Part shown: positions 1 to 55,045 of the stretch, one piece after another
Position numbering within the stretch: the first letter of the stretch is position 1
Layout of the letters: each line of letters begins with the position of its first letter
Source: a virus
Lineage: Duplodnaviria > Caudoviricetes
Virus record (IMG/VR): IMGVR_UViG_3300006790_001053
Coordinates: 1-55,045 of that record
Reading direction: 5' to 3' (one strand)
DNA length: 55,045 nucleotides
The notes under the pieces: generated by a model
Databases searched by the model: none
Told to the model about the DNA's origin: nothing
Seen by the model: only the letters and a program-made list of their open reading frames with translations
Position numbers and translations under genes: made by a program

Positions 1-3000
1 GTAACTAAGTTTAGTGTGTTCGCAGTTAATCCTAACAATCTAGTAGTACCATTAACATCTAAAGTATATTGTGGTGTTGTGGTGTTAACACCAAAATTAT
101 TGATGTTTGTAAAATAAGCGTCTGGTGTTCCAGTGTCTGCTTTAATTTCAAACTTCTTTGTGTAAACATTAAGATTATCTGCAGTATACATTTGTATACC
201 GTCATTAGCGTCATTAGGTCCTGGACCACCGTATAGTTTTAAAGGCCAATTACCACTTGATTGAATATCATGAATATCTCTTATATTACCACCCCCAAAG
301 TCCATAACCGCACCAGTACCACCGTAACCACCATTAAAAAGAAATATATCACCTGTAGTTGTATTTAAATTAAGTCCTGGATAACTTCCACTAGGATAAC
401 TACCTATCCCACCAGTGGAACCTATCATCATATTCGCACCTGTAGTACCTACTTGTATGTTTGGTGTACTATAGTTAAAGTTGTTTCCTCTTTGGTTTAT
501 TTCTAACTCTTGACCACTAGTAGAGTTTATTGTAACAAAACCATCACCTACACCATTGTTAACAGTAAATCCTGTCATAATGTTAATAGATGAATTAAAT
601 GATGTACCATCATTGTTACTTATCGTAAATGTGTTAGCGTCATTGTATGTAAACCCTGTTACAAATGTGTTGGTATCAGGAGTGATTCCACTTACTGGTC
701 TATATTCTACTTCACCTGTACTACTATTTCTTACTAGTATATCAGTTGCGGAATTATTAAGGGTTGGTGTGGTTGTTAAGAAAGCGGTTTGTGCGGATAG
801 TACACCATCTATAATAGTATCACTATCTATATATGTATCATATCCAGCATTACCAACAAATACTCTATCTTGATTGTCTACACCTATTAAAGATACGTTT
901 ACATCTGCAACCGTTCTACCTTGTAAGAAATAAGAATTATCTCTTATATTGATATGTCCGTTAAATACATCTATTGCTGAGTTTGATGTAATACTAGTGG
1001 CTGTTAATGTATTAAGTGTTGTATCGTCTGTAACATTTAAGTCACCATTAATGGTTAAACCACTCATTTGGTTAATAGTAGAACTAAGTGAACCACCATT
1101 ATCATCAGTTATTGTAAATGTATTATTATCGTTATATGTAAATCCTGTAGTAGTAATACCTACTTCTGTTCTGATAACTTCTTGTGGTGTATCATTACCA
1201 TTACCAACCCATAAGTAATCCTTTGTTAAATTTGGTAAACCAGCGGTTCTAGCAGTGTTAAATATAAATAACTGACCATCTATAGTACCAATCTTTAATA
1301 CCTTAGCAATTCTTTGTATTTGTGTATTCGTTCCTGACGGTCTAAACTTAGTTAATCCACCATCAGTTTTTGCCATATAAAGAACATCATTAACTTCCCA
1401 TGTTTCACCAAATGGGTTAACAACTGTTGTAGCACTTGAGGTATCTAATCCAGATATTTTACCAAAAGTAACAATTGGGTAAACTCCAGCGTTGTCAAAA
1501 TCTTCTGCGGTAAAACCAATCACAGGCATTGTGGTTGCGGTTGTTGCGTTTGCTAATTCTACCTCATGAATATCATCATCAAAACCAACAATATAAACTG
1601 GACAACCTTTATCTATTGTACCCGCACTTCCTTTCTTACCCCATATTGTAACCTCACCTAAATTACCATATTCTTCACCAGAAACCCATTGGTTAGTTAC
1701 AGCGTCAAAGTATAATAATTCACCTTGATATGTATTATCTGGTGTTGCTGGTATATTAATTGTCACATCATCTAAATCATTTAAAGTTAATCCTGTAAAA
1801 GTTGTTGCGGAAAGAGTATCAACTACTAACGTACCATTAATAGTTAATCCTGTCATTGTATTAATAGATGTACTTAAATCAACACCGTCATTTCTTTCTA
1901 TTGTTAATGTATTAGCGTTATTGTAAGTGAATCCTGTAACAAAAGTATTATTATCAGCTGGTATTGTTACATCTATTTTAATTTGATTTGTAGATGGATT
2001 ACTTAAACTAACATTTGTACCTCCAGTTAAGAATAATACATCTGTACCATCGTTTCTAGTAACAGTTGCTTGATTAGAACTAAATGTTGTTCCCGTAACA
2101 AAAGTATCGTTATCTGTAATACCAGTTAAACCACTACCATCACCAACAAAGGTACCATTAAATGTACCACCATTAAATGTTGTAGCTGAAATCGTACCCG
2201 ATGTTGCTATATCAAAAGTGACTGCACTCAATACAGAAGCTAAATCAATACTATCTACCGAGGCATCAAAAGTAGAACCATCATTTTGTGATATTGTAAA
2301 TGTGTTAGAACTAAAACTAAAATCATTTACAAATGTATCTGTGAGTCCTGTAATATTGAAAGGTGTAAATCCATCGTTACCTGTGATTTGTATAATAACC
2401 TCACTACTACCACTTGATGGTGATTGTGTTACTGTTCCTCCTGTACTAAAAGTGTCATTAACATTAATACTACTTAAATCCAATGTATAGTTAGTACCAT
2501 CGTTTTTTGTAAAAGTAACTGAAGCATTTACATTATCGTAAGTCGCTCCTGTTGTAAAGGTATCCTCAAAAGGTAAAGTTCTAGGTATACCATCAGAATT
2601 TTTATAAAATAAACCTATGGTTCCAGAATTATCTGAATCTGTAGCTGAAACAGAAACGGTACCTCCAGTTACATATGTGTCTAAGTCAGTGGTAAACCCT
2701 GTGATAATTACAATACCATTTTGTCTTTCTAATGTAAGTGTTCCACTATTTAAAGTACCACCAGTCACATAATTATCATCAGTAGAAATACCAGTTAAAT
2801 TAGAACCATCACCAAAATAAGTTGTAGCAGATACAGAACCATTAACAGTTAAGCCTGTCATTGTATTAATTGAAACTGATAAATTTACACCATCATTTCT
2901 AGATATTGTAAACCTATTTGAATCATTGTAAGTAAATCCTGTAACAAAAGTATCATTAACGTCTATTGTCGATAAATCTAAAGTATATGAATTACCATCA

Positions 3001-4211
3001 TTTCTGTTAAACGTTGCTAACGCTGTTTCATTATCGTAAGTCGCTCCAGTTGTAAATGTATCAGTAACACCTGTAATATTAACAAAACTACCATCTTGTC
3101 TTAAAAGAGATATAATATCTGTAGAATCACTATAACTACCCGCAACAACAAAATTGTCGGTGACACCTGTAATGTCTATTGTAACCGCATCATTTCTACT
3201 TAATGTTATTGTGTCCGTAGTAGGGTTATATGTTCCCCCTGTAACATATGTGTTCATCGAAGGTGGTAAAGATACATCTATCTTAACTAAATCACCTACG
3301 GTAGAAACGGTTGTGTTTGAACCACCAGAAATAGTTCTGAAGTTTAATGTAGTTCCACTTTTATCTTTGAAAAGTTCATTAGCTCCACCCACATTATTAG
3401 CAGAGTCTATTTTACCATCTAATATTGTCTGAGTATTAGCAGTATATGTATTAAATGTTGTAACATTAGTTTTACCACTCAATAGGGGTAATAAATCTAC
3501 ATTATAAAAATTAATTCCTTGAATGTTGTTATCGAACCTTAACTCTGTACCACTTAGATAGGCATCGGTAGTGTAAGAGTCTGTCATTCCTGTGGTAAAC
3601 CCACTAACCTCAAAAGTACCTCCACTAGTATTAGTATAAGTTACTATTCCAGTACTAGGATTGTAGACACCACTAACAACATAGACATCTGTAGCTAAAG
3701 AAGCTAAATTAGTTACTAAATCTGGTTGTCCTTCGTTTTGTTTTATTGTTAAATCATATGTTGAGGTATTGAATGTAAATCCTGTAACAAATGTGTCTTG
3801 TGATGTCGCACCAGTTATGATAGAAATAACATCTCTATATTTAACTTTTCCTGTAACACTATCACGAGCTAATATCTGTGTTAGTGTATCGTCTCTTTCT
3901 ATAGTGGTAATAGTTTCACCACTTAAAAATATCATTTCATCATGTACCGTTATTGGAGAACAACCAAAAATGTTAGACGTATGTATTCCTGTACAAGCAG
4001 ATATAATACCATTAAAGAAAACTTCACCAGAATTATAAAATGTGTTACCATTAAGGTCTACACTATCATCACAACCAGATATGGTCTCAACGAAAGTTGT
4101 TCCAGAACAAACATAGAAATCTCCTGTAGCACCCGTAACAGAACCACCTCCACCACTAGGTTCAACAACAAAATACTTTACAACATCTGGTCCACAATTT
4201 TTATTACTCAT
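1..4211 (-). CDS. Large Thr/Gly-rich tail fibre/adhesin-like protein, 3'-truncated by the window edge (at least 1403 aa)
   Basis: Not in the ORF track because no stop is reached. ATG at 4211 overlaps the TGA of the gp15-like gene (TGATG). Manual translation MSNKNCGPDVVKYFVVEP...GLTANTLNLV stays open to position 3. Many DTFVTGFTY/DTFTTGATYD-type repeats, GDGSNLTGI/GDGSGLTGI motifs and a GTIDKGCPVYIVG...MPVIG beta-clip-like module. Confidence 0.85.
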   Translation of the reverse strand, partial: MSNKNCGPDVVKYFVVEPSGGGGSVTGATGDFYVCSGTTFVETISGCDDSVDLNGNTFYNSGEVFFNGIISACTGIHTSNIFGCSPITVHDEMIFLSGETITTIERDDTLTQILARDSVTGKVKYRDVISIITGATSQDTFVTGFTFNTSTYDLTIKQNEGQPDLVTNLASLATDVYVVSGVYNPSTGIVTYTNTSGGTFEVSGFTTGMTDSYTTDAYLSGTELRFDNNIQGINFYNVDLLPLLSGKTNVTTFNTYTANTQTILDGKIDSANNVGGANELFKDKSGTTLNFRTISGGSNTTVSTVGDLVKIDVSLPPSMNTYVTGGTYNPTTDTITLSRNDAVTIDITGVTDNFVVAGSYSDSTDIISLLRQDGSFVNITGVTDTFTTGATYDNETALATFNRNDGNSYTLDLSTIDVNDTFVTGFTYNDSNRFTISRNDGVNLSVSINTMTGLTVNGSVSATTYFGDGSNLTGISTDDNYVTGGTLNSGTLTLERQNGIVIITGFTTDLDTYVTGGTVSVSATDSDNSGTIGLFYKNSDGIPRTLPFEDTFTTGATYDNVNASVTFTKNDGTNYTLDLSSINVNDTFSTGGTVTQSPSSGSSEVIIQITGNDGFTPFNITGLTDTFVNDFSFSSNTFTISQNDGSTFDASVDSIDLASVLSAVTFDIATSGTISATTFNGGTFNGTFVGDGSGLTGITDNDTFVTGTTFSSNQATVTRNDGTDVLFLTGGTNVSLSNPSTNQIKIDVTIPADNNTFVTGFTYNNANTLTIERNDGVDLSTSINTMTGLTINGTLVVDTLSATTFTGLTLNDLDDVTINIPATPDNTYQGELLYFDAVTNQWVSGEEYGNLGEVTIWGKKGSAGTIDKGCPVYIVGFDDDIHEVELANATTATTMPVIGFTAEDFDNAGVYPIVTFGKISGLDTSSATTVVNPFGETWEVNDVLYMAKTDGGLTKFRPSGTNTQIQRIAKVLKIGTIDGQLFIFNTARTAGLPNLTKDYLWVGNGNDTPQEVIRTEVGITTTGFTYNDNNTFTITDDNGGSLSSTINQMSGLTINGDLNVTDDTTLNTLTATSITSNSAIDVFNGHINIRDNSYFLQGRTVADVNVSLIGVDNQDRVFVGNAGYDTYIDSDTIIDGVLSAQTAFLTTTPTLNNSATDILVRNSSTGEVEYRPVSGITPDTNTFVTGFTYNDANTFTISNNDGTSFNSSINIMTGFTVNNGVGDGFVTINSTSGQELEINQRGNNFNYSTPNIQVGTTGANMMIGSTGGIGSYPSGSYPGLNLNTTTGDIFLFNGGYGGTGAVMDFGGGNIRDIHDIQSSGNWPLKLYGGPGPNDANDGIQMYTADNLNVYTKKFEIKADTGTPDAYFTNINNFGVNTTTPQYTLDVNGTTRLLGLTANTLNLV

Positions 4212-5251
4212 CAGACTATCATTAAACCGTTTAATACAATCTCCGCCGTTTTATTTGAATCGGTTTTGACTATTGTTATTTCTATTGTATCATCGGACTC
4301 AACACCGAAAGGTATCGATACTACCGATCCATTCTTATAAATAGTGTAAGCATCTATGTTATTTGTATCTATTGTTGTAAAATTAGTTTTATTATCTGTA
4401 TTGAATCTTATACTAGTTGGTGCACCAGGTAAAAATTGTATCACACACTTCAAACTTTTATCATCTGAAGTATCATCTTTAATAAATCTAGTGATGTTTC
4501 TAGGTTTTTTACTATCTAATTCAGTTGTTACAAAGACTCTACTAATAGCTGGTTTAACCTCAAACTCTTCAGTATCTACTAGATAACCCATTAATTTCAT
4601 CTCATAACTTTGAACGTAGTATCTTTTACCATTCAAATCATCTATTTGACTTTCATCACCAATAGCCTCTAACATTATTGGGAAATAGTGTCCTTTGATA
4701 TTAACATATGCTTGAGCTGAAGCAAATGTTTGTAGTATTTTTTTAGTTAGTTGGTTTAGTTCTCTCATCCTAAAAGTGAAAAACCTAACAGTATAATACA
4801 TATCGATACCAACTGGATTAGGTATCCCATATATATCAGCTCCTTTTCTATTACCATCCCAAACTGGTATTTGCATATAAGGAAACTCTTTTCTTACAGG
4901 TATTTTGAAATCTGCTGGATTTGTACCCATTTCTGGATTAGGTCTCCTAACTATAGATACAAAAGGTATTTTTATATTTTTATACTTGTCACTAGTTTTC
5001 CATGTTTTAGCAAATTCATTCCATCTTTGTAATGTCAAAAAATGTACAGGTATTTTATTACCTTCTATTGTAATCTCTAAATCATCGTTAACAAACTCAA
5101 CAAACCCTTTATCCAAATCATCAATAGCTACCTCTCTAGGCAGAAACTGTTTGTTTTGGTCTAAAAATTGGTCAGTCCAATTCTTTGGTCCATCATAAGG
5201 GTCTGTAACCTTTATATCTATATCTTTTTTTCTTTTTTTAGGTAAAGACAT
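4211..5251 (-). CDS. Tail terminator / sheath stabiliser, T4 gp15-like
   Basis: IKIPFVSIVR and IPNPVGIDMYYTVRFFTFRMRELNQLTKKILQTF resemble the gp15 core; directly follows a gp14-like gene. Confidence 0.65.
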   Translation of the reverse strand: MSLPKKRKKDIDIKVTDPYDGPKNWTDQFLDQNKQFLPREVAIDDLDKGFVEFVNDDLEITIEGNKIPVHFLTLQRWNEFAKTWKTSDKYKNIKIPFVSIVRRPNPEMGTNPADFKIPVRKEFPYMQIPVWDGNRKGADIYGIPNPVGIDMYYTVRFFTFRMRELNQLTKKILQTFASAQAYVNIKGHYFPIMLEAIGDESQIDDLNGKRYYVQSYEMKLMGYLVDTEEFEVKPAISRVFVTTELDSKKPRNITRFIKDDTSDDKSLKCVIQFLPGAPTSIRFNTDNKTNFTTIDTNNIDAYTIYKNGSVVSIPFGVESDDTIEITIVKTDSNKTAEIVLNGLMIV

Positions 5252-5769
5252 TAATAGTTTGGATTAAATTCATTTTCATCAGCTGTAGTACACACAACGG
5301 TTCTATAATAACCTTTGTACCCAAGCCTAGTATGTTGGTTATCAGAAAATATCTTACCGTCATCCACAACGGTGAAGTATTTAATATTATCTTCTCTATC
5401 TGAGTATCCTATGTAATCACCATAAGTGATATCCACTTTTAATTCCTCTAAATGGTCAACAAAAACAGTGAAGGTAAAGTTACCATACTCTTCTATTCTA
5501 CCATATCCTTCTGAGTAAGCTTTAGATTCGGACTGTTCTAGTTGAGGTCTGACTTTTATTTCTACTGGTGGATGGAATCTAATCTCTTGTGTACTAGACT
5601 CACCATAGACATCATCTGTTTGACTTTTAATCCTATCAACTCTAAATAATACCACAGTAAAATTTAAATCACCCTCAACAAATTCACGAGCCATTTCATT
5701 CTCTAAATTAAAATCCATATAATCGTAGAATCTATGTAATCTTGAAATTGGGAATTTCTTTTTACTCAT
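5251..5769 (-). CDS. Neck / head-completion protein, T4 gp14-like
   Basis: DDVYGESSTQEIRFHPPVEIKV resembles the gp14 D-x-x-[FY]-G-E segment. Start moved to ATG 5769 (MSKKKFP) because the late motif at 5784-5793 lies inside the longer ORF call. Confidence 0.6.
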   Translation of the reverse strand: MSKKKFPISRLHRFYDYMDFNLENEMAREFVEGDLNFTVVLFRVDRIKSQTDDVYGESSTQEIRFHPPVEIKVRPQLEQSESKAYSEGYGRIEEYGNFTFTVFVDHLEELKVDITYGDYIGYSDREDNIKYFTVVDDGKIFSDNQHTRLGYKGYYRTVVCTTADENEFNPNY

Positions 5770-5783
5770 AAATAAATTTTTTA

Positions 5784-5793
5784 TATAAATATC
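5784..5793 (-). promoter_or_regulatory. Putative late promoter GATATTTATA
   Basis: Recurrent motif, 14 nt upstream of ATG 5769. Confidence 0.6.
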
Positions 5794-5811
5794 ATCCAAA
5801 CACCTATTTCA

Positions 5812-5840
5812 TTTATTTTTATTTCATTTTCTATTATATT
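5812..5840 (+). promoter_or_regulatory. Putative early/middle promoter TTTATT-N17-TATATT
   Basis: Same architecture at 29444 and 34874; shares TTCTATTATATTT with the 34874 site. Confidence 0.45.
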
Positions 5841-5849
5841 TAAGTAGTT

Positions 5850-7676
5850 ATGTTAGATGCTAATAAACTAAAAAACAGAACTACCTTATTAAAATTAGAA
5901 AAATATGAAGGTAGTAATGAATATCTACTGTCTCTAAAAGAAAAATTAGAAGAGGAGGGTTCATTTGTTATATCACCATCTTTGGCGGAATATATTGAAA
6001 AGAATTTTAACAAAGACCCCAAAGAAGTTAACAAAGTAGTTAGTATCACAGATTTTTTCGGTGAACAACTGAAAGAAAAGTTTGATTTAAATCACATACC
6101 AGAAAAAATATTAGTAGAAACCGTTTTAGGTGATACTGAAAAAAGCTACCATGTTAAAGGTAAAGTTTTTAAAAATCAAAAATACTCACCAATATTCTAT
6201 GTCCCAAAGACACAAGTATTTGAAAATCTATGGGAAAAGAATATAGAGGTTAATGTAGATTTCGATAAATACCAAGAAAAAGATAGGAGAGGATGGAGAG
6301 CCTTTAAACACCAAGAAGAAGGTATTAAATTCCTATTAAGTAAAGATAAATGTATATTGGGGGATGATATGGGTCTAGGTAAGACTTATCAATCCATAGT
6401 TTCAGCTTTAGAATTAAACGCTCAAAAAATATTGATTGTTTGTCCAGCTAACGCTAAAATAAACTGGTTTAGGGAAATATCTAATTTTGTTCCAGAAGAA
6501 GACATATCTATTTTAAAGACTGGTCATTGGAATCCTAAAAGATTTACCATTATAAATTATGATATACTTAAAAACTTTCACACATTAGTAGATGGTAGAA
6601 AAAAATATCAGGAGTGGGAAATAAATAGACACTTAGTTGATGAGGGGTTTGATTTGGTTATTATGGATGAAGCACATATGGTCAAAAACCCAAAAGCTAA
6701 TAGAACTAAAATAATGAATCAAGTAACCAATAAGATAGAAAAAAGATGGTTACTAACTGGTACCCCTATAGCTAATAGACCAATGGACTTTTTTAATCTA
6801 CTTAGTTTATGTGAATCACCCGTTACCTCTAGTTGGAAATACTACGCTTTTAGATACTGTGATGGGAAGAAGTTCAGAAAAAAAACCAAAGCGGGTAGTA
6901 TGAGAGATATATGGGTTACAGATGGTGCTTCTAATCTAGAAGAACTACACGAAAGAACTAAAAGTTTAATATTAAGAAGAAAGAAAGAGGACCACTTAGA
7001 TTTACCACCCAAAATAGTTGCTCCATATTATGTAGAGATAGACGACATGAACCAATACTCTAGAGTTTTCGATGAGTATTTAGAATGGGCTAAATCTGAA
7101 GGTAAGAGGTTAGGTACTGGTAGACACATGGTAGAATTGGTAGTTTTAAGAAAGTATTTAGCTTTGGAGAAAACAAAACAAACTATAGAATTAGCAGAAC
7201 AGGCAATAGAGAATGGTCAAAAGGTTATTATATTCACTAACTTCACACACTCTTTTGATGCACTCATGAATCATTTTGGTAGATTGGCAGTAGGTCACAA
7301 TGGTAAAATGAATTCTACAAGAAAACAAGACTCCATAGATAGATTTCAAGAAGATGATAGTGTTAGAGTTTTCGTGGGTAACTTAATATCTGCTGGAACA
7401 GCAATTACACTAACTAAAGCTGAAACGGTTATTATGAATGATTTAGATTTTGTACCAACCAATCACGCTCAAGCAGAAGACAGAGCTTTTAGGATAGGTC
7501 AGAATAAAACAGTTAATGTCTATTACCCAATAGCTGAAGGTACTATAGATGAAATGATGTTTAAGATTCTAGAAAAGAAAAGAAAGATTATTGATACTGT
7601 AGTGGGTGACGAACATGTTTCAATGAATATTGAAGATGATTTATTCGGTGAATTATTAGATGGTTATTTTGATTAA
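5850..7676 (+). CDS. SNF2-family (SMARCAL1/HARP-like) helicase/ATPase
   Basis: GDDMGLGKT, DEAH, LLTGTP and QAEDRAFRIGQ motifs. Confidence 0.92.
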   Translation: MLDANKLKNRTTLLKLEKYEGSNEYLLSLKEKLEEEGSFVISPSLAEYIEKNFNKDPKEVNKVVSITDFFGEQLKEKFDLNHIPEKILVETVLGDTEKSYHVKGKVFKNQKYSPIFYVPKTQVFENLWEKNIEVNVDFDKYQEKDRRGWRAFKHQEEGIKFLLSKDKCILGDDMGLGKTYQSIVSALELNAQKILIVCPANAKINWFREISNFVPEEDISILKTGHWNPKRFTIINYDILKNFHTLVDGRKKYQEWEINRHLVDEGFDLVIMDEAHMVKNPKANRTKIMNQVTNKIEKRWLLTGTPIANRPMDFFNLLSLCESPVTSSWKYYAFRYCDGKKFRKKTKAGSMRDIWVTDGASNLEELHERTKSLILRRKKEDHLDLPPKIVAPYYVEIDDMNQYSRVFDEYLEWAKSEGKRLGTGRHMVELVVLRKYLALEKTKQTIELAEQAIENGQKVIIFTNFTHSFDALMNHFGRLAVGHNGKMNSTRKQDSIDRFQEDDSVRVFVGNLISAGTAITLTKAETVIMNDLDFVPTNHAQAEDRAFRIGQNKTVNVYYPIAEGTIDEMMFKILEKKRKIIDTVVGDEHVSMNIEDDLFGELLDGYFD

Positions 7677-8068
7677 CAGACTATTTTAGAATTAACAAAA
7701 CTATCCATAACATTTATAAACAACTCCTCGTAAATAGGTAAAATTAAAGAACATCCATCACTAAAAGTATCTATTTTAAACTCACCTTTATAAACACCAG
7801 CCGTATTTACCTCTCTCTTTTTAAATTTATAACCGAGATAATACTCTTGTTGTCCTGTTAAACAATTATCATTTTCGACTGGAATTATTAGAGCTGGTTG
7901 ATTGAAGACCTTATATCTACCAGTCTCTACATTTAACATTGAAAAAGTTATTGCAGCGTTCTCTAATTCTTCGAATATTTTTTTATAATCATTCCTACCA
8001 TCATTGATTACTTTCATTTGTAGAATAGGTAGTTGTGAGTTTTTTCTTATAAAGAAGTTTTGTGCCAT
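7673..8068 (-). CDS. BppU-like baseplate/virion Ig-fold protein
   Basis: FFIRKNSQLPILQM N-terminus and NTAGVYKGEFKI pattern; preceded by the late motif. Confidence 0.5.
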   Translation of the reverse strand: MAQNFFIRKNSQLPILQMKVINDGRNDYKKIFEELENAAITFSMLNVETGRYKVFNQPALIIPVENDNCLTGQQEYYLGYKFKKREVNTAGVYKGEFKIDTFSDGCSLILPIYEELFINVMDSFVNSKIVC

Positions 8069-8080
8069 CTTTTATTTTTA

Positions 8081-8090
8081 TATAAATATG
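8081..8090 (-). promoter_or_regulatory. Putative late promoter CATATTTATA
   Basis: 12 nt upstream of ATG 8068. Confidence 0.6.
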
Positions 8091-8099
8091 TTTTAAAAA

Positions 8100-8483
8100 T
8101 TAATTATCAAACTTATTAAAGAAGAAAGTAAAAGACAAACCAAAAATGACTCTAGCTATTATAACAAATAAAAGACACTCCATTTTAGTATTACAAGGTA
8201 TGAAAATAAAATATATACCAGCAAAGATAAAGAATGTTCTTAATAGTTTGAATAGATGCCAAGCGTCAGTAAACCCAACCAATAAACTTTTAGATAAGAA
8301 AAATTTTTCTCCAGCTAATGGGTCACCATTTTTATATTTATTACGCCAAGACTGTCTAGGGTCCCAAAATAACTGATTCTTAAAATCTTTAAAAATAGTA
8401 GAATCATAATGGAATTGTATTTTATCCATTACAGCTTCACAAATACCAGAAATTAAAAACAATAAAAATCCAATGTAAATCAT
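8100..8483 (-). CDS. Small membrane protein (about 3 hydrophobic segments)
   Basis: Hydrophobic N-terminus, FTDAWHLFK motif and two C-terminal hydrophobic stretches. Confidence 0.7.
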   Translation of the reverse strand: MIYIGFLLFLISGICEAVMDKIQFHYDSTIFKDFKNQLFWDPRQSWRNKYKNGDPLAGEKFFLSKSLLVGFTDAWHLFKLLRTFFIFAGIYFIFIPCNTKMECLLFVIIARVIFGLSFTFFFNKFDN

Positions 8484-8494
8484 ATCTTTTTATT

Positions 8495-8504
8495 TATAAA
8501 TATC
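8495..8504 (-). promoter_or_regulatory. Putative late promoter GATATTTATA
   Basis: 11 nt upstream of ATG 8483. Confidence 0.6.
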
Positions 8505-8514
8505 TTGTGGGGGG

Positions 8515-8877
8515 TTATAATTTAGGTTCCCAATCAAAAGGTTTACCATTTATACCCCTAAAAGCTTTCTTTTCGTATTCTTCCATTTCATCCCAAGTCT
8601 GTGGTTGTAATTTAAAATAAATCCAAGTCACAGGTATAAACACCCAACAAGAAATAAAAGGGAATGCCCAATTCTCATTACCTTTAGAGTATAAAATATA
8701 AGATGTTATAAATGCTATTAACACCATATAGGTTATTGGGTGTAGTTTAAACATGAAAAATTTTTTATTCTTTTCTGGATGTATGATAGGTCTATATAAG
8801 TTAAACAATACTCTTCTTATCTTTTTATATCCATTAGGATGTTTTACTAATAATCTTTTTATTCTTTCTTTTTTCAT
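8515..8877 (-). CDS. Hypothetical membrane protein
   Basis: Two hydrophobic segments (ITYMVLIAFITSYILY, WAFPFISCWVFIPVTWIYF); last gene of the minus-strand GT32 run. Confidence 0.65.
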   Translation of the reverse strand: MKKERIKRLLVKHPNGYKKIRRVLFNLYRPIIHPEKNKKFFMFKLHPITYMVLIAFITSYILYSKGNENWAFPFISCWVFIPVTWIYFKLQPQTWDEMEEYEKKAFRGINGKPFDWEPKL

Positions 8878-8887
8878 TTTTTTTTAT

Positions 8888-9586
8888 TTACAGTATATTA
8901 TTTTTTAAAAAATTAAAAATGTGTTCTGACTTTTTGAGGTGAAAATCACCAGAAGCACCACCATCAGAATATTTTCTATCTAAATAACCATCTACATCTA
9001 AATGTTCTTTATAAACATCAATAAAAATAAAATTATTTTGTAAACAGTTATTTTTAATTAATTCATTGAAGTATTGATAATATTTTTTTCTTTCCTCATC
9101 CGAACCAATACAAGATACGTGACCAGCAATATCTAAATATTTTTTCTGTGTCGGTGGTATAATATTGTATACACAAATTTTCTTCAAATTTTTATTTAAT
9201 TTATTTATTTCTCTTTTTATAGCGTAAAAATAATCGTCAACAATTGGTTTAATGACTTCTTTATAAGATTTTTCATCATTAACATATTTGTGTATGTGAG
9301 ACCTACAATCTATTTCACCAAAACTAAAAATTAAAATATCACCGTCACATATATCAAAATTACCAATGTCAAACCTATCAAAATCTTGTTTATTAAAAGT
9401 GTAACACAAAGTACCAGCGAAAGAATATGATTTTATAAACATATTATCTACCCATTGTTCATTCAAATCTAACCCAGTATTTCCATCATAAGTTTGTTTG
9501 TTTGTATTAGAGTGAAAATCAATCCAACCATGAAGAGCATGACTATCACCAACGGTTACAATTTTATTATTAATTACTTTTTTCAT
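8888..9586 (-). CDS. SGNH/GDSL hydrolase-like protein (possible sugar O-acyl esterase/transferase)
   Basis: VGDSH, FGEIDCR and GDFH motifs. Start moved to ATG 9586 (MKKVINN) to avoid a 128-nt overlap with the upstream gene. Confidence 0.6.
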   Translation of the reverse strand: MKKVINNKIVTVGDSHALHGWIDFHSNTNKQTYDGNTGLDLNEQWVDNMFIKSYSFAGTLCYTFNKQDFDRFDIGNFDICDGDILIFSFGEIDCRSHIHKYVNDEKSYKEVIKPIVDDYFYAIKREINKLNKNLKKICVYNIIPPTQKKYLDIAGHVSCIGSDEERKKYYQYFNELIKNNCLQNNFIFIDVYKEHLDVDGYLDRKYSDGGASGDFHLKKSEHIFNFLKNNIL

Positions 9587-9602
9587 TCTTTTTATTAAAG
9601 GG

Positions 9603-10508
9603 TTATAACCAACTAGATGTGAATTTATGTGATATGTATGAGTTTTTTGTAAAAGGAACTTTGCCCCAAGAACCACCACAAAAAAAATCTGAAGGTAATA
9701 TTTTAATTTTATCTGACATATTATCAACAACTATTTTAGTAAAAGCTAGAGGACCACTTTTAGATATAACATTATAATGATAATCATCTCTATTAACATT
9801 AACTGTGTTTTGTTTTATATTTACTAGAGCATCTAAATTATCCATACAGGACATAAACATTTTTAAAAATATTTCTTGTTTAGGTTCCGTTATAATAAAC
9901 CATTGTGCTATCCCTAAATTTTTATAACAAATTTTTTCATTATTTAGTAAATTTTGATCAACTTGATGCCAATCATTATGTACTTCATAGGATAAAATAG
10001 TCGATGTATTTTTAATGTCTATACTATGTCCTAAACACTTTAATGTTTTCATACCTAAATCATAGTCATAATCTAACGCAAGACTATTATCACACACATC
10101 ACCACAAAAATCCCACCGATTATCTATAATGTTTTCATTTTTTTCATAAACAAATAAATTATTATCCCTATTTTCATCTCCATGGAAATATTTATAAGTT
10201 TCATCCAGTAAAGGATCTATTTTTTTTAGTGGTAAACAATCTAAATCAGAATAAATACCACCTTCTAAATAAAGTATTAGGTATCTAAATAAATCTGATA
10301 AAACAGCTCCGACACTTATTTTTTTAATTTTTTCTAAAAATAAAGGGTAATGTTCACTAATTATATCGTAGATATCAGAATCATCATATAAAATTATTTC
10401 ATAATCATCATAAAGTTCATAATACTTATTTAAACACTCCACCCATATAGGATTTTCTATTTTATTTTTATTAGGACATGTGAAATGTATTTTTTTGGGT
10501 AGATTCAT
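9603..10508 (-). CDS. GT32 / OCH1-like DXD glycosyltransferase
   Basis: LPKKIHFT, SDLFRYLILYLEGGIYSDLD and SGPLAFT motifs. Confidence 0.88.
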   Translation of the reverse strand: MNLPKKIHFTCPNKNKIENPIWVECLNKYYELYDDYEIILYDDSDIYDIISEHYPLFLEKIKKISVGAVLSDLFRYLILYLEGGIYSDLDCLPLKKIDPLLDETYKYFHGDENRDNNLFVYEKNENIIDNRWDFCGDVCDNSLALDYDYDLGMKTLKCLGHSIDIKNTSTILSYEVHNDWHQVDQNLLNNEKICYKNLGIAQWFIITEPKQEIFLKMFMSCMDNLDALVNIKQNTVNVNRDDYHYNVISKSGPLAFTKIVVDNMSDKIKILPSDFFCGGSWGKVPFTKNSYISHKFTSSWL

Positions 10509-10513
10509 TTTTC

Positions 10514-11257
10514 TTATTTTTTAGGTCTACCCTCTTTATCCAAGGTTATTTTTATATGTTCTATACCAGTAAACTCATTTACATCAGTGACCCAACCACC
10601 TTCCCACTGACCACTATATACGTGCTCAACGTGATTATCATACAACCAATGAGAGTCGTGTACATACATAACCTCATTTTTATATTCAATACAATACTTC
10701 TTCCTATCCCCACCAATAAAAGTGGTTAAATTATTTTTTCTTAAATAATCCTCAATAGATTCTGTAAAAACTTTAGGTCCAGTTAAGTTATGTACCATAT
10801 GTTCATACTTAAAGTCATCACATTCTTTAATTCTTTTAACAGACTCATCTATCACACTTTTTAATAGAGGACTCCCTTTGGGTGCTGCGAAAACCCATTG
10901 ACATAAAGCCTCGTCTTGTGGGTATTCTGTGGTTAATATTAAATCAGATTCTTTTTGAAATAGTGAATCTAAATCATTCCCTATGAATATTGTATCCATA
11001 TCAGCGTATATACCACCATAATGATATATAACACAATATCTCCATAAATCAGCTTTCATTATTGGTAATGGTAAATTATGGTAAACTTCGTATATATCAT
11101 TAAAATTAGCTTTCATAAAATCATCCGCCTTTTGGTCACTATAAAAAATATGTTCGTAACCATCGATATCCCATGATTGATAGCAATCAAATAATCTATC
11201 GTTGTCCATAACGTAGTCTATTGATTTATGTGTTTGATATATTTTTTTTGGTATCAT
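10514..11257 (-). CDS. GT32 / OCH1-like DXD glycosyltransferase
   Basis: IPKKIYQT, KADLWRYCVIYHYGGIYADMD and TGPKVFT motifs. Confidence 0.9.
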   Translation of the reverse strand: MIPKKIYQTHKSIDYVMDNDRLFDCYQSWDIDGYEHIFYSDQKADDFMKANFNDIYEVYHNLPLPIMKADLWRYCVIYHYGGIYADMDTIFIGNDLDSLFQKESDLILTTEYPQDEALCQWVFAAPKGSPLLKSVIDESVKRIKECDDFKYEHMVHNLTGPKVFTESIEDYLRKNNLTTFIGGDRKKYCIEYKNEVMYVHDSHWLYDNHVEHVYSGQWEGGWVTDVNEFTGIEHIKITLDKEGRPKK

Positions 11258-11985
11258 TTATTATATATTTTTTTATCTCTATGTAATTCTGAATAATGTG
11301 GTTTATTAGTGTCATGATATAAATATTTACCATGATTTATAGTTCTAGTTTTTATGATTTTTTTACTATCACCACTAAAAATATTTTCGTAACAAATAAA
11401 ATCATCATTACCAGAGTCATCACCAAACCTTTTAAACTCAAAACCTAATTTATAAATAATATCATTAGATTCTAACAATTCTCTAAACATAATAGGTCCT
11501 GTTGGATTAAAGGAACTACACCCATAATAATCTGATTCTATGTTTTCTATTATTTTTTCTATGGCTTTTAAATAAATTTCATTTTTAGGTTTTGAGGCCA
11601 TAAAAGCTATTTCAACCCCCCTCTTCTCAACACAAGGGATATAACCACCCTCAACTAATATGAAATCATCTTTTTCGAAATCTATAAAGGTATTTATGGG
11701 TTCAATGAATGTTTGTGTTAAATCACTCCAAATACCACCTTTTTGATAAAGTATACAATACCTAAATAAATCTGCTTTGTAAGCTGATGGTACTAACGAA
11801 TTATAAGCTTTTAAAACTCTATTATTAAAATTTTTTGTAATGAATTCTAAACATTGTGAATCATCAAAATAAATTAAATCACATTCTGGATTTTCATTTA
11901 TGGTTTTATTAAAAATAACTTTTATTTCATTTGGTAAGTTATCTTCACTAAATGGACCAGTTTTATATATTATGTTAGGAATCAT
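11254..11985 (-). CDS. GT32-like glycosyltransferase (DXD altered to DLT)
   Basis: IPNIIYKT, AYKADLFRYCILYQKGGIWSDLT and TGP motifs. Confidence 0.85.
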   Translation of the reverse strand: MIPNIIYKTGPFSEDNLPNEIKVIFNKTINENPECDLIYFDDSQCLEFITKNFNNRVLKAYNSLVPSAYKADLFRYCILYQKGGIWSDLTQTFIEPINTFIDFEKDDFILVEGGYIPCVEKRGVEIAFMASKPKNEIYLKAIEKIIENIESDYYGCSSFNPTGPIMFRELLESNDIIYKLGFEFKRFGDDSGNDDFICYENIFSGDSKKIIKTRTINHGKYLYHDTNKPHYSELHRDKKIYNK

Positions 11986-12616
11986 TATTTATTTTAAATA
12001 ATTGATTAAATATTTCAAAAAAGTATTCATTGTCCTCATAGTATCCATAACCTAAACCATGATTATCCCCTTTTGTGTATAATTCAAAAAAAGTAACATT
12101 ACCTATTTCTGTTATCTCATGTTTTAAGTCTTTATTGTTTGGGTAATTAATATGACATAATAAATGGTGGTTTTGAGTTATTTCCGATAAAACTTTATTT
12201 AGTTCAAAAATATCAGACATCAATGAATCATCCATTTTATTATCTAAATTCTTATAAGAACATATAAATAATTTTTTATCTTCTATTTTTATGAACTCCC
12301 TAAACCTATCAACACACCTAACATAATAATCGTAGTCTACCTTTTCTCTGGGGTTCTTATGGTTGAAAAAATTTTTATGATATAAAGAATGTCCTGCTTG
12401 TCTTCCTTCATGGTCTGGTACATAATCATGTATATCCACATAATAATTAGGGTTTAAAAAGTCTTGAAAATCGTTTTTTAATATCTCTGTGGTAAATTTT
12501 GGTGTAGTAAATAGCCAATCGAAAGGTAAGGCTCTGTCTCTAACTTTTATCATATTAAGTAAAGCTGCTGAAAAACAGTAATTACCTATTGAACAAGCGT
12601 GTTTAAATTGAGTCAT
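11975..12616 (-). CDS. DUF1796-like putative papain-fold protein
   Basis: SIGNYC...LPFDW...FNH...Y.RCVDRF pattern. Confidence 0.6.
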   Translation of the reverse strand: MTQFKHACSIGNYCFSAALLNMIKVRDRALPFDWLFTTPKFTTEILKNDFQDFLNPNYYVDIHDYVPDHEGRQAGHSLYHKNFFNHKNPREKVDYDYYVRCVDRFREFIKIEDKKLFICSYKNLDNKMDDSLMSDIFELNKVLSEITQNHHLLCHINYPNNKDLKHEITEIGNVTFFELYTKGDNHGLGYGYYEDNEYFFEIFNQLFKINNDS

Positions 12617-12635
12617 TTAAAATTTTTCTATATAA

Positions 12636-12645
12636 TATAAATATC
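12636..12645 (-). promoter_or_regulatory. Putative late promoter GATATTTATA
   Basis: 19 nt upstream of ATG 12616; heads the GT32 run. Confidence 0.55.
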
Positions 12646-12675
12646 TAAAAAATTTTGATTATTCGTTTATCATAA

Positions 12676-12685
12676 AATATTTATA
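12676..12685 (+). promoter_or_regulatory. Putative late promoter AATATTTATA
   Basis: 3 nt upstream of GTG 12689; back-to-back with the 12636 copy. Confidence 0.5.
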
Positions 12686-12688
12686 AGT

Positions 12689-13243
12689 GTGAACGATAAA
12701 ATAAAAAAATTACAGATACAAAAAGTAATACAAGAGTATAACTTACTAATTACCGATTATGAATTAAAAAATAATATGGTAGAAGAATATAGAGAAGAAT
12801 TTTTAAAAGAAACCTTCACTGAAGACAAGACCAATAACCAAAGTACAGACAGTACACCCAAAAAAGAAGAGGTTAAAATAAAAAGTGAAGAAATATCTAA
12901 AGAAACTAAAGATAAAATAAAAAAAATATATAGGGAAATTGTCAAACAAACCCATCCAGATAAGGTGGATTCCGAGGTCTTAAACAATTATTATTTAGAT
13001 GCAACTAGAGCTTACGACTTAAATGATGTTTTAGAATTATACATTATTTGTGAAAAATTAGATATAGATGTAGAAATATCTGAATTAGAATTAGAGTTAT
13101 TTGATAAATTGATAGAGATAAAAAGAAATAAAATAAAAAGAATAGAAGACTCTTTTATATGGGTTTGGATTAATGCTAAAACGGAAGAACAAAAACAAGA
13201 AATAGTAGATAGATTTATAACATTTTCTAGAAATAATAGGTAA
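12689..13243 (+). CDS. J-domain (DnaJ-type) co-chaperone-like protein
   Basis: IKKIYREIVKQTHPDK contains helix II and the HPD motif. Confidence 0.75.
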   Translation: MNDKIKKLQIQKVIQEYNLLITDYELKNNMVEEYREEFLKETFTEDKTNNQSTDSTPKKEEVKIKSEEISKETKDKIKKIYREIVKQTHPDKVDSEVLNNYYLDATRAYDLNDVLELYIICEKLDIDVEISELELELFDKLIEIKRNKIKRIEDSFIWVWINAKTEEQKQEIVDRFITFSRNNR

Positions 13244-13248
13244 TCAAA

Positions 13249-14043
13249 ATGTCCAAAATATTAACATACGAAGAATTTATAAAAAAACACAACAAGGTAA
13301 ACATATTTGTTGGGGAGATACCTAAAATAATATTTAGAACTGGTAAGTGGAAATTAGAAAACATACCAGATGTGGTCATGGATATATATGAGGAATGTAT
13401 GGAAACTAATCCTAATCACGATTTTGTTTATTTTGATGATGATAATTGTGTCACCTTCATCAAAGAATTCTATCCAGAATATATGTCATACTATAATAAA
13501 TTAATACCCACAGCTTATAAAGCTGATTTGTTTAGATATTTGTTACTCTACAAATATGGGGGTTGTTATGGTGATATGACACAAGAAATTTATGTACCAT
13601 ATGACGAATTGTGTGAGGATTTTGAAAGAGTTTTTTGTAGGGATAGTTTAAGTAATACCTTGGGTTTATATAACGCTTTAATGTGTGTAAAACCACTAGA
13701 TTCTGTGGTTTATGAGGCTCTAGAAATATCAAAAAAAAATATAGAAGAAGAAAATTACACAAATTGTACTTTAGGTATAACTGGACCAGTAGCTTTAGGA
13801 CAAGCATTTATGAGAGTTTTTAGAGATTCTACTGTTGGTCGTAATATTAAATTAAAAGAAAATAATGACTCATTAATATTAAATTTTAGGTTAGATAGTC
13901 AAGGTGAGAAAATGATTTTTGATGAAAGGAAAATAAAAGTTGTTGGTAAACCTAAAATTGAAAATCATCTTGATTTGTTGTACGATAAAAATAACATACA
14001 TTACCACTTCTTGTGGAATGATAGAAAAGTATTTAAAAAATGA
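13249..14043 (+). CDS. GT32-like glycosyltransferase (paralogue of 11254..11985)
   Basis: IPKIIFRT, AYKADLFRYLLLYKYGGCYGDMT and TGPVALG motifs. Confidence 0.85.
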   Translation: MSKILTYEEFIKKHNKVNIFVGEIPKIIFRTGKWKLENIPDVVMDIYEECMETNPNHDFVYFDDDNCVTFIKEFYPEYMSYYNKLIPTAYKADLFRYLLLYKYGGCYGDMTQEIYVPYDELCEDFERVFCRDSLSNTLGLYNALMCVKPLDSVVYEALEISKKNIEEENYTNCTLGITGPVALGQAFMRVFRDSTVGRNIKLKENNDSLILNFRLDSQGEKMIFDERKIKVVGKPKIENHLDLLYDKNNIHYHFLWNDRKVFKK

Positions 14044-15218
14044 AAATAGGAATAACATTAGGTTTAAAATCTAATACAGAATCAATATGGACTAACGGAA
14101 TAAAACAAAATGTCTTAATGTTAGTAGATTTATTAAAAAGGTCTAAAAAAAATTATGAAATATGTATACTCAATATATTTGACGTAGATTTTACAGAAAA
14201 ACCCTACTACTTAAAAGATATAGACATCTTCTATGTAAAAGATAAGTTTATGGAAATGGATTTAATAATCTCAATGGGAGGTCAAATATTAGATTCTGAT
14301 TTAAAAAAGTTTAGAGAGAGTGGTGACAAAAAAGTTGTTTCATATAAATGTGGTAATAACTATGTTTTAACTATGGAAGAAATACTTTTCGGTGAGAGTA
14401 AACATGGGGGTGAATACGAACAAGAAATAGATGAGTTATGGTACGTACCCCAACAAGACGAGGTTAATAGTGGTTATTATAGAACATTACATAGAACCAA
14501 CGCTCTTACAGTCCCATTTTTATGGAACCAAAAATATCTACACGAAAAAACAATAGAGATTGAGTCTGGTTTTAGAAAGGGTTTATATAAGAAAGGTTGG
14601 CAATACGACAACACCAAAAAAGAAAAAATAATTGGTATTATGGAACCTAATTTAAACATAGTTAAGTTTTGTTTAATACCTACTATGATTGTTGAAGAAT
14701 GTTATAGGGGTGAAATAGGTCAGAAATATATTGATAAATTAAGAATAACAAATGCTAATAAATTAAAAGATAATAAATTATTTATGTCATACATAAAAAC
14801 ATTTGATTTATTTAGAGATAAAAAAATATCTGCTGAAGCTAGATACCAAACAGCTTACGTCCTAACCCAACATCTAGATATCTTAGTTTGTCATCAAATA
14901 CTAAACCCACTTAATTATCTTTATTTAGATGCTGCCTATTTAGGTTACCCAGTTCTACATAACGCCTATATGTGTAAAGACTTAGGATATTACTATGAAG
15001 GTTCAGACACAAAAGAAGGGGCTAAAATGTTGTCTCACATACTAGAAAATCATGACAAAAATTTAGATTCTTATAATGAAAAGAATGATTTAGTCCTACA
15101 AAGATACCATACGGAAAATGAGAAACTAATAGAAGCTTACGATACTTTAATAGAAAATTTATGGAAAGGTGGTAATGAAGATTTAATATATAATTACGAA
15201 ACTAATTTATATAATTAA
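14040..15218 (+). CDS. DUF2827-like protein, probable GT-B glycosyltransferase
   Basis: SIWTNGIKQN, CGNNY, MEPNLNIVK and HQILNPLNYLYLDAAYLGYPVLHN motifs recognised as DUF2827-like. Confidence 0.7.
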   Translation: MKIGITLGLKSNTESIWTNGIKQNVLMLVDLLKRSKKNYEICILNIFDVDFTEKPYYLKDIDIFYVKDKFMEMDLIISMGGQILDSDLKKFRESGDKKVVSYKCGNNYVLTMEEILFGESKHGGEYEQEIDELWYVPQQDEVNSGYYRTLHRTNALTVPFLWNQKYLHEKTIEIESGFRKGLYKKGWQYDNTKKEKIIGIMEPNLNIVKFCLIPTMIVEECYRGEIGQKYIDKLRITNANKLKDNKLFMSYIKTFDLFRDKKISAEARYQTAYVLTQHLDILVCHQILNPLNYLYLDAAYLGYPVLHNAYMCKDLGYYYEGSDTKEGAKMLSHILENHDKNLDSYNEKNDLVLQRYHTENEKLIEAYDTLIENLWKGGNEDLIYNYETNLYN

Positions 15219-16330
15219 TCTATGTTTGGGTCTAAGTCCGAATCCATTCTAAATTTACTGAAATAGTTATCATATCTTTTTTGTGCTAGCTCTCTAATTT
15301 TTATTTCTCTTTCTTTAACTTCTTCAGAAACAATATCTAATAGTTTATCATATTCTTTCATCACATTTTTTTGACTATATTTACTATAATCTTGGTCTTT
15401 ATTGAATTTATACTCACCTTTGAATACTTTTCTTAAGGCCTTCTTATATTCACTATAATCAGTATCTTCCCATTTAGATTCTTTAGAATAAATCCATGTA
15501 TTGTCTGGGTTTCCTAATAAATCTATTTCTTTAGTGGGTAATAAAATTGAGTTTTCTTTATTTACAAAATCTTTATAACCACTGATTTTAGTATCTAAAG
15601 TGATTATATCTTTCTTTAATACAATAGCATTTAATAATGGGATACAAAAACCTTCCATATGTGATAAACAAATATAACAATCTATACCCCTTTCCAATGA
15701 GTATAAATACTCCTTGGGTAATCTCTTATTTAAAAATATGACTTCTGGTCTTTTTGGGTATTTTTTTAATATTTTTTTAATATCTAATAACCTATCTTTT
15801 GGTATTTCATTTAACTTTATTAATAACCTAACATTATCTTCTTTGGTAAACTCCTCTAAAAAATATTTTAATATACCTTCAATATTTTTCCTAGCTATAC
15901 CAGTAGATTCAGTATAAAACGTATATTTTTTTTCATCAAAAATACTATTGAAAAATCCATTGTCTTTTTTTAATAAGTCTTCATCATAGTAATTAGGTAT
16001 TACCTTTATTGGTTTAGTAACACCACATTCTTCTAGGAGTTTTTTATTAACACTAGAGGGGGTTACTATGTGATGAAATGTGTTGATGTTTGTTGTAATA
16101 CCAGAATTAATAACTGTACCATCCAAAGGTTGTATTAAAACTTTTCTATGAAAAATAAAATCGACAAAGTCGTGTATGTGGTTCATAATTAATATATCAC
16201 CATTAGTGGTGTTTACAACATTATATTTTTTTTTAAAATTTTCTTTTAGGTCCTCATTTATTTTTAATAAACTTTCACCTCTTCTGGACCATATCATTAA
16301 ATCTTGTTTTTTTTCTTTTTTCACAGACAT
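15215..16330 (-). CDS. GT4-like (GT-B) glycosyltransferase
   Basis: IVTPS, VIPN, RKNIEG and SHMEGFCIPLLNA motifs. Confidence 0.8.
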   Translation of the reverse strand: MSVKKEKKQDLMIWSRRGESLLKINEDLKENFKKKYNVVNTTNGDILIMNHIHDFVDFIFHRKVLIQPLDGTVINSGITTNINTFHHIVTPSSVNKKLLEECGVTKPIKVIPNYYDEDLLKKDNGFFNSIFDEKKYTFYTESTGIARKNIEGILKYFLEEFTKEDNVRLLIKLNEIPKDRLLDIKKILKKYPKRPEVIFLNKRLPKEYLYSLERGIDCYICLSHMEGFCIPLLNAIVLKKDIITLDTKISGYKDFVNKENSILLPTKEIDLLGNPDNTWIYSKESKWEDTDYSEYKKALRKVFKGEYKFNKDQDYSKYSQKNVMKEYDKLLDIVSEEVKEREIKIRELAQKRYDNYFSKFRMDSDLDPNID

Positions 16331-16340
16331 AGTTTTTTAT

Positions 16341-16350
16341 TATAAATATT
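16341..16350 (-). promoter_or_regulatory. Putative late promoter AATATTTATA
   Basis: 10 nt upstream of ATG 16330. Confidence 0.6.
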
Positions 16351-16369
16351 AATATATTATTTAATGTTT

Positions 16370-16404
16370 AAAATAAATATGGGGGTACTTTCATACCCCC
16401 ATAT
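16370..16404 (-). terminator. Rho-independent terminator after the coiled-coil fibre gene
   Basis: Perfect 11-bp stem ATATGGGGGTA/TACCCCCATAT (16377-16387 and 16394-16404), 6-nt loop, followed by TTATTTT on the minus strand. Confidence 0.85.
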
Positions 16405-16440
16405 CGTTTCCTCAGAAATTAATTATCTAATAATTAGATA

Positions 16441-19400
16441 TTAATATCCGTAACCATTATAAGATATTTCTGACTGGTATCGTACACCATAAATAGTGTA
16501 TGTATCAGTAGTTCTACCGTTATAGTTTAATTTGATAGCACCTACTGGTTCTCCAGCAGCTGGTTTAACATCCAATGAAATTGTACTTGTAGCTATAGTC
16601 CAATCCACTCCCTCAACAAGAAGTTGACCGTTAAGGAATACTTGAATTGTATTTTGTTTCTGTTGATAATTCATTTGGAATCCTATCATATCACCATTTT
16701 GGTTAAGAGCTGGACTCATTACGTATGCCTTTTGAAGGTGATTGTCCTCTAATCTAGTTAAGTGATTAGTTACCTCAGAGAAAGAATCCATTGCTGTGAA
16801 ATCTGTATTAGAGATTATATCAGTAATTTTAGATTCTAAAGAAGTATCACCCTCTTCTCTTGCAGTAACTTCATCAGCTAAATCAGAAGTTAACGTATCG
16901 ATTGAAGCTTGTAACGTAGCGTCAGTAGCAATCCTTGCAGACTCTTCTGTAACTAACTTAGAATTAACATCAGCTAATTCAGCGTCATGTTTAACCTCTA
17001 AAGATGTTACAGCTGATTGACGAGCAGTAATCTCATCAGAGACTTGTAACTCAACATCAGTCTTCGCACTTAAGATAGCGTCACTCATGTCAGTTCTAAC
17101 CGCAGTGTCAGCAGCTTCTCTAGCAGCAACCTCATCAGCGATAGCTGTATTGATTGAGTTAACAGCCGCTAATAAAGCGTTGTCATTCTCTAAATCAACT
17201 TCCTCAACGAAAGATACTATCTCTTTGAATTGGTCTAGGTCGATTGAAGCTCCAGATAGGATAGCGTCAATTCTTCCTTTTTCAACGTCAATGTTAGACT
17301 GTAAAGTAGCGTCAGCAGCAACTCTTGAAGATGCTTCAGATGATACATCAGAGTTAATCTTAGCAGTTAATGCTTCGTCTCCAGCAACTCTTAAAGATGC
17401 TTCAGAAGATACATCAGCATCAATCTTAGTAGCTAAAGATGTGTCAGCAGCTACTCTAGCAGATGCCTCAGACGACATGTCTGAATCAATCTTAGCCTCT
17501 AAAGATGCGTCACCTGCTTCTCTAGCAACCACCTCGTTTGACATATCAGTGTCAATCTTAGTAGCTAAAGATGCGTCACCAGCAACTCTCGCAGATGCTT
17601 CAGAAGATACATCAGCATCAATCTTAGTCTCTAATGAAGCGTCATTAAATAATCTGAAATCAGTTTCATTTGATAAATCAGCTTCTAAAGATGCGTCAGC
17701 GGCTTCTCTAGCAGCTTTCTCAGTTGATACGTCAGCGTTAATTTTAGCCTCTAATAAAGAATCAGCAGCTTCTCTAGCAGACTTCTCAGATGACACATCA
17801 GTGTCAACCTTAGTAGCTAAAGATGCGTCACCAGCAACTCTTGCTGATGCTTCAGATGACATATCAGAATCTAACTTAGCTTCCAGTGAATTATCACCAG
17901 CAACTCTAGCAGATGCTTCAGATGACATATCAGCGTCCATCTTAGTCTCTAATGAGATATCAGCAGCTAATCTAGTAGATGCTTCAGATGATACGTCTGA
18001 ATTGATTTTGTTCTCTAATGAACCTTCAGCAGCAATCGCTCTCGCTTCCTCAGCGTCAACGTCAGCAATTCTTGAAGATACCTCATCAGCAACAACTTGT
18101 GCTAATGAAGCTTCAGCAGCTAATGCTCTTGCTTCCTCAGCGTTAACGTCAGCAACTCTATCAGCAATCTCGTCAGCTAATTTAGTATCTAAAGAACCTT
18201 CAGCAGCAATTGCTCTAGTTTCCTCAGCGTTAACGTCAGCGATTCTATCAGACACCTCATTGTTTAATGCTGTATCTAATGATAATTCAGCAGCTTCCGC
18301 TCTAGATACCTCAGCAGATAAGTTAGCGGCTTGGTTTAAGTCGTTAGCAACTCTGTCAGAGATTTCGTTATCCAAACTAGTTTGTAAAGCTTGGTCACCA
18401 GCAGTTCTATCAACAATCTCTTGTGAAATTGCCGCGTCATGTGCTTGGTCAGCAGCTAATCTAGAAGATGCTTCACCAGCTAATGCTGTGTCTAATGAAG
18501 ACTCAGCAGCTTCAGCTCTAGCAACCTCAGTTGATAATGATGCTTCTAATGAAGAATCACCAGCGATTCTTGAAGATACCTCAGAAGATACCGCTGCGTC
18601 ATTTGAAAGGACGTATGCTGCAAATGCTTGGTCGTTCTCAGTATCAACAGAGTTGATTAAAGTAACGATTTCAGCGAATGAATCAGCGTCAGCAGTTGAT
18701 GCACTTAAGATAGCGTCAATTCTTCCTTTCTCAACATCGATGTTAGACTGTAAAGTTCCATCAGCAGCTATTCTAGCAGCTTCCTCAACACCAATCTTAG
18801 TGTTTAAAGAACCTTCAGCAGCAATTGCTCTAGCTTCCTCAGCGTTAACATCCTCAATTCTGTTAGATGTCTCAGCCGCGATAGCGTCAGCGTTAGCAAC
18901 CTCAGCAACCTGTGCTCTAGAAGACTCAGAATCAATATTAGCTTGAAGTGTTGATACGTCAGCAATATGTTCTGCTTCTAAAGTGTCGATGTTATTCTGT
19001 AAGGTAGTGTCAGCAGCTAATCTAGAAGATGCTTCAGCAGCGTCTCCAGCGATTCTAGCAGATGCTTCAGCTGATACTTCACTATCAACTTTAGCGTCTA
19101 AAGTGTCGATGTTAGACTGTAAAGTAGCGTCAGCAGCTTGTCTAGCAGCAACTTCAGTTGACATTTCCTCATCATGAGCTACTTGTAAAGTACTCACTTT
19201 AGCGTCTAATGATGCGTCTCCAGCAATTCTGTTAGAGATTTCAGATGACATCTCACTGTCGTGTCTTGACTCAAAAGTGTCAATGTTAGACTGTAATTGA
19301 TTGTCAGCTGCTGCTCTAGCAGTTGCTTCAGCCGTATCAGCCGCTTCTCTTTCTGACTTCTCGTTAGATACATCAGCATTAACTTTTGTAGTTAATGATA

Positions 19401-19770
19401 AATCACCAGCTTCTCTAGCTGCTTTTTCAGTGGATACATCAGTGTCAATCTTTGACTCTAATGATGCGTCTCCAGCTACTCTGTCTGATGTTGCCGCATT
19501 ATACACAGAAGTTGTGTAAGCATACTGTGCGTCATCACCAGCAACTCTAGCAGATGCCTCAGACGACATGTCTGAATCAATCTTAGCTTCTAATGAATTA
19601 TCACCAGCAACTCTAAAAGATGCTTCAGCAAGGTCTGCTGCGTTTAAGTTTGCTAAATCGTCTACTAATCCAGGTAAATCTCCTTTTACGATACCACTTG
19701 GTTCAACGATTTGAGCGTTGTTTAAAATTAAATCTGACTGTCTATTTAATACTATTTTAGTATTTGCCAT
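16441..19770 (-). CDS. Long acidic Ala-rich coiled-coil fibre protein with small C-terminal beta domain
   Basis: Dozens of 11/22-aa repeats (KIDSDMSSEASARVAGDASLEA), three neck-like interruptions (DSFAEIV, DQFKEIV, DSFSEV) and C-terminal VFLNGQLLVEGVDWT. Confidence 0.8.
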   Translation of the reverse strand: MANTKIVLNRQSDLILNNAQIVEPSGIVKGDLPGLVDDLANLNAADLAEASFRVAGDNSLEAKIDSDMSSEASARVAGDDAQYAYTTSVYNAATSDRVAGDASLESKIDTDVSTEKAAREAGDLSLTTKVNADVSNEKSEREAADTAEATARAAADNQLQSNIDTFESRHDSEMSSEISNRIAGDASLDAKVSTLQVAHDEEMSTEVAARQAADATLQSNIDTLDAKVDSEVSAEASARIAGDAAEASSRLAADTTLQNNIDTLEAEHIADVSTLQANIDSESSRAQVAEVANADAIAAETSNRIEDVNAEEARAIAAEGSLNTKIGVEEAARIAADGTLQSNIDVEKGRIDAILSASTADADSFAEIVTLINSVDTENDQAFAAYVLSNDAAVSSEVSSRIAGDSSLEASLSTEVARAEAAESSLDTALAGEASSRLAADQAHDAAISQEIVDRTAGDQALQTSLDNEISDRVANDLNQAANLSAEVSRAEAAELSLDTALNNEVSDRIADVNAEETRAIAAEGSLDTKLADEIADRVADVNAEEARALAAEASLAQVVADEVSSRIADVDAEEARAIAAEGSLENKINSDVSSEASTRLAADISLETKMDADMSSEASARVAGDNSLEAKLDSDMSSEASARVAGDASLATKVDTDVSSEKSAREAADSLLEAKINADVSTEKAAREAADASLEADLSNETDFRLFNDASLETKIDADVSSEASARVAGDASLATKIDTDMSNEVVAREAGDASLEAKIDSDMSSEASARVAADTSLATKIDADVSSEASLRVAGDEALTAKINSDVSSEASSRVAADATLQSNIDVEKGRIDAILSGASIDLDQFKEIVSFVEEVDLENDNALLAAVNSINTAIADEVAAREAADTAVRTDMSDAILSAKTDVELQVSDEITARQSAVTSLEVKHDAELADVNSKLVTEESARIATDATLQASIDTLTSDLADEVTAREEGDTSLESKITDIISNTDFTAMDSFSEVTNHLTRLEDNHLQKAYVMSPALNQNGDMIGFQMNYQQKQNTIQVFLNGQLLVEGVDWTIATSTISLDVKPAAGEPVGAIKLNYNGRTTDTYTIYGVRYQSEISYNGYGY
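17453..19587. repeat. 66-bp-period coding repeats including a perfect 44-bp direct repeat (17453-17496 = 19544-19587)
   Basis: ACTCTAGCAGATGCCTCAGACGACATGTCTGAATCAATCTTAGC is present at both positions. Confidence 0.85.
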
Positions 19771-19796
19771 AATTATTTTTTTTTAACAAATTATTA

Positions 19797-19812
19797 AACA
19801 CCCTCTTGTGTT
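19797..19812 (-). promoter_or_regulatory. Leader hairpin AACAC-AAGAGG-GUGUU, 26 nt upstream of ATG 19770
   Basis: 5-bp stem with purine hexaloop; positional twin at 22599-22614. Confidence 0.35.
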
Positions 19813-19912
19813 AAAAATCCAATTTAGATTTTTATTTGTTATTCAAATTTTAATTTTAATTTTTTTTATTTTTTATTTAATTTTAATATTAATAGTTATC
19901 TAGTTTTTTTTA

Positions 19913-20494
19913 TTACTTTTCTTCTGCAGTCCAACCATGTTTCTCACTCAACATCGTCCCAGTCTTAGAATATTCTACATCAGCTAATGGGTCGTAATTC
20001 TGAACATCTCTCGCCTCTATTTCAGTCACTTGGTCGATAAGTTTCATAGCGTTAGACTTTAATGTTTGACTATTCATTCCCTCCATTAAAGTTCCTCCTG
20101 CTACACTATTGATAAAATTTAATTTTGATTTATATATTTCTTCTATTAATTGACCTTCCTTATCTTGTGGAGCATTGTTTCTTTTGGTATTCAACTCAGC
20201 TCTTCTCACATTTAAATCAGATATTAAAGATTCAAACCTACTAGTCTCTTTAGTTGTTTCTTCAGTTAATTTAGAATTTAATCTTTTAACGGCTTTCTTA
20301 TTATCACCATCTAACTTAGAAATCTTATTAATAAGGACTTCTTGTTTTCTATGTGAATCTTCTAGTTCTCTTTTTCTGATGAGAACATCATCCATCACTT
20401 TATTAACATTTTTAACATCTTCCTCATACTGTTGTACCTCTGTAAGTTTTCTTTTTTCTGATACACTGTCTGATTTTTGACTGTATTTTTCCAT
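19913..20494 (-). CDS. Hypothetical coiled-coil protein, possible diverged paralogue of the distal part of the fibre
   Basis: LNSKLTEE...SKLNFINSVAGGTLME versus fibre VNSKLVTEE...SKITDIISNTDFTAMD. Confidence 0.7.
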   Translation of the reverse strand: MEKYSQKSDSVSEKRKLTEVQQYEEDVKNVNKVMDDVLIRKRELEDSHRKQEVLINKISKLDGDNKKAVKRLNSKLTEETTKETSRFESLISDLNVRRAELNTKRNNAPQDKEGQLIEEIYKSKLNFINSVAGGTLMEGMNSQTLKSNAMKLIDQVTEIEARDVQNYDPLADVEYSKTGTMLSEKHGWTAEEK

Positions 20495-20528
20495 GTTTTA
20501 TTTTTTTTTTATTTTATTGTTATTTTAT

Positions 20529-22571
20529 CTAATCTCCTCGAAAAGGAATTCGATAAGATATAGTATGTACTGTATCTTCATCACCTATAGGTGATGAAAG
20601 GGTTGTAGTCCAACTAATACTGTCATTACTAAATTGTCCTATTTGAATACCTACTCTATAGCTTTCTTCTCCTGTTTCCTCGTCTACAATTACCTCTTGT
20701 GCAACAAAAGCATTACCTGTTTTTGCCATTGGGTCTGGTGAAATTTTCCAGCCTCCAATTCTTAATTGGGTGACGATTGCAGGATTTTCTTTATCACCAT
20801 TTGATTCTCCAGCAGCAGTTGCATCAACAGCAAGACCGGACAACTTACCTCGTATAAAACTGTATGAGTATGTACCTCCATCAACAAGATGTACGGCTGT
20901 ATTTTCACCGTCTTCTTGAATTACTTCCCAAGTAACTGTCCATTGAGTGTCTTCACCACCTTCTTCTTCTGATGGTTCAGAGAAACTTAACATCTCGCCT
21001 TCAGGACCTTCTAAGAATGCTGTACCTTGAATTAATACTGATTCGTTAGAAGATCCGTCCCCGTTCGTTGTAACTTTGACAACATCAAGTCCTTCTACAC
21101 CTGTTCTAATTTGATATGAAGTAGCTGGTCCTGAAGTAAAGGTTAAGATATTTCCAAGTTTCGCAGTTTCTACAACTTCACCTGGTATTTTCGCTAAGCC
21201 ACCTTGCTGTTGTAAACCGTATGTACCTGTAGATTTAATATGGTTTTCTAACTCATCTCCACCATCTCCAGTGCTTCCACCTTCAAGTGAATTATACCAT
21301 GTAGAACTTACAGCATATACGTATCGGTCTTCCATAGCATACGGTGAATCAAATCCTTGAGACAACGTAATTTTGTAAACATTGCCCATAAATAGTGTAA
21401 ATTCTGGTGACATAAATTGTTCAAAATCTGATGCGCTTGTTTGTATTGACTGTGATTCTCCAAGTTCTGGATGAACAAAGTTAACTCTCCATACTCCATC
21501 ATTAACCAGTTTCAAGTAACCTCCTTTAGAATCTGGTTGAGAAGTCACAGCTCCGTCTGATTGAGGATTACTTTCCATATAAACTCCTCCTTCACTTTTA
21601 AATGATTGGAATGAAGCGATTGTTGAATCAATACTTCCATTAGTATCATATAGATAAACGTAATCTTCAAGAGGATGGTCTGATTTTAATCCATCTCCTG
21701 GTTTATCAGCATCTTCTCCAGAATCGTAAGTAATTGTAAATGTTTCAATTGCTTTTACAATATCAATATTAAAGGTCATTTCAGTACCTTCACCAAACCC
21801 ATCTACTGTTATCCACTCTGCCATTCCGTATCCTTCCCAATAAGGGTGTCTGAATTCAAAGGTACCAGGTTTTGCAGTATTTGGTCTTAACTGAAAATCT
21901 CCAAATACTAGATATCCATTCTCATTTGGAGAAAGATCTGTAAATGTTCTCTGAGATCCTTTAGTATTACTGTACGTGGCGTTGTACGAAGCTGGTGGAT
22001 CAAAGAAGTGACCAGTCGTAGGTTCTACAGCTGTACCACCATCCATTTCTGCAGCTTTTTTAGATTCTTCTAGAATTGTTTGATTTTCTTTTTTAACGTC
22101 TCTATTTAGTACCGATTCCTGCATTTTGGTTATTTCAGATCTTAATCTATTGTATTTATCTGTATAAGATTTAAAGCTAGATTTTTCAATCACCTCTACT
22201 GAAACAGTTTCAATAGAAGTAACACCGTTTTCTACTTCTAATAATTTATCGTTGATAACTGTTCTAATGATATCAGCTTTTGATACCTCAGCGTTTAATT
22301 CCGCTTCAATCTTTTCGATTTCAGAACTTCTACCACCATCTAAATTCTGAGCAGATTTACTTAAATTTGATTTTCTGTTGGTAAAGTCTTTATCTAATTC
22401 TTGTGATTTAATGAGAATATCTTTTTGTTTGTTTATTGTAGATTCCATATCATTAAGATATTCGTAGTATTGTATTGTCTCACTGTTGAAATCCTTTAAA
22501 AAGGTTTCCATTTGTGCGGGTGTAAGAATTTCCAAAGACCAATCCTTTTTGTTTTGTGTTCTCTCTTCCAC
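20529..22571 (-). CDS. Hypothetical protein: N-terminal coiled coil plus acidic beta-rich domains (fibre-associated)
   Basis: 680-aa ORF with GTG start; about 170 aa of charged helix followed by Gly/Ser/Thr/acidic beta-like sequence. Confidence 0.75.
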   Translation of the reverse strand: MEERTQNKKDWSLEILTPAQMETFLKDFNSETIQYYEYLNDMESTINKQKDILIKSQELDKDFTNRKSNLSKSAQNLDGGRSSEIEKIEAELNAEVSKADIIRTVINDKLLEVENGVTSIETVSVEVIEKSSFKSYTDKYNRLRSEITKMQESVLNRDVKKENQTILEESKKAAEMDGGTAVEPTTGHFFDPPASYNATYSNTKGSQRTFTDLSPNENGYLVFGDFQLRPNTAKPGTFEFRHPYWEGYGMAEWITVDGFGEGTEMTFNIDIVKAIETFTITYDSGEDADKPGDGLKSDHPLEDYVYLYDTNGSIDSTIASFQSFKSEGGVYMESNPQSDGAVTSQPDSKGGYLKLVNDGVWRVNFVHPELGESQSIQTSASDFEQFMSPEFTLFMGNVYKITLSQGFDSPYAMEDRYVYAVSSTWYNSLEGGSTGDGGDELENHIKSTGTYGLQQQGGLAKIPGEVVETAKLGNILTFTSGPATSYQIRTGVEGLDVVKVTTNGDGSSNESVLIQGTAFLEGPEGEMLSFSEPSEEEGGEDTQWTVTWEVIQEDGENTAVHLVDGGTYSYSFIRGKLSGLAVDATAAGESNGDKENPAIVTQLRIGGWKISPDPMAKTGNAFVAQEVIVDEETGEESYRVGIQIGQFSNDSISWTTTLSSPIGDEDTVHTISYRIPFRGD

Positions 22572-22598
22572 AATTATTTTTTTTATTAATTATTATTC

Positions 22599-22614
22599 TA
22601 TGCTCTTTCGCACA
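22599..22614 (-). promoter_or_regulatory. Leader hairpin UGUGC-GAAAGA-GCAUA, 27 nt upstream of GTG 22571
   Basis: 5-bp stem (one G-U pair, valid on the minus strand) with purine hexaloop. Confidence 0.35.
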
Positions 22615-22666
22615 AAAAAATTAAACCCATAATTTTAGTTTTGATTATAAATAAAAATAGTCGTAT

Positions 22667-22699
22667 TGGGTAGTTTTGAAGCTAAAACAAAATTACCCA
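22667..22699. repeat. Inverted repeat TGGGTAGTTTTG-N9-CAAAATTACCCA in the long intergenic leader
   Basis: 11 of 12 positions are complementary. Confidence 0.7.
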
Positions 22700-22784
22700 C
22701 TAGATATTTTATATTAATTTAAATTGGAAATATATATTTATATATAGATATTAATATTTGAATGGTTTTCTCCCATTCTTTTTC

Positions 22785-22794
22785 TATAAATATG
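22785..22794 (-). promoter_or_regulatory. Putative late promoter CATATTTATA heading the fibre operon
   Basis: Motif match about 210 nt upstream of GTG 22571. Confidence 0.5.
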
Positions 22795-22831
22795 TAGGTT
22801 TTCGGAAAAAGTCAAAAAATTTAAAAAAAAA

Positions 22832-23065
22832 TTATAAATTATATAATAAATTTTTCAAATTCTTTATAGAATTAGCGTATAAAAGTGGTTCACATGACCC
22901 CGCCTCATTTAAATAATTAGTAACTTCTTTTACTATTTCATCCGTTCTTTCGAATATAAAAGTTGCTTTACCCTTGTTTTTCTCAACCACCATTTTAAAC
23001 CCTTTAAGCTTTAAATAAGCAGTTAAATATAAATCTGATGTTGTATATTTATTCTCTCTTTCCAT
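22832..23065 (-). CDS. DUF5659-like small protein
   Basis: YTTSDLYLTAYLKLKGF...FIFE...IKNLKNLLY pattern; has its own late motif at 23086-23095. Confidence 0.65.
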   Translation of the reverse strand: MERENKYTTSDLYLTAYLKLKGFKMVVEKNKGKATFIFERTDEIVKEVTNYLNEAGSCEPLLYANSIKNLKNLLYNL

Positions 23066-23085
23066 TTAATTGTTCTCTTTACATC

Positions 23086-23095
23086 TATAAATAGC
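23086..23095 (-). promoter_or_regulatory. Putative late promoter GCTATTTATA
   Basis: 20 nt upstream of ATG 23065. Confidence 0.5.
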
Positions 23096-23124
23096 TAAAA
23101 TCTATAAAAAAGTCTATTTTTTTT

Positions 23125-23625
23125 TTATAAATTTTTATATCTGTAACTACATCTTATTTTAGTATTAATCATGGGTGCCTCGTTAAAAATTATTTTATTA
23201 CCATCTAACGTGTAGTCTTCCGACTCACCAATATCCTGTAATAAGCCATTTAAATAGATATGTTCACTATTCTCTTCTGGGGTATTTAATAAGACAAAAT
23301 CTGTATTAGTACCATCCACTAAACCAGTAGGTACCTCTTTATCCGAATAATTTTGTTTGAAGGTTAATTCGTCCCAATCAGATAAATCAAATACCCAATT
23401 ACTAATATTTTTTAATTTGTAATAAGTTTCACCACCATTGACACCAACAATCATCCCTGCTCTTCTTCTTTCTGCTGTAATAAGATTTAGTTCATTGACA
23501 GTACCAACATTTCTTAAACCATCGATACCATACATAGGGTCTATGACTGGATAACTATCTCTAGTATCCATTGGACTTAAGTAACCAAGTAAACCAACAC
23601 CACCAATTAAATTAAAATCACCCAT
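23125..23625 (-). CDS. Virion fibre-associated/adaptor protein
   Basis: N-terminal ITAERRRAGMIVGV...YYKL module and C-terminal GLVDGTNTDFVL...IYLNGLLQ...DYTL...FNEAP domain typical of phage fibre/baseplate proteins. Confidence 0.65.
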   Translation of the reverse strand: MGDFNLIGGVGLLGYLSPMDTRDSYPVIDPMYGIDGLRNVGTVNELNLITAERRRAGMIVGVNGGETYYKLKNISNWVFDLSDWDELTFKQNYSDKEVPTGLVDGTNTDFVLLNTPEENSEHIYLNGLLQDIGESEDYTLDGNKIIFNEAPMINTKIRCSYRYKNL

Positions 23626-23637
23626 ATCAAATTAAGA

Positions 23638-26292
23638 TTAATCACATAACCACACATCTATGTCAGCGTAAGTAGATACATATGTTCTGTATATTTTATA
23701 AATAGTTTCTTCACCACCTTCGGTTAAAGTTATTTCACCCATGTCTATCATTGGTATCGCAAATCCTACACATCCTTCATTACTATTTCTAAATAGTGAT
23801 GGTTGTTGCATCTCTTGTGGTATTAAAATAAATCCATATCCAGGACCTTCTTCTATACCAATATAAGTACTAACTGCGTGTAGACTATTTTTAATGGTTA
23901 GACTACTTAATAGAGTTTCATTAAAGGCAGACTCAATCAATTTACCATAGTAAATCGTATTATTTACTGTAGGTGGTTCTGGGTCATAATTACAAGTACC
24001 ATTATCAACTGTTGCGTTAGGATTGTAATTATTTGCCTCTGGGTCAGTACAACCTTGAATAACAACGTAATTACAAGAACCATCATCTATTGTCGCTAAT
24101 GGGTTGTAATTAGTAGCCTCTGAATCTGTACAACCTACTATAGTTCTAGGTTGTGGTGGTTCTAGATAAGTAATAAAGTCTTCTCTAACTACTTTTAATT
24201 TTGCTAGTGATATGTGTTGTGCTCTAGTAACAAGATATTCATCGGTGATTCTACTATAATCATCATCTATCACTAAACTAGTAGTACCAGAGATACTACC
24301 TTTCGGTATAGTTATTTCACAATTAGTGGCCGTAATAGGGCTACCACTAACAACACCAAATCGACAATCGAAGTTATAGGTAAAGTCTTCTGATAGTGTT
24401 TTATTTAACTCCGCAATATATTGTACATTGATAGAACCAGGTCCTATAATAGCTTTTAAATCAACACTAATTCCTAGAGTATCACTAGTTATCAATTCAC
24501 CATCTACACAAACACCACCATAGGTTACTAACGCTGGTTGAACTATTAAACTACCACCGAAGGTCTCTCTAACACAATATCTATTTGAATCTACATATAA
24601 GTTATTTCTTATTTCCATTAGATTCAATGGTTTTTTATAAAACCTTAATTGTGACAACTCACCATCGAAAGTACCAGCAAAATATTTGGCTATATCTAAA
24701 TTTTGGTCTTTAGGGTCTGGACCTCCAAATGTCTGAGATTCTAATAGTCCTTGTGAACCACCACCCCAAGATATATTATAAGGTACGCCTAATTGTTTGG
24801 AACTATATTCATTTAAAGCTCTTAGTTGTAATCCGATAAAATTATCTACTTTGTAGACCATTCTACCATTAACCCAAAACTTTAAAGTACCTGCGGGTAA
24901 ATTATTTTTAACACTGTTTTGACTGTAAGTAACTGCAATATGTGTCCAATTATCCCCACTCAATACAACAGGGTATTTAGAATAACCTTCTTCCATGGTT
25001 GTACCAGTAATAAAGAAACTTTTATTACCATTACTACTATAAGAACAATTACTACCGTCTGTTGAACCAGTTATATTACCGTCCTTATCTAATAAACAAC
25101 CATCTATTTCGTTTCCATTATCATCACACCAATACTCATAACCAGCTACAGTCATTTTTCTATAACCAATACGACCATCGGGTTTGATTCTAATACCTAA
25201 AGCATTTTCAGATAATTCATCACAATAAGTGGTGGCTGTAGTAGCTGTAACCGTACTACCAGTACAAGGATTACAACAACCCCAATCGATAAAATTGTAA
25301 TTACTTAAACTAAACCAATCTTGTCCTTCATTAGATATTATTGGTTCTTCACCATCGGGTGATAAGGGTATGATACCATCACAAGTATATAATCCTGTCT
25401 CACCAGAAAAAACATTTCTAAATTTATTTTCAGCTCTTGTCCCTATATAGAAAAGGAAACCTGTATTACCCGAAAAATTATCATTTAAACTATTATTAGT
25501 TAAACCAGAACAAGAACTATTATCCCATTTAACCCAAGTTTCCATAGACCAACCACCAGTACCAGTACTACAATCATTATTGGAAATATTAAAGTTGGTT
25601 GGCATTAAATCGTATTTGGTAGCGTCTACATCAACTTCTACATATTCATTAACAACTACTTCCTTATCACATTCAAAAGTGGTAGCGGTAACTTCTATTG
25701 GATTTGGGTTTTCAAAGTCTAGTTTGAAAAATCCTTGGTAAAATCCACCATCTAAACAAATAACATCTCCGACACTACAAGTTTTACCAGAATCATCTTT
25801 CTCTGTACAATAAGTTCCAGAATTTTGTTTAGTGGTAGTATTAGTGATATATGTCCATGGATAGTCGTACTTACCTTTAGTACCCACAGAAGTAGCATCA
25901 TTTACCGTATAACCAGTGACAGGATAAAGAATTACTTTTGTATCTGCTGTGGTGAAACTAACGGTGATTCCAGATAATCTATCATATCTACCATTATCCA
26001 CACCAGTTAAACCAAAATCACAAGTAGTAAATCCAGAACAAGGTTTTATTATTGCCTCATCCCATGTTACTAAAGATGTTAAAGAGTCACCATTAGTGGT
26101 GGTACCCGTATTATTAACATCTAACCAAAGAACTAGGTTATTGGTTACTATTTCTTTATTTGAGGTATCTTTTTTATTGGTTGCGTAATCTAAACATCTA
26201 CCTTCATTATCAGATGTAATATGAGCGTCCCAATAATTATTGTGTATTATTCTACCCTCTAAATTTTTAAAATAGTAACTACTTATACCCAT
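23638..26292 (-). CDS. Cys-rich virion protein with LamG/ConA-like domain and two GCTD repeats
   Basis: WSMETWV...WTHIAVTY...KFWVNG...FDGELSQLRFYKKPL (LamG-like); GCTDSEATNYNPLATIDDGSC and GCTDPEANNYNPNATVDNGTC. Confidence 0.75.
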   Translation of the reverse strand: MGISSYYFKNLEGRIIHNNYWDAHITSDNEGRCLDYATNKKDTSNKEIVTNNLVLWLDVNNTGTTTNGDSLTSLVTWDEAIIKPCSGFTTCDFGLTGVDNGRYDRLSGITVSFTTADTKVILYPVTGYTVNDATSVGTKGKYDYPWTYITNTTTKQNSGTYCTEKDDSGKTCSVGDVICLDGGFYQGFFKLDFENPNPIEVTATTFECDKEVVVNEYVEVDVDATKYDLMPTNFNISNNDCSTGTGGWSMETWVKWDNSSCSGLTNNSLNDNFSGNTGFLFYIGTRAENKFRNVFSGETGLYTCDGIIPLSPDGEEPIISNEGQDWFSLSNYNFIDWGCCNPCTGSTVTATTATTYCDELSENALGIRIKPDGRIGYRKMTVAGYEYWCDDNGNEIDGCLLDKDGNITGSTDGSNCSYSSNGNKSFFITGTTMEEGYSKYPVVLSGDNWTHIAVTYSQNSVKNNLPAGTLKFWVNGRMVYKVDNFIGLQLRALNEYSSKQLGVPYNISWGGGSQGLLESQTFGGPDPKDQNLDIAKYFAGTFDGELSQLRFYKKPLNLMEIRNNLYVDSNRYCVRETFGGSLIVQPALVTYGGVCVDGELITSDTLGISVDLKAIIGPGSINVQYIAELNKTLSEDFTYNFDCRFGVVSGSPITATNCEITIPKGSISGTTSLVIDDDYSRITDEYLVTRAQHISLAKLKVVREDFITYLEPPQPRTIVGCTDSEATNYNPLATIDDGSCNYVVIQGCTDPEANNYNPNATVDNGTCNYDPEPPTVNNTIYYGKLIESAFNETLLSSLTIKNSLHAVSTYIGIEEGPGYGFILIPQEMQQPSLFRNSNEGCVGFAIPMIDMGEITLTEGGEETIYKIYRTYVSTYADIDVWLCD

Positions 26293-26301
26293 ATCATTAT
26301 T

Positions 26302-28236
26302 TTATCTAACAAGATAAATAGCTATATCACTGTTAATATCTTTAATTTTTATCCATCTTGAAGGTATCTGTTGGTTTTTCAAGACTCTTATCTGACCTAA
26401 TAAACCAACAACATTCCATTCTTTCCTTTCTTTTCTAGTTTGATAGGGGATTGAAGGGTCAAACTCTGTATTTAAAACCCTTCTCTTACCCTGTTTAGTA
26501 ACGAATACTTCTTCTCCGTTTGGTCCTACATAAACATCAACATCGTATTCGTAATCTTCATATACATAATTACCCCAAACATCTTTTATATATTTTCCAA
26601 CCCATTCATCTGAGGTACCATCCTCACAATTTCCAACAATTGTGGGTTTTGATGAAATAACACCGATAGCGTTATTTGGGTCGATACATTCTTTTACTTT
26701 ACCATTATCTAATTCAACTACTGTCCCAAAAGGGATAGAAGAACCATCTACTGATTCAAAATATTCAGCGTAGTCGGCCCCAGAATTGTAAGTAGCTCCA
26801 GCACCATATATCTCACCGGCTGAATCTACTCTAAAAGCGTTAGCTCTAGCTGCTGCGGAAGTACCTCTACCTACAACTAGGTATTGGTTTGTATTACCAG
26901 TTGTATTATATCTACCCATCACGGTTTGATAATCTTCATAAGCTATGGTTCCTAGACCACTTGCGTGTGAAGCTATACCAACAGTAGTACTTATACCCGC
27001 TCTAGTACCACTCCCTTCTGAATGTGAATAATTACCATAAGTTACGGTAGAAAGACCTTCTGCGTGAGAACCTAAACCATTAGTTTCGGTACCGTCTCCT
27101 TCTGTGTGAGAATAATTTGAATTGGTTAGGGTATCCACACCTTCAGCGTGAGAAGCTTGACCAGCTGATACAGTACCATCTCCTTCTGCGTGAGAAGATT
27201 CACCACTAGCTAAAGTAGTTATACCCTCTGAATGTGAGTAGTTAGTAGTAGCACTTGTAGCTATACCTTCCGCGTGACAATAACTAGCTGTAGCAAAAGT
27301 TAATGTACCTTCACTATGTGCTCCTTGTCCACTAGCCGTAGTGGTAGTACCTTCAGCGTGTGAACTAACACCACTAGCTAAAGTACCACTTCCCTCTGAG
27401 TGTGCGTAATCACCAGATGCTACAGTTAAAAGACCTTCACTGTGTGATGCTTCACCAGCCGCAATAGAACCATTACCTTCTGCGTGTGAAGTCCCACCAC
27501 TAGCCACAGTACTATCACCCTCTGCGTGAGAATATGCATTAAAGGCAACTGTATTAATACCCTCAGCGTGTGCTCCTTCAGCACTAGCCACAGTATTAAT
27601 ACCCTCAGAATGTGAATAACGACCACTCGCGGTTGTGTTACCACCTTCAGAGTGTGATACAATACCACTAGCTGTTGTACTAAGACCTTCAGCGTGAGAA
27701 GCTTGACCAGCTGATACAGTTCCAGAACCTTCAGCGTGAGAAGATTCACCACTAGCTAAAGTAGTTATACCCTCTGCGTGAGATTGTGTTCCATAAGCTT
27801 TAGTATTTCTACCGTGAGCTAAGGAAGAGGCTCCACCAGCAATTGTTGTTCTACCCATAGAAGTAGAAGTCACACCAGAAGCTACAGTATTAATCCCCAT
27901 AGACGTAGAAGCGTAACCACTTGCTAAATTACTATCACCCCAAGCTACCGCATATTGACCAGTAGCATCAACAGTTGTGATATTACTAGATATTATATTT
28001 TCTAAATTAGTTGAACCAGAAGTCCAAAAGATACCTGGTGTGACAGCTGGTACTGATGCCCAACCCACATTACCATCTTTATCTGTAGCCGTTAAAACGT
28101 GTCCTATAGTAACATTATTGTTATATGCTAAATTACCTGTAATGATGGTGTCACCAGAAAGTGTCATAGTGTCACCACTCATTTGTTTCATATCCCTATC
28201 TTGAAATCTAGGTCTTGTATTAAAAATTGCTGCCAT
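26302..28236 (-). CDS. Tail spike/appendage with YadA-head-like SHAEG repeats and C-terminal peptidase G2-type intramolecular chaperone
   Basis: More than 20 14-aa repeats (xSHAEGxxTxASG); ADYAEYFES...GVISSKPTIVGN...EWNVVGLLGQIRV. Start moved to ATG 28236 (MAAIFN). Confidence 0.82.
   Translation of the reverse strand: MAAIFNTRPRFQDRDMKQMSGDTMTLSGDTIITGNLAYNNNVTIGHVLTATDKDGNVGWASVPAVTPGIFWTSGSTNLENIISSNITTVDATGQYAVAWGDSNLASGYASTSMGINTVASGVTSTSMGRTTIAGGASSLAHGRNTKAYGTQSHAEGITTLASGESSHAEGSGTVSAGQASHAEGLSTTASGIVSHSEGGNTTASGRYSHSEGINTVASAEGAHAEGINTVAFNAYSHAEGDSTVASGGTSHAEGNGSIAAGEASHSEGLLTVASGDYAHSEGSGTLASGVSSHAEGTTTTASGQGAHSEGTLTFATASYCHAEGIATSATTNYSHSEGITTLASGESSHAEGDGTVSAGQASHAEGVDTLTNSNYSHTEGDGTETNGLGSHAEGLSTVTYGNYSHSEGSGTRAGISTTVGIASHASGLGTIAYEDYQTVMGRYNTTGNTNQYLVVGRGTSAAARANAFRVDSAGEIYGAGATYNSGADYAEYFESVDGSSIPFGTVVELDNGKVKECIDPNNAIGVISSKPTIVGNCEDGTSDEWVGKYIKDVWGNYVYEDYEYDVDVYVGPNGEEVFVTKQGKRRVLNTEFDPSIPYQTRKERKEWNVVGLLGQIRVLKNQQIPSRWIKIKDINSDIAIYLVR
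27139..27776. repeat. 92-bp near-identical direct repeat (27139-27230 and 27685-27776) within the 42-bp-period SHAEG array
   Basis: Copies are 546 bp (13 x 42) apart with 5 clustered mismatches by manual comparison. Confidence 0.8.
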
Positions 28237-28238
28237 AA

Positions 28239-29387
28239 TTAAATTACATTCCAATGATGACCCAAAGGCCTAAATTGTAATGACTTGTTTAAGTTTTCTG
28301 CTTCTAATGCTTTTCTTTCCAACATTTTGTCTGGTCTTAGTCTTTCCAATCTATCTTTTAATCTCTCCCAAAGTTTTTCTTTATCTTCTTTAGATTCATT
28401 TAAAAGTGAGTCATAATCCATAGTAACATCTGCATCTGTTACACCTAAAGAACCACCAAACTTACCTCTAACCCTACCTAGGGTTTCTTTACACATAGCT
28501 GTGAAATAATCTCTAACCCATTGTTTAGAAGGTGTATTTAACTCGTCAAAGTCTACCACATTGACTGGTACATCTGAGGGTAGTTTTACAATATCTTTAT
28601 TATCATTAAGACATCTTTTTCTATCTTCATCATCTTTTGTTTCATAGTAATGATACCAAACCTTACTACCAGTAACATCGATACCATTCCTACCTCCGTT
28701 TATACTACCGAATATTATTCTAGAACCTGGAGGTGGTATTAAATGTAGTAATTTAGTTCCATTTGGTCCCGCGGTTATTTTATAAATTAAATCACCAGAT
28801 ATAATTCTTTGTTTTAAACTGTAATCAGCATCTCTACTAAGTATATCATAAGAAGAACCTAAAAAGAAACCACCATAACCTAATCCACCAGCTCCACCAG
28901 CAAAAGGTAATTGACCAAATCCTCCACCGAATCCAGCATCACCAAACCCATAAGAGGCGTAAAGTGCGTGGTCTATCGTTGGTGGGGTTATCCATAGTAC
29001 TTCGTTAATCTCACGACCAGCAGGTATTTCATAAACTTGTTGTCCCGCTTTTACAGTTACATAATCTTTTTTAAGTTCCCAAGGACCTCTAGCTTGTAAA
29101 CCAACGATTTTAGAATAAGCGTAAGTAAAAGAATCTTCATAAGCCATTTCTTTCACTGTTAAAGCTTTAGTCAAATCTGTTGTGGTTAAATCTTTTCCAT
29201 ATAAAGAAGTCCATTGTGACTCTATTAACCACTCATTGATGTAAGAAGAATGGTCTTCGATGGAAATCTCTAGTAAAGTCTCCAACATTTCATCCTCTAA
29301 CTCAACTTTTCTTATTGGTGCTCCTAATCGATGTTTTACTTGTCTAAATAATTTTTCTCTCTCAGAATCAGATATAATTAAACTCAT
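28239..29387 (-). CDS. Neck protein, T4 gp13-like
   Basis: KHRLGAPIRKVELEDEML and WVRDYFTAMCKETLGRVRGKF match gp13-family hallmarks. Confidence 0.8.
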   Translation of the reverse strand: MSLIISDSEREKLFRQVKHRLGAPIRKVELEDEMLETLLEISIEDHSSYINEWLIESQWTSLYGKDLTTTDLTKALTVKEMAYEDSFTYAYSKIVGLQARGPWELKKDYVTVKAGQQVYEIPAGREINEVLWITPPTIDHALYASYGFGDAGFGGGFGQLPFAGGAGGLGYGGFFLGSSYDILSRDADYSLKQRIISGDLIYKITAGPNGTKLLHLIPPPGSRIIFGSINGGRNGIDVTGSKVWYHYYETKDDEDRKRCLNDNKDIVKLPSDVPVNVVDFDELNTPSKQWVRDYFTAMCKETLGRVRGKFGGSLGVTDADVTMDYDSLLNESKEDKEKLWERLKDRLERLRPDKMLERKALEAENLNKSLQFRPLGHHWNVI

Positions 29388-29400
29388 TATTACTTTTTTT

Positions 29401-29410
29401 TATAAATATG
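29401..29410 (-). promoter_or_regulatory. Putative late promoter CATATTTATA
   Basis: 13 nt upstream of ATG 29387. Confidence 0.6.
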
Positions 29411-29443
29411 CACAACATTTATTAATCTTTCGAATTAAGCCTC

Positions 29444-29472
29444 TTTACTAATAATCTTATTTTACTTATTTT
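29444..29472 (+). promoter_or_regulatory. Putative early/middle promoter TTTACT-N17-TATTTT
   Basis: Upstream of the DNA polymerase gene; same spacing as the 5812 and 34874 sites. Confidence 0.4.
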
Positions 29473-29521
29473 TATAAAAAACGAGTGGTTAAGATTAAAC
29501 CCGTCCAAAAAATCAAAACAT

Positions 29522-32395
29522 ATGGAAGAAAAAGAAATAAAACAGGCAACACCCGAAGACATTAAAAAATTTCTTGAGGGACATGATGATGAGAAATACA
29601 TCGTATCTATAGAACTAGACCAAACAGGTGATTGGTCGGTAGATGAAACAAACAAAGTATATATCGTAATAGATGACCCTAAAAAGGGTAAAAAAATAAA
29701 ATCACAAAAATTCACACCTTTTTGTTGGACCAAATCTTTAAGAGGTAGTGGTTTCTATGAAGATGACCTAGATAAAATTAGAGAAAACGCTAAAAAATTC
29801 GGTATCTATACTGAAAAACTAAAAACTGGTGATAATGAAAGGTTAGAAGATGGTTATAAGTATGTTGTAAAAACAACTGGTACTTATAGAAACTTAGTAG
29901 ATTTTTTTAGGAGAGGTGGAATCAACCCTTGGGATAGGGATAGAAGATTGGTACAAATATTACCACCAGTTGAACAATTTATGATACAAACTGGGAAAAG
30001 ACTTTTTAAAGGTTATGAAGATTATACTGAAGTACATAAATTAACTTTCGATATTGAGACCACTAGTTTGACACCAGAAACAGGTCATTGTTTTATGATT
30101 GGTATCAAGGATAATCGTGGTTTTAAAGAATTGATTACTGCTTATGATTCCAATGGTGATTATAACGAAGAGTATGAAAAAATGATGTATGAGAAATTTT
30201 TCGATATCATACACGAACTAGAACCTACTGTTATCATTGGGTATAACTCTGAGAACTTTGACTGGAACTATATTTTCCGTAGAATGGAGTTATTAGGTAT
30301 TTCAAAAACTAGTATTAAGAAATCTAAAAAGACTGGTAGGGTAACCTCCATCAACATAGAGAATGAAATAATTAAAACCAAACACCCCCTCATCGGTTGT
30401 TTTAGAAAACCTTCTACTTTGAAATTAGGTGCGGAAACAGAGGATTATGACCAAACTACAATGTGGGGTTATAATGTTATGGATACCTATCACAGAGTTA
30501 GACAAGCGATGGCATTGAATTCGAGTCTTCAAAGTGGTAGTTTGAAGTATATAGCTAAGGAAGCTGGTATTGAGAGAAACAATCGTGTTTACATTGATGG
30601 GGGTCAGTTAGGTAAGATTTGGAAAGAAAATAAAGAATTTTATTACAACCCAACATCAGGACAATGGTATTCATTAGATGGTGTTAAACCAGAACCTAAA
30701 CAAGTTAATGAAGAAATAATAGAAGGTTATGAAGATAAATGGGAAGTGGTAGATGGTAGATTCTTATTAAAAGAATATCTTAACGATGACCTTTTAGAAA
30801 CTGAACAAGTAGATGATATCTATGCACAAGCTGGATTCTTAACCGCAGCTTTAGTACCAACCAATTTTACACGTTCCATTACAATGGGTACGGCTACAAT
30901 GTGGAAAACTCTTATGATGTCTTGGTCTTATGAAAATGAATTAGCATTACCAGATATACAAGAAAAAAGAGACTTTGTGGGTGGTTTATCTAGATTATTG
31001 AAACTAGGGTTTAGTGAGAATATAGCTAAGTTTGACTACGCCTCACTCTATCCATCAATTCAATTAACACATGAGGTATTTCCCGAAGTTGATGTGTCTG
31101 GTGCCTTGAGAGCTATGTTACGTTATCTTTTAGATACTAGAAATGAATATAAGTACTTAGCGGGTAAATATTATAAAGAAGGTAATGATAAGTTAGGTAG
31201 TAAGTTTGATAAAAAACAATTACCGATTAAAATCTTTAACAACTCCGCTTTCGGTTCTATCTCAGCTCCTTATATCTTTCCTTGGGGTGATATTAACATT
31301 GGTGAGACGATTACTTGTACTGGTAGACAATACCTAAGACATATGATACAATTCTTTATTGACAGAGGTTATGACCCATTAGTTTTAGATACTGATGGTG
31401 TTAATTTCTCTTATGGTGGTAATGTTAGAAAACATACTTACATTGGAAAGGGATTACATAGATTTGTTAAAGAGGGTGAAAATTATGAAGGTATTGAGGC
31501 TGACGTAGCAGAATATAATGATAGGTTTATGCATGGAGAAATGGGGTTAGATATTGATGAAATTTGGCCAGCTACAATAAATCTATCTCGTAAAAACTAC
31601 GCCACACTGAAACCCAACGGTAAAATAAAACTAACTGGTAACACAATAAAAGGTAAAACAATACAGAAATACATCAAGAACTTCTTGAATAAGGGTATTA
31701 AAATGTTATTACAAGGAAAGGGTAAAGAATTTGTGGATTATTATAATGAGTATTTAGAAAGAATTTATAATATGGATATACCTTTAGCTGAAATAGCTAA
31801 TAAGTCTAAGGTAAAAAAGACTATTAAACAATATAAGAATAGAGGTCTTAATAAAAACAAACAACCTTTACCTAGACAAGCTCATATGGAGTTATTAATA
31901 AAAGAGGGAATTCGACCACAATTAGGTGACGAAGTTTATTATGTTAATAATGGTACTAGAAAATCACACGGTGATATACAAGTAAGAAAAAGAAAAACAG
32001 ACCCAGAAGAGGGGGTTTTAATATTCAATTCTTATTTGATTAGTAGTGAACAGATGGAAAAAAACCCAAACCTAAAAGGTGAATATAATGTACCTAAATA
32101 CGTAGAATCTTTTAATAAAAAAGTAGAGCCTTTATTGGTTGTTTTTAGAACACACATTAGGGAGTCATTATTGATAACTGACCCATCTGAAAAACAATTC
32201 TTCACAAGGAGTGAATTAGAATTGGTTAATGGTATTGCTAGTAAACCAGGTGACCAAGATGACTTAACAGAATTAATGACGATGTCTGATGAGGAAAAGG
32301 TGTTTTGGACAAAGAATAATACATCACCCAACTTCATGATTAATGATAGGTTAGGTGATGAAATAGATTCTGAAGAAGAAAAAGAGTATTTTTAG
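29522..32395 (+). CDS. polB: Family B DNA polymerase with 3'-5' exonuclease
   Basis: ExoI FDIETT, ExoII YNSENFD, motif A DYASLYPSI, motif B KIFNNSAFG, motif C LDTDG. Confidence 0.95.
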   Translation: MEEKEIKQATPEDIKKFLEGHDDEKYIVSIELDQTGDWSVDETNKVYIVIDDPKKGKKIKSQKFTPFCWTKSLRGSGFYEDDLDKIRENAKKFGIYTEKLKTGDNERLEDGYKYVVKTTGTYRNLVDFFRRGGINPWDRDRRLVQILPPVEQFMIQTGKRLFKGYEDYTEVHKLTFDIETTSLTPETGHCFMIGIKDNRGFKELITAYDSNGDYNEEYEKMMYEKFFDIIHELEPTVIIGYNSENFDWNYIFRRMELLGISKTSIKKSKKTGRVTSINIENEIIKTKHPLIGCFRKPSTLKLGAETEDYDQTTMWGYNVMDTYHRVRQAMALNSSLQSGSLKYIAKEAGIERNNRVYIDGGQLGKIWKENKEFYYNPTSGQWYSLDGVKPEPKQVNEEIIEGYEDKWEVVDGRFLLKEYLNDDLLETEQVDDIYAQAGFLTAALVPTNFTRSITMGTATMWKTLMMSWSYENELALPDIQEKRDFVGGLSRLLKLGFSENIAKFDYASLYPSIQLTHEVFPEVDVSGALRAMLRYLLDTRNEYKYLAGKYYKEGNDKLGSKFDKKQLPIKIFNNSAFGSISAPYIFPWGDINIGETITCTGRQYLRHMIQFFIDRGYDPLVLDTDGVNFSYGGNVRKHTYIGKGLHRFVKEGENYEGIEADVAEYNDRFMHGEMGLDIDEIWPATINLSRKNYATLKPNGKIKLTGNTIKGKTIQKYIKNFLNKGIKMLLQGKGKEFVDYYNEYLERIYNMDIPLAEIANKSKVKKTIKQYKNRGLNKNKQPLPRQAHMELLIKEGIRPQLGDEVYYVNNGTRKSHGDIQVRKRKTDPEEGVLIFNSYLISSEQMEKNPNLKGEYNVPKYVESFNKKVEPLLVVFRTHIRESLLITDPSEKQFFTRSELELVNGIASKPGDQDDLTELMTMSDEEKVFWTKNNTSPNFMINDRLGDEIDSEEEKEYF

Positions 32396-32425
32396 TTAAA
32401 AAACTTAATTTATTAATAAATAAAA

Positions 32426-32435
32426 GATATTTATA
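32426..32435 (+). promoter_or_regulatory. Putative late promoter GATATTTATA
   Basis: 12 nt upstream of ATG 32448. Confidence 0.6.
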
Positions 32436-32447
32436 GATAAAAATACT

Positions 32448-33038
32448 ATGAATATTATTTTATTATCTGAATTAGTGAACAAAAATGGCTCTAAGTTAGG
32501 TGGTGATTATAAAATAGACCAAATAGATTCTATGACCACATCACCAGCTGAACCACCTCCCACTACAGATGATTTTATGAGAGCTACTAAACAAGGTAAA
32601 AGTTTATACATGTTTAGGTCTTTTTATACTGAAGATGGAGAAGAAAATAAGGATGTTAAATTATCTAAAAAAGATAAACAAAAAAAGAATCCTAAAAAAG
32701 CTAAAGTAACTAAAAAGAAGAAAAAGGCTAAAATCAAAGAAAGTGATGAAGTTAAATTAAATTCACTTATAGAAGATGTTTTCACAAAAAAAGATTTTGA
32801 CAAAGAGTTTGTTCAGAAAAAAGATATGGGTTTAGAAAGGGGTGAAATACCTAGTTTAGAATTCATAAGAGAAACAAACCCAATACTAATCAGAAAGGTT
32901 AGTGCATTAAAAGAGATTATAGAAAAAAATATATCCTCTGGTGAAGAGATAGCTGTAGTTTTAAATCATTTATTAGGATTAGATTTAAGTGATGTCCCAA
33001 ATGAATATAAAAAAATATTAAGAGATAAATTAAACTAA
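32448..33038 (+). CDS. Hypothetical protein with Lys-rich central tract
   Basis: 196-aa ORF preceded by the late motif and coupled to the next gene. Confidence 0.75.
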   Translation: MNIILLSELVNKNGSKLGGDYKIDQIDSMTTSPAEPPPTTDDFMRATKQGKSLYMFRSFYTEDGEENKDVKLSKKDKQKKNPKKAKVTKKKKKAKIKESDEVKLNSLIEDVFTKKDFDKEFVQKKDMGLERGEIPSLEFIRETNPILIRKVSALKEIIEKNISSGEEIAVVLNHLLGLDLSDVPNEYKKILRDKLN

Positions 33039-33544
33039 TGGCTAACAGTTCATTAAAAGGTAAATGTATAAAGATTGATAGTGAGTTGAAAGAACACCTA
33101 TTAAAAATATACAACGCTTATAGAGGAGACCAAAAAGTAGAAGGTTATAGTAGATTGAAAGGTCTATGTGATTCTGACGAAATAAGTTATGAACAACTTA
33201 AAAGAATTAAAAACTTTTTCGATAACTTTGAAGGTAGAAGAAATGATACCCCTTATCTTTTAAATGGTGGAACCAAAATGAAAGATTGGGTTAATATTAG
33301 TTTGAATGACCTAAGAATGGACATAGAAGGAAAGAAGAAAGCTATGAGTTCTGTCGGTATGCCAAACCAATATATAAAAACCCACAATAAAGACGGTATT
33401 AAAATGGATTCACACGATTCAGATGTAAATAAAATTTTAAGACAAGAAGGTATTTATAATATAGGAATCGTAGATTCTTTAATAAACGAAATGTATAAAA
33501 ACAAAAAATCATGGCACAAGGACAAAAAATATCACCAATCCTAA
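33038..33544 (+). CDS. Hypothetical phage protein (possible head-associated domain)
   Basis: ISYEQLKRIKNFFD...LLNGGTKMKDWV; TAATG coupling to the upstream gene. Confidence 0.7.
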   Translation: MANSSLKGKCIKIDSELKEHLLKIYNAYRGDQKVEGYSRLKGLCDSDEISYEQLKRIKNFFDNFEGRRNDTPYLLNGGTKMKDWVNISLNDLRMDIEGKKKAMSSVGMPNQYIKTHNKDGIKMDSHDSDVNKILRQEGIYNIGIVDSLINEMYKNKKSWHKDKKYHQS

Positions 33545-33861
33545 CAGATAACTCTTCAGTAGAAGATTTCGGACCAGGTGGGTTATTGAATCAATTACCC
33601 TCACTTAAAGAAACTGCTGAAACTATAAGGAAAGACAATATTAAATTTAATGAGTATAAAGATGTTGATACTCAGAGATATGAAAGTACTCATCCAAACG
33701 CTATTAGTGATGGTGACGAATATGGTAGAGGTGATGCTGGAAAAGGTGTTGGTACTAGAACCGATAAAGAAAAAGTAAAAACATTACTTTATTCTTCTGG
33801 TAACAAGTACAAACCAGGTAATGGTTACAACAATATTGATTACAATCAAGAATATTGGTAA
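33511..33861 (+). CDS. Hypothetical protein
   Basis: 116-aa ORF in a tightly packed run. Confidence 0.7.
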   Translation: MAQGQKISPILTDNSSVEDFGPGGLLNQLPSLKETAETIRKDNIKFNEYKDVDTQRYESTHPNAISDGDEYGRGDAGKGVGTRTDKEKVKTLLYSSGNKYKPGNGYNNIDYNQEYW

Positions 33862-33862
33862 A

Positions 33863-34228
33863 ATGAAACTTTACTCTCTATTTAAAAATCTTATATTAGA
33901 GGTTGCTAATAAGGCTGAAATAGAAGATGCAATGAATAGACGTAGAATTGTTTCTTTACGTTATGATGACGAAGAAGATCCTGGAGGAAAAGGACAAAGA
34001 TGGGTAGAAATTTATTGTTACGGTTCTTCTTTAGCTGAGAATGACATTATAAGAGTTTATCAATTAGGTGGTGATACAAAAACAATTCAACCTGGTTGGA
34101 AAACTTTCAGAACTGATAGGATTAATGGTTTTAATATATTAGGGGGTAGTTTTAACGAACCTAGAGAACTTTTTAATCCAGAAGGGGATAAAAGTATGAG
34201 TAGAGTTTATAAAATAACACAATTTTAA
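33863..34228 (+). CDS. Stand-alone WYL-domain-like protein
   Basis: VSLRY...RWVEIYCYG...GWKTFRTDRI matches the WYL R-x-F-R-x-D-R-I end motif. Start at ATG 33863. Confidence 0.7.
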   Translation: MKLYSLFKNLILEVANKAEIEDAMNRRRIVSLRYDDEEDPGGKGQRWVEIYCYGSSLAENDIIRVYQLGGDTKTIQPGWKTFRTDRINGFNILGGSFNEPRELFNPEGDKSMSRVYKITQF

Positions 34229-34230
34229 TT

Positions 34231-34788
34231 ATGAATCCAAAGTTAACCGAGATATTAAAGAAAGCTAAGGCTGTAGAACAAAGAGCTAATCAAATGGGTA
34301 CAAAAATACCTAGTGGTGGTCAAACAATGACACCAACACTAACTGAGTCAATGGGAACACAACCAACCACTATGCCACAAATGGAATTACCAACTAGTAA
34401 ACCACAACCAACGATTGATGTTAATAGTGAGGTTTACAAACAAAGAGTAAAAGAATCTAATTTACCACCAGAAATACGTAAGGCCATGTTAGATAACCCA
34501 ATACAACAAGCAGATTCACCTGGTACTTTTTCTATGAGTGAGGAAATGATAAGAGAAGTTAACCCTAACTATGGTAAACAAGTAGTTAACGAATCTACAA
34601 TCACCCCACCCTCACCAAGTAACTCTTCTGTTGATGAAAGTATGATGAGGAAAATGATAGCTGAAGAAATAGCTAAAGCTTTACCAACTATCGTAGAAAA
34701 GTATTTCGATAAAAAAATGATTCAAGAAAATATAGAAGTTTTAAAATCCTTAAAGGTTAAAAGAAAAACAACTAATAATAGAAAATAA
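34231..34788 (+). CDS. Hypothetical protein
   Basis: 185 aa with Pro/Thr/Met-rich linkers and SNLPPEIRKAMLDNPI. Confidence 0.75.
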   Translation: MNPKLTEILKKAKAVEQRANQMGTKIPSGGQTMTPTLTESMGTQPTTMPQMELPTSKPQPTIDVNSEVYKQRVKESNLPPEIRKAMLDNPIQQADSPGTFSMSEEMIREVNPNYGKQVVNESTITPPSPSNSSVDESMMRKMIAEEIAKALPTIVEKYFDKKMIQENIEVLKSLKVKRKTTNNRK

Positions 34789-34799
34789 AACCAATAAAA

Positions 34800-34853
34800 A
34801 TGAGAACAAAAGGATGTGGCTGTAAAGGCAGTAAGGGTAAAACCAAGAAATAA
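34800..34853 (+). CDS. Putative 17-aa basic micropeptide MRTKGCGCKGSKGKTKK
   Basis: ATG after an A-rich leader 11 nt past the previous stop; G-richer than its flanks; ends in TAA. Confidence 0.45.
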   Translation: MRTKGCGCKGSKGKTKK

Positions 34854-34873
34854 AAAGTTTAAAAGTTTTTTTA

Positions 34874-34902
34874 TTTACTAAAACCTTATATTCTATTATA
34901 TT
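34874..34902 (+). promoter_or_regulatory. Putative early/middle promoter TTTACT-N17-TATATT
   Basis: 18 nt upstream of ATG 34921; heads a 10-kb tightly coupled run of genes. Confidence 0.5.
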
Positions 34903-34920
34903 TTTTAAAAAATAATAGAT

Positions 34921-36240
34921 ATGGGTAAAATTAAAGTTTTAGTTCTACCATCAGATAGAACAGGTGTCTCTAAGTTTCGTTCAGTAGAGCCACACATGAA
35001 ATTACAACAATTATATGGTGATGAGTTCCATGTAGATATAATAACTGCTGGTACCATCGAATTTGATTGGGAGGATGATTCTGTTTATAAAAATTATGAC
35101 ATAGTTCATTTTCATAGAGCAATCCCCAAAAGAGTCAGTAATCAAGTAAGACAAACTTATTTAGAAGAATCATTTAGAATATTAGATAAATTAAAATCTT
35201 TAGGAATCGTCACAGTAATGGATTTAGATGATTATTGGGCTCCTACTAAAGAACACCCAGCTTATCAACTAATGGTTAGAGAAAATCTACCTCACAAAAT
35301 TAAAGAAAATTTAAAGAGAGCTGATTTTATTACAACAACTACACCTATCTTTGCTGAAGAGATACGTAAATACAATAAAAATGTAATAGTGTTACCTAAC
35401 GCTATTGACCCTTCAGAGAAACAATTCACACCGAAGAAAGAAGAAACAGATAAAGATTTAAGATTCGGATGGTTAGGTGGTTCATCACATTTTCACGATT
35501 TAAAATTAATGAGTAATGGAGTATCCCAATTCTTAAACACCTACAAAGATAGAACACAATTTGTTTTATGTGGTTTTGATACAAGAGGTAATATAACAGA
35601 AATTGATAGGAGTACTGGTCAACAAAGAACAAGACCGATTAAACCACAAGAAAGTGTATGGTCTAGATACGAAGAAATGTTTACTAATAACTTAAAATTA
35701 GTAACACCAGAATATTCAGAAATTTTAACTAAGTATGATAGAGAGAATGAAGAAAAGGCAGCTATTAAAAATGATGTATATCGTAGAGTTTGGACAGAAC
35801 CTATCACATCATTCGCTGCTAACTACAATTTATTCGATGTTTCTATGGCTCCACTTAAGGACCACACCTTCAACTTAGTTAAATCACAATTAAAAGTTAT
35901 TGAAGCTGGTTTCCATAAAAAAGCTTTAATAGCTCAAGATTTTGGACCTTATCAAATAGATTGTGTTAATCTAATAGAGAAAGGTGGAAAGATTAATGAA
36001 AATGGTAACGCAATTCTAGTTGAAAAACACAAAAACCATAAAGATTGGTTTAAAGCGATGAAAAAATTGATTGAAAATCCAGAATTAGTTGATTTATTAC
36101 AAAATAATTTGTATAATACAGTCAAAGAGAGATATCATATAGATACAGTTACCAAAAAGAGAGCTGAATTTTATAAAAGTATTCTCCAAAATAATGAAAA
36201 AGAAGTAGAACAATTAATTGAAGAAACAAATGCAGTTTAA
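34921..36240 (+). CDS. GT-B (GT4-like) glycosyltransferase
   Basis: MDLDDYW, VLPNAID, GWLGGSSHFHDL and APLKDHTFNLVKSQLKVIEAG motifs. Confidence 0.85.
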   Translation: MGKIKVLVLPSDRTGVSKFRSVEPHMKLQQLYGDEFHVDIITAGTIEFDWEDDSVYKNYDIVHFHRAIPKRVSNQVRQTYLEESFRILDKLKSLGIVTVMDLDDYWAPTKEHPAYQLMVRENLPHKIKENLKRADFITTTTPIFAEEIRKYNKNVIVLPNAIDPSEKQFTPKKEETDKDLRFGWLGGSSHFHDLKLMSNGVSQFLNTYKDRTQFVLCGFDTRGNITEIDRSTGQQRTRPIKPQESVWSRYEEMFTNNLKLVTPEYSEILTKYDRENEEKAAIKNDVYRRVWTEPITSFAANYNLFDVSMAPLKDHTFNLVKSQLKVIEAGFHKKALIAQDFGPYQIDCVNLIEKGGKINENGNAILVEKHKNHKDWFKAMKKLIENPELVDLLQNNLYNTVKERYHIDTVTKKRAEFYKSILQNNEKEVEQLIEETNAV

Positions 36241-36940
36241 AGTAGACAAATTATTATTTTTTGATATAGAAACAGTAAGTCAATATAACGATTTATACGA
36301 CTTACCAGAAAGAGATTTTGAAATGTGGATGAGATATTATAACTCATTTAGAAAAAGAGTTACAGAAGAATCTAAAATTACTGAATCCATGTCAGAAAAA
36401 GAAATATTCCAAGAAGTATATAGACAAACAGCGGCTTTCTTTCCAGAATTTGGTAAAGTAGCTTGTGTCTCAATGGCTTTCGTAACTAAGACTGGTGAAG
36501 TTAGATATGAGTCTTTCTATGGTGAAGATGAAATGGAAATTTTGTTAAACACTAGAAAGGTCTTTGATAAAGTAGCTTCATTAGGTTTTGATTTATGTGG
36601 TCAGAGTGTTAAAATGTTTGATATACCTTTCTTAGGTAAAAGATTCTTTATAAATGGTTTAAAGACTCCTACAATGTTTCCTACACACGAAACTAAACCT
36701 TGGGAAATCAGAGTTGTGGATACAAAAGAGGTGTGGCAATTTGGTAACAATTGGTCACTTAGTTCTTTAGATTTAGTATGTTCAGCTTTAGATATAGATT
36801 CTCCTAAGAATGGTGACGTTAAAGGAGATAGTGTAACTACTGGATATTGGGAAGGTAAACATGAAGAAATCAAAGAATATTGTGAGAGAGATGTTAAAGC
36901 TTTAGTTGATATAATAAATAAAATTAACGACTTAAAATAA
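36230..36940 (+). CDS. Stand-alone PolB-type DEDDy 3'-5' exonuclease
   Basis: FFDIET, FDIPFL, VDTKEVW and YCERDV motifs. Start at ATG 36230. Confidence 0.85.
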   Translation: MQFKVDKLLFFDIETVSQYNDLYDLPERDFEMWMRYYNSFRKRVTEESKITESMSEKEIFQEVYRQTAAFFPEFGKVACVSMAFVTKTGEVRYESFYGEDEMEILLNTRKVFDKVASLGFDLCGQSVKMFDIPFLGKRFFINGLKTPTMFPTHETKPWEIRVVDTKEVWQFGNNWSLSSLDLVCSALDIDSPKNGDVKGDSVTTGYWEGKHEEIKEYCERDVKALVDIINKINDLK

Positions 36941-37518
36941 TGGCTGAAATTAAAGAACAAATACAAGAGTTAGAATATCTATTAACCCTAGATGTTTTAC
37001 ATGAAGAACAAAGAAAAGAAATTGAACAAGCATTATCTTTAATGCGTGAAGTCAAAGAACATAGAGAAGATATAAGTAAAATCAAAACTAAGTTCATCAA
37101 TAAATCAGACAATGAGAACCCAACTTACGCAAAAGAAGGGGATTCTGGTTTTGATTTAAGAGCTAATGAAGGTGGTACTTTGAGGTCTCTAGAAAGAAAA
37201 TTAGTTTCTACTGGACTTTATTTTGAACTACAAGAAGGATATGAATTACAGATTAGACCAAGAAGTGGTTTAGCTTATAAAAACGGTATAACTGTATTAA
37301 ACTCACCAGGAACAGTAGATACTGGTTATAGAGGTGAAGTAAAAGTACTTTTAGTTAATTTAAGTAACGATGATTTCACTTGGGAAAAAGGTGAAAGAAT
37401 AGCACAAGGGGTTATAACATCCAGAGTTAGTACTGATTTCGGTGAGTTAGAGGAGGTTAAAGAATTAACTGAATCCGAAAGAGGGTCTGGTGGTTTTGGT
37501 TCAACTGGTAGAATGTAA
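36940..37518 (+). CDS. dut: Trimeric dUTPase with N-terminal helical extension
   Basis: SGFDL, RPRSGLA, GTVDTGYRGE, ERIAQ and RGSGGFGSTG motifs. Confidence 0.96.
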   Translation: MAEIKEQIQELEYLLTLDVLHEEQRKEIEQALSLMREVKEHREDISKIKTKFINKSDNENPTYAKEGDSGFDLRANEGGTLRSLERKLVSTGLYFELQEGYELQIRPRSGLAYKNGITVLNSPGTVDTGYRGEVKVLLVNLSNDDFTWEKGERIAQGVITSRVSTDFGELEEVKELTESERGSGGFGSTGRM

Positions 37519-38012
37519 TGAGTGTTGTAGCGGTTAAAGTAACAGATAAGAAAATAACTATCGGAGCTGATAGTATATTAGTTTCTCACGGTACCACCCA
37601 AGAAAAAGATAAGTTCGCTAAACTAAACAAAGTTAACGATATTATTATTGGTGATGTGGGTGATGCTCAAGAAGGTGGTTTGTTTTTAATGTTTTGTAGA
37701 ACACGTAAACCTAGAGAAGCTTCAGTTGAAGCCATAATAGAGTTTATGTCAGAGTTCCAAGATTGGATGAAGAACAAAACTGATGAGAGTAAACTAAGTA
37801 ATGAGTATATTTTAGTTTTAGATAAAAAAGCCTTTCTTGTGGAAGGATTTTTTGTTAAAGAGATAACGGACTTTACAGCTATTGGTGCGGGTATGGACTT
37901 TTCTTTGTCAGCACTTTACTTAGGTAACTCCGTTAAAGAATCAATAAAAGCGGCTTGTCATTTATCGGTTTATTGTGAAGAACCCATTAATATAATGGAG
38001 GTTAAAAAATGA
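37518..38012 (+). CDS. Ntn-hydrolase, HslV/proteasome-beta-like protein
   Basis: SVVAVK...IGADS...K...AIGAG...ALSAL...AACHLSVYC layout. Confidence 0.7.
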   Translation: MSVVAVKVTDKKITIGADSILVSHGTTQEKDKFAKLNKVNDIIIGDVGDAQEGGLFLMFCRTRKPREASVEAIIEFMSEFQDWMKNKTDESKLSNEYILVLDKKAFLVEGFFVKEITDFTAIGAGMDFSLSALYLGNSVKESIKAACHLSVYCEEPINIMEVKK

Positions 38013-38182
38013 TTTTTTCAGAGAGAGAAAGGGAAAAGTTGGAGTCTCGTTTAAAAAAAACTAAAATAGAATTAACCATGAGGGATAGATTAGATGGTTG
38101 GTACATAAAGTCGTTGGAAGATAAAATAAAAGAAATAGAATCTAAAATAGGATTAAAAAAACATAGTTTTAAAGATGGTTAG
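38009..38182 (+). CDS. Hypothetical 57-aa protein (below the ORF-track cut-off)
   Basis: MIFSEREREKLESRLKKTKIELTMRDRLDGWYIKSLEDKIKEIESKIGLKKHSFKDG; ATGA overlap upstream and 8-nt overlap downstream fill the gap exactly. Confidence 0.65.
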   Translation: MIFSEREREKLESRLKKTKIELTMRDRLDGWYIKSLEDKIKEIESKIGLKKHSFKDG

Positions 38183-39719
38183 TGTTATTTACTCTACTAG
38201 AAAAGATAAACCAGAATTTATTGAACAAATAGAAAAAACATCTGGTGTACATAAGATAGAAATCATTCAAATTATTAATGACGGTGAAATGTCATTGACA
38301 GAGGCTTACAATAAAGGATTAGAAGAGTCTAATAATGATATTGTTGTTTTTTGTCATGATGATATTATTTTTGATACTAAAAATTGGGGCAGAAAATTAA
38401 CCTCTATTTTCAAAAAGAATCCAGAATACGGTATAATAGGTATTGCTGGTACAACTGATTTAGTAGACGGTAGATGGTGGACCTTAAAAGAATCTATGAA
38501 TGGAATAGTATCACACCAACACGAAGGTAAGAAATGGACTAATTATTATTCCAAAGACCAAGGTAATAAAATAACTGATATGGTTGTTTTAGATGGTCTT
38601 TTCTTAGCTGTAAATAAAAATAAAATAAAACATACTTTTGATGAAGATTTTCATGGATTTCATTTCTATGATATTTCTTTTTGTTTCCCAAATTACTTAG
38701 ATGGTGTGAAAGTGGGTTTAACTACACAAATAAGAGTTACTCATCTATCTATTGGAGAAACAAACAAACAGTGGGAAGGTCATAAAGTTAGATTTGAAGA
38801 AAAATATAAAGATAAGTTACCAATTAGATTAACTAATAATAAAACCTTTGAGGAGAAGTTAGAATTTAATCCTAAGAATATTGGTTTTGGTATGGTGACT
38901 TATAATGCTGAACATAGAATTAAACAAAGTGCTTTTACTGTTCCAGATTGGGTAGAAAATTTTGTCATTGTAAACGATGGTACACCATACAACGAAGACT
39001 CTTACCCCAAACACGCAAAGATAATACAACACGAAGTAAATAAATCGGTAGGAGCAGCTAAAACAACAGCTATAAATTATTTAATGAAGAATACGGATTG
39101 TGAACATATTTTCATAATGGAGGATGATATTCTAATTAAAGATGAAAAGGTATTTGAAGAGTATATAAAACACTCTCTCATATCTGGTATTAAACATTTA
39201 AATTTTGGTTTACATGGACCAGCTAACAAAAAAGATGGACAAGGTTTCACTAGTTTAGAAGATAGAAAAGATACTGAAGGTGAACCAAATCCTAGGATGT
39301 TAATACCGTATAAAAATGAAGAAGAAGATGAGGCAGATGTTACTATCGCTTTATACCCTAATTGTGTTGGGGCGTTTTCTTATTACTATAGACCTGTTCT
39401 AGAAGACATTGGTGGATTTGACCCTAATTTTAAAAACGCTTGGGAACACGTAGAACATACTTATCAAGCAATCAAAAAAGGGTATCATCCAGCTTTTTGG
39501 TATTTCGCTGATATTAATAAGAGTTGGGAGTATTTAACGGACATACCCAATTCAATAGAAGAGAGTACAATAGCTAGAACACCAACATGGAACGATAACT
39601 TTAGAAAGGGTACTTTATGGTATAAAAAGAAACATGGAGTTACCCCAACTGAAACACCTTTGGCTACAAAAGAGTTAGTCCAAAAACAATTACACGCAAT
39701 ATATCAAAATAGAGGATAA
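38175..39719 (+). CDS. Two-domain GT2 (GT-A) glycosyltransferase
   Basis: Domain 1: AYNKG, FCHDD, LDGLF, HFYD. Domain 2: VTYN, VNDG, IMEDD, WEHVE. Confidence 0.88.
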   Translation: MVSVIYSTRKDKPEFIEQIEKTSGVHKIEIIQIINDGEMSLTEAYNKGLEESNNDIVVFCHDDIIFDTKNWGRKLTSIFKKNPEYGIIGIAGTTDLVDGRWWTLKESMNGIVSHQHEGKKWTNYYSKDQGNKITDMVVLDGLFLAVNKNKIKHTFDEDFHGFHFYDISFCFPNYLDGVKVGLTTQIRVTHLSIGETNKQWEGHKVRFEEKYKDKLPIRLTNNKTFEEKLEFNPKNIGFGMVTYNAEHRIKQSAFTVPDWVENFVIVNDGTPYNEDSYPKHAKIIQHEVNKSVGAAKTTAINYLMKNTDCEHIFIMEDDILIKDEKVFEEYIKHSLISGIKHLNFGLHGPANKKDGQGFTSLEDRKDTEGEPNPRMLIPYKNEEEDEADVTIALYPNCVGAFSYYYRPVLEDIGGFDPNFKNAWEHVEHTYQAIKKGYHPAFWYFADINKSWEYLTDIPNSIEESTIARTPTWNDNFRKGTLWYKKKHGVTPTETPLATKELVQKQLHAIYQNRG

Positions 39720-40453
39720 TGGAAAAGAATTTTGAAACAACATTTTTAATCTCAACATTTAACAATGTTGAGTACATCGAAGAGTGTTTAGACTCAATAG
39801 AGAACCAAACTTATTTTAAAGACGGAGAAGCTAGATTCCAAGTTTTAATTGGAGTAGATGGTTGTCCCAAAACTTATGAAAAAATATTAGAAATAAAAGA
39901 TAAGTATCGTAATTTAGATGTTTATAATCTAGAGAAAAATATGGGAGCTTATATCGCTCTTAACACTTTAATACCACATATCAAATACGATAATATAATA
40001 GTATTTGGTAGTGATGATGTTATGGTACCAGAAGCCATAGATATTTTATCCAAAGTAGATAATCAATATGATATCGTTAAGTTTCTTTATAAAGTATTTC
40101 AAAACAACATACAGAATGTTGTGGCGAATGCTAGAGCCACAGCGGCTGGAGCTATTATGGTTAGAAAAAGAGTTTTTGATATGTGTGGGGGTTATCACCA
40201 CAATAGATTTTCTTCAGACTTTGAATTATTAACTAGATTACATAAATTTACAAAAACGATTAACCTAAAAGATTATATTTTTTATTATAGAGCACATCAA
40301 AAAAGTTTAACCACAACAGTTAATAAAACAAAAAGAATTCAATTCGATAATATGGTTAGGAGAACTAATTACACCAAAGATAACCTTAAAATCGACCCTA
40401 TTGTTTCTAGAATAAAAGATAGTTTTACAACTTTCAAAGAAAACGTAGTATGA
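39719..40453 (+). CDS. GT2 glycosyltransferase
   Basis: ISTFNNVEYIEECLDSI, GVDG, GSDD, SDFEL and YYRAH motifs. Confidence 0.9.
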   Translation: MEKNFETTFLISTFNNVEYIEECLDSIENQTYFKDGEARFQVLIGVDGCPKTYEKILEIKDKYRNLDVYNLEKNMGAYIALNTLIPHIKYDNIIVFGSDDVMVPEAIDILSKVDNQYDIVKFLYKVFQNNIQNVVANARATAAGAIMVRKRVFDMCGGYHHNRFSSDFELLTRLHKFTKTINLKDYIFYYRAHQKSLTTTVNKTKRIQFDNMVRRTNYTKDNLKIDPIVSRIKDSFTTFKENVV

Positions 40454-41058
40454 TAGAAAAATTAGAACATATACAACCTAATTTAAAAATTAGTGAAAAT
40501 GTAGCTGTTATTGGTTCTAGTTATACTTTATTAAACAATCAATATGGTGAAGAGATTGATAGTTTTGATGATGTTATTAGATTTAATAGAGCTCCAATTA
40601 AGGGTTTTGAAGATCACGTTGGTACTAAAACAACTGTAAGAGCAGCTAATATTCATGTTTTTACTGGTAGACCACCAGATAGTAGATTTAATATAAAAAC
40701 ACAGAACCCAAAGTTCATAAAAAATGAAAAAAATTGTAATATAGTATGTGTTCAAAAGGTGTCAAACGCTAATAAATTTGTTCATGAAAGTTCAAAACCA
40801 TATTTTATGGATTCTATGTCATTTTTAAACAATAAATACAATCTAGGTAAAGACCCAACAGTAGGTTTTAGGATGATATACATATTAATAACTAATAACT
40901 ATAAACCCACGTTATTTGGTTTTGGTGTTAATGAATCCGATAAACCAACACATTATTGGGAAAAACTAAACCACAAATCTACTTACCATAATTTAAATAA
41001 AGAGAGAGATATTATTAAAAAATGGGTAGAAAAAGGTAAAGTTACAATAAAATTATAA
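40450..41058 (+). CDS. GT29 sialyltransferase-family protein
   Basis: Sialylmotif L VAVIGSS...GEEIDSFDDVIRFNRAPIKGFEDHVGTKTT, motif S PTVG...LFGF, motif III HYWE and motif VS HNLNKE. Confidence 0.88.
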   Translation: MIEKLEHIQPNLKISENVAVIGSSYTLLNNQYGEEIDSFDDVIRFNRAPIKGFEDHVGTKTTVRAANIHVFTGRPPDSRFNIKTQNPKFIKNEKNCNIVCVQKVSNANKFVHESSKPYFMDSMSFLNNKYNLGKDPTVGFRMIYILITNNYKPTLFGFGVNESDKPTHYWEKLNHKSTYHNLNKERDIIKKWVEKGKVTIKL

Positions 41059-41061
41059 TAT

Positions 41062-41388
41062 ATGATTATTTATGTAGATATTGATGAGACCATTTGTAGT
41101 AAATCAGAAGATTTGGATTATAGTAAAGCAGAACCTTGGGTTGGTAGGATAGAATATATAAATGGGTTATATGATAAAGGTCACACCGTAATTTATTGGA
41201 CCGCTAGAGGTAGTGGGACAGGAAAGGATTGGTCAGAAGTGACCAAAACACAATTTCAAAAATGGGGAGTAAAATACCATGGCTTAAAATTTAAAAAACC
41301 AGTATACGATATTTTTATAGACGATAAAAATATAAATTCTTTAGATTGGGATAAATTTAAAGAAAAAACTTTATTTAATGATAAATAA
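41062..41388 (+). CDS. Small capless HAD phosphatase (capsule-biosynthesis type)
   Basis: DIDET, WTARG, KKP and IDDK motifs. Confidence 0.85.
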   Translation: MIIYVDIDETICSKSEDLDYSKAEPWVGRIEYINGLYDKGHTVIYWTARGSGTGKDWSEVTKTQFQKWGVKYHGLKFKKPVYDIFIDDKNINSLDWDKFKEKTLFNDK

Positions 41389-42325
41389 TAATTATAGTGA
41401 ATATATGAATTTTAATAAACCAGTATACCCACTATGCCCTTCTTTTGATAAAGAAGATAATTTCTCAATAGAGGTAGAATCTACTAAAAAATATATTAAA
41501 TTTTTAAGTGAAAATGGGGTTAACTCGATAATGACAACTGCTGGTACCTCACAATTTAATTTACTCTCAGTTGAAGAGACGCGTAAATTAAATCAGTGTT
41601 TATCTTATTTTGGTGGGAACAAAATAGTTGGTATCCCACCATTGTCTTTACAACATATTGGGGGGGAAATAAAATATTATAATAATTATTTTTCAGGTTT
41701 AGATAATGTTTTTTATCTAATATTATTTCCAGAAAGGTACTACACCAACGAACAAATTATAAAATATTTTAAACAAATAGATAGACTAAGTAATTTTCCT
41801 ATTCTAGCTCATGGTAACACATTAAAAAAAGGTTATGGTGGTACGTATATATATGAAAATGGTTTATTGAAAGGGTTGTCTAAAATACCTAAATTTATTG
41901 GTATAAAAGAAGAATCACCTACTATCGATTTCTCAATAAAAGAAATGTCTGATTTAAATTTAGAAATTATAGTTGCTGGTGGTAGTATGAGGAGGTTTTG
42001 GTGTTTAGAACCTTTCGGTGCTACTTCTTATTTGAGTGGGGTTGGTAGTTTTTTCCCTTCTCTAGAAGAATCTTTTTATGAACATTATAAAAAAAATGAA
42101 ATAGTTGAGGCTAAAAATATAATGTTGAATATAGAAAAACCTCTTTTTGATGTCTTCATGTCAATAGGTTGGCATGCTAGTATGAGGTTTACGTTACAAA
42201 AAATGGGTTTTATAAAAGACAATAGAGACCCTTTTATTGAAATTGGTGAAGAAGAAGAAAACAAAATTAATCATATAATAGAAAAAATTAAAAATTATGA
42301 AGACGTTTATTATAGGACCGTGTAG
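41378..42325 (+). CDS. DHDPS/N-acetylneuraminate lyase-family class I aldolase
   Basis: AGTSQFNLLSVEE and Schiff-base GIKEES. Confidence 0.8.
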   Translation: MINNNYSEYMNFNKPVYPLCPSFDKEDNFSIEVESTKKYIKFLSENGVNSIMTTAGTSQFNLLSVEETRKLNQCLSYFGGNKIVGIPPLSLQHIGGEIKYYNNYFSGLDNVFYLILFPERYYTNEQIIKYFKQIDRLSNFPILAHGNTLKKGYGGTYIYENGLLKGLSKIPKFIGIKEESPTIDFSIKEMSDLNLEIIVAGGSMRRFWCLEPFGATSYLSGVGSFFPSLEESFYEHYKKNEIVEAKNIMLNIEKPLFDVFMSIGWHASMRFTLQKMGFIKDNRDPFIEIGEEEENKINHIIEKIKNYEDVYYRTV

Positions 42326-43034
42326 TTTAGAAACATATGAATTATCTTATGAAGTATTAAAAAAAGTTCATCCATATATGGGTGAAAAAGATTTTTATTT
42401 TAAAGGTTCTTTTGACAAAGCAAACAGAAGTTCAATTACTGGTAAAAGAGGTCCAGGATTAGAAGAAGGATTAAACATTTTTAAACAATTAAAAAAAGAT
42501 TTTCCTGGGTTACAAACAACTACTGATGTACACGAAGTTCATCAAGTAGAGAAACTTAGTGAAGTTATTGATTTAATCCAAATACCCGCCTTTTTATGTA
42601 GACAAACAGATTTATTGGTGGAATCGGCTAAACATTTTAACAAGGTAAATATTAAGAAGGGACAGTGGATGTCACCACAAAACATGGTAAAAGGTGTAGA
42701 TAAACTAAAGACCACTAATTCCAATTGTGATGTTTGGGTGTGTGAAAGAGGTACAGCATTGGGTTATTCACAATTAATAGTAGATTTCGCATCTGTTGAT
42801 ATATTAAAAGAACATTTTGATAAGGTTATATTAGATTGTACACATTCCGCTCAATTAACAAAACCAAACGGTAGAATAGGTGGAAACCCAAAGTTAGCAG
42901 AGAGATACTTTAAAGCAGCAGAGATATTTGGGTATGATGGCGTATTTGTGGAAGCTCATCCAACACCTTCATTATCTTATTCAGACGCGGATTCAGTATT
43001 ACCATTAGATGTTATGGAAAATTTATTAAAATAA
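42297..43034 (+). CDS. kdsA: KDO 8-phosphate synthase (metal-dependent type)
   Basis: GPC, FDKANRSS, QIPAFLCRQTDLL, NIKKGQ, ERG, DCTH, EAHP and SD motifs. Confidence 0.95.
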   Translation: MKTFIIGPCSLETYELSYEVLKKVHPYMGEKDFYFKGSFDKANRSSITGKRGPGLEEGLNIFKQLKKDFPGLQTTTDVHEVHQVEKLSEVIDLIQIPAFLCRQTDLLVESAKHFNKVNIKKGQWMSPQNMVKGVDKLKTTNSNCDVWVCERGTALGYSQLIVDFASVDILKEHFDKVILDCTHSAQLTKPNGRIGGNPKLAERYFKAAEIFGYDGVFVEAHPTPSLSYSDADSVLPLDVMENLLK

Positions 43035-43690
43035 TGAAAATTTCTGTTTTAGGTGATAGTCACTGTAGAGTTTTTAGTAATACAAATGTATTTACACCTT
43101 TCTTTTTAGGACCTGGTAGTAAATTCAACCTAATACAAAACTCAAAAGGGATAAAAACAAAATTAAAAGGGTTATTAAAAGAGATAGGTAAAAAATATGA
43201 TTACAACATGTTAATATTTGGGGAACCTTCTTGTAGGTACCAAGTCAACAACGACCACTACATTTATAGTAAAAACTTTGAACGGTATGATGTCGTCAAC
43301 GAAGAACATCTAAAAACAATGGTAGATAGGTATGAAGATATCATTACCACTTTTAAAGATTATAATTTAATAGTTTGTGCACCAATATCTGTTTACACAC
43401 AATCTATTAAATTTTCTAATATATTCTCATCTAAAATTAAAAAAATTTGTGAAAAAAATAATATTCACTTTGTAGATATTAAAAAAGAAATTATAAACGA
43501 TGGTGGTTTTGTTGACGAAGATTATAAATCCGACCCAATACACGCATCACAAAAAGTATTAAAATTTATAGAAAAAAGTTTAAACGAAATAGATATTAAT
43601 ATAAAAATAGAAATAATTAAAACTGAAAGTTTTAAAGAAATAAAAAATAAATATAAATTTAATCAAAAATTCAATTGTTATGTATATTAA
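43034..43690 (+). CDS. SGNH/GDSL hydrolase-like protein
   Basis: LGDSH, FGEPSCR and DPIH motifs. Confidence 0.65.
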   Translation: MKISVLGDSHCRVFSNTNVFTPFFLGPGSKFNLIQNSKGIKTKLKGLLKEIGKKYDYNMLIFGEPSCRYQVNNDHYIYSKNFERYDVVNEEHLKTMVDRYEDIITTFKDYNLIVCAPISVYTQSIKFSNIFSSKIKKICEKNNIHFVDIKKEIINDGGFVDEDYKSDPIHASQKVLKFIEKSLNEIDINIKIEIIKTESFKEIKNKYKFNQKFNCYVY

Positions 43691-44315
43691 AAAGTTTTGG
43701 GAATCTGTATCTGAGGATTGGAGGCATTTCTCCAGTGGGCCTAAAAAAATGAAGGATAATAAAAAGAAATATATTATTAATAATGTTAACAACCATATAT
43801 TCTCAAAAATTAATAAAGATGAGATAGAAACCACGTTAGATTGGGGTTGTGGTGGTGGAATATTATCCAAAGAGATAAGTAAATTCTCTAAAGTAGGTAT
43901 TGTAGATCTAACTAAAACTAGTTTAGAGAATGCTAAAAAGTATTTAGGTGAAAAAAATTATCTTTTAGATATAGAGTTACCAAACGATATATCTGAATAT
44001 AGTTACGATGGACCTAAAGTTGACTTAGTTTTTTGTCACGCAGTTATCCAACATTTCCCCACAATAAATTATTTTGAAAAAGTTTTATCAGTGTGGGAAG
44101 ATATAAATCCTAAATATATTGCCATACAAATTAAATTAGATAATGAAACTAAAGAATGTAAAAATTACGAGAAAGAGTTTTTAAATGGTTTATTTTTTAG
44201 TGAGGATGATATCATAAAATATTTTAATGATATTAATTATAAAAATATAAGTATTGGATATAGTAAAACTTTAAATAATAAAATTAAGTTAGGTTACTAC
44301 GTTTTTAAAAAATAA
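43680..44315 (+). CDS. Class I SAM-dependent methyltransferase
   Basis: LDWGCGGG, IVDL and DLVFCHAVIQHFP motifs. Confidence 0.88.
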   Translation: MYIKKFWESVSEDWRHFSSGPKKMKDNKKKYIINNVNNHIFSKINKDEIETTLDWGCGGGILSKEISKFSKVGIVDLTKTSLENAKKYLGEKNYLLDIELPNDISEYSYDGPKVDLVFCHAVIQHFPTINYFEKVLSVWEDINPKYIAIQIKLDNETKECKNYEKEFLNGLFFSEDDIIKYFNDINYKNISIGYSKTLNNKIKLGYYVFKK

Positions 44316-44319
44316 AAAT

Positions 44320-45000
44320 ATGAAAAAATTATGTATTATACCAGCTAGGGGTGGTAGTAAAAGATTACCAAAAAAAAACATTAAATCTTTAAATGGTAAA
44401 CCACTAGTATTTTACACATTAGATTCAGTAATTAATTCAAAAGTTTTTGATAAAATTATTTTTACATCTGATGATAATGAAATATTAGATGTGGTTAGAT
44501 TAAATTATAGTATTAAAAATTTGAGTGTAGTTGAAAGACCAACCAATTTAGCTTCAGATACATCTAAGGTAATTGATACTGTTCTTCATTTTTTAGATGA
44601 TGATTACGAACAAACATGGTTAACGTTACCCACATCACCTTTAAAAATAGAAAAAGATTTTATTGATGCAGATAAGTTATTAACCAAGGAAGATGATTCG
44701 GTATTATCTTATACTGAAATGGAGTTTCCACCATCACTTGGGTTAGTTGTAAAAAACAATAATATCCTAGAGGATTATGACGAAACACAACCTTGGCAGA
44801 ACGGTAATTCTCGTTCACAAGACCACCCAACAATTTATAGACCTAATGGAGCTCTTTATGGTAGTTGGACACACAAACTAAAACATAATAAAAACTATTA
44901 CGTGGGTAGAACAAAAGGTTACTTTATGCCAAGAAATAGGTCAATAGACATCGACACCCAATTCGAATTTGATTTAGCAGAATTTATGTTAAAAAAATAA
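44320..45000 (+). CDS. neuA: Acylneuraminate cytidylyltransferase (NeuA/PseF-type CMP-ulosonate synthetase)
   Basis: IIPARGGSKRLPKKN, LPTSP, RSQD, NGALY and SIDIDT motifs. Confidence 0.88.
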   Translation: MKKLCIIPARGGSKRLPKKNIKSLNGKPLVFYTLDSVINSKVFDKIIFTSDDNEILDVVRLNYSIKNLSVVERPTNLASDTSKVIDTVLHFLDDDYEQTWLTLPTSPLKIEKDFIDADKLLTKEDDSVLSYTEMEFPPSLGLVVKNNNILEDYDETQPWQNGNSRSQDHPTIYRPNGALYGSWTHKLKHNKNYYVGRTKGYFMPRNRSIDIDTQFEFDLAEFMLKK

Positions 45001-45064
45001 TTTTTACTATATACTTTAGTTCTAAACCCGTATATTATTAATTATAATAAATTTTAATTAATAT

Positions 45065-45847
45065 ATGGCTAGAAGAAGAAACAAAAAGCTATCAGAAGAA
45101 GATTTTCAAGAGATACAAGAATTTGTATACAGAAAAAATCAAGAAGAGGATAAATTCCTAACCTCAACCTCAGTAAATTACAAGTGTAGAAACGAAAACC
45201 AAGGTAAACTAAGAGACTCAATTCGAAACAACGAAATAACTATTGTCTCTGGATTACCAGGTACTGGAAAAACTTATATCGCTTGTGCTGAAGCCCTTAA
45301 ATTGATAAAATCAAAACCAAGATATAAAAAAATATTGCTGGTTAAATCTATTACCCAACTAAGAGGAGAAGAACTAGGTTCCTTACCTGGTGATTTAAAT
45401 GAAAAGTTTGACCCTTACTTGGGTTCTTTCATAGATAATTTCGAGAAGATTATTGGTGAATCACTAACTAAAAAACTAAGAGAACTAGGTTTAATTAATA
45501 TTCAACCTTTAGCCTTTGTAAGGGGTAGAAGTATTGATAGCACAATTATAATTGTTGATGAGGCTCAAAATATTACTTTAGATAATATGAGAACACTTAT
45601 GACTCGTATCGGTGACAATTCAAAAATGGTTATTTTGGGTGATGTTAAACAAAAAGATTTGAGGAATAAGAAAGATAGTTCTTTAGAAGTTATCATAGAC
45701 AAATTTAATAATGTAGATAACTTTGGATGTGTGGAACTTAGAAACCCAAACGATGTGGTTAGAAACCCAATTATTAAAGTAATTGAAAGTGTCTTTGATG
45801 ACTTAGACGAAACTGTAAAAACTAAAAAAGGATTAATAAAAGGATAA
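45065..45847 (+). CDS. phoH: PhoH-family ATPase
   Basis: GLPGTGKT, LGSLPG, VRGRS, DEAQN, TRIG, GDVKQ and VRNP motifs. Confidence 0.95.
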   Translation: MARRRNKKLSEEDFQEIQEFVYRKNQEEDKFLTSTSVNYKCRNENQGKLRDSIRNNEITIVSGLPGTGKTYIACAEALKLIKSKPRYKKILLVKSITQLRGEELGSLPGDLNEKFDPYLGSFIDNFEKIIGESLTKKLRELGLINIQPLAFVRGRSIDSTIIIVDEAQNITLDNMRTLMTRIGDNSKMVILGDVKQKDLRNKKDSSLEVIIDKFNNVDNFGCVELRNPNDVVRNPIIKVIESVFDDLDETVKTKKGLIKG

Positions 45848-45849
45848 TT

Positions 45850-46527
45850 ATGAAGATAGGTGTATCAGTAGATGGTGTATTAAGAAACTTACTAAGTAAG
45901 ATAGAAGAAACACACACTAAATATTTCCCACCCCAAGAAGGTGAAAGTGAAATAGAAGTTTTAGATTATGATTTAGAAAAATGGTTAACTTTTCCAGAAG
46001 AAGAGGTTAAACAAAAAGAAATTGAGTTTAATCCAGATTTTGTTGAGGTAGAAGTTAAAGAAAAAGTAGACATCAAACTAGAAACAAAAAAAGAGAAAGT
46101 AACTATACAAGAATTTTTATATGAAAGATGTACTGTAGAGATTTTTGGTTACGCTGAAGAGTCTGTTAGTTCAGCAGTCGAAACTTTAAATCAATTAGTT
46201 ATTGATAACCCACAACACGAATTTATTATAATTAGTAGAGAGGGTGGAATGGCAATACCATCCACTTTTTTCTTTTTGGCTAAAACAAAATCTAGTTGTC
46301 CTAATATAAAGTTTGTGAAAGAATATTCAAAAGTATGGGATTATGTAGATGTTATGGTTACAGATCACCCAAAAATAATAGATACAAAACCTAATGGTAA
46401 AGTTAGTATTATAATCGACAAGGACTATAATAAAGATTTTAATCAAGATAAAATGAGGTTTAAAACTATTAAAGAAATTGACTCTGATGTCTTAAATAAG
46501 GTAGAGTCTATTTTAAATGATGATTAA
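45850..46527 (+). CDS. Degenerate HAD 5'(3')-nucleotidase-like protein
   Basis: IGVSVDGVLRN (first Asp of DxD replaced by Ser), VMVTD and DKDYN. Confidence 0.55.
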   Translation: MKIGVSVDGVLRNLLSKIEETHTKYFPPQEGESEIEVLDYDLEKWLTFPEEEVKQKEIEFNPDFVEVEVKEKVDIKLETKKEKVTIQEFLYERCTVEIFGYAEESVSSAVETLNQLVIDNPQHEFIIISREGGMAIPSTFFFLAKTKSSCPNIKFVKEYSKVWDYVDVMVTDHPKIIDTKPNGKVSIIIDKDYNKDFNQDKMRFKTIKEIDSDVLNKVESILNDD

Positions 46528-46565
46528 GGGTTTACAAATATTAAAAATTGTTTAAATATAAAAAT

Positions 46566-46922
46566 ATGGATAGATTATTTAATATAGCTGGTGAAGAATA
46601 TTATTTGGATTTAGATAGAATATCTAATTTCTCAAAAATGGAACCTACTATAGATGAAATATTGGAAAGAAGAGAGATAGAAACTGTGTCTGGTGACACC
46701 AGAACGGAGTATGTCCAACATTTTCCCGATAATAATGGTGGTCAAATGATTGATGTTGTTAAATGGGAAACAGTTAGAGCTTTACTAGAATCTTTATTAC
46801 AAGAAAATGGTGTTATAGACGAATCTATGGGTTTTAGAAAATTGGAAGGTCAATTATCTATACCTTTTAGAATCGCCTTTAATACATTACTAAAAAATAA
46901 ATTAATAAGAAAAAATGGATAA
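46566..46922 (+). CDS. Hypothetical protein
   Basis: ATG 46566 (MDRLFN); C-terminal LSIPFRIAFNTLL. Confidence 0.75.
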   Translation: MDRLFNIAGEEYYLDLDRISNFSKMEPTIDEILERREIETVSGDTRTEYVQHFPDNNGGQMIDVVKWETVRALLESLLQENGVIDESMGFRKLEGQLSIPFRIAFNTLLKNKLIRKNG

Positions 46923-48036
46923 TTTAAACACACAAGAAATTGTAGAAACATTAAAAACAAATCTAAAAAGACTTGAGGAGAAAGACTTCTCAATTTACTT
47001 TTTTGTGATTGACACAAACGGTGCTCCAACTGGAGCTGTTGCTAACATTTACGAACATGTAAAATTATTAACAGAGTTAGGTTATAACGCTCATATTTTA
47101 CACGAGAAAAATGAATACGCAACTAAACAAGTTGATTATATCAAATCTTGGTTAGGTGAAGAATATTCATCTTTATCACATGTATCGATAGAAGACAAGA
47201 CTGTTAAAATAAACATGACTGATATTATTATGGTACCAGAGTTATTCGCAAATGTAATGGAACAAACGGTAAACCTTCCTGGTAAAAGAGTTGTTTTCTG
47301 TCAGTCTTATGATTATATCACAGAAACATTACAACCAGGTAAAACTTGGTTAGACTACGGAATTACTGATTGTATTACAACTACTGAAAAACAAAAAGAG
47401 TATATCGATAACCTTTTCAATGAAAGAGTTAATACTAGAGTAGTACCAGTAGCCGTAGATAGTAGATTCACTAAAAATACTGAACCTAAGAAACCTATTG
47501 TGGCTATAATGACTAGAGACCAAAGAGACACTGTAAAGATATTCAAGAATTTCTACATCAAGTACCCACATTTAAAATGGATTACTTTCAGAGATATGCG
47601 TGGAATGAGTAAAGATGTTTTTGCGGAAGCATTAAAAGAGTCTTGTGTGGCTGTATGGGTAGACGATATCGCTGGATTTGGAACTTTCCCTATCGAGTCT
47701 ATGGCTTGTGGAACACCTGTAATCGGTAAACTACCAAACTTAGCAAATGGTTGGGTAACAGAAAAGAATGGTATTTGGGTAGATAATACGGTAATTATAC
47801 CAGATTTACTATCACAATATCTTCAGTCTTGGTTAGAAGACTCAGTACCATCAGATATCTTCTCAGAAATGGATGAAACGGTGGGTAATTTCACCACAAA
47901 TATCATGAGAGATTCTGTTGAGTCTGTATATACTGAATTATTCGAAAATAGAGAAAAAGAAATAAAAGAAACTTTAGCCAAATATGAGGTTGATAATGTA
48001 ACCACTGTTGGTGGTGGAGAAACAAAAAACAAATAA
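46915..48036 (+). CDS. GT-B (GT4-like) glycosyltransferase
   Basis: MVPE, FCQ and AGFGTFPIESMACGTPVIG motifs. Confidence 0.82.
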   Translation: MDNLNTQEIVETLKTNLKRLEEKDFSIYFFVIDTNGAPTGAVANIYEHVKLLTELGYNAHILHEKNEYATKQVDYIKSWLGEEYSSLSHVSIEDKTVKINMTDIIMVPELFANVMEQTVNLPGKRVVFCQSYDYITETLQPGKTWLDYGITDCITTTEKQKEYIDNLFNERVNTRVVPVAVDSRFTKNTEPKKPIVAIMTRDQRDTVKIFKNFYIKYPHLKWITFRDMRGMSKDVFAEALKESCVAVWVDDIAGFGTFPIESMACGTPVIGKLPNLANGWVTEKNGIWVDNTVIIPDLLSQYLQSWLEDSVPSDIFSEMDETVGNFTTNIMRDSVESVYTELFENREKEIKETLAKYEVDNVTTVGGGETKNK

Positions 48037-48039
48037 AAA

Positions 48040-48852
48040 ATGGAAACTAATTTAACGGTAATATTACCAATACTAACACTAGATGAAAAAGAAAAAGATT
48101 TATTCGCTAACGCTGTAAAAAGTATTGAGGACCAAAAAGTAAGTGTAGATAGACTATTGATAGTTGTTCCTAAAAATAGTGAAGCTAAGAAAACTTTAGA
48201 TTCTTATGACTTTACAGAAGAGATTAAGAATATAACAACAGTTGTTGAAAACGATGGTGAGACTGATTTCTGTAGCCAAGTTAATCTAGGAGTAGAAAAT
48301 TGTGAAACAGAATGGTTTTCTATTTTAGAATTAGATGATATATACTCAGCTATATGGTTCGATAATTTTGTAGAATATAGAGAACATTATAAAGAAGTTG
48401 ATTTGTTCCTACCAATCGTATTAGATGTTAATGATGAAAACAAATTCTTACACTTTAGTAACGAACCAGTTTGGGCTAGAGACTTTAGTGAAAAAATGGG
48501 ATATGTCGACTATGATTCATTATTAAACTTCCCTAACTTCCAATTATGTGGTTCAGTTGTTAGAACAGAATCATTTAAATCTGTTGGGGGTCTAAAATCG
48601 ACTGTTAAGATGTTTTTCAATTATGAATTTTTATTAAGAATGTCTTACTATGATATGAGTATGATGACCATACCAAAAATAGGTTATAAAAAATATAACA
48701 TGAGAGAGAATTCTTTATTTTGGAAATATAAAAACGATAAAGAATATTTCATGGACCCATTAGAGTCTAAATTTTGGTACAACACCTCAAAGAAAGAATG
48801 TTATTTTAAAAATGATAGAGGAATAAAATATGAGGAAGAAAATGTACAATAG
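48040..48852 (+). CDS. GT2-like (GT-A) glycosyltransferase
   Basis: VILPI, VNLGV, ILELDD, VGGLK and YEFLLR motifs. Confidence 0.75.
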   Translation: METNLTVILPILTLDEKEKDLFANAVKSIEDQKVSVDRLLIVVPKNSEAKKTLDSYDFTEEIKNITTVVENDGETDFCSQVNLGVENCETEWFSILELDDIYSAIWFDNFVEYREHYKEVDLFLPIVLDVNDENKFLHFSNEPVWARDFSEKMGYVDYDSLLNFPNFQLCGSVVRTESFKSVGGLKSTVKMFFNYEFLLRMSYYDMSMMTIPKIGYKKYNMRENSLFWKYKNDKEYFMDPLESKFWYNTSKKECYFKNDRGIKYEEENVQ

Positions 48853-48855
48853 GAG

Positions 48856-49629
48856 ATGTCTGAAAAGAAAACTAGGGGTAGGAAACCCAAAACAAAGCCG
48901 TATTTTGGTCAAGAACAAGAAGAGGCGGTAAGAGAATTTCTATCCCTAGGTGGTTTAGTGGAGGATGAGAATACACAAGACGGTTATCGGTGGACTGGTT
49001 CTACCGAAGATGTTATTAAAAGAGAAAGGATTTATAGAAAACATCTTAAAGACCCTCTTAATAAAATGGTAGAGAGTATTATTAGAAAATACAAATTATA
49101 CCCAAAGTCATTATCTTATGAAGATGCTCATTCAGACGCTTTATCATTCTTAATGATTAAATTTCACAAATTTAAACCATCCAAAAACAAAAAATCTTAT
49201 TCTTATTATGGTACTGTGTGTAAACATTATCTTTTAGGTAAACTAATTAAAGAAGATAAAAAAATGAAATCCATATTACCATACGAAGATTATTCAACCA
49301 CCATTGAAAACGATGAGGAAAAAAGTTATACGATAGATGATGATAACTTAGATTTAACAGTTTTCATAAAGAAAATATCTGATACAATAAAAGAAGAAAT
49401 GGAATCTAAAATATTAACTGAGAATGAGTTTAAAGTGGGTTCCTCTTTAGTTAGGATATTAGATGAGTGGGATAATATATTTAGTGATGAATCTGGTAAA
49501 AACAAAAAATATAACAAAAACCTAATTCTTTTGTATATGAGAAATATGACATCTTTAACAACAAAAGACATTAGAAACGCTATGAAAAGGTATAAAGTGA
49601 TATACCAAGTCCTAAAAAACGACCTATAA
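48856..49629 (+). CDS. Late-transcription sigma factor, T4 gp55-like
   Basis: PYFGQEQE...KMVESIIRKY...SDALSFLMIKFHKFKPSKNKKSYSYYGTVCKHYL resembles sigma region 2 of gp55-type proteins. Confidence 0.7.
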   Translation: MSEKKTRGRKPKTKPYFGQEQEEAVREFLSLGGLVEDENTQDGYRWTGSTEDVIKRERIYRKHLKDPLNKMVESIIRKYKLYPKSLSYEDAHSDALSFLMIKFHKFKPSKNKKSYSYYGTVCKHYLLGKLIKEDKKMKSILPYEDYSTTIENDEEKSYTIDDDNLDLTVFIKKISDTIKEEMESKILTENEFKVGSSLVRILDEWDNIFSDESGKNKKYNKNLILLYMRNMTSLTTKDIRNAMKRYKVIYQVLKNDL

Positions 49630-49642
49630 AACCCAGATTTAT

Positions 49643-49652
49643 AATATTTATT
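49643..49652 (+). promoter_or_regulatory. Putative late promoter variant AATATTTATT
   Basis: 14 nt upstream of ATG 49667. Confidence 0.5.
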
Positions 49653-49666
49653 AAATAAAAAACATA

Positions 49667-50026
49667 ATGGGTAGACCGAAGAAAAAAGAGGTTAAATTAA
49701 GTACTGATAGTTTTCTATCAATAGCACAAGAAGCTTATAATGAATTAGTTGAACAACGTACAACGGCGATTAGACAAATCAATGAAAATAAGAAGAAAGT
49801 CGAAATCGATGATGTTCATGATTTAGTTAATATAAATAAAGCTAATACTGATTTATTAAAACTAGTAGATGTTACCATAGATAAAAAATTATCTTTAGTT
49901 AAGTTAATAAGTCAATTAGTTTTTAAAGGTGAAGGTGTTGGGGATAGTAAAGCTAATGAACAACTATCACCAGAAGATATGGAACTTTTAAAGTCCATGT
50001 TTGAAGACAAGGGTCCCCAAGAGTAA
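49667..50026 (+). CDS. Hypothetical helical protein
   Basis: 119 aa; first gene of the late run leading to the spike. Confidence 0.75.
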   Translation: MGRPKKKEVKLSTDSFLSIAQEAYNELVEQRTTAIRQINENKKKVEIDDVHDLVNINKANTDLLKLVDVTIDKKLSLVKLISQLVFKGEGVGDSKANEQLSPEDMELLKSMFEDKGPQE

Positions 50027-50037
50027 AAAAACTTATT

Positions 50038-51561
50038 ATGGGTTTTATTAATGACAAACAAGAACTTTTTAATGAACTTAATGGTTTAAAGACTATTGAA
50101 GAATTAGCACCCCAATTCGGACAACTACAGAAAAATTTTACTTCTGGGGTTGATTCTGTAAAATCGAAGTCTGGGAACATCGTACCTTTGTTATTGGATT
50201 TATTAAAACAATTAATAGGTAGTAATTTAAAAGATTCCTTCGATGATTTATTACTAAAAACGGATAAAATAGAAACTAAAGTTAAAAAAACCATGGTTTC
50301 TACCATAATGAAGAATACCTCAAAAAAGAAAGACTTTAATTTACAAAGTGTACAAAACCCATTATTAGAAACAAATGTTAAAAATATAGACATAGAAGGT
50401 ACCTTAAAAATAGACCCAGATACAGAAATGGGAAAATTTTATTATGGTAAAGCAGCTAAAACAGTACCTTCACTACCTGGAGAACCATCAGTAAATATTT
50501 CTGCTGAACCTGGTGGTGATTTTACTAGGTTTTTATCTGATGTCAGAAAAAATGGTTCTGGTAATTGGAAGAATATTTTAAACATAGAGTGGCCTTCTGG
50601 TGGTGAACAAATGAAAGTAAACTTGGACCAAAGTTATCAAGATGGTTCAAAAAGTTTTGAGAATTTTCTAACGGATTTTCTAGATAGTGTTAAAATACTA
50701 GATTTAGGTTTATTATTAAGTACTATTTTAGATACATTATTCGGAGCTGTTTCTTCTCTAACTGATGCTGGGTCTGAATGGTTAGAAAATAAAATGAAAT
50801 TAAAAGAATTAGTGGATAAAGTAGTGGATAAAGAAAGTTTATCTAAAAAGGGTGAACCTACAGTCTATGATACTAACTTCTTTAATTTTACTGATGAGGA
50901 AAAAAATAGAATAAATAATGCTACTAATTCTTTAACTAATGGTAATAATCTAGCTGATTTGGGTTGTGGGATATTTGAAAGTTCTGTTGATTTGAGAGAT
51001 TTTGATAGTGCTTTTAATTTATTAAATGAATCCTCACCATCATCAATAAAGAAAGGTCTAACGGAATCAACAGATAAAATATTAAAAAAATCTACAAATG
51101 GTTTAGATGAAGACAACAAAAAAACTGTTGAGTTAAATATAATATCTGAAATATTTAATAATCTAACTACTATAATCTTTAGTCAAACAATAAAACCATT
51201 TAATGTTATATTACAGCAAATAGGTGAAGGGTTGATGAATCAAGATGTTACAAACCCTATAGGTAATATTGGGGCTCCAGGTGTACAAATAAATAATAAT
51301 AGTTTGGAGAAAAGTTCTGTAGAGGATTACTTTCAAAAGTTTAGAACTTTAAATATATGTATTATAAAAGACATATATTCTACAATAGTAGAATTTTTAT
51401 TTGGTTTAGTTAAAAAAGAAATATTGGTTTTACTTAAAGTAAGAATAGAATTACTTTTAAATACACAGTTCCAAAATTACAGACTACACATAGAGAAGGC
51501 TAAAGAATTACTAAAGACCGTAACTAATTTACTTTCTTTTGTGAATAATTTAAGTGGATAA
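50038..51561 (+). CDS. Hypothetical protein (probably virion/baseplate region)
   Basis: 507-aa ORF; assignment from context only. Confidence 0.75.
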   Translation: MGFINDKQELFNELNGLKTIEELAPQFGQLQKNFTSGVDSVKSKSGNIVPLLLDLLKQLIGSNLKDSFDDLLLKTDKIETKVKKTMVSTIMKNTSKKKDFNLQSVQNPLLETNVKNIDIEGTLKIDPDTEMGKFYYGKAAKTVPSLPGEPSVNISAEPGGDFTRFLSDVRKNGSGNWKNILNIEWPSGGEQMKVNLDQSYQDGSKSFENFLTDFLDSVKILDLGLLLSTILDTLFGAVSSLTDAGSEWLENKMKLKELVDKVVDKESLSKKGEPTVYDTNFFNFTDEEKNRINNATNSLTNGNNLADLGCGIFESSVDLRDFDSAFNLLNESSPSSIKKGLTESTDKILKKSTNGLDEDNKKTVELNIISEIFNNLTTIIFSQTIKPFNVILQQIGEGLMNQDVTNPIGNIGAPGVQINNNSLEKSSVEDYFQKFRTLNICIIKDIYSTIVEFLFGLVKKEILVLLKVRIELLLNTQFQNYRLHIEKAKELLKTVTNLLSFVNNLSG

Positions 51562-51572
51562 AAAAAAACAAA

Positions 51573-52004
51573 ATGGCAAAAACAAATTCAAACTCATCAC
51601 TCGAAAATATAGACTTTAGTAAAGCAGTAGACGTTGTACTAGCTTTAATAAATTTATTTAAAGTACCATCATTACCCGCACCACCAGTATCAAAAAGAAT
51701 CGCATTAAGTGCAGCTCTTAGACCTGGTTTAGATTATAATAAAATAGCTGCTAATATTATAGCAGACCAATCAAAAACTGGAGCGATAGGTGGTGATAAT
51801 GATGACGGTACAGACAACATTTCTGAAAAAATGGAAATAATAAGAGTCAAACACATTTGTGAGGCTATAATAGCTGACGCTAGGGTTACAATAGTTAATT
51901 TACCTGGACAACAAATAACAGCTACTGGTGGTAACGCTGGTGGACCAGTGCAGGTATATGGTACTTCATTAACAACTAGTACTGGTTATGGGGTAATGTC
52001 TTAA
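51573..52004 (+). CDS. Hypothetical virion protein
   Basis: RPGL motif and C-terminal PGQQITATGGNAGGPV; upstream of the gp5-like gene. Confidence 0.7.
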   Translation: MAKTNSNSSLENIDFSKAVDVVLALINLFKVPSLPAPPVSKRIALSAALRPGLDYNKIAANIIADQSKTGAIGGDNDDGTDNISEKMEIIRVKHICEAIIADARVTIVNLPGQQITATGGNAGGPVQVYGTSLTTSTGYGVMS

Positions 52005-52008
52005 TATT

Positions 52009-52191
52009 ATGAGTAAGATGAAAAAAATAGAAAATTTAAGTAATTCAGAATTAGAATTGTTAAAAAAACAAAAATTTGATGAGTTTGCCTCAGTTAAACA
52101 TAAAATAGTCAAAATATTTGATTATTGGCGTTCAATAGAGAGAGATTATTTAGATATAAACGAAGAACTTAACAAAAGAAATTTTAAATGA
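52009..52191 (+). CDS. Hypothetical small coiled-coil protein
   Basis: 60 aa; ATGA overlap with the next gene. Confidence 0.65.
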   Translation: MSKMKKIENLSNSELELLKKQKFDEFASVKHKIVKIFDYWRSIERDYLDINEELNKRNFK

Positions 52192-53342
52192 CATTAAGAG
52201 ACAGACAATTAGGTAAGGTTAAAGCAACAGAAAAAATCGGTAATGCGAGTAAAATACCTAGTAGTGTATATCAAAATATATACATAGGTAGGGTAGTAGA
52301 TATAGAAGATCCATTAGATGAGGGTAGAATAAAAGTGAGTATAGACGCTTTAGACCAACAAAGTGATACTGAAGAAACTAAAAAGAAAAAAAATAAAACT
52401 AATAGAGGTAAAAGAGTACAAGGTGACCCAAACAACCCAAAAAATTCAACTATTTCTAATTACGGAGGTACTACAGGTAACGTATCAATCGCTGTGGAGG
52501 TCCCCAAAAAAACGATAAATGGTGAACCCGTTGATAATCAAGGTGGGTCAGATATTCCTTGGTGTGTCCCCTTATTCCCCAAACACTTACAAATAATGCC
52601 TAAAGTGGGTGAGTATTGTACTGTGATGCTTTTTCGTGGTGATAGGTCTCAATTAAACAGAGCTTGGATTTCTCCAATGGTTTCTAGTAAGAAAAATTTG
52701 TCTTATAATGATTCCACGACTGGAGCAGATAATTTAAACACTGCAGCAGCACCATCTAGTTCTAAAAATATTACAAAATCTGTAGAATTATTGAAAAGAG
52801 GTGATTTTACTGGTGGATTTCCAGAGAAATTAGATATTTCTTTAATGTCTAGAAATAATGCTGACATCGTCCTACCAACCAAAGAAGATAGAAATGGTAG
52901 GTTAAATAGTGGTGGAGAAGTTTTAATTAGAGCGGGTAAATTTTCTTTCGAGGGTGGTAACGATAATTTGTCTTTGAATAAGAAAAACCCTGGTTATTTA
53001 AGACTTAAAGTTGTTAATGAAAATGAAACCTATAGTATGTTATATTCAGATTACATAAGTTTAGTTTCATATAAAAACAGTGATGGTTCTAGTGATTCCG
53101 CTAAAGTATTTAATATAAACCCTTTATTAGAAAAGGATTTAGACATTACAAACTTTCAACAAGCTCTCTCACCTTTAGTTAGGGGAGACCGTTTAATTTC
53201 TTTTTTAAATCTAATAAAAGATTACGTTAAAAAACACAACCATCCGTATCATCAAAAACCCGCAACTAACGCAAACTCAAAAGAAGAGATTGAAAAGTTT
53301 GATTTAAATTCTATAATATCTCCAAACATTAGAATTAATTAA
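52188..53342 (+). CDS. Baseplate central spike, gp5/gpV-like OB-fold protein
   Basis: GRVVDIEDPLDEGRIKV...IPWCVPLFP...PKVGEYCTV and C-terminal HNHPYH. Confidence 0.78.
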   Translation: MTLRDRQLGKVKATEKIGNASKIPSSVYQNIYIGRVVDIEDPLDEGRIKVSIDALDQQSDTEETKKKKNKTNRGKRVQGDPNNPKNSTISNYGGTTGNVSIAVEVPKKTINGEPVDNQGGSDIPWCVPLFPKHLQIMPKVGEYCTVMLFRGDRSQLNRAWISPMVSSKKNLSYNDSTTGADNLNTAAAPSSSKNITKSVELLKRGDFTGGFPEKLDISLMSRNNADIVLPTKEDRNGRLNSGGEVLIRAGKFSFEGGNDNLSLNKKNPGYLRLKVVNENETYSMLYSDYISLVSYKNSDGSSDSAKVFNINPLLEKDLDITNFQQALSPLVRGDRLISFLNLIKDYVKKHNHPYHQKPATNANSKEEIEKFDLNSIISPNIRIN

Positions 53343-53352
53343 GATATTTATA
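53343..53352 (+). promoter_or_regulatory. Putative late promoter GATATTTATA
   Basis: 12 nt upstream of ATG 53365. Confidence 0.6.
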
Positions 53353-53364
53353 GTAAAAGACTAA

Positions 53365-54873
53365 ATGAGTGTTTATAGAACATATTTTGATAAAGATACT
53401 GTAATAGTTAGAAATTCTTGTGCTAATACTGGTAGAAACCCAATAGCAGAGGTATTCCACGGAGGTTCTTTGGATACGGATAAATTAACTTATTCTAGAT
53501 ATCTATTCAATATCGATTTATCAGATTTAATACAAAAAACAGAGAATAAACAATTATTCACTGATAAAATGACTCACCAAATAAAGTTAACTAACACATC
53601 TTGTTTTGATAAGGAAACTTATTGTAAAACAGTAGCTAGTTCATGTGGTGATGTTAAGAGAGCAACATCTTTTGACTTAATATTATTTGAGATACCAGAA
53701 AGTTGGGATGAAGGAAATGGCTATGATTATGTAGAAGCTAGTGTGGTTACTTGTGATGATGGTGATAAACCTTATTGTGAGGGAGCTGCTAATTGGGAAG
53801 ATAGAGAATTTAATACTCCGTGGTCTCAATTAGGTGTTTATACTAACCCATCAGCTTGGTATTCTGGTTCTACAACTGGTTATACTGGTACTACTGTTAA
53901 TCTAATCAAAGGGACACAACATTTTGATAGGGGTGATGAAAATTTATGTATAGACATCTCAGATTACATTAATGGGTTAATTAGTAGTGGTGTCACGGAA
54001 GCTAATTTAGGTGTGGCTTTTGAATATGGTGAAGAAAATACTCTTTTAGAAGATATTTGTTACGTTGGGTTCTTTACTAGAGACACTCAGACCGTATATG
54101 AACCGTTTATGGAGACTTTATACGATGATACTATAAAAGATGACAGAGATAACTTTATAATCAATAAGAGCAACAATTTATGTCTATATGTGAACGCAGG
54201 TGGACAAAGAGTGAACGCTTCTATCTCTGGTGTTACCATATATGACCATGAAGATGAGGTTTATGAGACAATATCACCTTCTGAAATCACACAAGTAAGT
54301 ACAGGTGTTTATTGTGTTTCTGTAAATGTACCTAAAACATCTAATTACTGTGGTAATATACAATTTTATGATACATGGAGTGGTGTTACAATAGATGGTA
54401 ATAATTTAGGTGACATAGAATTAGATTTTATCGTTAAAGAAGAAGATTCTTATTACAATATAGGTTCTAATAACAGTGCTGGAGCTTCTGGATTAGGTGT
54501 TGGTGATTCTAACAACCTTTCTATTTTTGACTATGAATTTGCTTTCACGGGAATTCAAAGAAGAGAGAAAATAAAAAGAGGTGATACTAGAAGAGTTAAT
54601 GTGATAGCTAGAATACCTTTCACATACGACCAATCACAAGCTTTAGACGGTATCTATTATAGAATATATATTAAAGAAGGTGAAACAGAAATACCTTATG
54701 TTGATTGGAATGAAGTTAGTAGAACTCCAGATGGTAATTTCTTCTTTATTGATACATCTTGGTTAATCCCTAACGATTATTACATGGAATTTAAAATAAC
54801 CTCTGGTAATGAGGTAAGAACTTATCAAGACATTATACCATTTGAAATCGTCTCTGAAAAGGATTGGTGTTAA
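53365..54873 (+). CDS. Beta-rich virion (baseplate-region) protein
   Basis: YSRYLFNIDL...ESWDEGNG...NW...PW pattern and C-terminal FFIDTSWLIPNDYYMEFKI; preceded by the late motif; Cys-rich. Confidence 0.7.
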   Translation: MSVYRTYFDKDTVIVRNSCANTGRNPIAEVFHGGSLDTDKLTYSRYLFNIDLSDLIQKTENKQLFTDKMTHQIKLTNTSCFDKETYCKTVASSCGDVKRATSFDLILFEIPESWDEGNGYDYVEASVVTCDDGDKPYCEGAANWEDREFNTPWSQLGVYTNPSAWYSGSTTGYTGTTVNLIKGTQHFDRGDENLCIDISDYINGLISSGVTEANLGVAFEYGEENTLLEDICYVGFFTRDTQTVYEPFMETLYDDTIKDDRDNFIINKSNNLCLYVNAGGQRVNASISGVTIYDHEDEVYETISPSEITQVSTGVYCVSVNVPKTSNYCGNIQFYDTWSGVTIDGNNLGDIELDFIVKEEDSYYNIGSNNSAGASGLGVGDSNNLSIFDYEFAFTGIQRREKIKRGDTRRVNVIARIPFTYDQSQALDGIYYRIYIKEGETEIPYVDWNEVSRTPDGNFFFIDTSWLIPNDYYMEFKITSGNEVRTYQDIIPFEIVSEKDWC

Positions 54874-54878
54874 AAATG

Positions 54879-54906
54879 AAAAGGTCTGATTTCTCAGACC
54901 TTTTTT
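54879..54906. terminator. Bidirectional rho-independent terminator
   Basis: AAAAGGTCTGA-TTTC-TCAGACCTTTT(TT) between convergent genes. Confidence 0.88.
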
Positions 54907-54907
54907 A

Positions 54908-55045
54908 CTATTTACATAGTCTGTTCGCAATTTTATGTTGATAGGTATTGATTAAATCTTTATCTGTACCTAAACCTTTCATTTCTTTCTTTAAATCGTC
55001 TAGTAACTTCTCTATATTAGGGTCATCTTCTTTGGATACGTGGGA
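54908..55045 (-). CDS. 3' end of a gene entering from the right edge
   Basis: Open frame ...SHVSKEDDPNIEKLLDDLKKEMKGLGTDKDLINTYQHKIANRLCK ending TAG TAA at the terminator. Confidence 0.7.
   Translation of the reverse strand, partial: SHVSKEDDPNIEKLLDDLKKEMKGLGTDKDLINTYQHKIANRLCK

Follow-up and report, generated by a model that had tools for sequence, protein, structure and literature searches.

Among Gram-negative bacteria and in plants, CMP-Kdo is made by the canonical pathway of KdsD, KdsA, KdsC and KdsB, and the sugar is then transferred by WaaA, a glycosyltransferase of family GT30. The nonulosonic acid pathways are built from a synthase (NeuB, PseI or LegI), an activating enzyme (NeuA, PseF or LegF) and a sialyltransferase. 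A third group that is relevant here is the DHDPS/NAL superfamily of class I pyruvate enzymes, whose named members are DHDPS, N-acetylneuraminate lyase (NAL), KDG aldolase, KdgD and the L-KDA dehydratases; we know of no role for a protein of this fold in pathways to Kdo-type sugars.

Transferases of family GT29 have been connected with Kdo. RCKT1/MGP2 of Arabidopsis is a GT29 protein, and its loss removes Kdo from RG-II (PMC11288761). In E. coli K6, it has been proposed that a GT29-GT107 protein accounts for a putative poly-Kdo capsule (PMC13171606), and a further precedent is found in PMC13213038. In marine phages, KdsA/KdsB or NeuA/KdsA have been read in print as auxiliary metabolic genes acting on host Kdo (PMC12801897, PMC5332604).

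The seven-gene cassette described here comes from a large uncultured marine phage. It resembles the canonical CMP-Kdo pathway in having a genuine-looking KdsA with intact active-site residues, followed by phosphatase and CMP-activation steps. It differs in that there is no KdsD, the phosphatase is a 108-aa HAD protein related to 9iqw/BT0820 and is not called KdsC, a NeuA/PseF-type enzyme and a GT29 replace KdsB and GT30, and there are an extra DHDPS-like enzyme and tailoring genes. The cytidylyltransferase (closest to NeuA/PseF) and the transferase (of the sialyltransferase family) are features shared with the nonulosonic acid pathways, and a sister branch of the DHDPS-like family occurs in NeuB cassettes; unlike those pathways, the phage has an eight-carbon KdsA rather than NeuB as its synthase, and the cassette contains no amino-sugar precursor genes. 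Judging from the sequences, we think it rather likely that the cassette represents a phage module, conserved and membrane-free, for producing a decorated, CMP-activated eight-carbon ulosonic acid of the Kdo type.

Layout and conservation of the cassette

The window, meaning the whole stretch of 55,045 nt that was analysed, represents about 17% of the phage genome (CheckV), and absence of a gene from the window alone therefore means little. The seven genes (Table 1) are co-directional, abutting ORFs on the plus strand, and their family or fold matches bear out the gene order given in an earlier sequence-only reading. An independent metagenome contig of 14,816 nt has the same order, being collinear over positions 39500-45500 with 200 differences and no gaps. 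From the first gene to the seventh, the junctions in the ORF list are a 3-nt gap, overlaps of 11, 29, 1 and 11 nt, and a 4-nt gap. Comparison with homologues suggests that the DHDPS-like gene may start at its second Met, in which case its 11-nt overlap with the HAD gene becomes a short gap. All seven proteins lack a hydrophobic segment, and none of the ORFs scanned was recognised as a membrane protein, a flippase, a polymerase or a lipid-linked priming transferase.

Table 1. Positions of the cassette genes and of neighbouring glycosyltransferase genes in the window.
Feature	Position	Strand	Remarks
Two GT2-family glycosyltransferases directly 5' of the cassette	38175-40453	+	PF13712/PF00535; the second overlaps GT29 by 4 nt
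GT29	40450-41058	+	202 aa, soluble; candidate CMP-ulosonate transferase
HAD phosphatase	41062-41388	+	108 aa, cap-less; candidate ulosonate-phosphate phosphatase, KdsC analogue not orthologue
DHDPS/NAL-fold Schiff-base protein	41378-42325	+	Virus-borne subfamily
KdsA	42297-43034	+	Metal-type 3-deoxy-8-phosphooctulonate (Kdo-8-P) synthase
SGNH/GDSL-fold protein	43034-43690	+	Candidate O-acyl esterase or transferase acting on the sugar
Methyltransferase	43680-44315	+	Class I, SAM-dependent; candidate for O-methylation of the sugar
Cytidylyltransferase	44320-45000	+	NeuA/PseF-type CMP-ulosonate synthetase
GT4-like and GT2-like glycosyltransferases 3' of the cassette	46915-48852	+	Low-scoring matches to PF00534 and PF00535, neither reaching the cut-off

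The sequence-only reading had proposed a survey of synteny, on the view that genes which do not co-occur in relatives would be a chance mosaic. Thirty viral loci were compared. The DHDPS-like gene is followed directly by KdsA in all 29 that could be assessed, L009 being left out of the count because it ends inside the DHDPS-like gene. A further locus, L003, has this order too. Within 7 kb, tblastn located a cytidylyltransferase in 23/30 loci, the HAD protein in 16/30 and GT29 in 12/30, with two or three copies of GT29 in some relatives (L031, L003). At L017-L021 no cytidylyltransferase was located within 7 kb, and the HAD position is taken by a PAP2 phosphatase. Near-copies account for many of these loci (L017-L021, L023/27/28, L024/25, L029/30 and L037/38), so that the number of independent lineages is nearer 20. 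The genes clearly do co-occur, and the cassette is not a chance mosaic.

Proposed synthesis, activation and transfer

The KdsA protein scores 265.7 bits against NF003543 (NCBIfam cut-off 242) but misses the stricter TIGR01362 (258.3 against 314 bits), and it matches Aquifex Kdo8PS (1fwn) with E 9.2e-60. In the alignment with 1fwn, Cys, His, Glu and Asp residues at four positions, which we take to be the metal ligands, are all kept, as are KANRS, presumably the arabinose-5-phosphate motif, and the stretch IQIPAFLCRQT. Across 19 phage homologues these features show little or no variation. KdsD (TIGR00393) and NeuB (PF03102) have no match in the window, as had been stated before, and the KdsD arabinose-5-phosphate isomerase was found in none of the records of five relatives, one of which is a 458-kb record rated 100% complete. 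The arabinose-5-phosphate for KdsA is probably supplied by the host.

The cytidylyltransferase matches PF02348 (78.6 bits), and there are full-length matches to PseF (TIGR03584, 130.2 bits over positions 1-221 of 222, below the cut-off of 205.7) and to NeuA of N. meningitidis (1eyr, 222 residues, E 1.6e-27). KdsB models match residues 1-91 only, with 31-44 bits against cut-offs of 155-281, and matches to KdsB structures in the PDB are also confined to the N-terminus; identity with KdsB was rejected on these grounds. On sequence, the enzyme is a relative of the PseF/NeuA branch, not called a member of it, and no model names its sugar. The sequence-only reading had already described it as NeuA-type and not KdsB-type, and the motifs on which that reading relied (GSKRLPKKN, PTSP, RSQD and NGALY here, KANRS in KdsA) are all found in the translations. 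The cytidylyltransferases beside KdsA in relatives are also PseF/NeuA-like in 7/7 tested (102-125 bits). In cyanophage S-SCSM2R, on the other hand, the partner of a KdsA without the DHDPS-like gene is a genuine KdsB (200.6 bits, cut-off 193), a contrast that comes from this single control, the one such phage KdsA examined.

The transferase matches PF00777 with 93.7 bits against a cut-off of 23 (E 1.7e-26), and its motif L region aligns with ST3Gal-I (2wml; E 2.4e-10). Seven phage orthologues retain motif L together with P[ST]VG, HYWE and H-x4-E, and the last three are taken here as forms of the GT29 sialylmotifs. The motifs of the family are L, S, III and VS (PMC5811610). All of the 16 homologues, which are 140-211 aa long (15 of them 200-211), contain PF00777. 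The type II membrane anchor of the animal enzymes is absent from the phage protein (maximum KD19 0.82), which also lacks their conserved disulfide. GT29s that have neither a TM segment nor conserved cysteines are known from bacteria, and the words phage and virus occur nowhere in the available text of the paper describing them (PMC5811610). RCKT1/MGP2 and the E. coli K6 protein belong to the same family as the phage enzyme, and ST3Gal-I (2wml/2wnb), its best solved match, is also the closest for RCKT1 (2WNB; PMC11288761). The phage protein is different from both in having 202 aa and no membrane anchor; its donor and acceptor are putative.

The DHDPS/NAL-fold protein and the tailoring genes

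The third protein of the cassette matches PF00701 (43.5 bits, cut-off 22.1), and reaches only 35.5 bits of the 206 required for dapA (TIGR00674). Its AlphaFold (AF2) model has a pLDDT of 90.9, and the structure search (VIA) places it in the DHDPS/NAL superfamily (Z 27-29.4, rmsd 2.2-3.0 over 279-288 residues), with a tie between NAL, DHDPS, KdgD, L-KDA dehydratase and KDG aldolase. It has the same fold as the superfamily, and keeps the Tyr-Tyr pair and the Schiff-base lysine in a GIKE motif (Lys177), which is invariant in 23/23 close homologues and present in at least 90% of 18 sequences in a wider alignment. In DHDPS and NAL the catalytic Tyr is Tyr133 and Tyr137, respectively, and a GxTGE motif is characteristic of DHDPS or NAL proper. 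Here, by contrast, His145 is aligned with DHDPS Tyr133, Gly56 with the relay residue Thr44, and GTSQF occupies the GTTGE position. Assignment to DHDPS or NAL proper was therefore rejected, the TIGR00674 score being also far below its cut-off. The phage protein further differs in a Glu-Arg insertion (FPERYY), in extra invariant GWH and R-x-P motifs, and in the fixed genomic partnership of its family with KdsA or NeuB.

This partnership has two branches. A distant branch of the family, with 22-28% identity, lies downstream of NeuB in 10/10 loci and with KdsA in 0/10; the tree separates the KdsA and NeuB branches cleanly, with support of 100/100. Lys177 and His145 are kept in the seven sequences of branch (b). 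The NeuB cassettes also contain a HAD protein and a cytidylyltransferase. In L031 the HAD and DHDPS-like proteins are fused in a 398-aa ORF. With KdsA directly following in 29/29 loci, NeuB lying upstream in 10/10 and none of 39 assessable loci lacking both, the DHDPS-like protein constantly accompanies PEP-dependent ulosonate synthases. It had been treated as optional in the sequence-only reading; it is instead the most constant partner that the synthase has. The family has no match among 50,697 deposited phage records. In cellular genomes, the subfamily was found in 1/401 from a single phylum that was sampled, where the gene has an internal stop, and at one locus in a pattern scan of 185,579 species genomes.

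The HAD protein matches phrog_1238 (E 1.3e-30) and PDB 9iqw, a 'capsule biosynthesis protein' (E 4.4e-13), and HAD motifs I-IV can be read in its translation as DIDET, T47, KKP and DD. Among its NCBIfam matches at E 0.01 there is no KdsC model, the only one being a weak match to NF046079 (BT0820 family; 20.7 bits against a cut-off of 165). No family of Pfam, NCBIfam or PHROG matches the fifth ORF. Its AlphaFold (AF2) model (pLDDT 87.8) is matched by Foldseek to GDSL/SGNH esterases, namely GDSL lipases, acetyl-xylan esterases and sialate O-acetylesterases (E 5e-7 to 1e-4, TM 0.55-0.57), and Ser9, Asp167 and His170 are invariant in 8/8 homologues. The model thus indicates an SGNH/GDSL fold with a predicted Ser/Asp/His triad. 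An orthologue was detected in only 5/38 related loci, on 3 distinct contigs. The methyltransferase matches Methyltransf_25/11/12 of Pfam and, below cut-off, a UbiG-like model (43 bits), and has no close solved structure; orthologues lie between KdsA and the cytidylyltransferase in L001, L003, L005 and L015. The contents of this slot vary among phages, and in relatives include a PhyH dioxygenase, other methyltransferases, weak sulfotransferase-like ORFs and a GSCFA protein.

A possible pathway and its alternatives

Given the intact active-site residues, KdsA would condense PEP with arabinose-5-phosphate, probably host-made, to give Kdo-8-phosphate. This would be processed by the DHDPS-like protein and the small HAD phosphatase. 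The former may bind the 2-oxo acid head group as a Schiff base and alter it, a first guess being that C4 is re-set by retro-aldol/aldol, and the HAD protein would remove the terminal phosphate. The SGNH-fold protein and the methyltransferase would then add or trim O-acyl and O-methyl groups, the NeuA/PseF-type enzyme would make the CMP-sugar, and the soluble GT29 would transfer the sugar to a glycan that the many other glycosyltransferases of the phage build in the cytoplasm. The final sugar may not be Kdo-like, because the DHDPS-like reaction is putative and the structure search ties five enzyme types. The sequence-only reading had a self-contained but mismatched enzyme set producing CMP-Kdo, or a modified 2-keto-3-deoxy sugar, to cap a glycan. 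What survives of this is a single conserved make-activate-transfer module whose sugar is probably decorated, as the synteny and the tailoring slot suggest. The set is not self-contained, since the isomerase is missing from the window and from the five relatives' records; and mismatched is too strong a word, since GT29 is tied to Kdo in plants and proposed to be so in E. coli K6 (PMC11288761, PMC13171606), and a NeuA/PseF-type enzyme is the rule beside KdsA in relatives.

It is possible, if doubtful, that the DHDPS-like protein is a new Schiff-base editor of the 2-oxo-3-deoxy-4-hydroxy head group on the products of PEP-dependent synthases, with Kdo-8-P as its substrate here and a nonulosonate phosphate in the NeuB branch; C4 re-setting via retro-aldol/aldol is one possible mode. 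Alternatively, the sugar could be plain Kdo that is later O-methylated or O-acylated, and the DHDPS-like protein a pyruvate-dependent second route to Kdo-8-P (from pyruvate and arabinose-5-P) for when PEP is scarce, leaving the sugar itself unaltered. DHDPS/NAL enzymes are by family pyruvate aldolases, a basic residue at the DHDPS Arg138 position and several invariant Arg/Lys after barrel strands would suit a phosphorylated aldehyde, and the fusion in L031 fits an aldolase followed by a phosphatase. We nevertheless regard this as rather unlikely: a redundant enzyme would hardly stay beside KdsA and NeuB in every locus down to 22-33% identity, with no locus lacking both, His and Gly stand in for the proton-relay Tyr and Thr of DHDPS/NAL, and a KdsB-type enzyme, such as that of S-SCSM2R, would be the expected partner for plain Kdo.

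In DHDPS, Arg138 binds a carboxylate, and the basic residue aligned with it would also suit a phage making two acid sugars, in which KdsA and HAD give Kdo, the DHDPS-like protein joins pyruvate to a different anionic aldehyde (with a four-carbon uronic aldehyde, for instance, the product would be a Dha-like heptulosaric acid), and a permissive cytidylyltransferase and one or more GT29s handle both. Kdo and Dha do occur together in plant RG-II, where the activated form of Dha is described as unknown (PMC11288761), and the extra GT29 genes of L031 and L003 would fit. This is very unlikely, however, given that the window has a single GT29, a single cytidylyltransferase and no encoded source of such an aldehyde, and that the NeuB pairing argues for a function connected with the synthase product and not with a separate sugar. 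It is similarly improbable that these are auxiliary metabolic genes which only boost or remodel the Kdo of host LPS or capsule, for superinfection exclusion, with no phage-specific sugar. Such is the published reading for other marine phages, but KdsB and GT30, on which a host LPS pathway would rely, were not found here, and the ORFs scanned hold none of the membrane or lipid-linked functions listed above. The near-absence of the DHDPS-like subfamily from the cellular genomes scanned also makes it seem that hosts do not make the same product.

If head-group editing is correct, viruses would make ulosonic acids absent from their hosts, and the virus would need its own NeuA-type activating enzyme and mini-GT29. 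C4 re-setting would give a first enzymatic way to ulosonic acids epimeric at C4, among them 4-epilegionaminic acid, whose origin was called unelucidated in 2017 (PMC5595891). As to the acceptor, the GT2 pair upstream of the cassette probably builds the glycan. L002 and L004 also have GT2 genes on the flanks of the cassette, and the 514-aa GT2 has a homologue upstream in L005. The downstream GT4-like and GT2-like genes are found in L001 with 91-92% identity.

The cassette and its phage

The record is a linear viral sequence of 55,045 bases whose completeness is estimated by CheckV at approximately 17%, and the whole genome is therefore probably several hundred kb long. It carries the marks of a tailed phage (Phage_base_V, a Peptidase_G2 tail-spike domain, PhoH, a family B polymerase and an SNF2 helicase). 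Its polymerase shares about 25% identity with those of Salinibacter phages, and no close relative was found among deposited phages.

The seven ORFs of the cassette lie on the plus strand, with junctions that overlap by as much as 29 nt or leave gaps of no more than 4 nt, and all the motifs quoted in the sequence-only reading are present in them. Near-identical words of the stretch were found in marine and aquatic metagenome runs from 11 studies besides the possible source. A 14,816-nt contig from one of these runs collinearly through the whole of positions 39500-45500, gap-free and with 200 differences. This independent contig, together with the synteny in relatives, rules out a chance mosaic or an assembly chimera. 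No RNA run was among the listed matches to the stretch. Between positions 37500 and 49800, a promoter scan gave no more sites than chance (68, with 69.7 expected), and a terminator scan gave eight terminator-like sites (3.7 expected), none of them convincingly placed to split the cassette. A tRNA scan found no tRNAs.

Features of the window and of related viral loci (L numbers), with the basis of each assignment
Feature	Location	Strand	Evidence or remark
ORF, 1403 aa	3-4211	-	Runs off window end; no Pfam match
Second glycosyltransferase block	9603-16330		
Gly_transf_sug (DXD), paralogue	9603-10508	-	
Gly_transf_sug (DXD), paralogue	10514-11257	-	
Gly_transf_sug (DXD), paralogue	11254-11985	-	
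DUF1796 papain-like peptidase	11975-12616		Within the block
Gly_transf_sug (DXD), paralogue	13249-14043	+	
DUF2827 protein	14040-15218		320 bits
GT1-family gene	15215-16330		
ORF, 1109 aa	16441-19770	-	Weak PHROG match only
ORF, 619 aa	17087-18946	+	Antisense, inside the 1109-aa ORF
dUTPase, then HslV-like peptidase	36940-38012		dUTPase with ~45-residue N-terminal extension; 1-nt overlap
Cassette	40450-45000	+	Seven ORFs, in the order below
GT29		+	PF00777, 93.7 bits
HAD phosphatase, 108 aa		+	phrog_1238, E 1.3e-30; PDB 9iqw, E 4.4e-13
DHDPS/NAL-family (aldolase-like) protein	41378-42325	+	PF00701, 43.5 bits
KdsA		+	NF003543, 265.7 bits (cut-off 242); under stricter TIGR01362 cut-off
SGNH ORF		+	No family match; predicted model of SGNH/GDSL fold; Ser9, Asp167, His170 invariant
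Class I SAM methyltransferase		+	
Cytidylyltransferase		+	Full-length alignment with N. meningitidis NeuA, E 1.6e-27
L003 cassette	10056-13270		KdsA with NeuB
L008 cassette	3460-8783		KdsA with NeuB
L019 cassette	6216-9316		PAP2 in HAD place
L031 fused ORF, 398 aa	6716-7912		HAD + aldolase-like; KdsA follows with 4-nt overlap
L046 cassette	3356-8624		NeuB-type

KdsA aligns with the Kdo-8-P synthase of Aquifex aeolicus (E 9.2e-60), keeping the KANRS and IQIPAFLCRQT motifs and the Cys, His, Glu and Asp at the positions of the four metal ligands of the Aquifex enzyme. The ligand residues and both motifs are invariant or nearly so among 19 phage homologues, and to judge from its sequence KdsA looks fully functional. 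The PseF model, too, matches the cytidylyltransferase from end to end (130.2 bits, cut-off 205.7, not reached), while KdsB models align at its N-terminus only. For the remaining proteins, a protein atlas offered no more than a lead for the SGNH ORF (rank 22, score 0.93), the methyltransferase has no informative relative among solved structures, and no paper was found for PDB 9iqw, the match of the HAD protein.

The aldolase-like protein and its synthase partner

The predicted model of the aldolase-like protein is confident (pLDDT 90.9), and it resembles sialic acid aldolases, DHDPS, YagE, HOGA, KdgD, L-KDA dehydratase and KDG aldolase at Z scores of 27-29.4. The closest solved structure is thus of no use as a guide to function, every branch of the superfamily being tied, with Foldseek as well. 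The Schiff-base lysine is kept (Lys177, within GIKEE), whereas an invariant His145 aligns with the catalytic Tyr of DHDPS, Gly56 occupies the position of the relay Thr, and GTSQF stands for GTTGE. A Glu-Arg insertion precedes the kept Tyr-Tyr, the position of DHDPS Arg138 is a basic residue, and there are further invariant Arg and Lys residues following the barrel strands.

Searched with a profile of the family, 1.84 billion representatives yielded 132 clusters at E <=1e-30; among 50,697 deposited phage records there was no match. In 185,579 species genomes, a pattern scan found a single locus, in the order aldolase-KdsA-cytidylyltransferase, and 401 sampled genomes of the same phylum returned only the same MAG, in which the gene has an internal TAA stop. 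Of 1140 profile matches, the best 150 contained no aldolase-cytidylyltransferase fusion. The only longer forms among them are P0249 (361 aa), with an N-terminus that has no family assignment, and P0147 (583 aa), in which a GT2 glycosyltransferase domain is fused N-terminal to the aldolase-like domain. The latter physically links the family to glycan assembly.

A search with KdsA gave eight viral loci, seven of which have an aldolase-like gene directly upstream of KdsA and a cytidylyltransferase downstream. The aldolase-like profile gave 30 viral loci; in one (L009) the contig ends within the aldolase-like gene, and in all 29 with downstream DNA the next gene is KdsA. The genes do therefore co-occur in relatives; their failure to do so would have refuted the sequence-only reading. 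Several of the 30 loci are near-copies, so that they represent about 20 independent lineages. By tblastn within 7 kb, which may have missed divergent copies, a cytidylyltransferase was found at 23/30 loci, the HAD phosphatase at 16/30 and GT29 at 12/30.

Lys177 is also kept in distant family members, at 22-28% identity. Seven of these sequences form a distant branch that keeps His145, and two others have Tyr there. The branch is found on viral contigs, several of them labelled as giant-virus MAGs, and its genes lie downstream of NeuB at 10/10 loci, with KdsA at 0/10. These NeuB-type sister cassettes (L043-L051) are exemplified by L046, with the order GT29, radical-SAM/SPASM protein, SDR, NeuB, HAD, aldolase-like and cytidylyltransferase; its HAD is 53% identical to that of the window. 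In a tree, the KdsA and NeuB branches split cleanly (100/100).

The KdsA or NeuB partner, together with the HAD fusion of L031, marks the aldolase-like protein as an ever-present partner of PEP-dependent 3-deoxy-ulosonate synthases of either kind, tied to the phosphatase step. The fusion is known from a single contig and may be a sequencing error. The simplest reading is that the substrate is the 2-oxo-3-deoxy-4-hydroxy acid head common to the products of both synthases, and that the protein probably acts while the sugar tail is still phosphorylated. Our first guess is that it would re-set C4 by a retro-aldol/aldol reaction, and our second that it would catalyse 4-dehydration. The main rival is that it is a parallel pyruvate-dependent synthase. 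As a stand-alone synthase it can be rejected, since none of 39 assessable loci lacks both KdsA and NeuB. One component of the cassette may be a new enzyme.

Proposed decoration, activation and transfer of the sugar

Kdo, the sialic acids and other ulosonic acids are cell-surface sugars that are recognised by other cells and by viruses. The slot between KdsA and the cytidylyltransferase, which in the window holds the SGNH and methyltransferase genes, varies between phages. Elsewhere it contains a PhyH-type dioxygenase (L002, L004, L006/L007, L019), other methyltransferases, weak sulfotransferase-like ORFs (L001, L005) or a GSCFA protein (L005), and an SGNH orthologue only in L004 (re-fetched as L010), L015 and L031. 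This exchange of tailoring genes suggests diversifying selection on the sugar. It fits the proposal of a decorated sugar, without proving that the slot enzymes act on it. In L017-L021 a PAP2-family phosphatase takes the place of the HAD, followed by the aldolase-like gene, KdsA, a PhyH dioxygenase and a C-methyltransferase, with no cytidylyltransferase found within 7 kb. The KdsA cassettes of L003 and L008 also include NeuB, a further cytidylyltransferase that is shorter than the first, and additional GT29-like genes of divergent sequence, and thus one phage may make both eight- and nine-carbon acids.

A NeuA-type cytidylyltransferase and a GT29 beside KdsA had been described as a mismatched set. 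They are less so than was thought. The cytidylyltransferase is of NeuA/PseF type in 7/7 KdsA cassettes tested, and GT29 enzymes have been linked to Kdo transfer: loss of the Arabidopsis GT29 RCKT1/MGP2 removes Kdo from RG-II (PMC11288761), and Kdo-rich scales go with GT29 expansion in prasinophytes (PMC13213038). GT29s that lack a membrane anchor are known from bacteria (PMC5811610). In a single control, cyanophage S-SCSM2R, KdsA occurs without the aldolase and its partner is a true KdsB; this contrast is a hint that something other than plain Kdo is activated. Nor is the cassette self-contained, as had been claimed: KdsD was not found in the window or in records from five relatives, among them a 458-kb one rated 100% complete, and the host presumably supplies the arabinose-5-phosphate.

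All seven proteins lack hydrophobic segments, and no flippase, polymerase or lipid-priming transferase was seen among the window ORFs scanned. For this 17% fragment, these observations make host LPS a less likely acceptor than something in the cytoplasm, for instance a protein of the phage or a glycan that it makes.

Among deposited phages, GT29 matched one uncultured 484-kb phage, and KdsA matched 13 records, with this cassette in 0/2 examined. Two papers list marine-phage KdsA, together with KdsB or NeuA, under 'LPS genes' (PMC12801897, PMC5332604). In a search of largely open-access literature, no description turned up of this cassette, of any GT29 from a phage, or of a DHDPS-like protein as partner to KdsA or NeuB. 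The cassette represents a predicted virus-borne, all-soluble pathway for a ulosonic acid. Its unusual features are an uncharacterised Schiff-base enzyme that is locked to the synthase, a slot of tailoring genes exchanged between phages, and a phage GT29 of 200 residues, about the smallest catalytic core in the sialyltransferase family. Seven small soluble proteins suffice for testing, which could uncover a novel enzymatic reaction and novel CMP-sugars, provide a compact transferase and reveal what large marine phages glycosylate.

The window contains at least 12 glycosyltransferase-like genes, with a second block of them upstream of the cassette (table). The 619-aa antisense frame may be a composition effect.

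Follow-up and report, generated by a model that had tools for sequence, protein, structure and literature searches.

A soluble GT29-family glycosyltransferase in a tailed-phage gene cluster linked to CMP-ulosonate synthesis

Animal sialyltransferases are membrane-anchored, glycosylated and disulfide-bonded enzymes. Prokaryotic members of their glycosyltransferase family, GT29, have also been described: Petit et al. (2018; PMC5811610) report 23 bacterial sequences, mostly from marine organisms and biochemically uncharacterised, that have motifs L, S, III and VS but lack both a transmembrane domain and the cysteines of motifs L and S. In plants, the GT29 protein RCKT1/MGP2 is the proposed CMP-beta-Kdo transferase of rhamnogalacturonan II, with inverting transfer expected (PMC11288761), and two coccolithoviruses have GT29 in a published table (PMC5371807). 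GT42 (CstII type) comprises soluble or peripheral bacterial CMP-sialic acid transferases with a GT-A-variant fold similar to that of GT29 (PMC11288761), in which the sialylmotifs are weak according to Petit et al. (PMC5811610).

Sugar genes of this kind are known from phages as well. S-SCSM2R has KdsA/KdsB genes (PMC12801897), a marine EVG has NeuA and KdsA together (PMC5332604), and Kdo use is reported for a GT94 phage (bioRxiv 10.1101/2023.12.21.572611); all three resemble the locus described here in phage KdsA/cytidylyltransferase genes or phage Kdo use. GT29 goes unmentioned in the available text of these three sources, and our literature search found no description of GT29 in a bacteriophage. 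The available text on the 23 bacterial sequences (PMC5811610) likewise contains no mention of viruses or phages, unlike the phage-borne GT29 found here. Among 50,697 phage records, the GT29 profile matched one, and S-SCSM2R gave no GT29 match in this search; KdsA was found in 10 phage records.

The gene belongs to a marine phage and lies in a 55,045-nucleotide stretch of DNA, all of which was analysed (the window). It is an IMG/VR virus record that represents an estimated 17% of the genome, and other transferases and synthases may lie beyond it. The window has PHROG matches to DNA polymerase, helicase, PhoH, exonuclease and a pre-neck appendage protein and Pfam matches to Peptidase_G2 and Phage_base_V, and the closest relatives of its PolB come from phages of Salinibacter and Nostoc/Anabaena. 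Capsid, portal and terminase genes were not found in this 55-kb portion of the genome, where the PhoH P-loop was the sole match of the terminase search. The GT29 gene and the motifs of its product are located as follows:

40450-41058, plus strand: GT29-family glycosyltransferase, 202 aa, soluble (PF00777 93.7 bits, E 1.7e-26)
40495-40638, plus strand: sialylmotif L, residues 16-63, ENVAVIGSS...RFNRAP...VGTKTTV (2wml: CAVVGNS...LRMNKAP...VGSKTT)
40855-40923, plus strand: sialylmotif S, residues 136-158, PTVGFRMIYILITNNYKPTLFGF, no cysteine (aligned to 2wml PSTGILSVIFSLHICDEVDLYGF)
40951-40962, plus strand: motif III, HYWE, residues 168-171 (aligned to HYWE of 2wml)
40987-41004, plus strand: motif VS, HNLNKE, residues 180-185, with the putative catalytic histidine (aligned to HDGDFE of 2wml)

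The open reading frame is maximal, running from the ATG at 40450 to the TAA at 41058, and its product is almost certainly a member of GT29. PF00777 was the sole Pfam family matched at E<=1, with a score far above the curated gathering threshold of 23 bits, and a six-frame search with this model gave 87.3 bits and covered model positions 28-271 of 272. An earlier note on this DNA had proposed the same family and named the PF00777 search that now bears it out; the GT42-like protein that it considered as an alternative found no support, GT42 being among the families absent at E<=1. In a profile search of the PDB, 8 GT29 chains matched and no other fold family did so at E<1. HMMER aligned positions 14-199 of the phage-family profile with 98-292 of the pig ST3Gal-I chain (2wml; E 3.6e-19), and hhalign related the phage family to an animal ST6Gal1-like protein (probability 99.3%, 174 columns) and to a Rhizobiaceae GT29 (98.5%, 163 columns).

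The GT29 gene is under purifying selection. Among the 27 differences listed within the reading frame in contigs of four metagenome runs, 23 are synonymous and 4 non-synonymous, against an expected synonymous share of 19%; 18 further differences are not part of this listing. The listed variants include no indels, and all four replacements fall outside the motif residues. No RNA dataset appeared among the sequencing runs listed.

The motifs follow the order of the family definition, L, S, III and VS, and in the phage-family profile all four are in register with 2wml: vAivgss with CAVVGNS in motif L, PtvG..yGfg with PSTG..YGFG in motif S, HYwe with HYWE in motif III and HnlnkE with HDGDFE in motif VS. 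In the phage protein itself, the motif L core VAVIGSS occupies residues 18-24 and is followed by RFN at 44-46. All 129 family representatives (50% identity) share N46, G58 and G139, and at least 90% of them keep R44, F45, G157 of motif S, H168, Y169, H180 and E185. We take the two histidines to be the counterparts of the phosphate-binding and catalytic histidines of ST3Gal-I. The column of the motif-L disulfide cysteine is occupied by Val and that of motif S by Asn or Tyr, so that the Golgi-type disulfide cysteines are absent from the phage protein, whose sole cysteines are C96 and C100; the motif-L column holds Cys in 1 of the 105 representatives with the motif pattern matched (129 examined). 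The type II anchor and stem of Golgi-type GT29 are absent as well, because the Kyte-Doolittle 19-residue mean peaks at 0.82, compared with a membrane-helix reference of about 1.6, and motif L begins at about residue 16, some 15 residues from the N-terminus. The earlier note had thus read the protein correctly in describing four ordered motifs within 202 aa, a VS histidine (H180), solubility without anchor or stem, and missing motif cysteines. A split gene without its N-terminus was considered and rejected, as homologues begin at the same place.

With its four motifs, its lack of a transmembrane domain and its motifs L and S free of cysteine, the phage protein corresponds to the soluble prokaryote-type GT29 as described in the available text of PMC5811610. 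It differs from the Rhizobiaceae GT29, the one bacterial example compared, in which the HY of motif III is missing and which is fused to a methyltransferase. Pfam family and four motifs are common to the phage protein and to animal ST3Gal-I (2wml/2wnb), ST6Gal-I (4js1/4mps/6qvs) and ST8Sia-III (5bo6). Unlike these Golgi enzymes, however, it has no type II anchor, stem or motif cysteines, lacks about 97 N-terminal residues of the crystallised construct, and belongs to a cytoplasmic setting with a donor that is probably not Neu5Ac. Plant RCKT1/MGP2 and the phage protein are both paired with a Kdo pathway rather than with sialic acid (PMC11288761), although the former resides in the Golgi; the alignment of a plant ST-like protein with the phage profile was confined to motif L (71 columns).

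The phage GT29 is a member of a form of about 200 residues that is common in tailed phages and appears to constitute a large, mostly phage-borne family, known so far from sequence. This form comprises 147 clusters at E<=1e-30; in its ESM Atlas clusters, which bear an automatic GT29 name, 75-90% of the members are viral, chiefly from Uroviricota, and 128 of 148 representatives are 180-239 aa long. The label 'eukaryote-type' in the earlier note, and the rarity that it implied, do not fit this abundance of phage-rich clusters, nor the 23 bacterial sequences known since 2018 (PMC5811610). GT29 exceeded the cut-off in 1 of 301 and 2 of 401 cellular genomes in two samples, counts that each include the genome at the centre of the sample. 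No match was obtained among 72,556 plasmid records, nor with a megablast of the 36-46 kb region against phage records. At least three contigs of metagenome-assembled genomes (MAGs) contain related loci according to a search built on a 36-sequence alignment, a number that is a floor because the single pattern used, ..RFNRAP.., is narrow. In the GT29 tree the phage protein groups with phage and MAG sequences in a clade with 99% support; this position and the phage-like composition led us to reject a recent acquisition from a eukaryote.

The genes around GT29 encode further glycosyltransferases and a putative CMP-ulosonate pathway:

38175-40453, plus strand: two GT2-type glycosyltransferase genes, 514 aa (two GT2-like halves) and 244 aa (PF13712, PF00535)
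41062-41388, plus strand: small HAD-type phosphatase, 108 aa, candidate ulosonate-phosphate phosphatase (phrog_1238 107 bits)
41378-42325, plus strand: divergent DHDPS/NanA-family (class I aldolase-like) protein (PF00701 43.5 bits)
42297-43034, plus strand: Kdo-8-phosphate synthase, KdsA (PF00793 153 bits; NCBIfam NF003543 265.7 bits)
43034-43690, plus strand: 218-aa protein, weakly GDSL/SGNH-like (only PF13472, 16.3 bits, below cut-off)
43680-44315, plus strand: SAM-dependent methyltransferase, possible sugar O-methylase (Methyltransf_25, _11 and _12 above cut-off)
44320-45000, plus strand: NeuA/PseF-type cytidylyltransferase, CMP-ulosonate synthetase (PF02348 78.6 bits)

Both GT2-type genes are co-directional with GT29, and the second overlaps its start, the GT29 ATG sharing ATGA (40450-40453) with the upstream TGA. 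KdsA passes the NCBI equivalog cut-off of NF003543 (242 bits). The HAD protein resembles PDB 9iqw, a 'capsule biosynthesis protein' (E 4e-13), and scores 20.7 bits with the NCBIfam BT0820-family HAD model, far below its cut-off. The DHDPS-like protein retains the Schiff-base Lys (IGIKEE) and has His in the Tyr column of the T. maritima DHDPS alignment; its gene is syntenic with KdsA in 6 related loci, and its structural neighbour is a 417-member cluster that is 90% viral. The 218-aa protein has no PDB relative at E<0.29, and the methyltransferase reaches 43 bits with a UbiG-like model, below cut-off. No ORF from 34.9 to 49.6 kb showed a transmembrane segment, and the window contains eleven glycosyltransferase domains. 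The GC content of the GT29 cluster (0.28) lies within the range of the window (0.26-0.39) and hence gives no foreign-island signal. Scans for promoter-like sites (81, with 88 expected) and terminator-like sites (8, with 5.3 expected) were uninformative.

The genetic linkage of GT29 to CMP-ulosonate cassettes is well supported. We compared 17 close viral loci (L002-L018) from about 10 distinct lineages. A CTP_transf_3 gene lies on the same strand within 8 kb of GT29 in 16 of the 17, and these 16 also hold KdsA (6) or NeuB (10), never both. Across 19 records the two synthases are equally exclusive, with KdsA in 6, NeuB in 12 and both in none; neither was found in one record, a 24%-complete fragment. 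A single natural protein of 695 aa (P0181) even combines GT29, CTP_transf_3 and NeuB domains. Neighbourhood, exclusive cassettes and fusion together argue for the idea, already put forward in the earlier note, that this GT29 would use the CMP-sugar made by the adjacent genes. WaaA (PF04413) and KpsC/S (PF05159) were found in none of 5 KdsA-type records, one of them 95% complete, which leaves GT29 as the only family there known to use CMP-ulosonates. A KdsD/SIS isomerase is also missing from these 5 records, so that the pathway would need host arabinose-5-P. The branches of the GT29 tree do not separate according to whether KdsA or NeuB lies nearby (4 changes of label, matched by 32-38 of 500 shuffles), and in two phages whose GT29 genes are about 83% and cytidylyltransferase blocks about 85% nucleotide-identical, one carries KdsA and the other NeuB. 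Since such near-identical backgrounds carry either synthase, the GT29 sequence alone does not specify Kdo.

We consider it probable, on these sequence comparisons, that the gene encodes a functional, cytoplasmic, anchor-free, inverting CMP-ulosonate transferase with Kdo or a modified Kdo as the probable donor. That the donor is a CMP-ulosonate appears likely; that it is specifically of the Kdo type is only slightly favoured, and in this phage it would most probably be CMP-Kdo or a Kdo with methylation or some other modification. We infer the following order of steps: KdsA would condense host arabinose-5-phosphate and PEP into Kdo-8-P, the small HAD phosphatase would strip the phosphate, the NeuA-type cytidylyltransferase would activate the Kdo-type sugar, and GT29 would then move the CMP-activated 3-deoxy-2-ulosonic acid onto a glycan built by the neighbouring soluble glycosyltransferases. 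H180 of motif VS may act as the general base, and H168, N46 and G139 may hold the CMP-phosphate. The sugar might be accepted by a glycan on a virion protein, by a precursor of the host envelope or, with lower probability, by DNA. Textbook Kdo synthesis has no step for the conserved DHDPS-like protein next door, so that the sugar could differ from plain Kdo.

One point against Kdo is the activating enzyme, which looks NeuA-like rather than KdsB-like. Its best PDB match is the N. meningitidis CMP-Neu5Ac synthetase 1eyr (E 1.6e-27, full length), whereas KdsB chains matched only at E>=1.8e-5 and at the N-terminus alone; the PseF model gave 130 bits (below its cut-off), compared with at most 44 bits for KdsB models. 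On a Kdo-transferase function the gene content points both ways: the window has a KdsA equivalog, and GT30 and KpsC/S were found in 0 of 5 KdsA-type records, yet the cytidylyltransferase is NeuA-like and the same GT29 clade also pairs with NeuB. The enzyme might instead transfer a nonulosonic acid (sialic, Kdn, pseudaminic or legionaminic) or be a promiscuous CMP-ulosonate transferase, in which case the adjacent KdsA would not define its donor, and a 9-carbon donor would be supplied by the host or by genes beyond the window. The NeuA/PseF-like cytidylyltransferase is consistent with such an enzyme, as are the occurrence of the same GT29 clade with NeuB in 10 of the 17 close loci and in the huge phage LR756508.1, the exchange of synthases on near-identical backgrounds, and the NeuB contexts of the nearest tree rows. 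We nevertheless regard it as rather doubtful: KdsA is above the equivalog cut-off, and the two synthases never co-occur in the 19 records, so that each phage appears to make one sugar for its GT29. NeuB also has no match in the window, which is weak evidence because the window covers only about 17% of the genome.

Two further explanations concern the acceptor and the activity of the protein. Phage transferases that put Kdo on 5-hydroxymethylcytosine offer a precedent for GT29 adding an ulosonic acid to a modified base: the product of a phage GT-B enzyme (GT94) was assigned as Kdo on cytosine (bioRxiv 10.1101/2023.12.21.572611), every transferase of the present cluster is soluble, and the cluster is interleaved with genes of DNA metabolism, namely PolB, exonuclease, a dUTPase-position ORF, PhoH and an NT5C-like gene. 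Such DNA hypermodification is nonetheless very unlikely. Eleven glycosyltransferase domains in 55 kb are more in keeping with an oligo- or polysaccharide than with modification of a base, a thymidylate-synthase-family hydroxymethylase is found in none of the 5 KdsA-type records (one 95% complete), and neither is Tet_JBP, although the control for the Tet_JBP model matched nowhere either; GT29 does not occur in the available text of the GT94 study (bioRxiv 10.1101/2023.12.21.572611). The absence of the first 97 or so residues of the crystallised ST3Gal-I construct, together with Ser (GSS) in place of the motif-L Asn (GNS), might instead suggest a decayed, non-catalytic remnant, for example a sugar-nucleotide binding protein, or the use of a non-CMP donor. 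We judge this highly improbable, since the excess of synonymous changes among the differences listed, the conservation of the motif III and VS histidines, a length that is the family norm, and the fusion to and synteny with CMP-synthetases all argue against it.

A natural, cysteine-independent, cytoplasmic GT29 of 200 residues may express more easily in bacteria and could serve as a minimal model of catalysis for the family. Genetically, GT29 is tied to both 8-carbon (KdsA) and 9-carbon (NeuB) cassettes, which echoes the Kdo-transferring GT29 of plants, and the exchange of the synthase in related phages that keep GT29 and the cytidylyltransferase predicts a relaxed donor specificity. Phage contigs seem to carry GT29 far more often than do the sampled cellular genomes, a contrast relevant to the proposal that eukaryotic sialyltransferases originated in bacteria. 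A broader and quite tentative idea, which we hold to be unlikely as a whole, is that the 200-residue GT29 is chiefly a phage family and the main prokaryote-side reservoir of GT29, made up of donor-tolerant CMP-ulosonate transferases that would add Kdo, Kdn or other nonulosonic acids as caps to glycans made by the phage, probably those on virion proteins, the sugar being switched by exchanging KdsA for NeuB while cytidylyltransferase and GT29 are retained. If this were true, these proteins would show GT29 pared down to a minimal core without disulfides, and phages might have been the vehicles by which GT29 passed between bacteria and early eukaryotes. The cluster itself suggests that marine phages make elaborate acidic glycans by means of enzymes that are all soluble.

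The open reading frame at 40450-41058 (+ strand) encodes 202 residues, begins with an ATG that overlaps the stop codon of the GT2 gene upstream and lies within a co-directional, tightly spaced gene run from about 34.9 to 49.6 kb. PF00777 (Glyco_transf_29) was the sole Pfam family to match it at E<=1 (E 1.7e-26, 93.7 bits, cut-off 23); PHROGs returned no family for the protein and NCBIfam nothing meaningful. A direct scan located the sialylmotifs:

Motif L core, VAVIGSS, residues 18-24, with RFN at 44-46
Motif S, residues 136-158
Motif III, HYWE, residues 168-171
Motif VS, HNLNKE, residues 180-185

Eight of nine matches at E<=10 in a PDB sequence search were GT29 sialyltransferases (ST3Gal-I, ST6Gal-I, ST8Sia-III, ST6GalNAc-II). 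Pig ST3Gal-I aligned to a profile of 15 relatives (positions 14-199 on chain 98-292, E 3.6e-19), and each of the four motifs kept its register; by the chain numbering of the alignment, H168 coincides with the histidine of motif III and H180 with that of motif VS. We take these ST3Gal-I residues to be the phosphate-binding His302 and the catalytic His319, of which H168 and H180 would be the counterparts. At the cysteine columns of the alignment the phage protein has Val in motif L and Asn/Tyr in motif S, and its two cysteines (96 and 100) lie away from them. We regard the protein as lacking an anchor, because hydrophobicity peaks at only 0.82 in a 19-residue window. The earlier note, which had suggested the PF00777 search, described four sialylmotifs in order within 202 residues, no anchor and no motif L/S cysteines; the family match, motif, cysteine and hydrophobicity results confirm that observation.

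These traits have a precedent in cellular bacteria. The parts of Petit et al. 2018 (PMC5811610) consulted describe 23 GT29 sequences from bacteria that carry the four motifs, lack both a transmembrane domain and the motif L/S cysteines, and are placed basal to the eukaryotic enzymes; what had looked striking in the phage protein is therefore typical of a prokaryotic form already on record. The words 'virus', 'phage' and 'viral' do not occur in that text. Full-length alignments of the phage profile were obtained with an ST6Gal1-like animal protein (99.3%, 174 columns) and with a Rhizobiaceae GT29 (98.5%, 163 columns), whereas a plant ST-like protein aligned over motif L only. Our literature search for GT29 in bacteriophage found no paper; one review table gives GT29 to two coccolithoviruses, and the available portions of papers on phage KdsA/KdsB or NeuA/KdsA make no mention of it. 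Judged by its sequence, the protein is a phage member of the known GT29 form.

A word-indexed search recovered 16 relatives, every one PF00777-bearing and of 140-211 aa, and a profile run exhaustively against 1.84 billion representatives matched 6,951 of them at E<=1e-3, 1,658 at <=1e-10 and 147 at <=1e-30. Among the 148 new proteins from the best 150 listed, 128 measure 180-239 aa. N46, G58 and G139 are invariant across 129 of these 148, and S24, G33, I36, D37, R44, F45, E54, N67, G157, H168, Y169, H180 and E185 are retained by 90% or more of the 129; the motif pattern matched 105 of the 129 sequences examined, and one of these 105 has a cysteine in the motif L column. The Atlas clusters closest to the protein are 75-90% viral, most frequently Uroviricota. 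IMG/VR yielded 43 loci, and INPHARED a single match in 50,697 records: LR756508.1, a published uncultured phage of 484 kb. It shows PF00777 at seven places, or about five genes, in the vicinity of NeuB, GDP-mannose dehydratase and a HAD gene. In the segment 314297-338785 of this unannotated record (locus L047), GT29 genes stand in tandem at 7728-8360 and 10459-12549 in locus coordinates; the array adjoins NeuB, GDP-mannose 4,6-dehydratase and HAD genes and encloses a GIY-YIG endonuclease gene.

GT29 copies are sparse in cellular genomes, as judged from samples and narrow patterns rather than a census: three MAG contigs in pattern scans of GTDB, a profile match in one of 301 Verrucomicrobiota genomes (the centre genome only), PF00777 in four of 401 Bacteroidota genomes (two above cut-off, one of them the centre genome), and no match in the plasmid records searched. 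The few 'bacterial' 200-aa copies sit in MAG contigs (L046/L050, L045, L049), two of them under 6 kb; L046/L050 is an Opitutales contig of 168,711 bases with MORN-repeat, methyltransferase-fragment and GT8 neighbours. Such copies may stem from prophages or mis-binned phage DNA. A distant viral group of about 365 aa, with an additional N-terminal region of about 160 residues, occurs on GC-rich contigs without a nearby cytidylyltransferase (L024:10549-11637, L026:412-1515, L030:4800-5909, L036:7389-8501, L042:9467-10567, L043:2620-3714, L044:9503-10591).

In the window, the following genes lie downstream of GT29:

HAD phosphatase, 108 aa
41378-42325, divergent DHDPS/NanA-family protein
KdsA (NCBI equivalog, 265.7 bits against a cut-off of 242)
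218-aa protein, no family assigned
SAM methyltransferase
Cytidylyltransferase, resembling along its whole length the CMP-Neu5Ac synthetase of N. meningitidis (E 1.6e-27); KdsB likeness weak and N-terminal (E>=1.8e-5)

The DHDPS-like protein retains the Schiff-base lysine and has His at the T. maritima DHDPS Tyr column. It has no place in the textbook Kdo pathway, adjoins KdsA in related phages too, and its structural neighbour is a 417-member cluster, 90% viral.

This arrangement recurs. Among the 17 nearest viral loci (L002-L018, at 34-44% identity; about ten distinct lineages, near-duplicates included), 16 carry a same-strand CTP_transf_3 gene within 8 kb of GT29, accompanied by KdsA in six (each with a DHDPS-like gene) or NeuB in ten; in the exception, L013, the contig stops 4.8 kb past GT29. 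The 25 records of the remoter loci L020-L044 gave one match, below cut-off. Across 19 whole records KdsA occurred in six, NeuB in 12 and both in none, one 24%-complete fragment having neither. The metagenomic protein P0181 (695 aa) joins GT29 (from residue 17), CTP_transf_3 (207-374) and NeuB (442-675) in one polypeptide. Neither WaaA-type nor KpsC/S-type Kdo transferases were found in five KdsA-type records (one 95% complete), so that GT29 is the only family there known to take CMP-ulosonates. Neighbourhood, exclusivity, fusion and the missing competitor are thus four lines which say that the tie between GT29 and its neighbours' sugar is real. The earlier note had proposed use of the CMP-sugar made by adjacent genes, and this putative function, read from cassette linkage and fusion, appears largely right; the implied rarity was wrong, the family being large and the form already described. 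GT29 is also joined to methyltransferase, GT8, GT1 or FdtA-like domains in further long proteins.

Gene context in the window points to a Kdo-type donor, and the consulted part of PMC11288761 already assigns a CMP-Kdo transferase role to RCKT1/MGP2, a GT29 of plants. In a GT29 tree of 42 rows (forms of about 365 aa trimmed to their last 205 residues; near-duplicates L003, L004, L010, L011, L014, L025, L027, L028, L034, L037, L038, L041, L048, L050 and L051 removed), the window protein falls in a 17-row clade (99% SH-aLRT) of seven KdsA-context, six NeuB-context and four unassigned members. The context label needs four changes on the tree, equalled by 32-38 of 500 shuffles, and on this reading the GT29 sequence itself gives no Kdo signal. 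Two related loci, L009 and L018, are about 83% identical in nucleotides over the upstream genes and GT29, and about 85% identical in the cytidylyltransferase block; what follows GT29 is swapped, L009:10631-14224 holding a NeuB-SAF-TIM-barrel fusion, DHDPS and an APH-type kinase, and L018:10631-12292 a DHDPS-like gene and KdsA. Either 8- and 9-carbon acids are both accepted by the cytidylyltransferase and GT29, or few changes shift the specificity of these enzymes. No KdsD/SIS isomerase was found in the five KdsA-type records, and arabinose-5-P would therefore be host-derived. The methyltransferase, 218-aa protein and DHDPS-like enzyme nearby raise the possibility that Kdo is modified in the finished sugar. 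Related ulosonate cassettes contain sulfotransferase genes and several O-methyltransferases (L003:13815-14522, L018:13991-14851, L009:16761-17633), a hint that the acidic glycans may be sulfated or methylated.

The window, an IMG/VR virus record that by CheckV's estimate is 17% of a genome, has no capsid, portal or terminase gene within its 55,045 bases. Its phage-type content includes PHROG matches to a DNA polymerase (220 bits), helicase (359), PhoH (225), 3'-5' exonuclease (127) and pre-neck appendage protein (97), beside Peptidase_G2 at 112 bits and Phage_base_V, the latter weakly matched. Only 17 of 50,697 phage records match its PolB, at 24-29% identity; their hosts are Salinibacter, Nostoc, Anabaena and Dolichospermum. 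Eleven glycosyltransferase domains, GT29 included, lie within the 55 kb:

10514-11257, 11254-11985, 13249-14043, GT32-type
15215-16330, 34921-36240 (weak), 46915-48036, GT1/4-type
38175-39719 (two halves), 39719-40453, 48040-48852, GT2-type
14040-15218, DUF2827 gene amid these but not counted with the eleven, a putative transferase

All are soluble, with no membrane segments, and their genes flank large repeat-bearing tail-like proteins. A 650-aa protein (26302-28254, - strand) with a C-terminal Peptidase_G2 intramolecular-chaperone domain and the pre-neck-appendage match looks like a tail spike or fibre. In a 1109-aa protein (16441-19770, - strand), a tandem repeat of 66 nt (22 aa) is present in about 10.8 copies at 17302-18315, which probably accounts for a 619-aa antisense frame at 17087-18946; the 1109-aa protein itself is probably structural and fibre-like.

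Membrane-like segments are absent from every ORF between 34.9 and 49.6 kb, and the cluster thus lacks a flippase, polymerase and polyprenyl-phosphate transferase. We lean towards an acceptor that is either a virion-protein glycan or a host envelope precursor at the inner face of the membrane. A live though less likely alternative is glycosylation of DNA by the cluster: according to the consulted part of a preprint (bioRxiv 10.1101/2023.12.21.572611), Kdo can be placed on 5hmC by a GT-B enzyme of phage origin; however, none of the five KdsA-type records has a hydroxymethylase-type thymidylate synthase homologue or Tet_JBP, the control for the latter matching nowhere either.

The 6.8-kb cluster was found again in 19 further runs from 12 studies, a possible source left out, mostly with marine or aquatic labels. 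Contigs from four runs, compared over 40300-41200, showed at least 27 differences within the GT29 frame, with 18 more on the stretch beyond those listed and no indel seen. Of the 27 listed, 23 are synonymous (19% expected from random single changes), and the four replacements (D55N, K94Q, V111I, T148A) all fall outside motif residues. The GT29 gene is under selection. To the known GT29 form our analysis adds a tight link to interchangeable KdsA/NeuB cassettes, a natural fusion and a phage-rich distribution.
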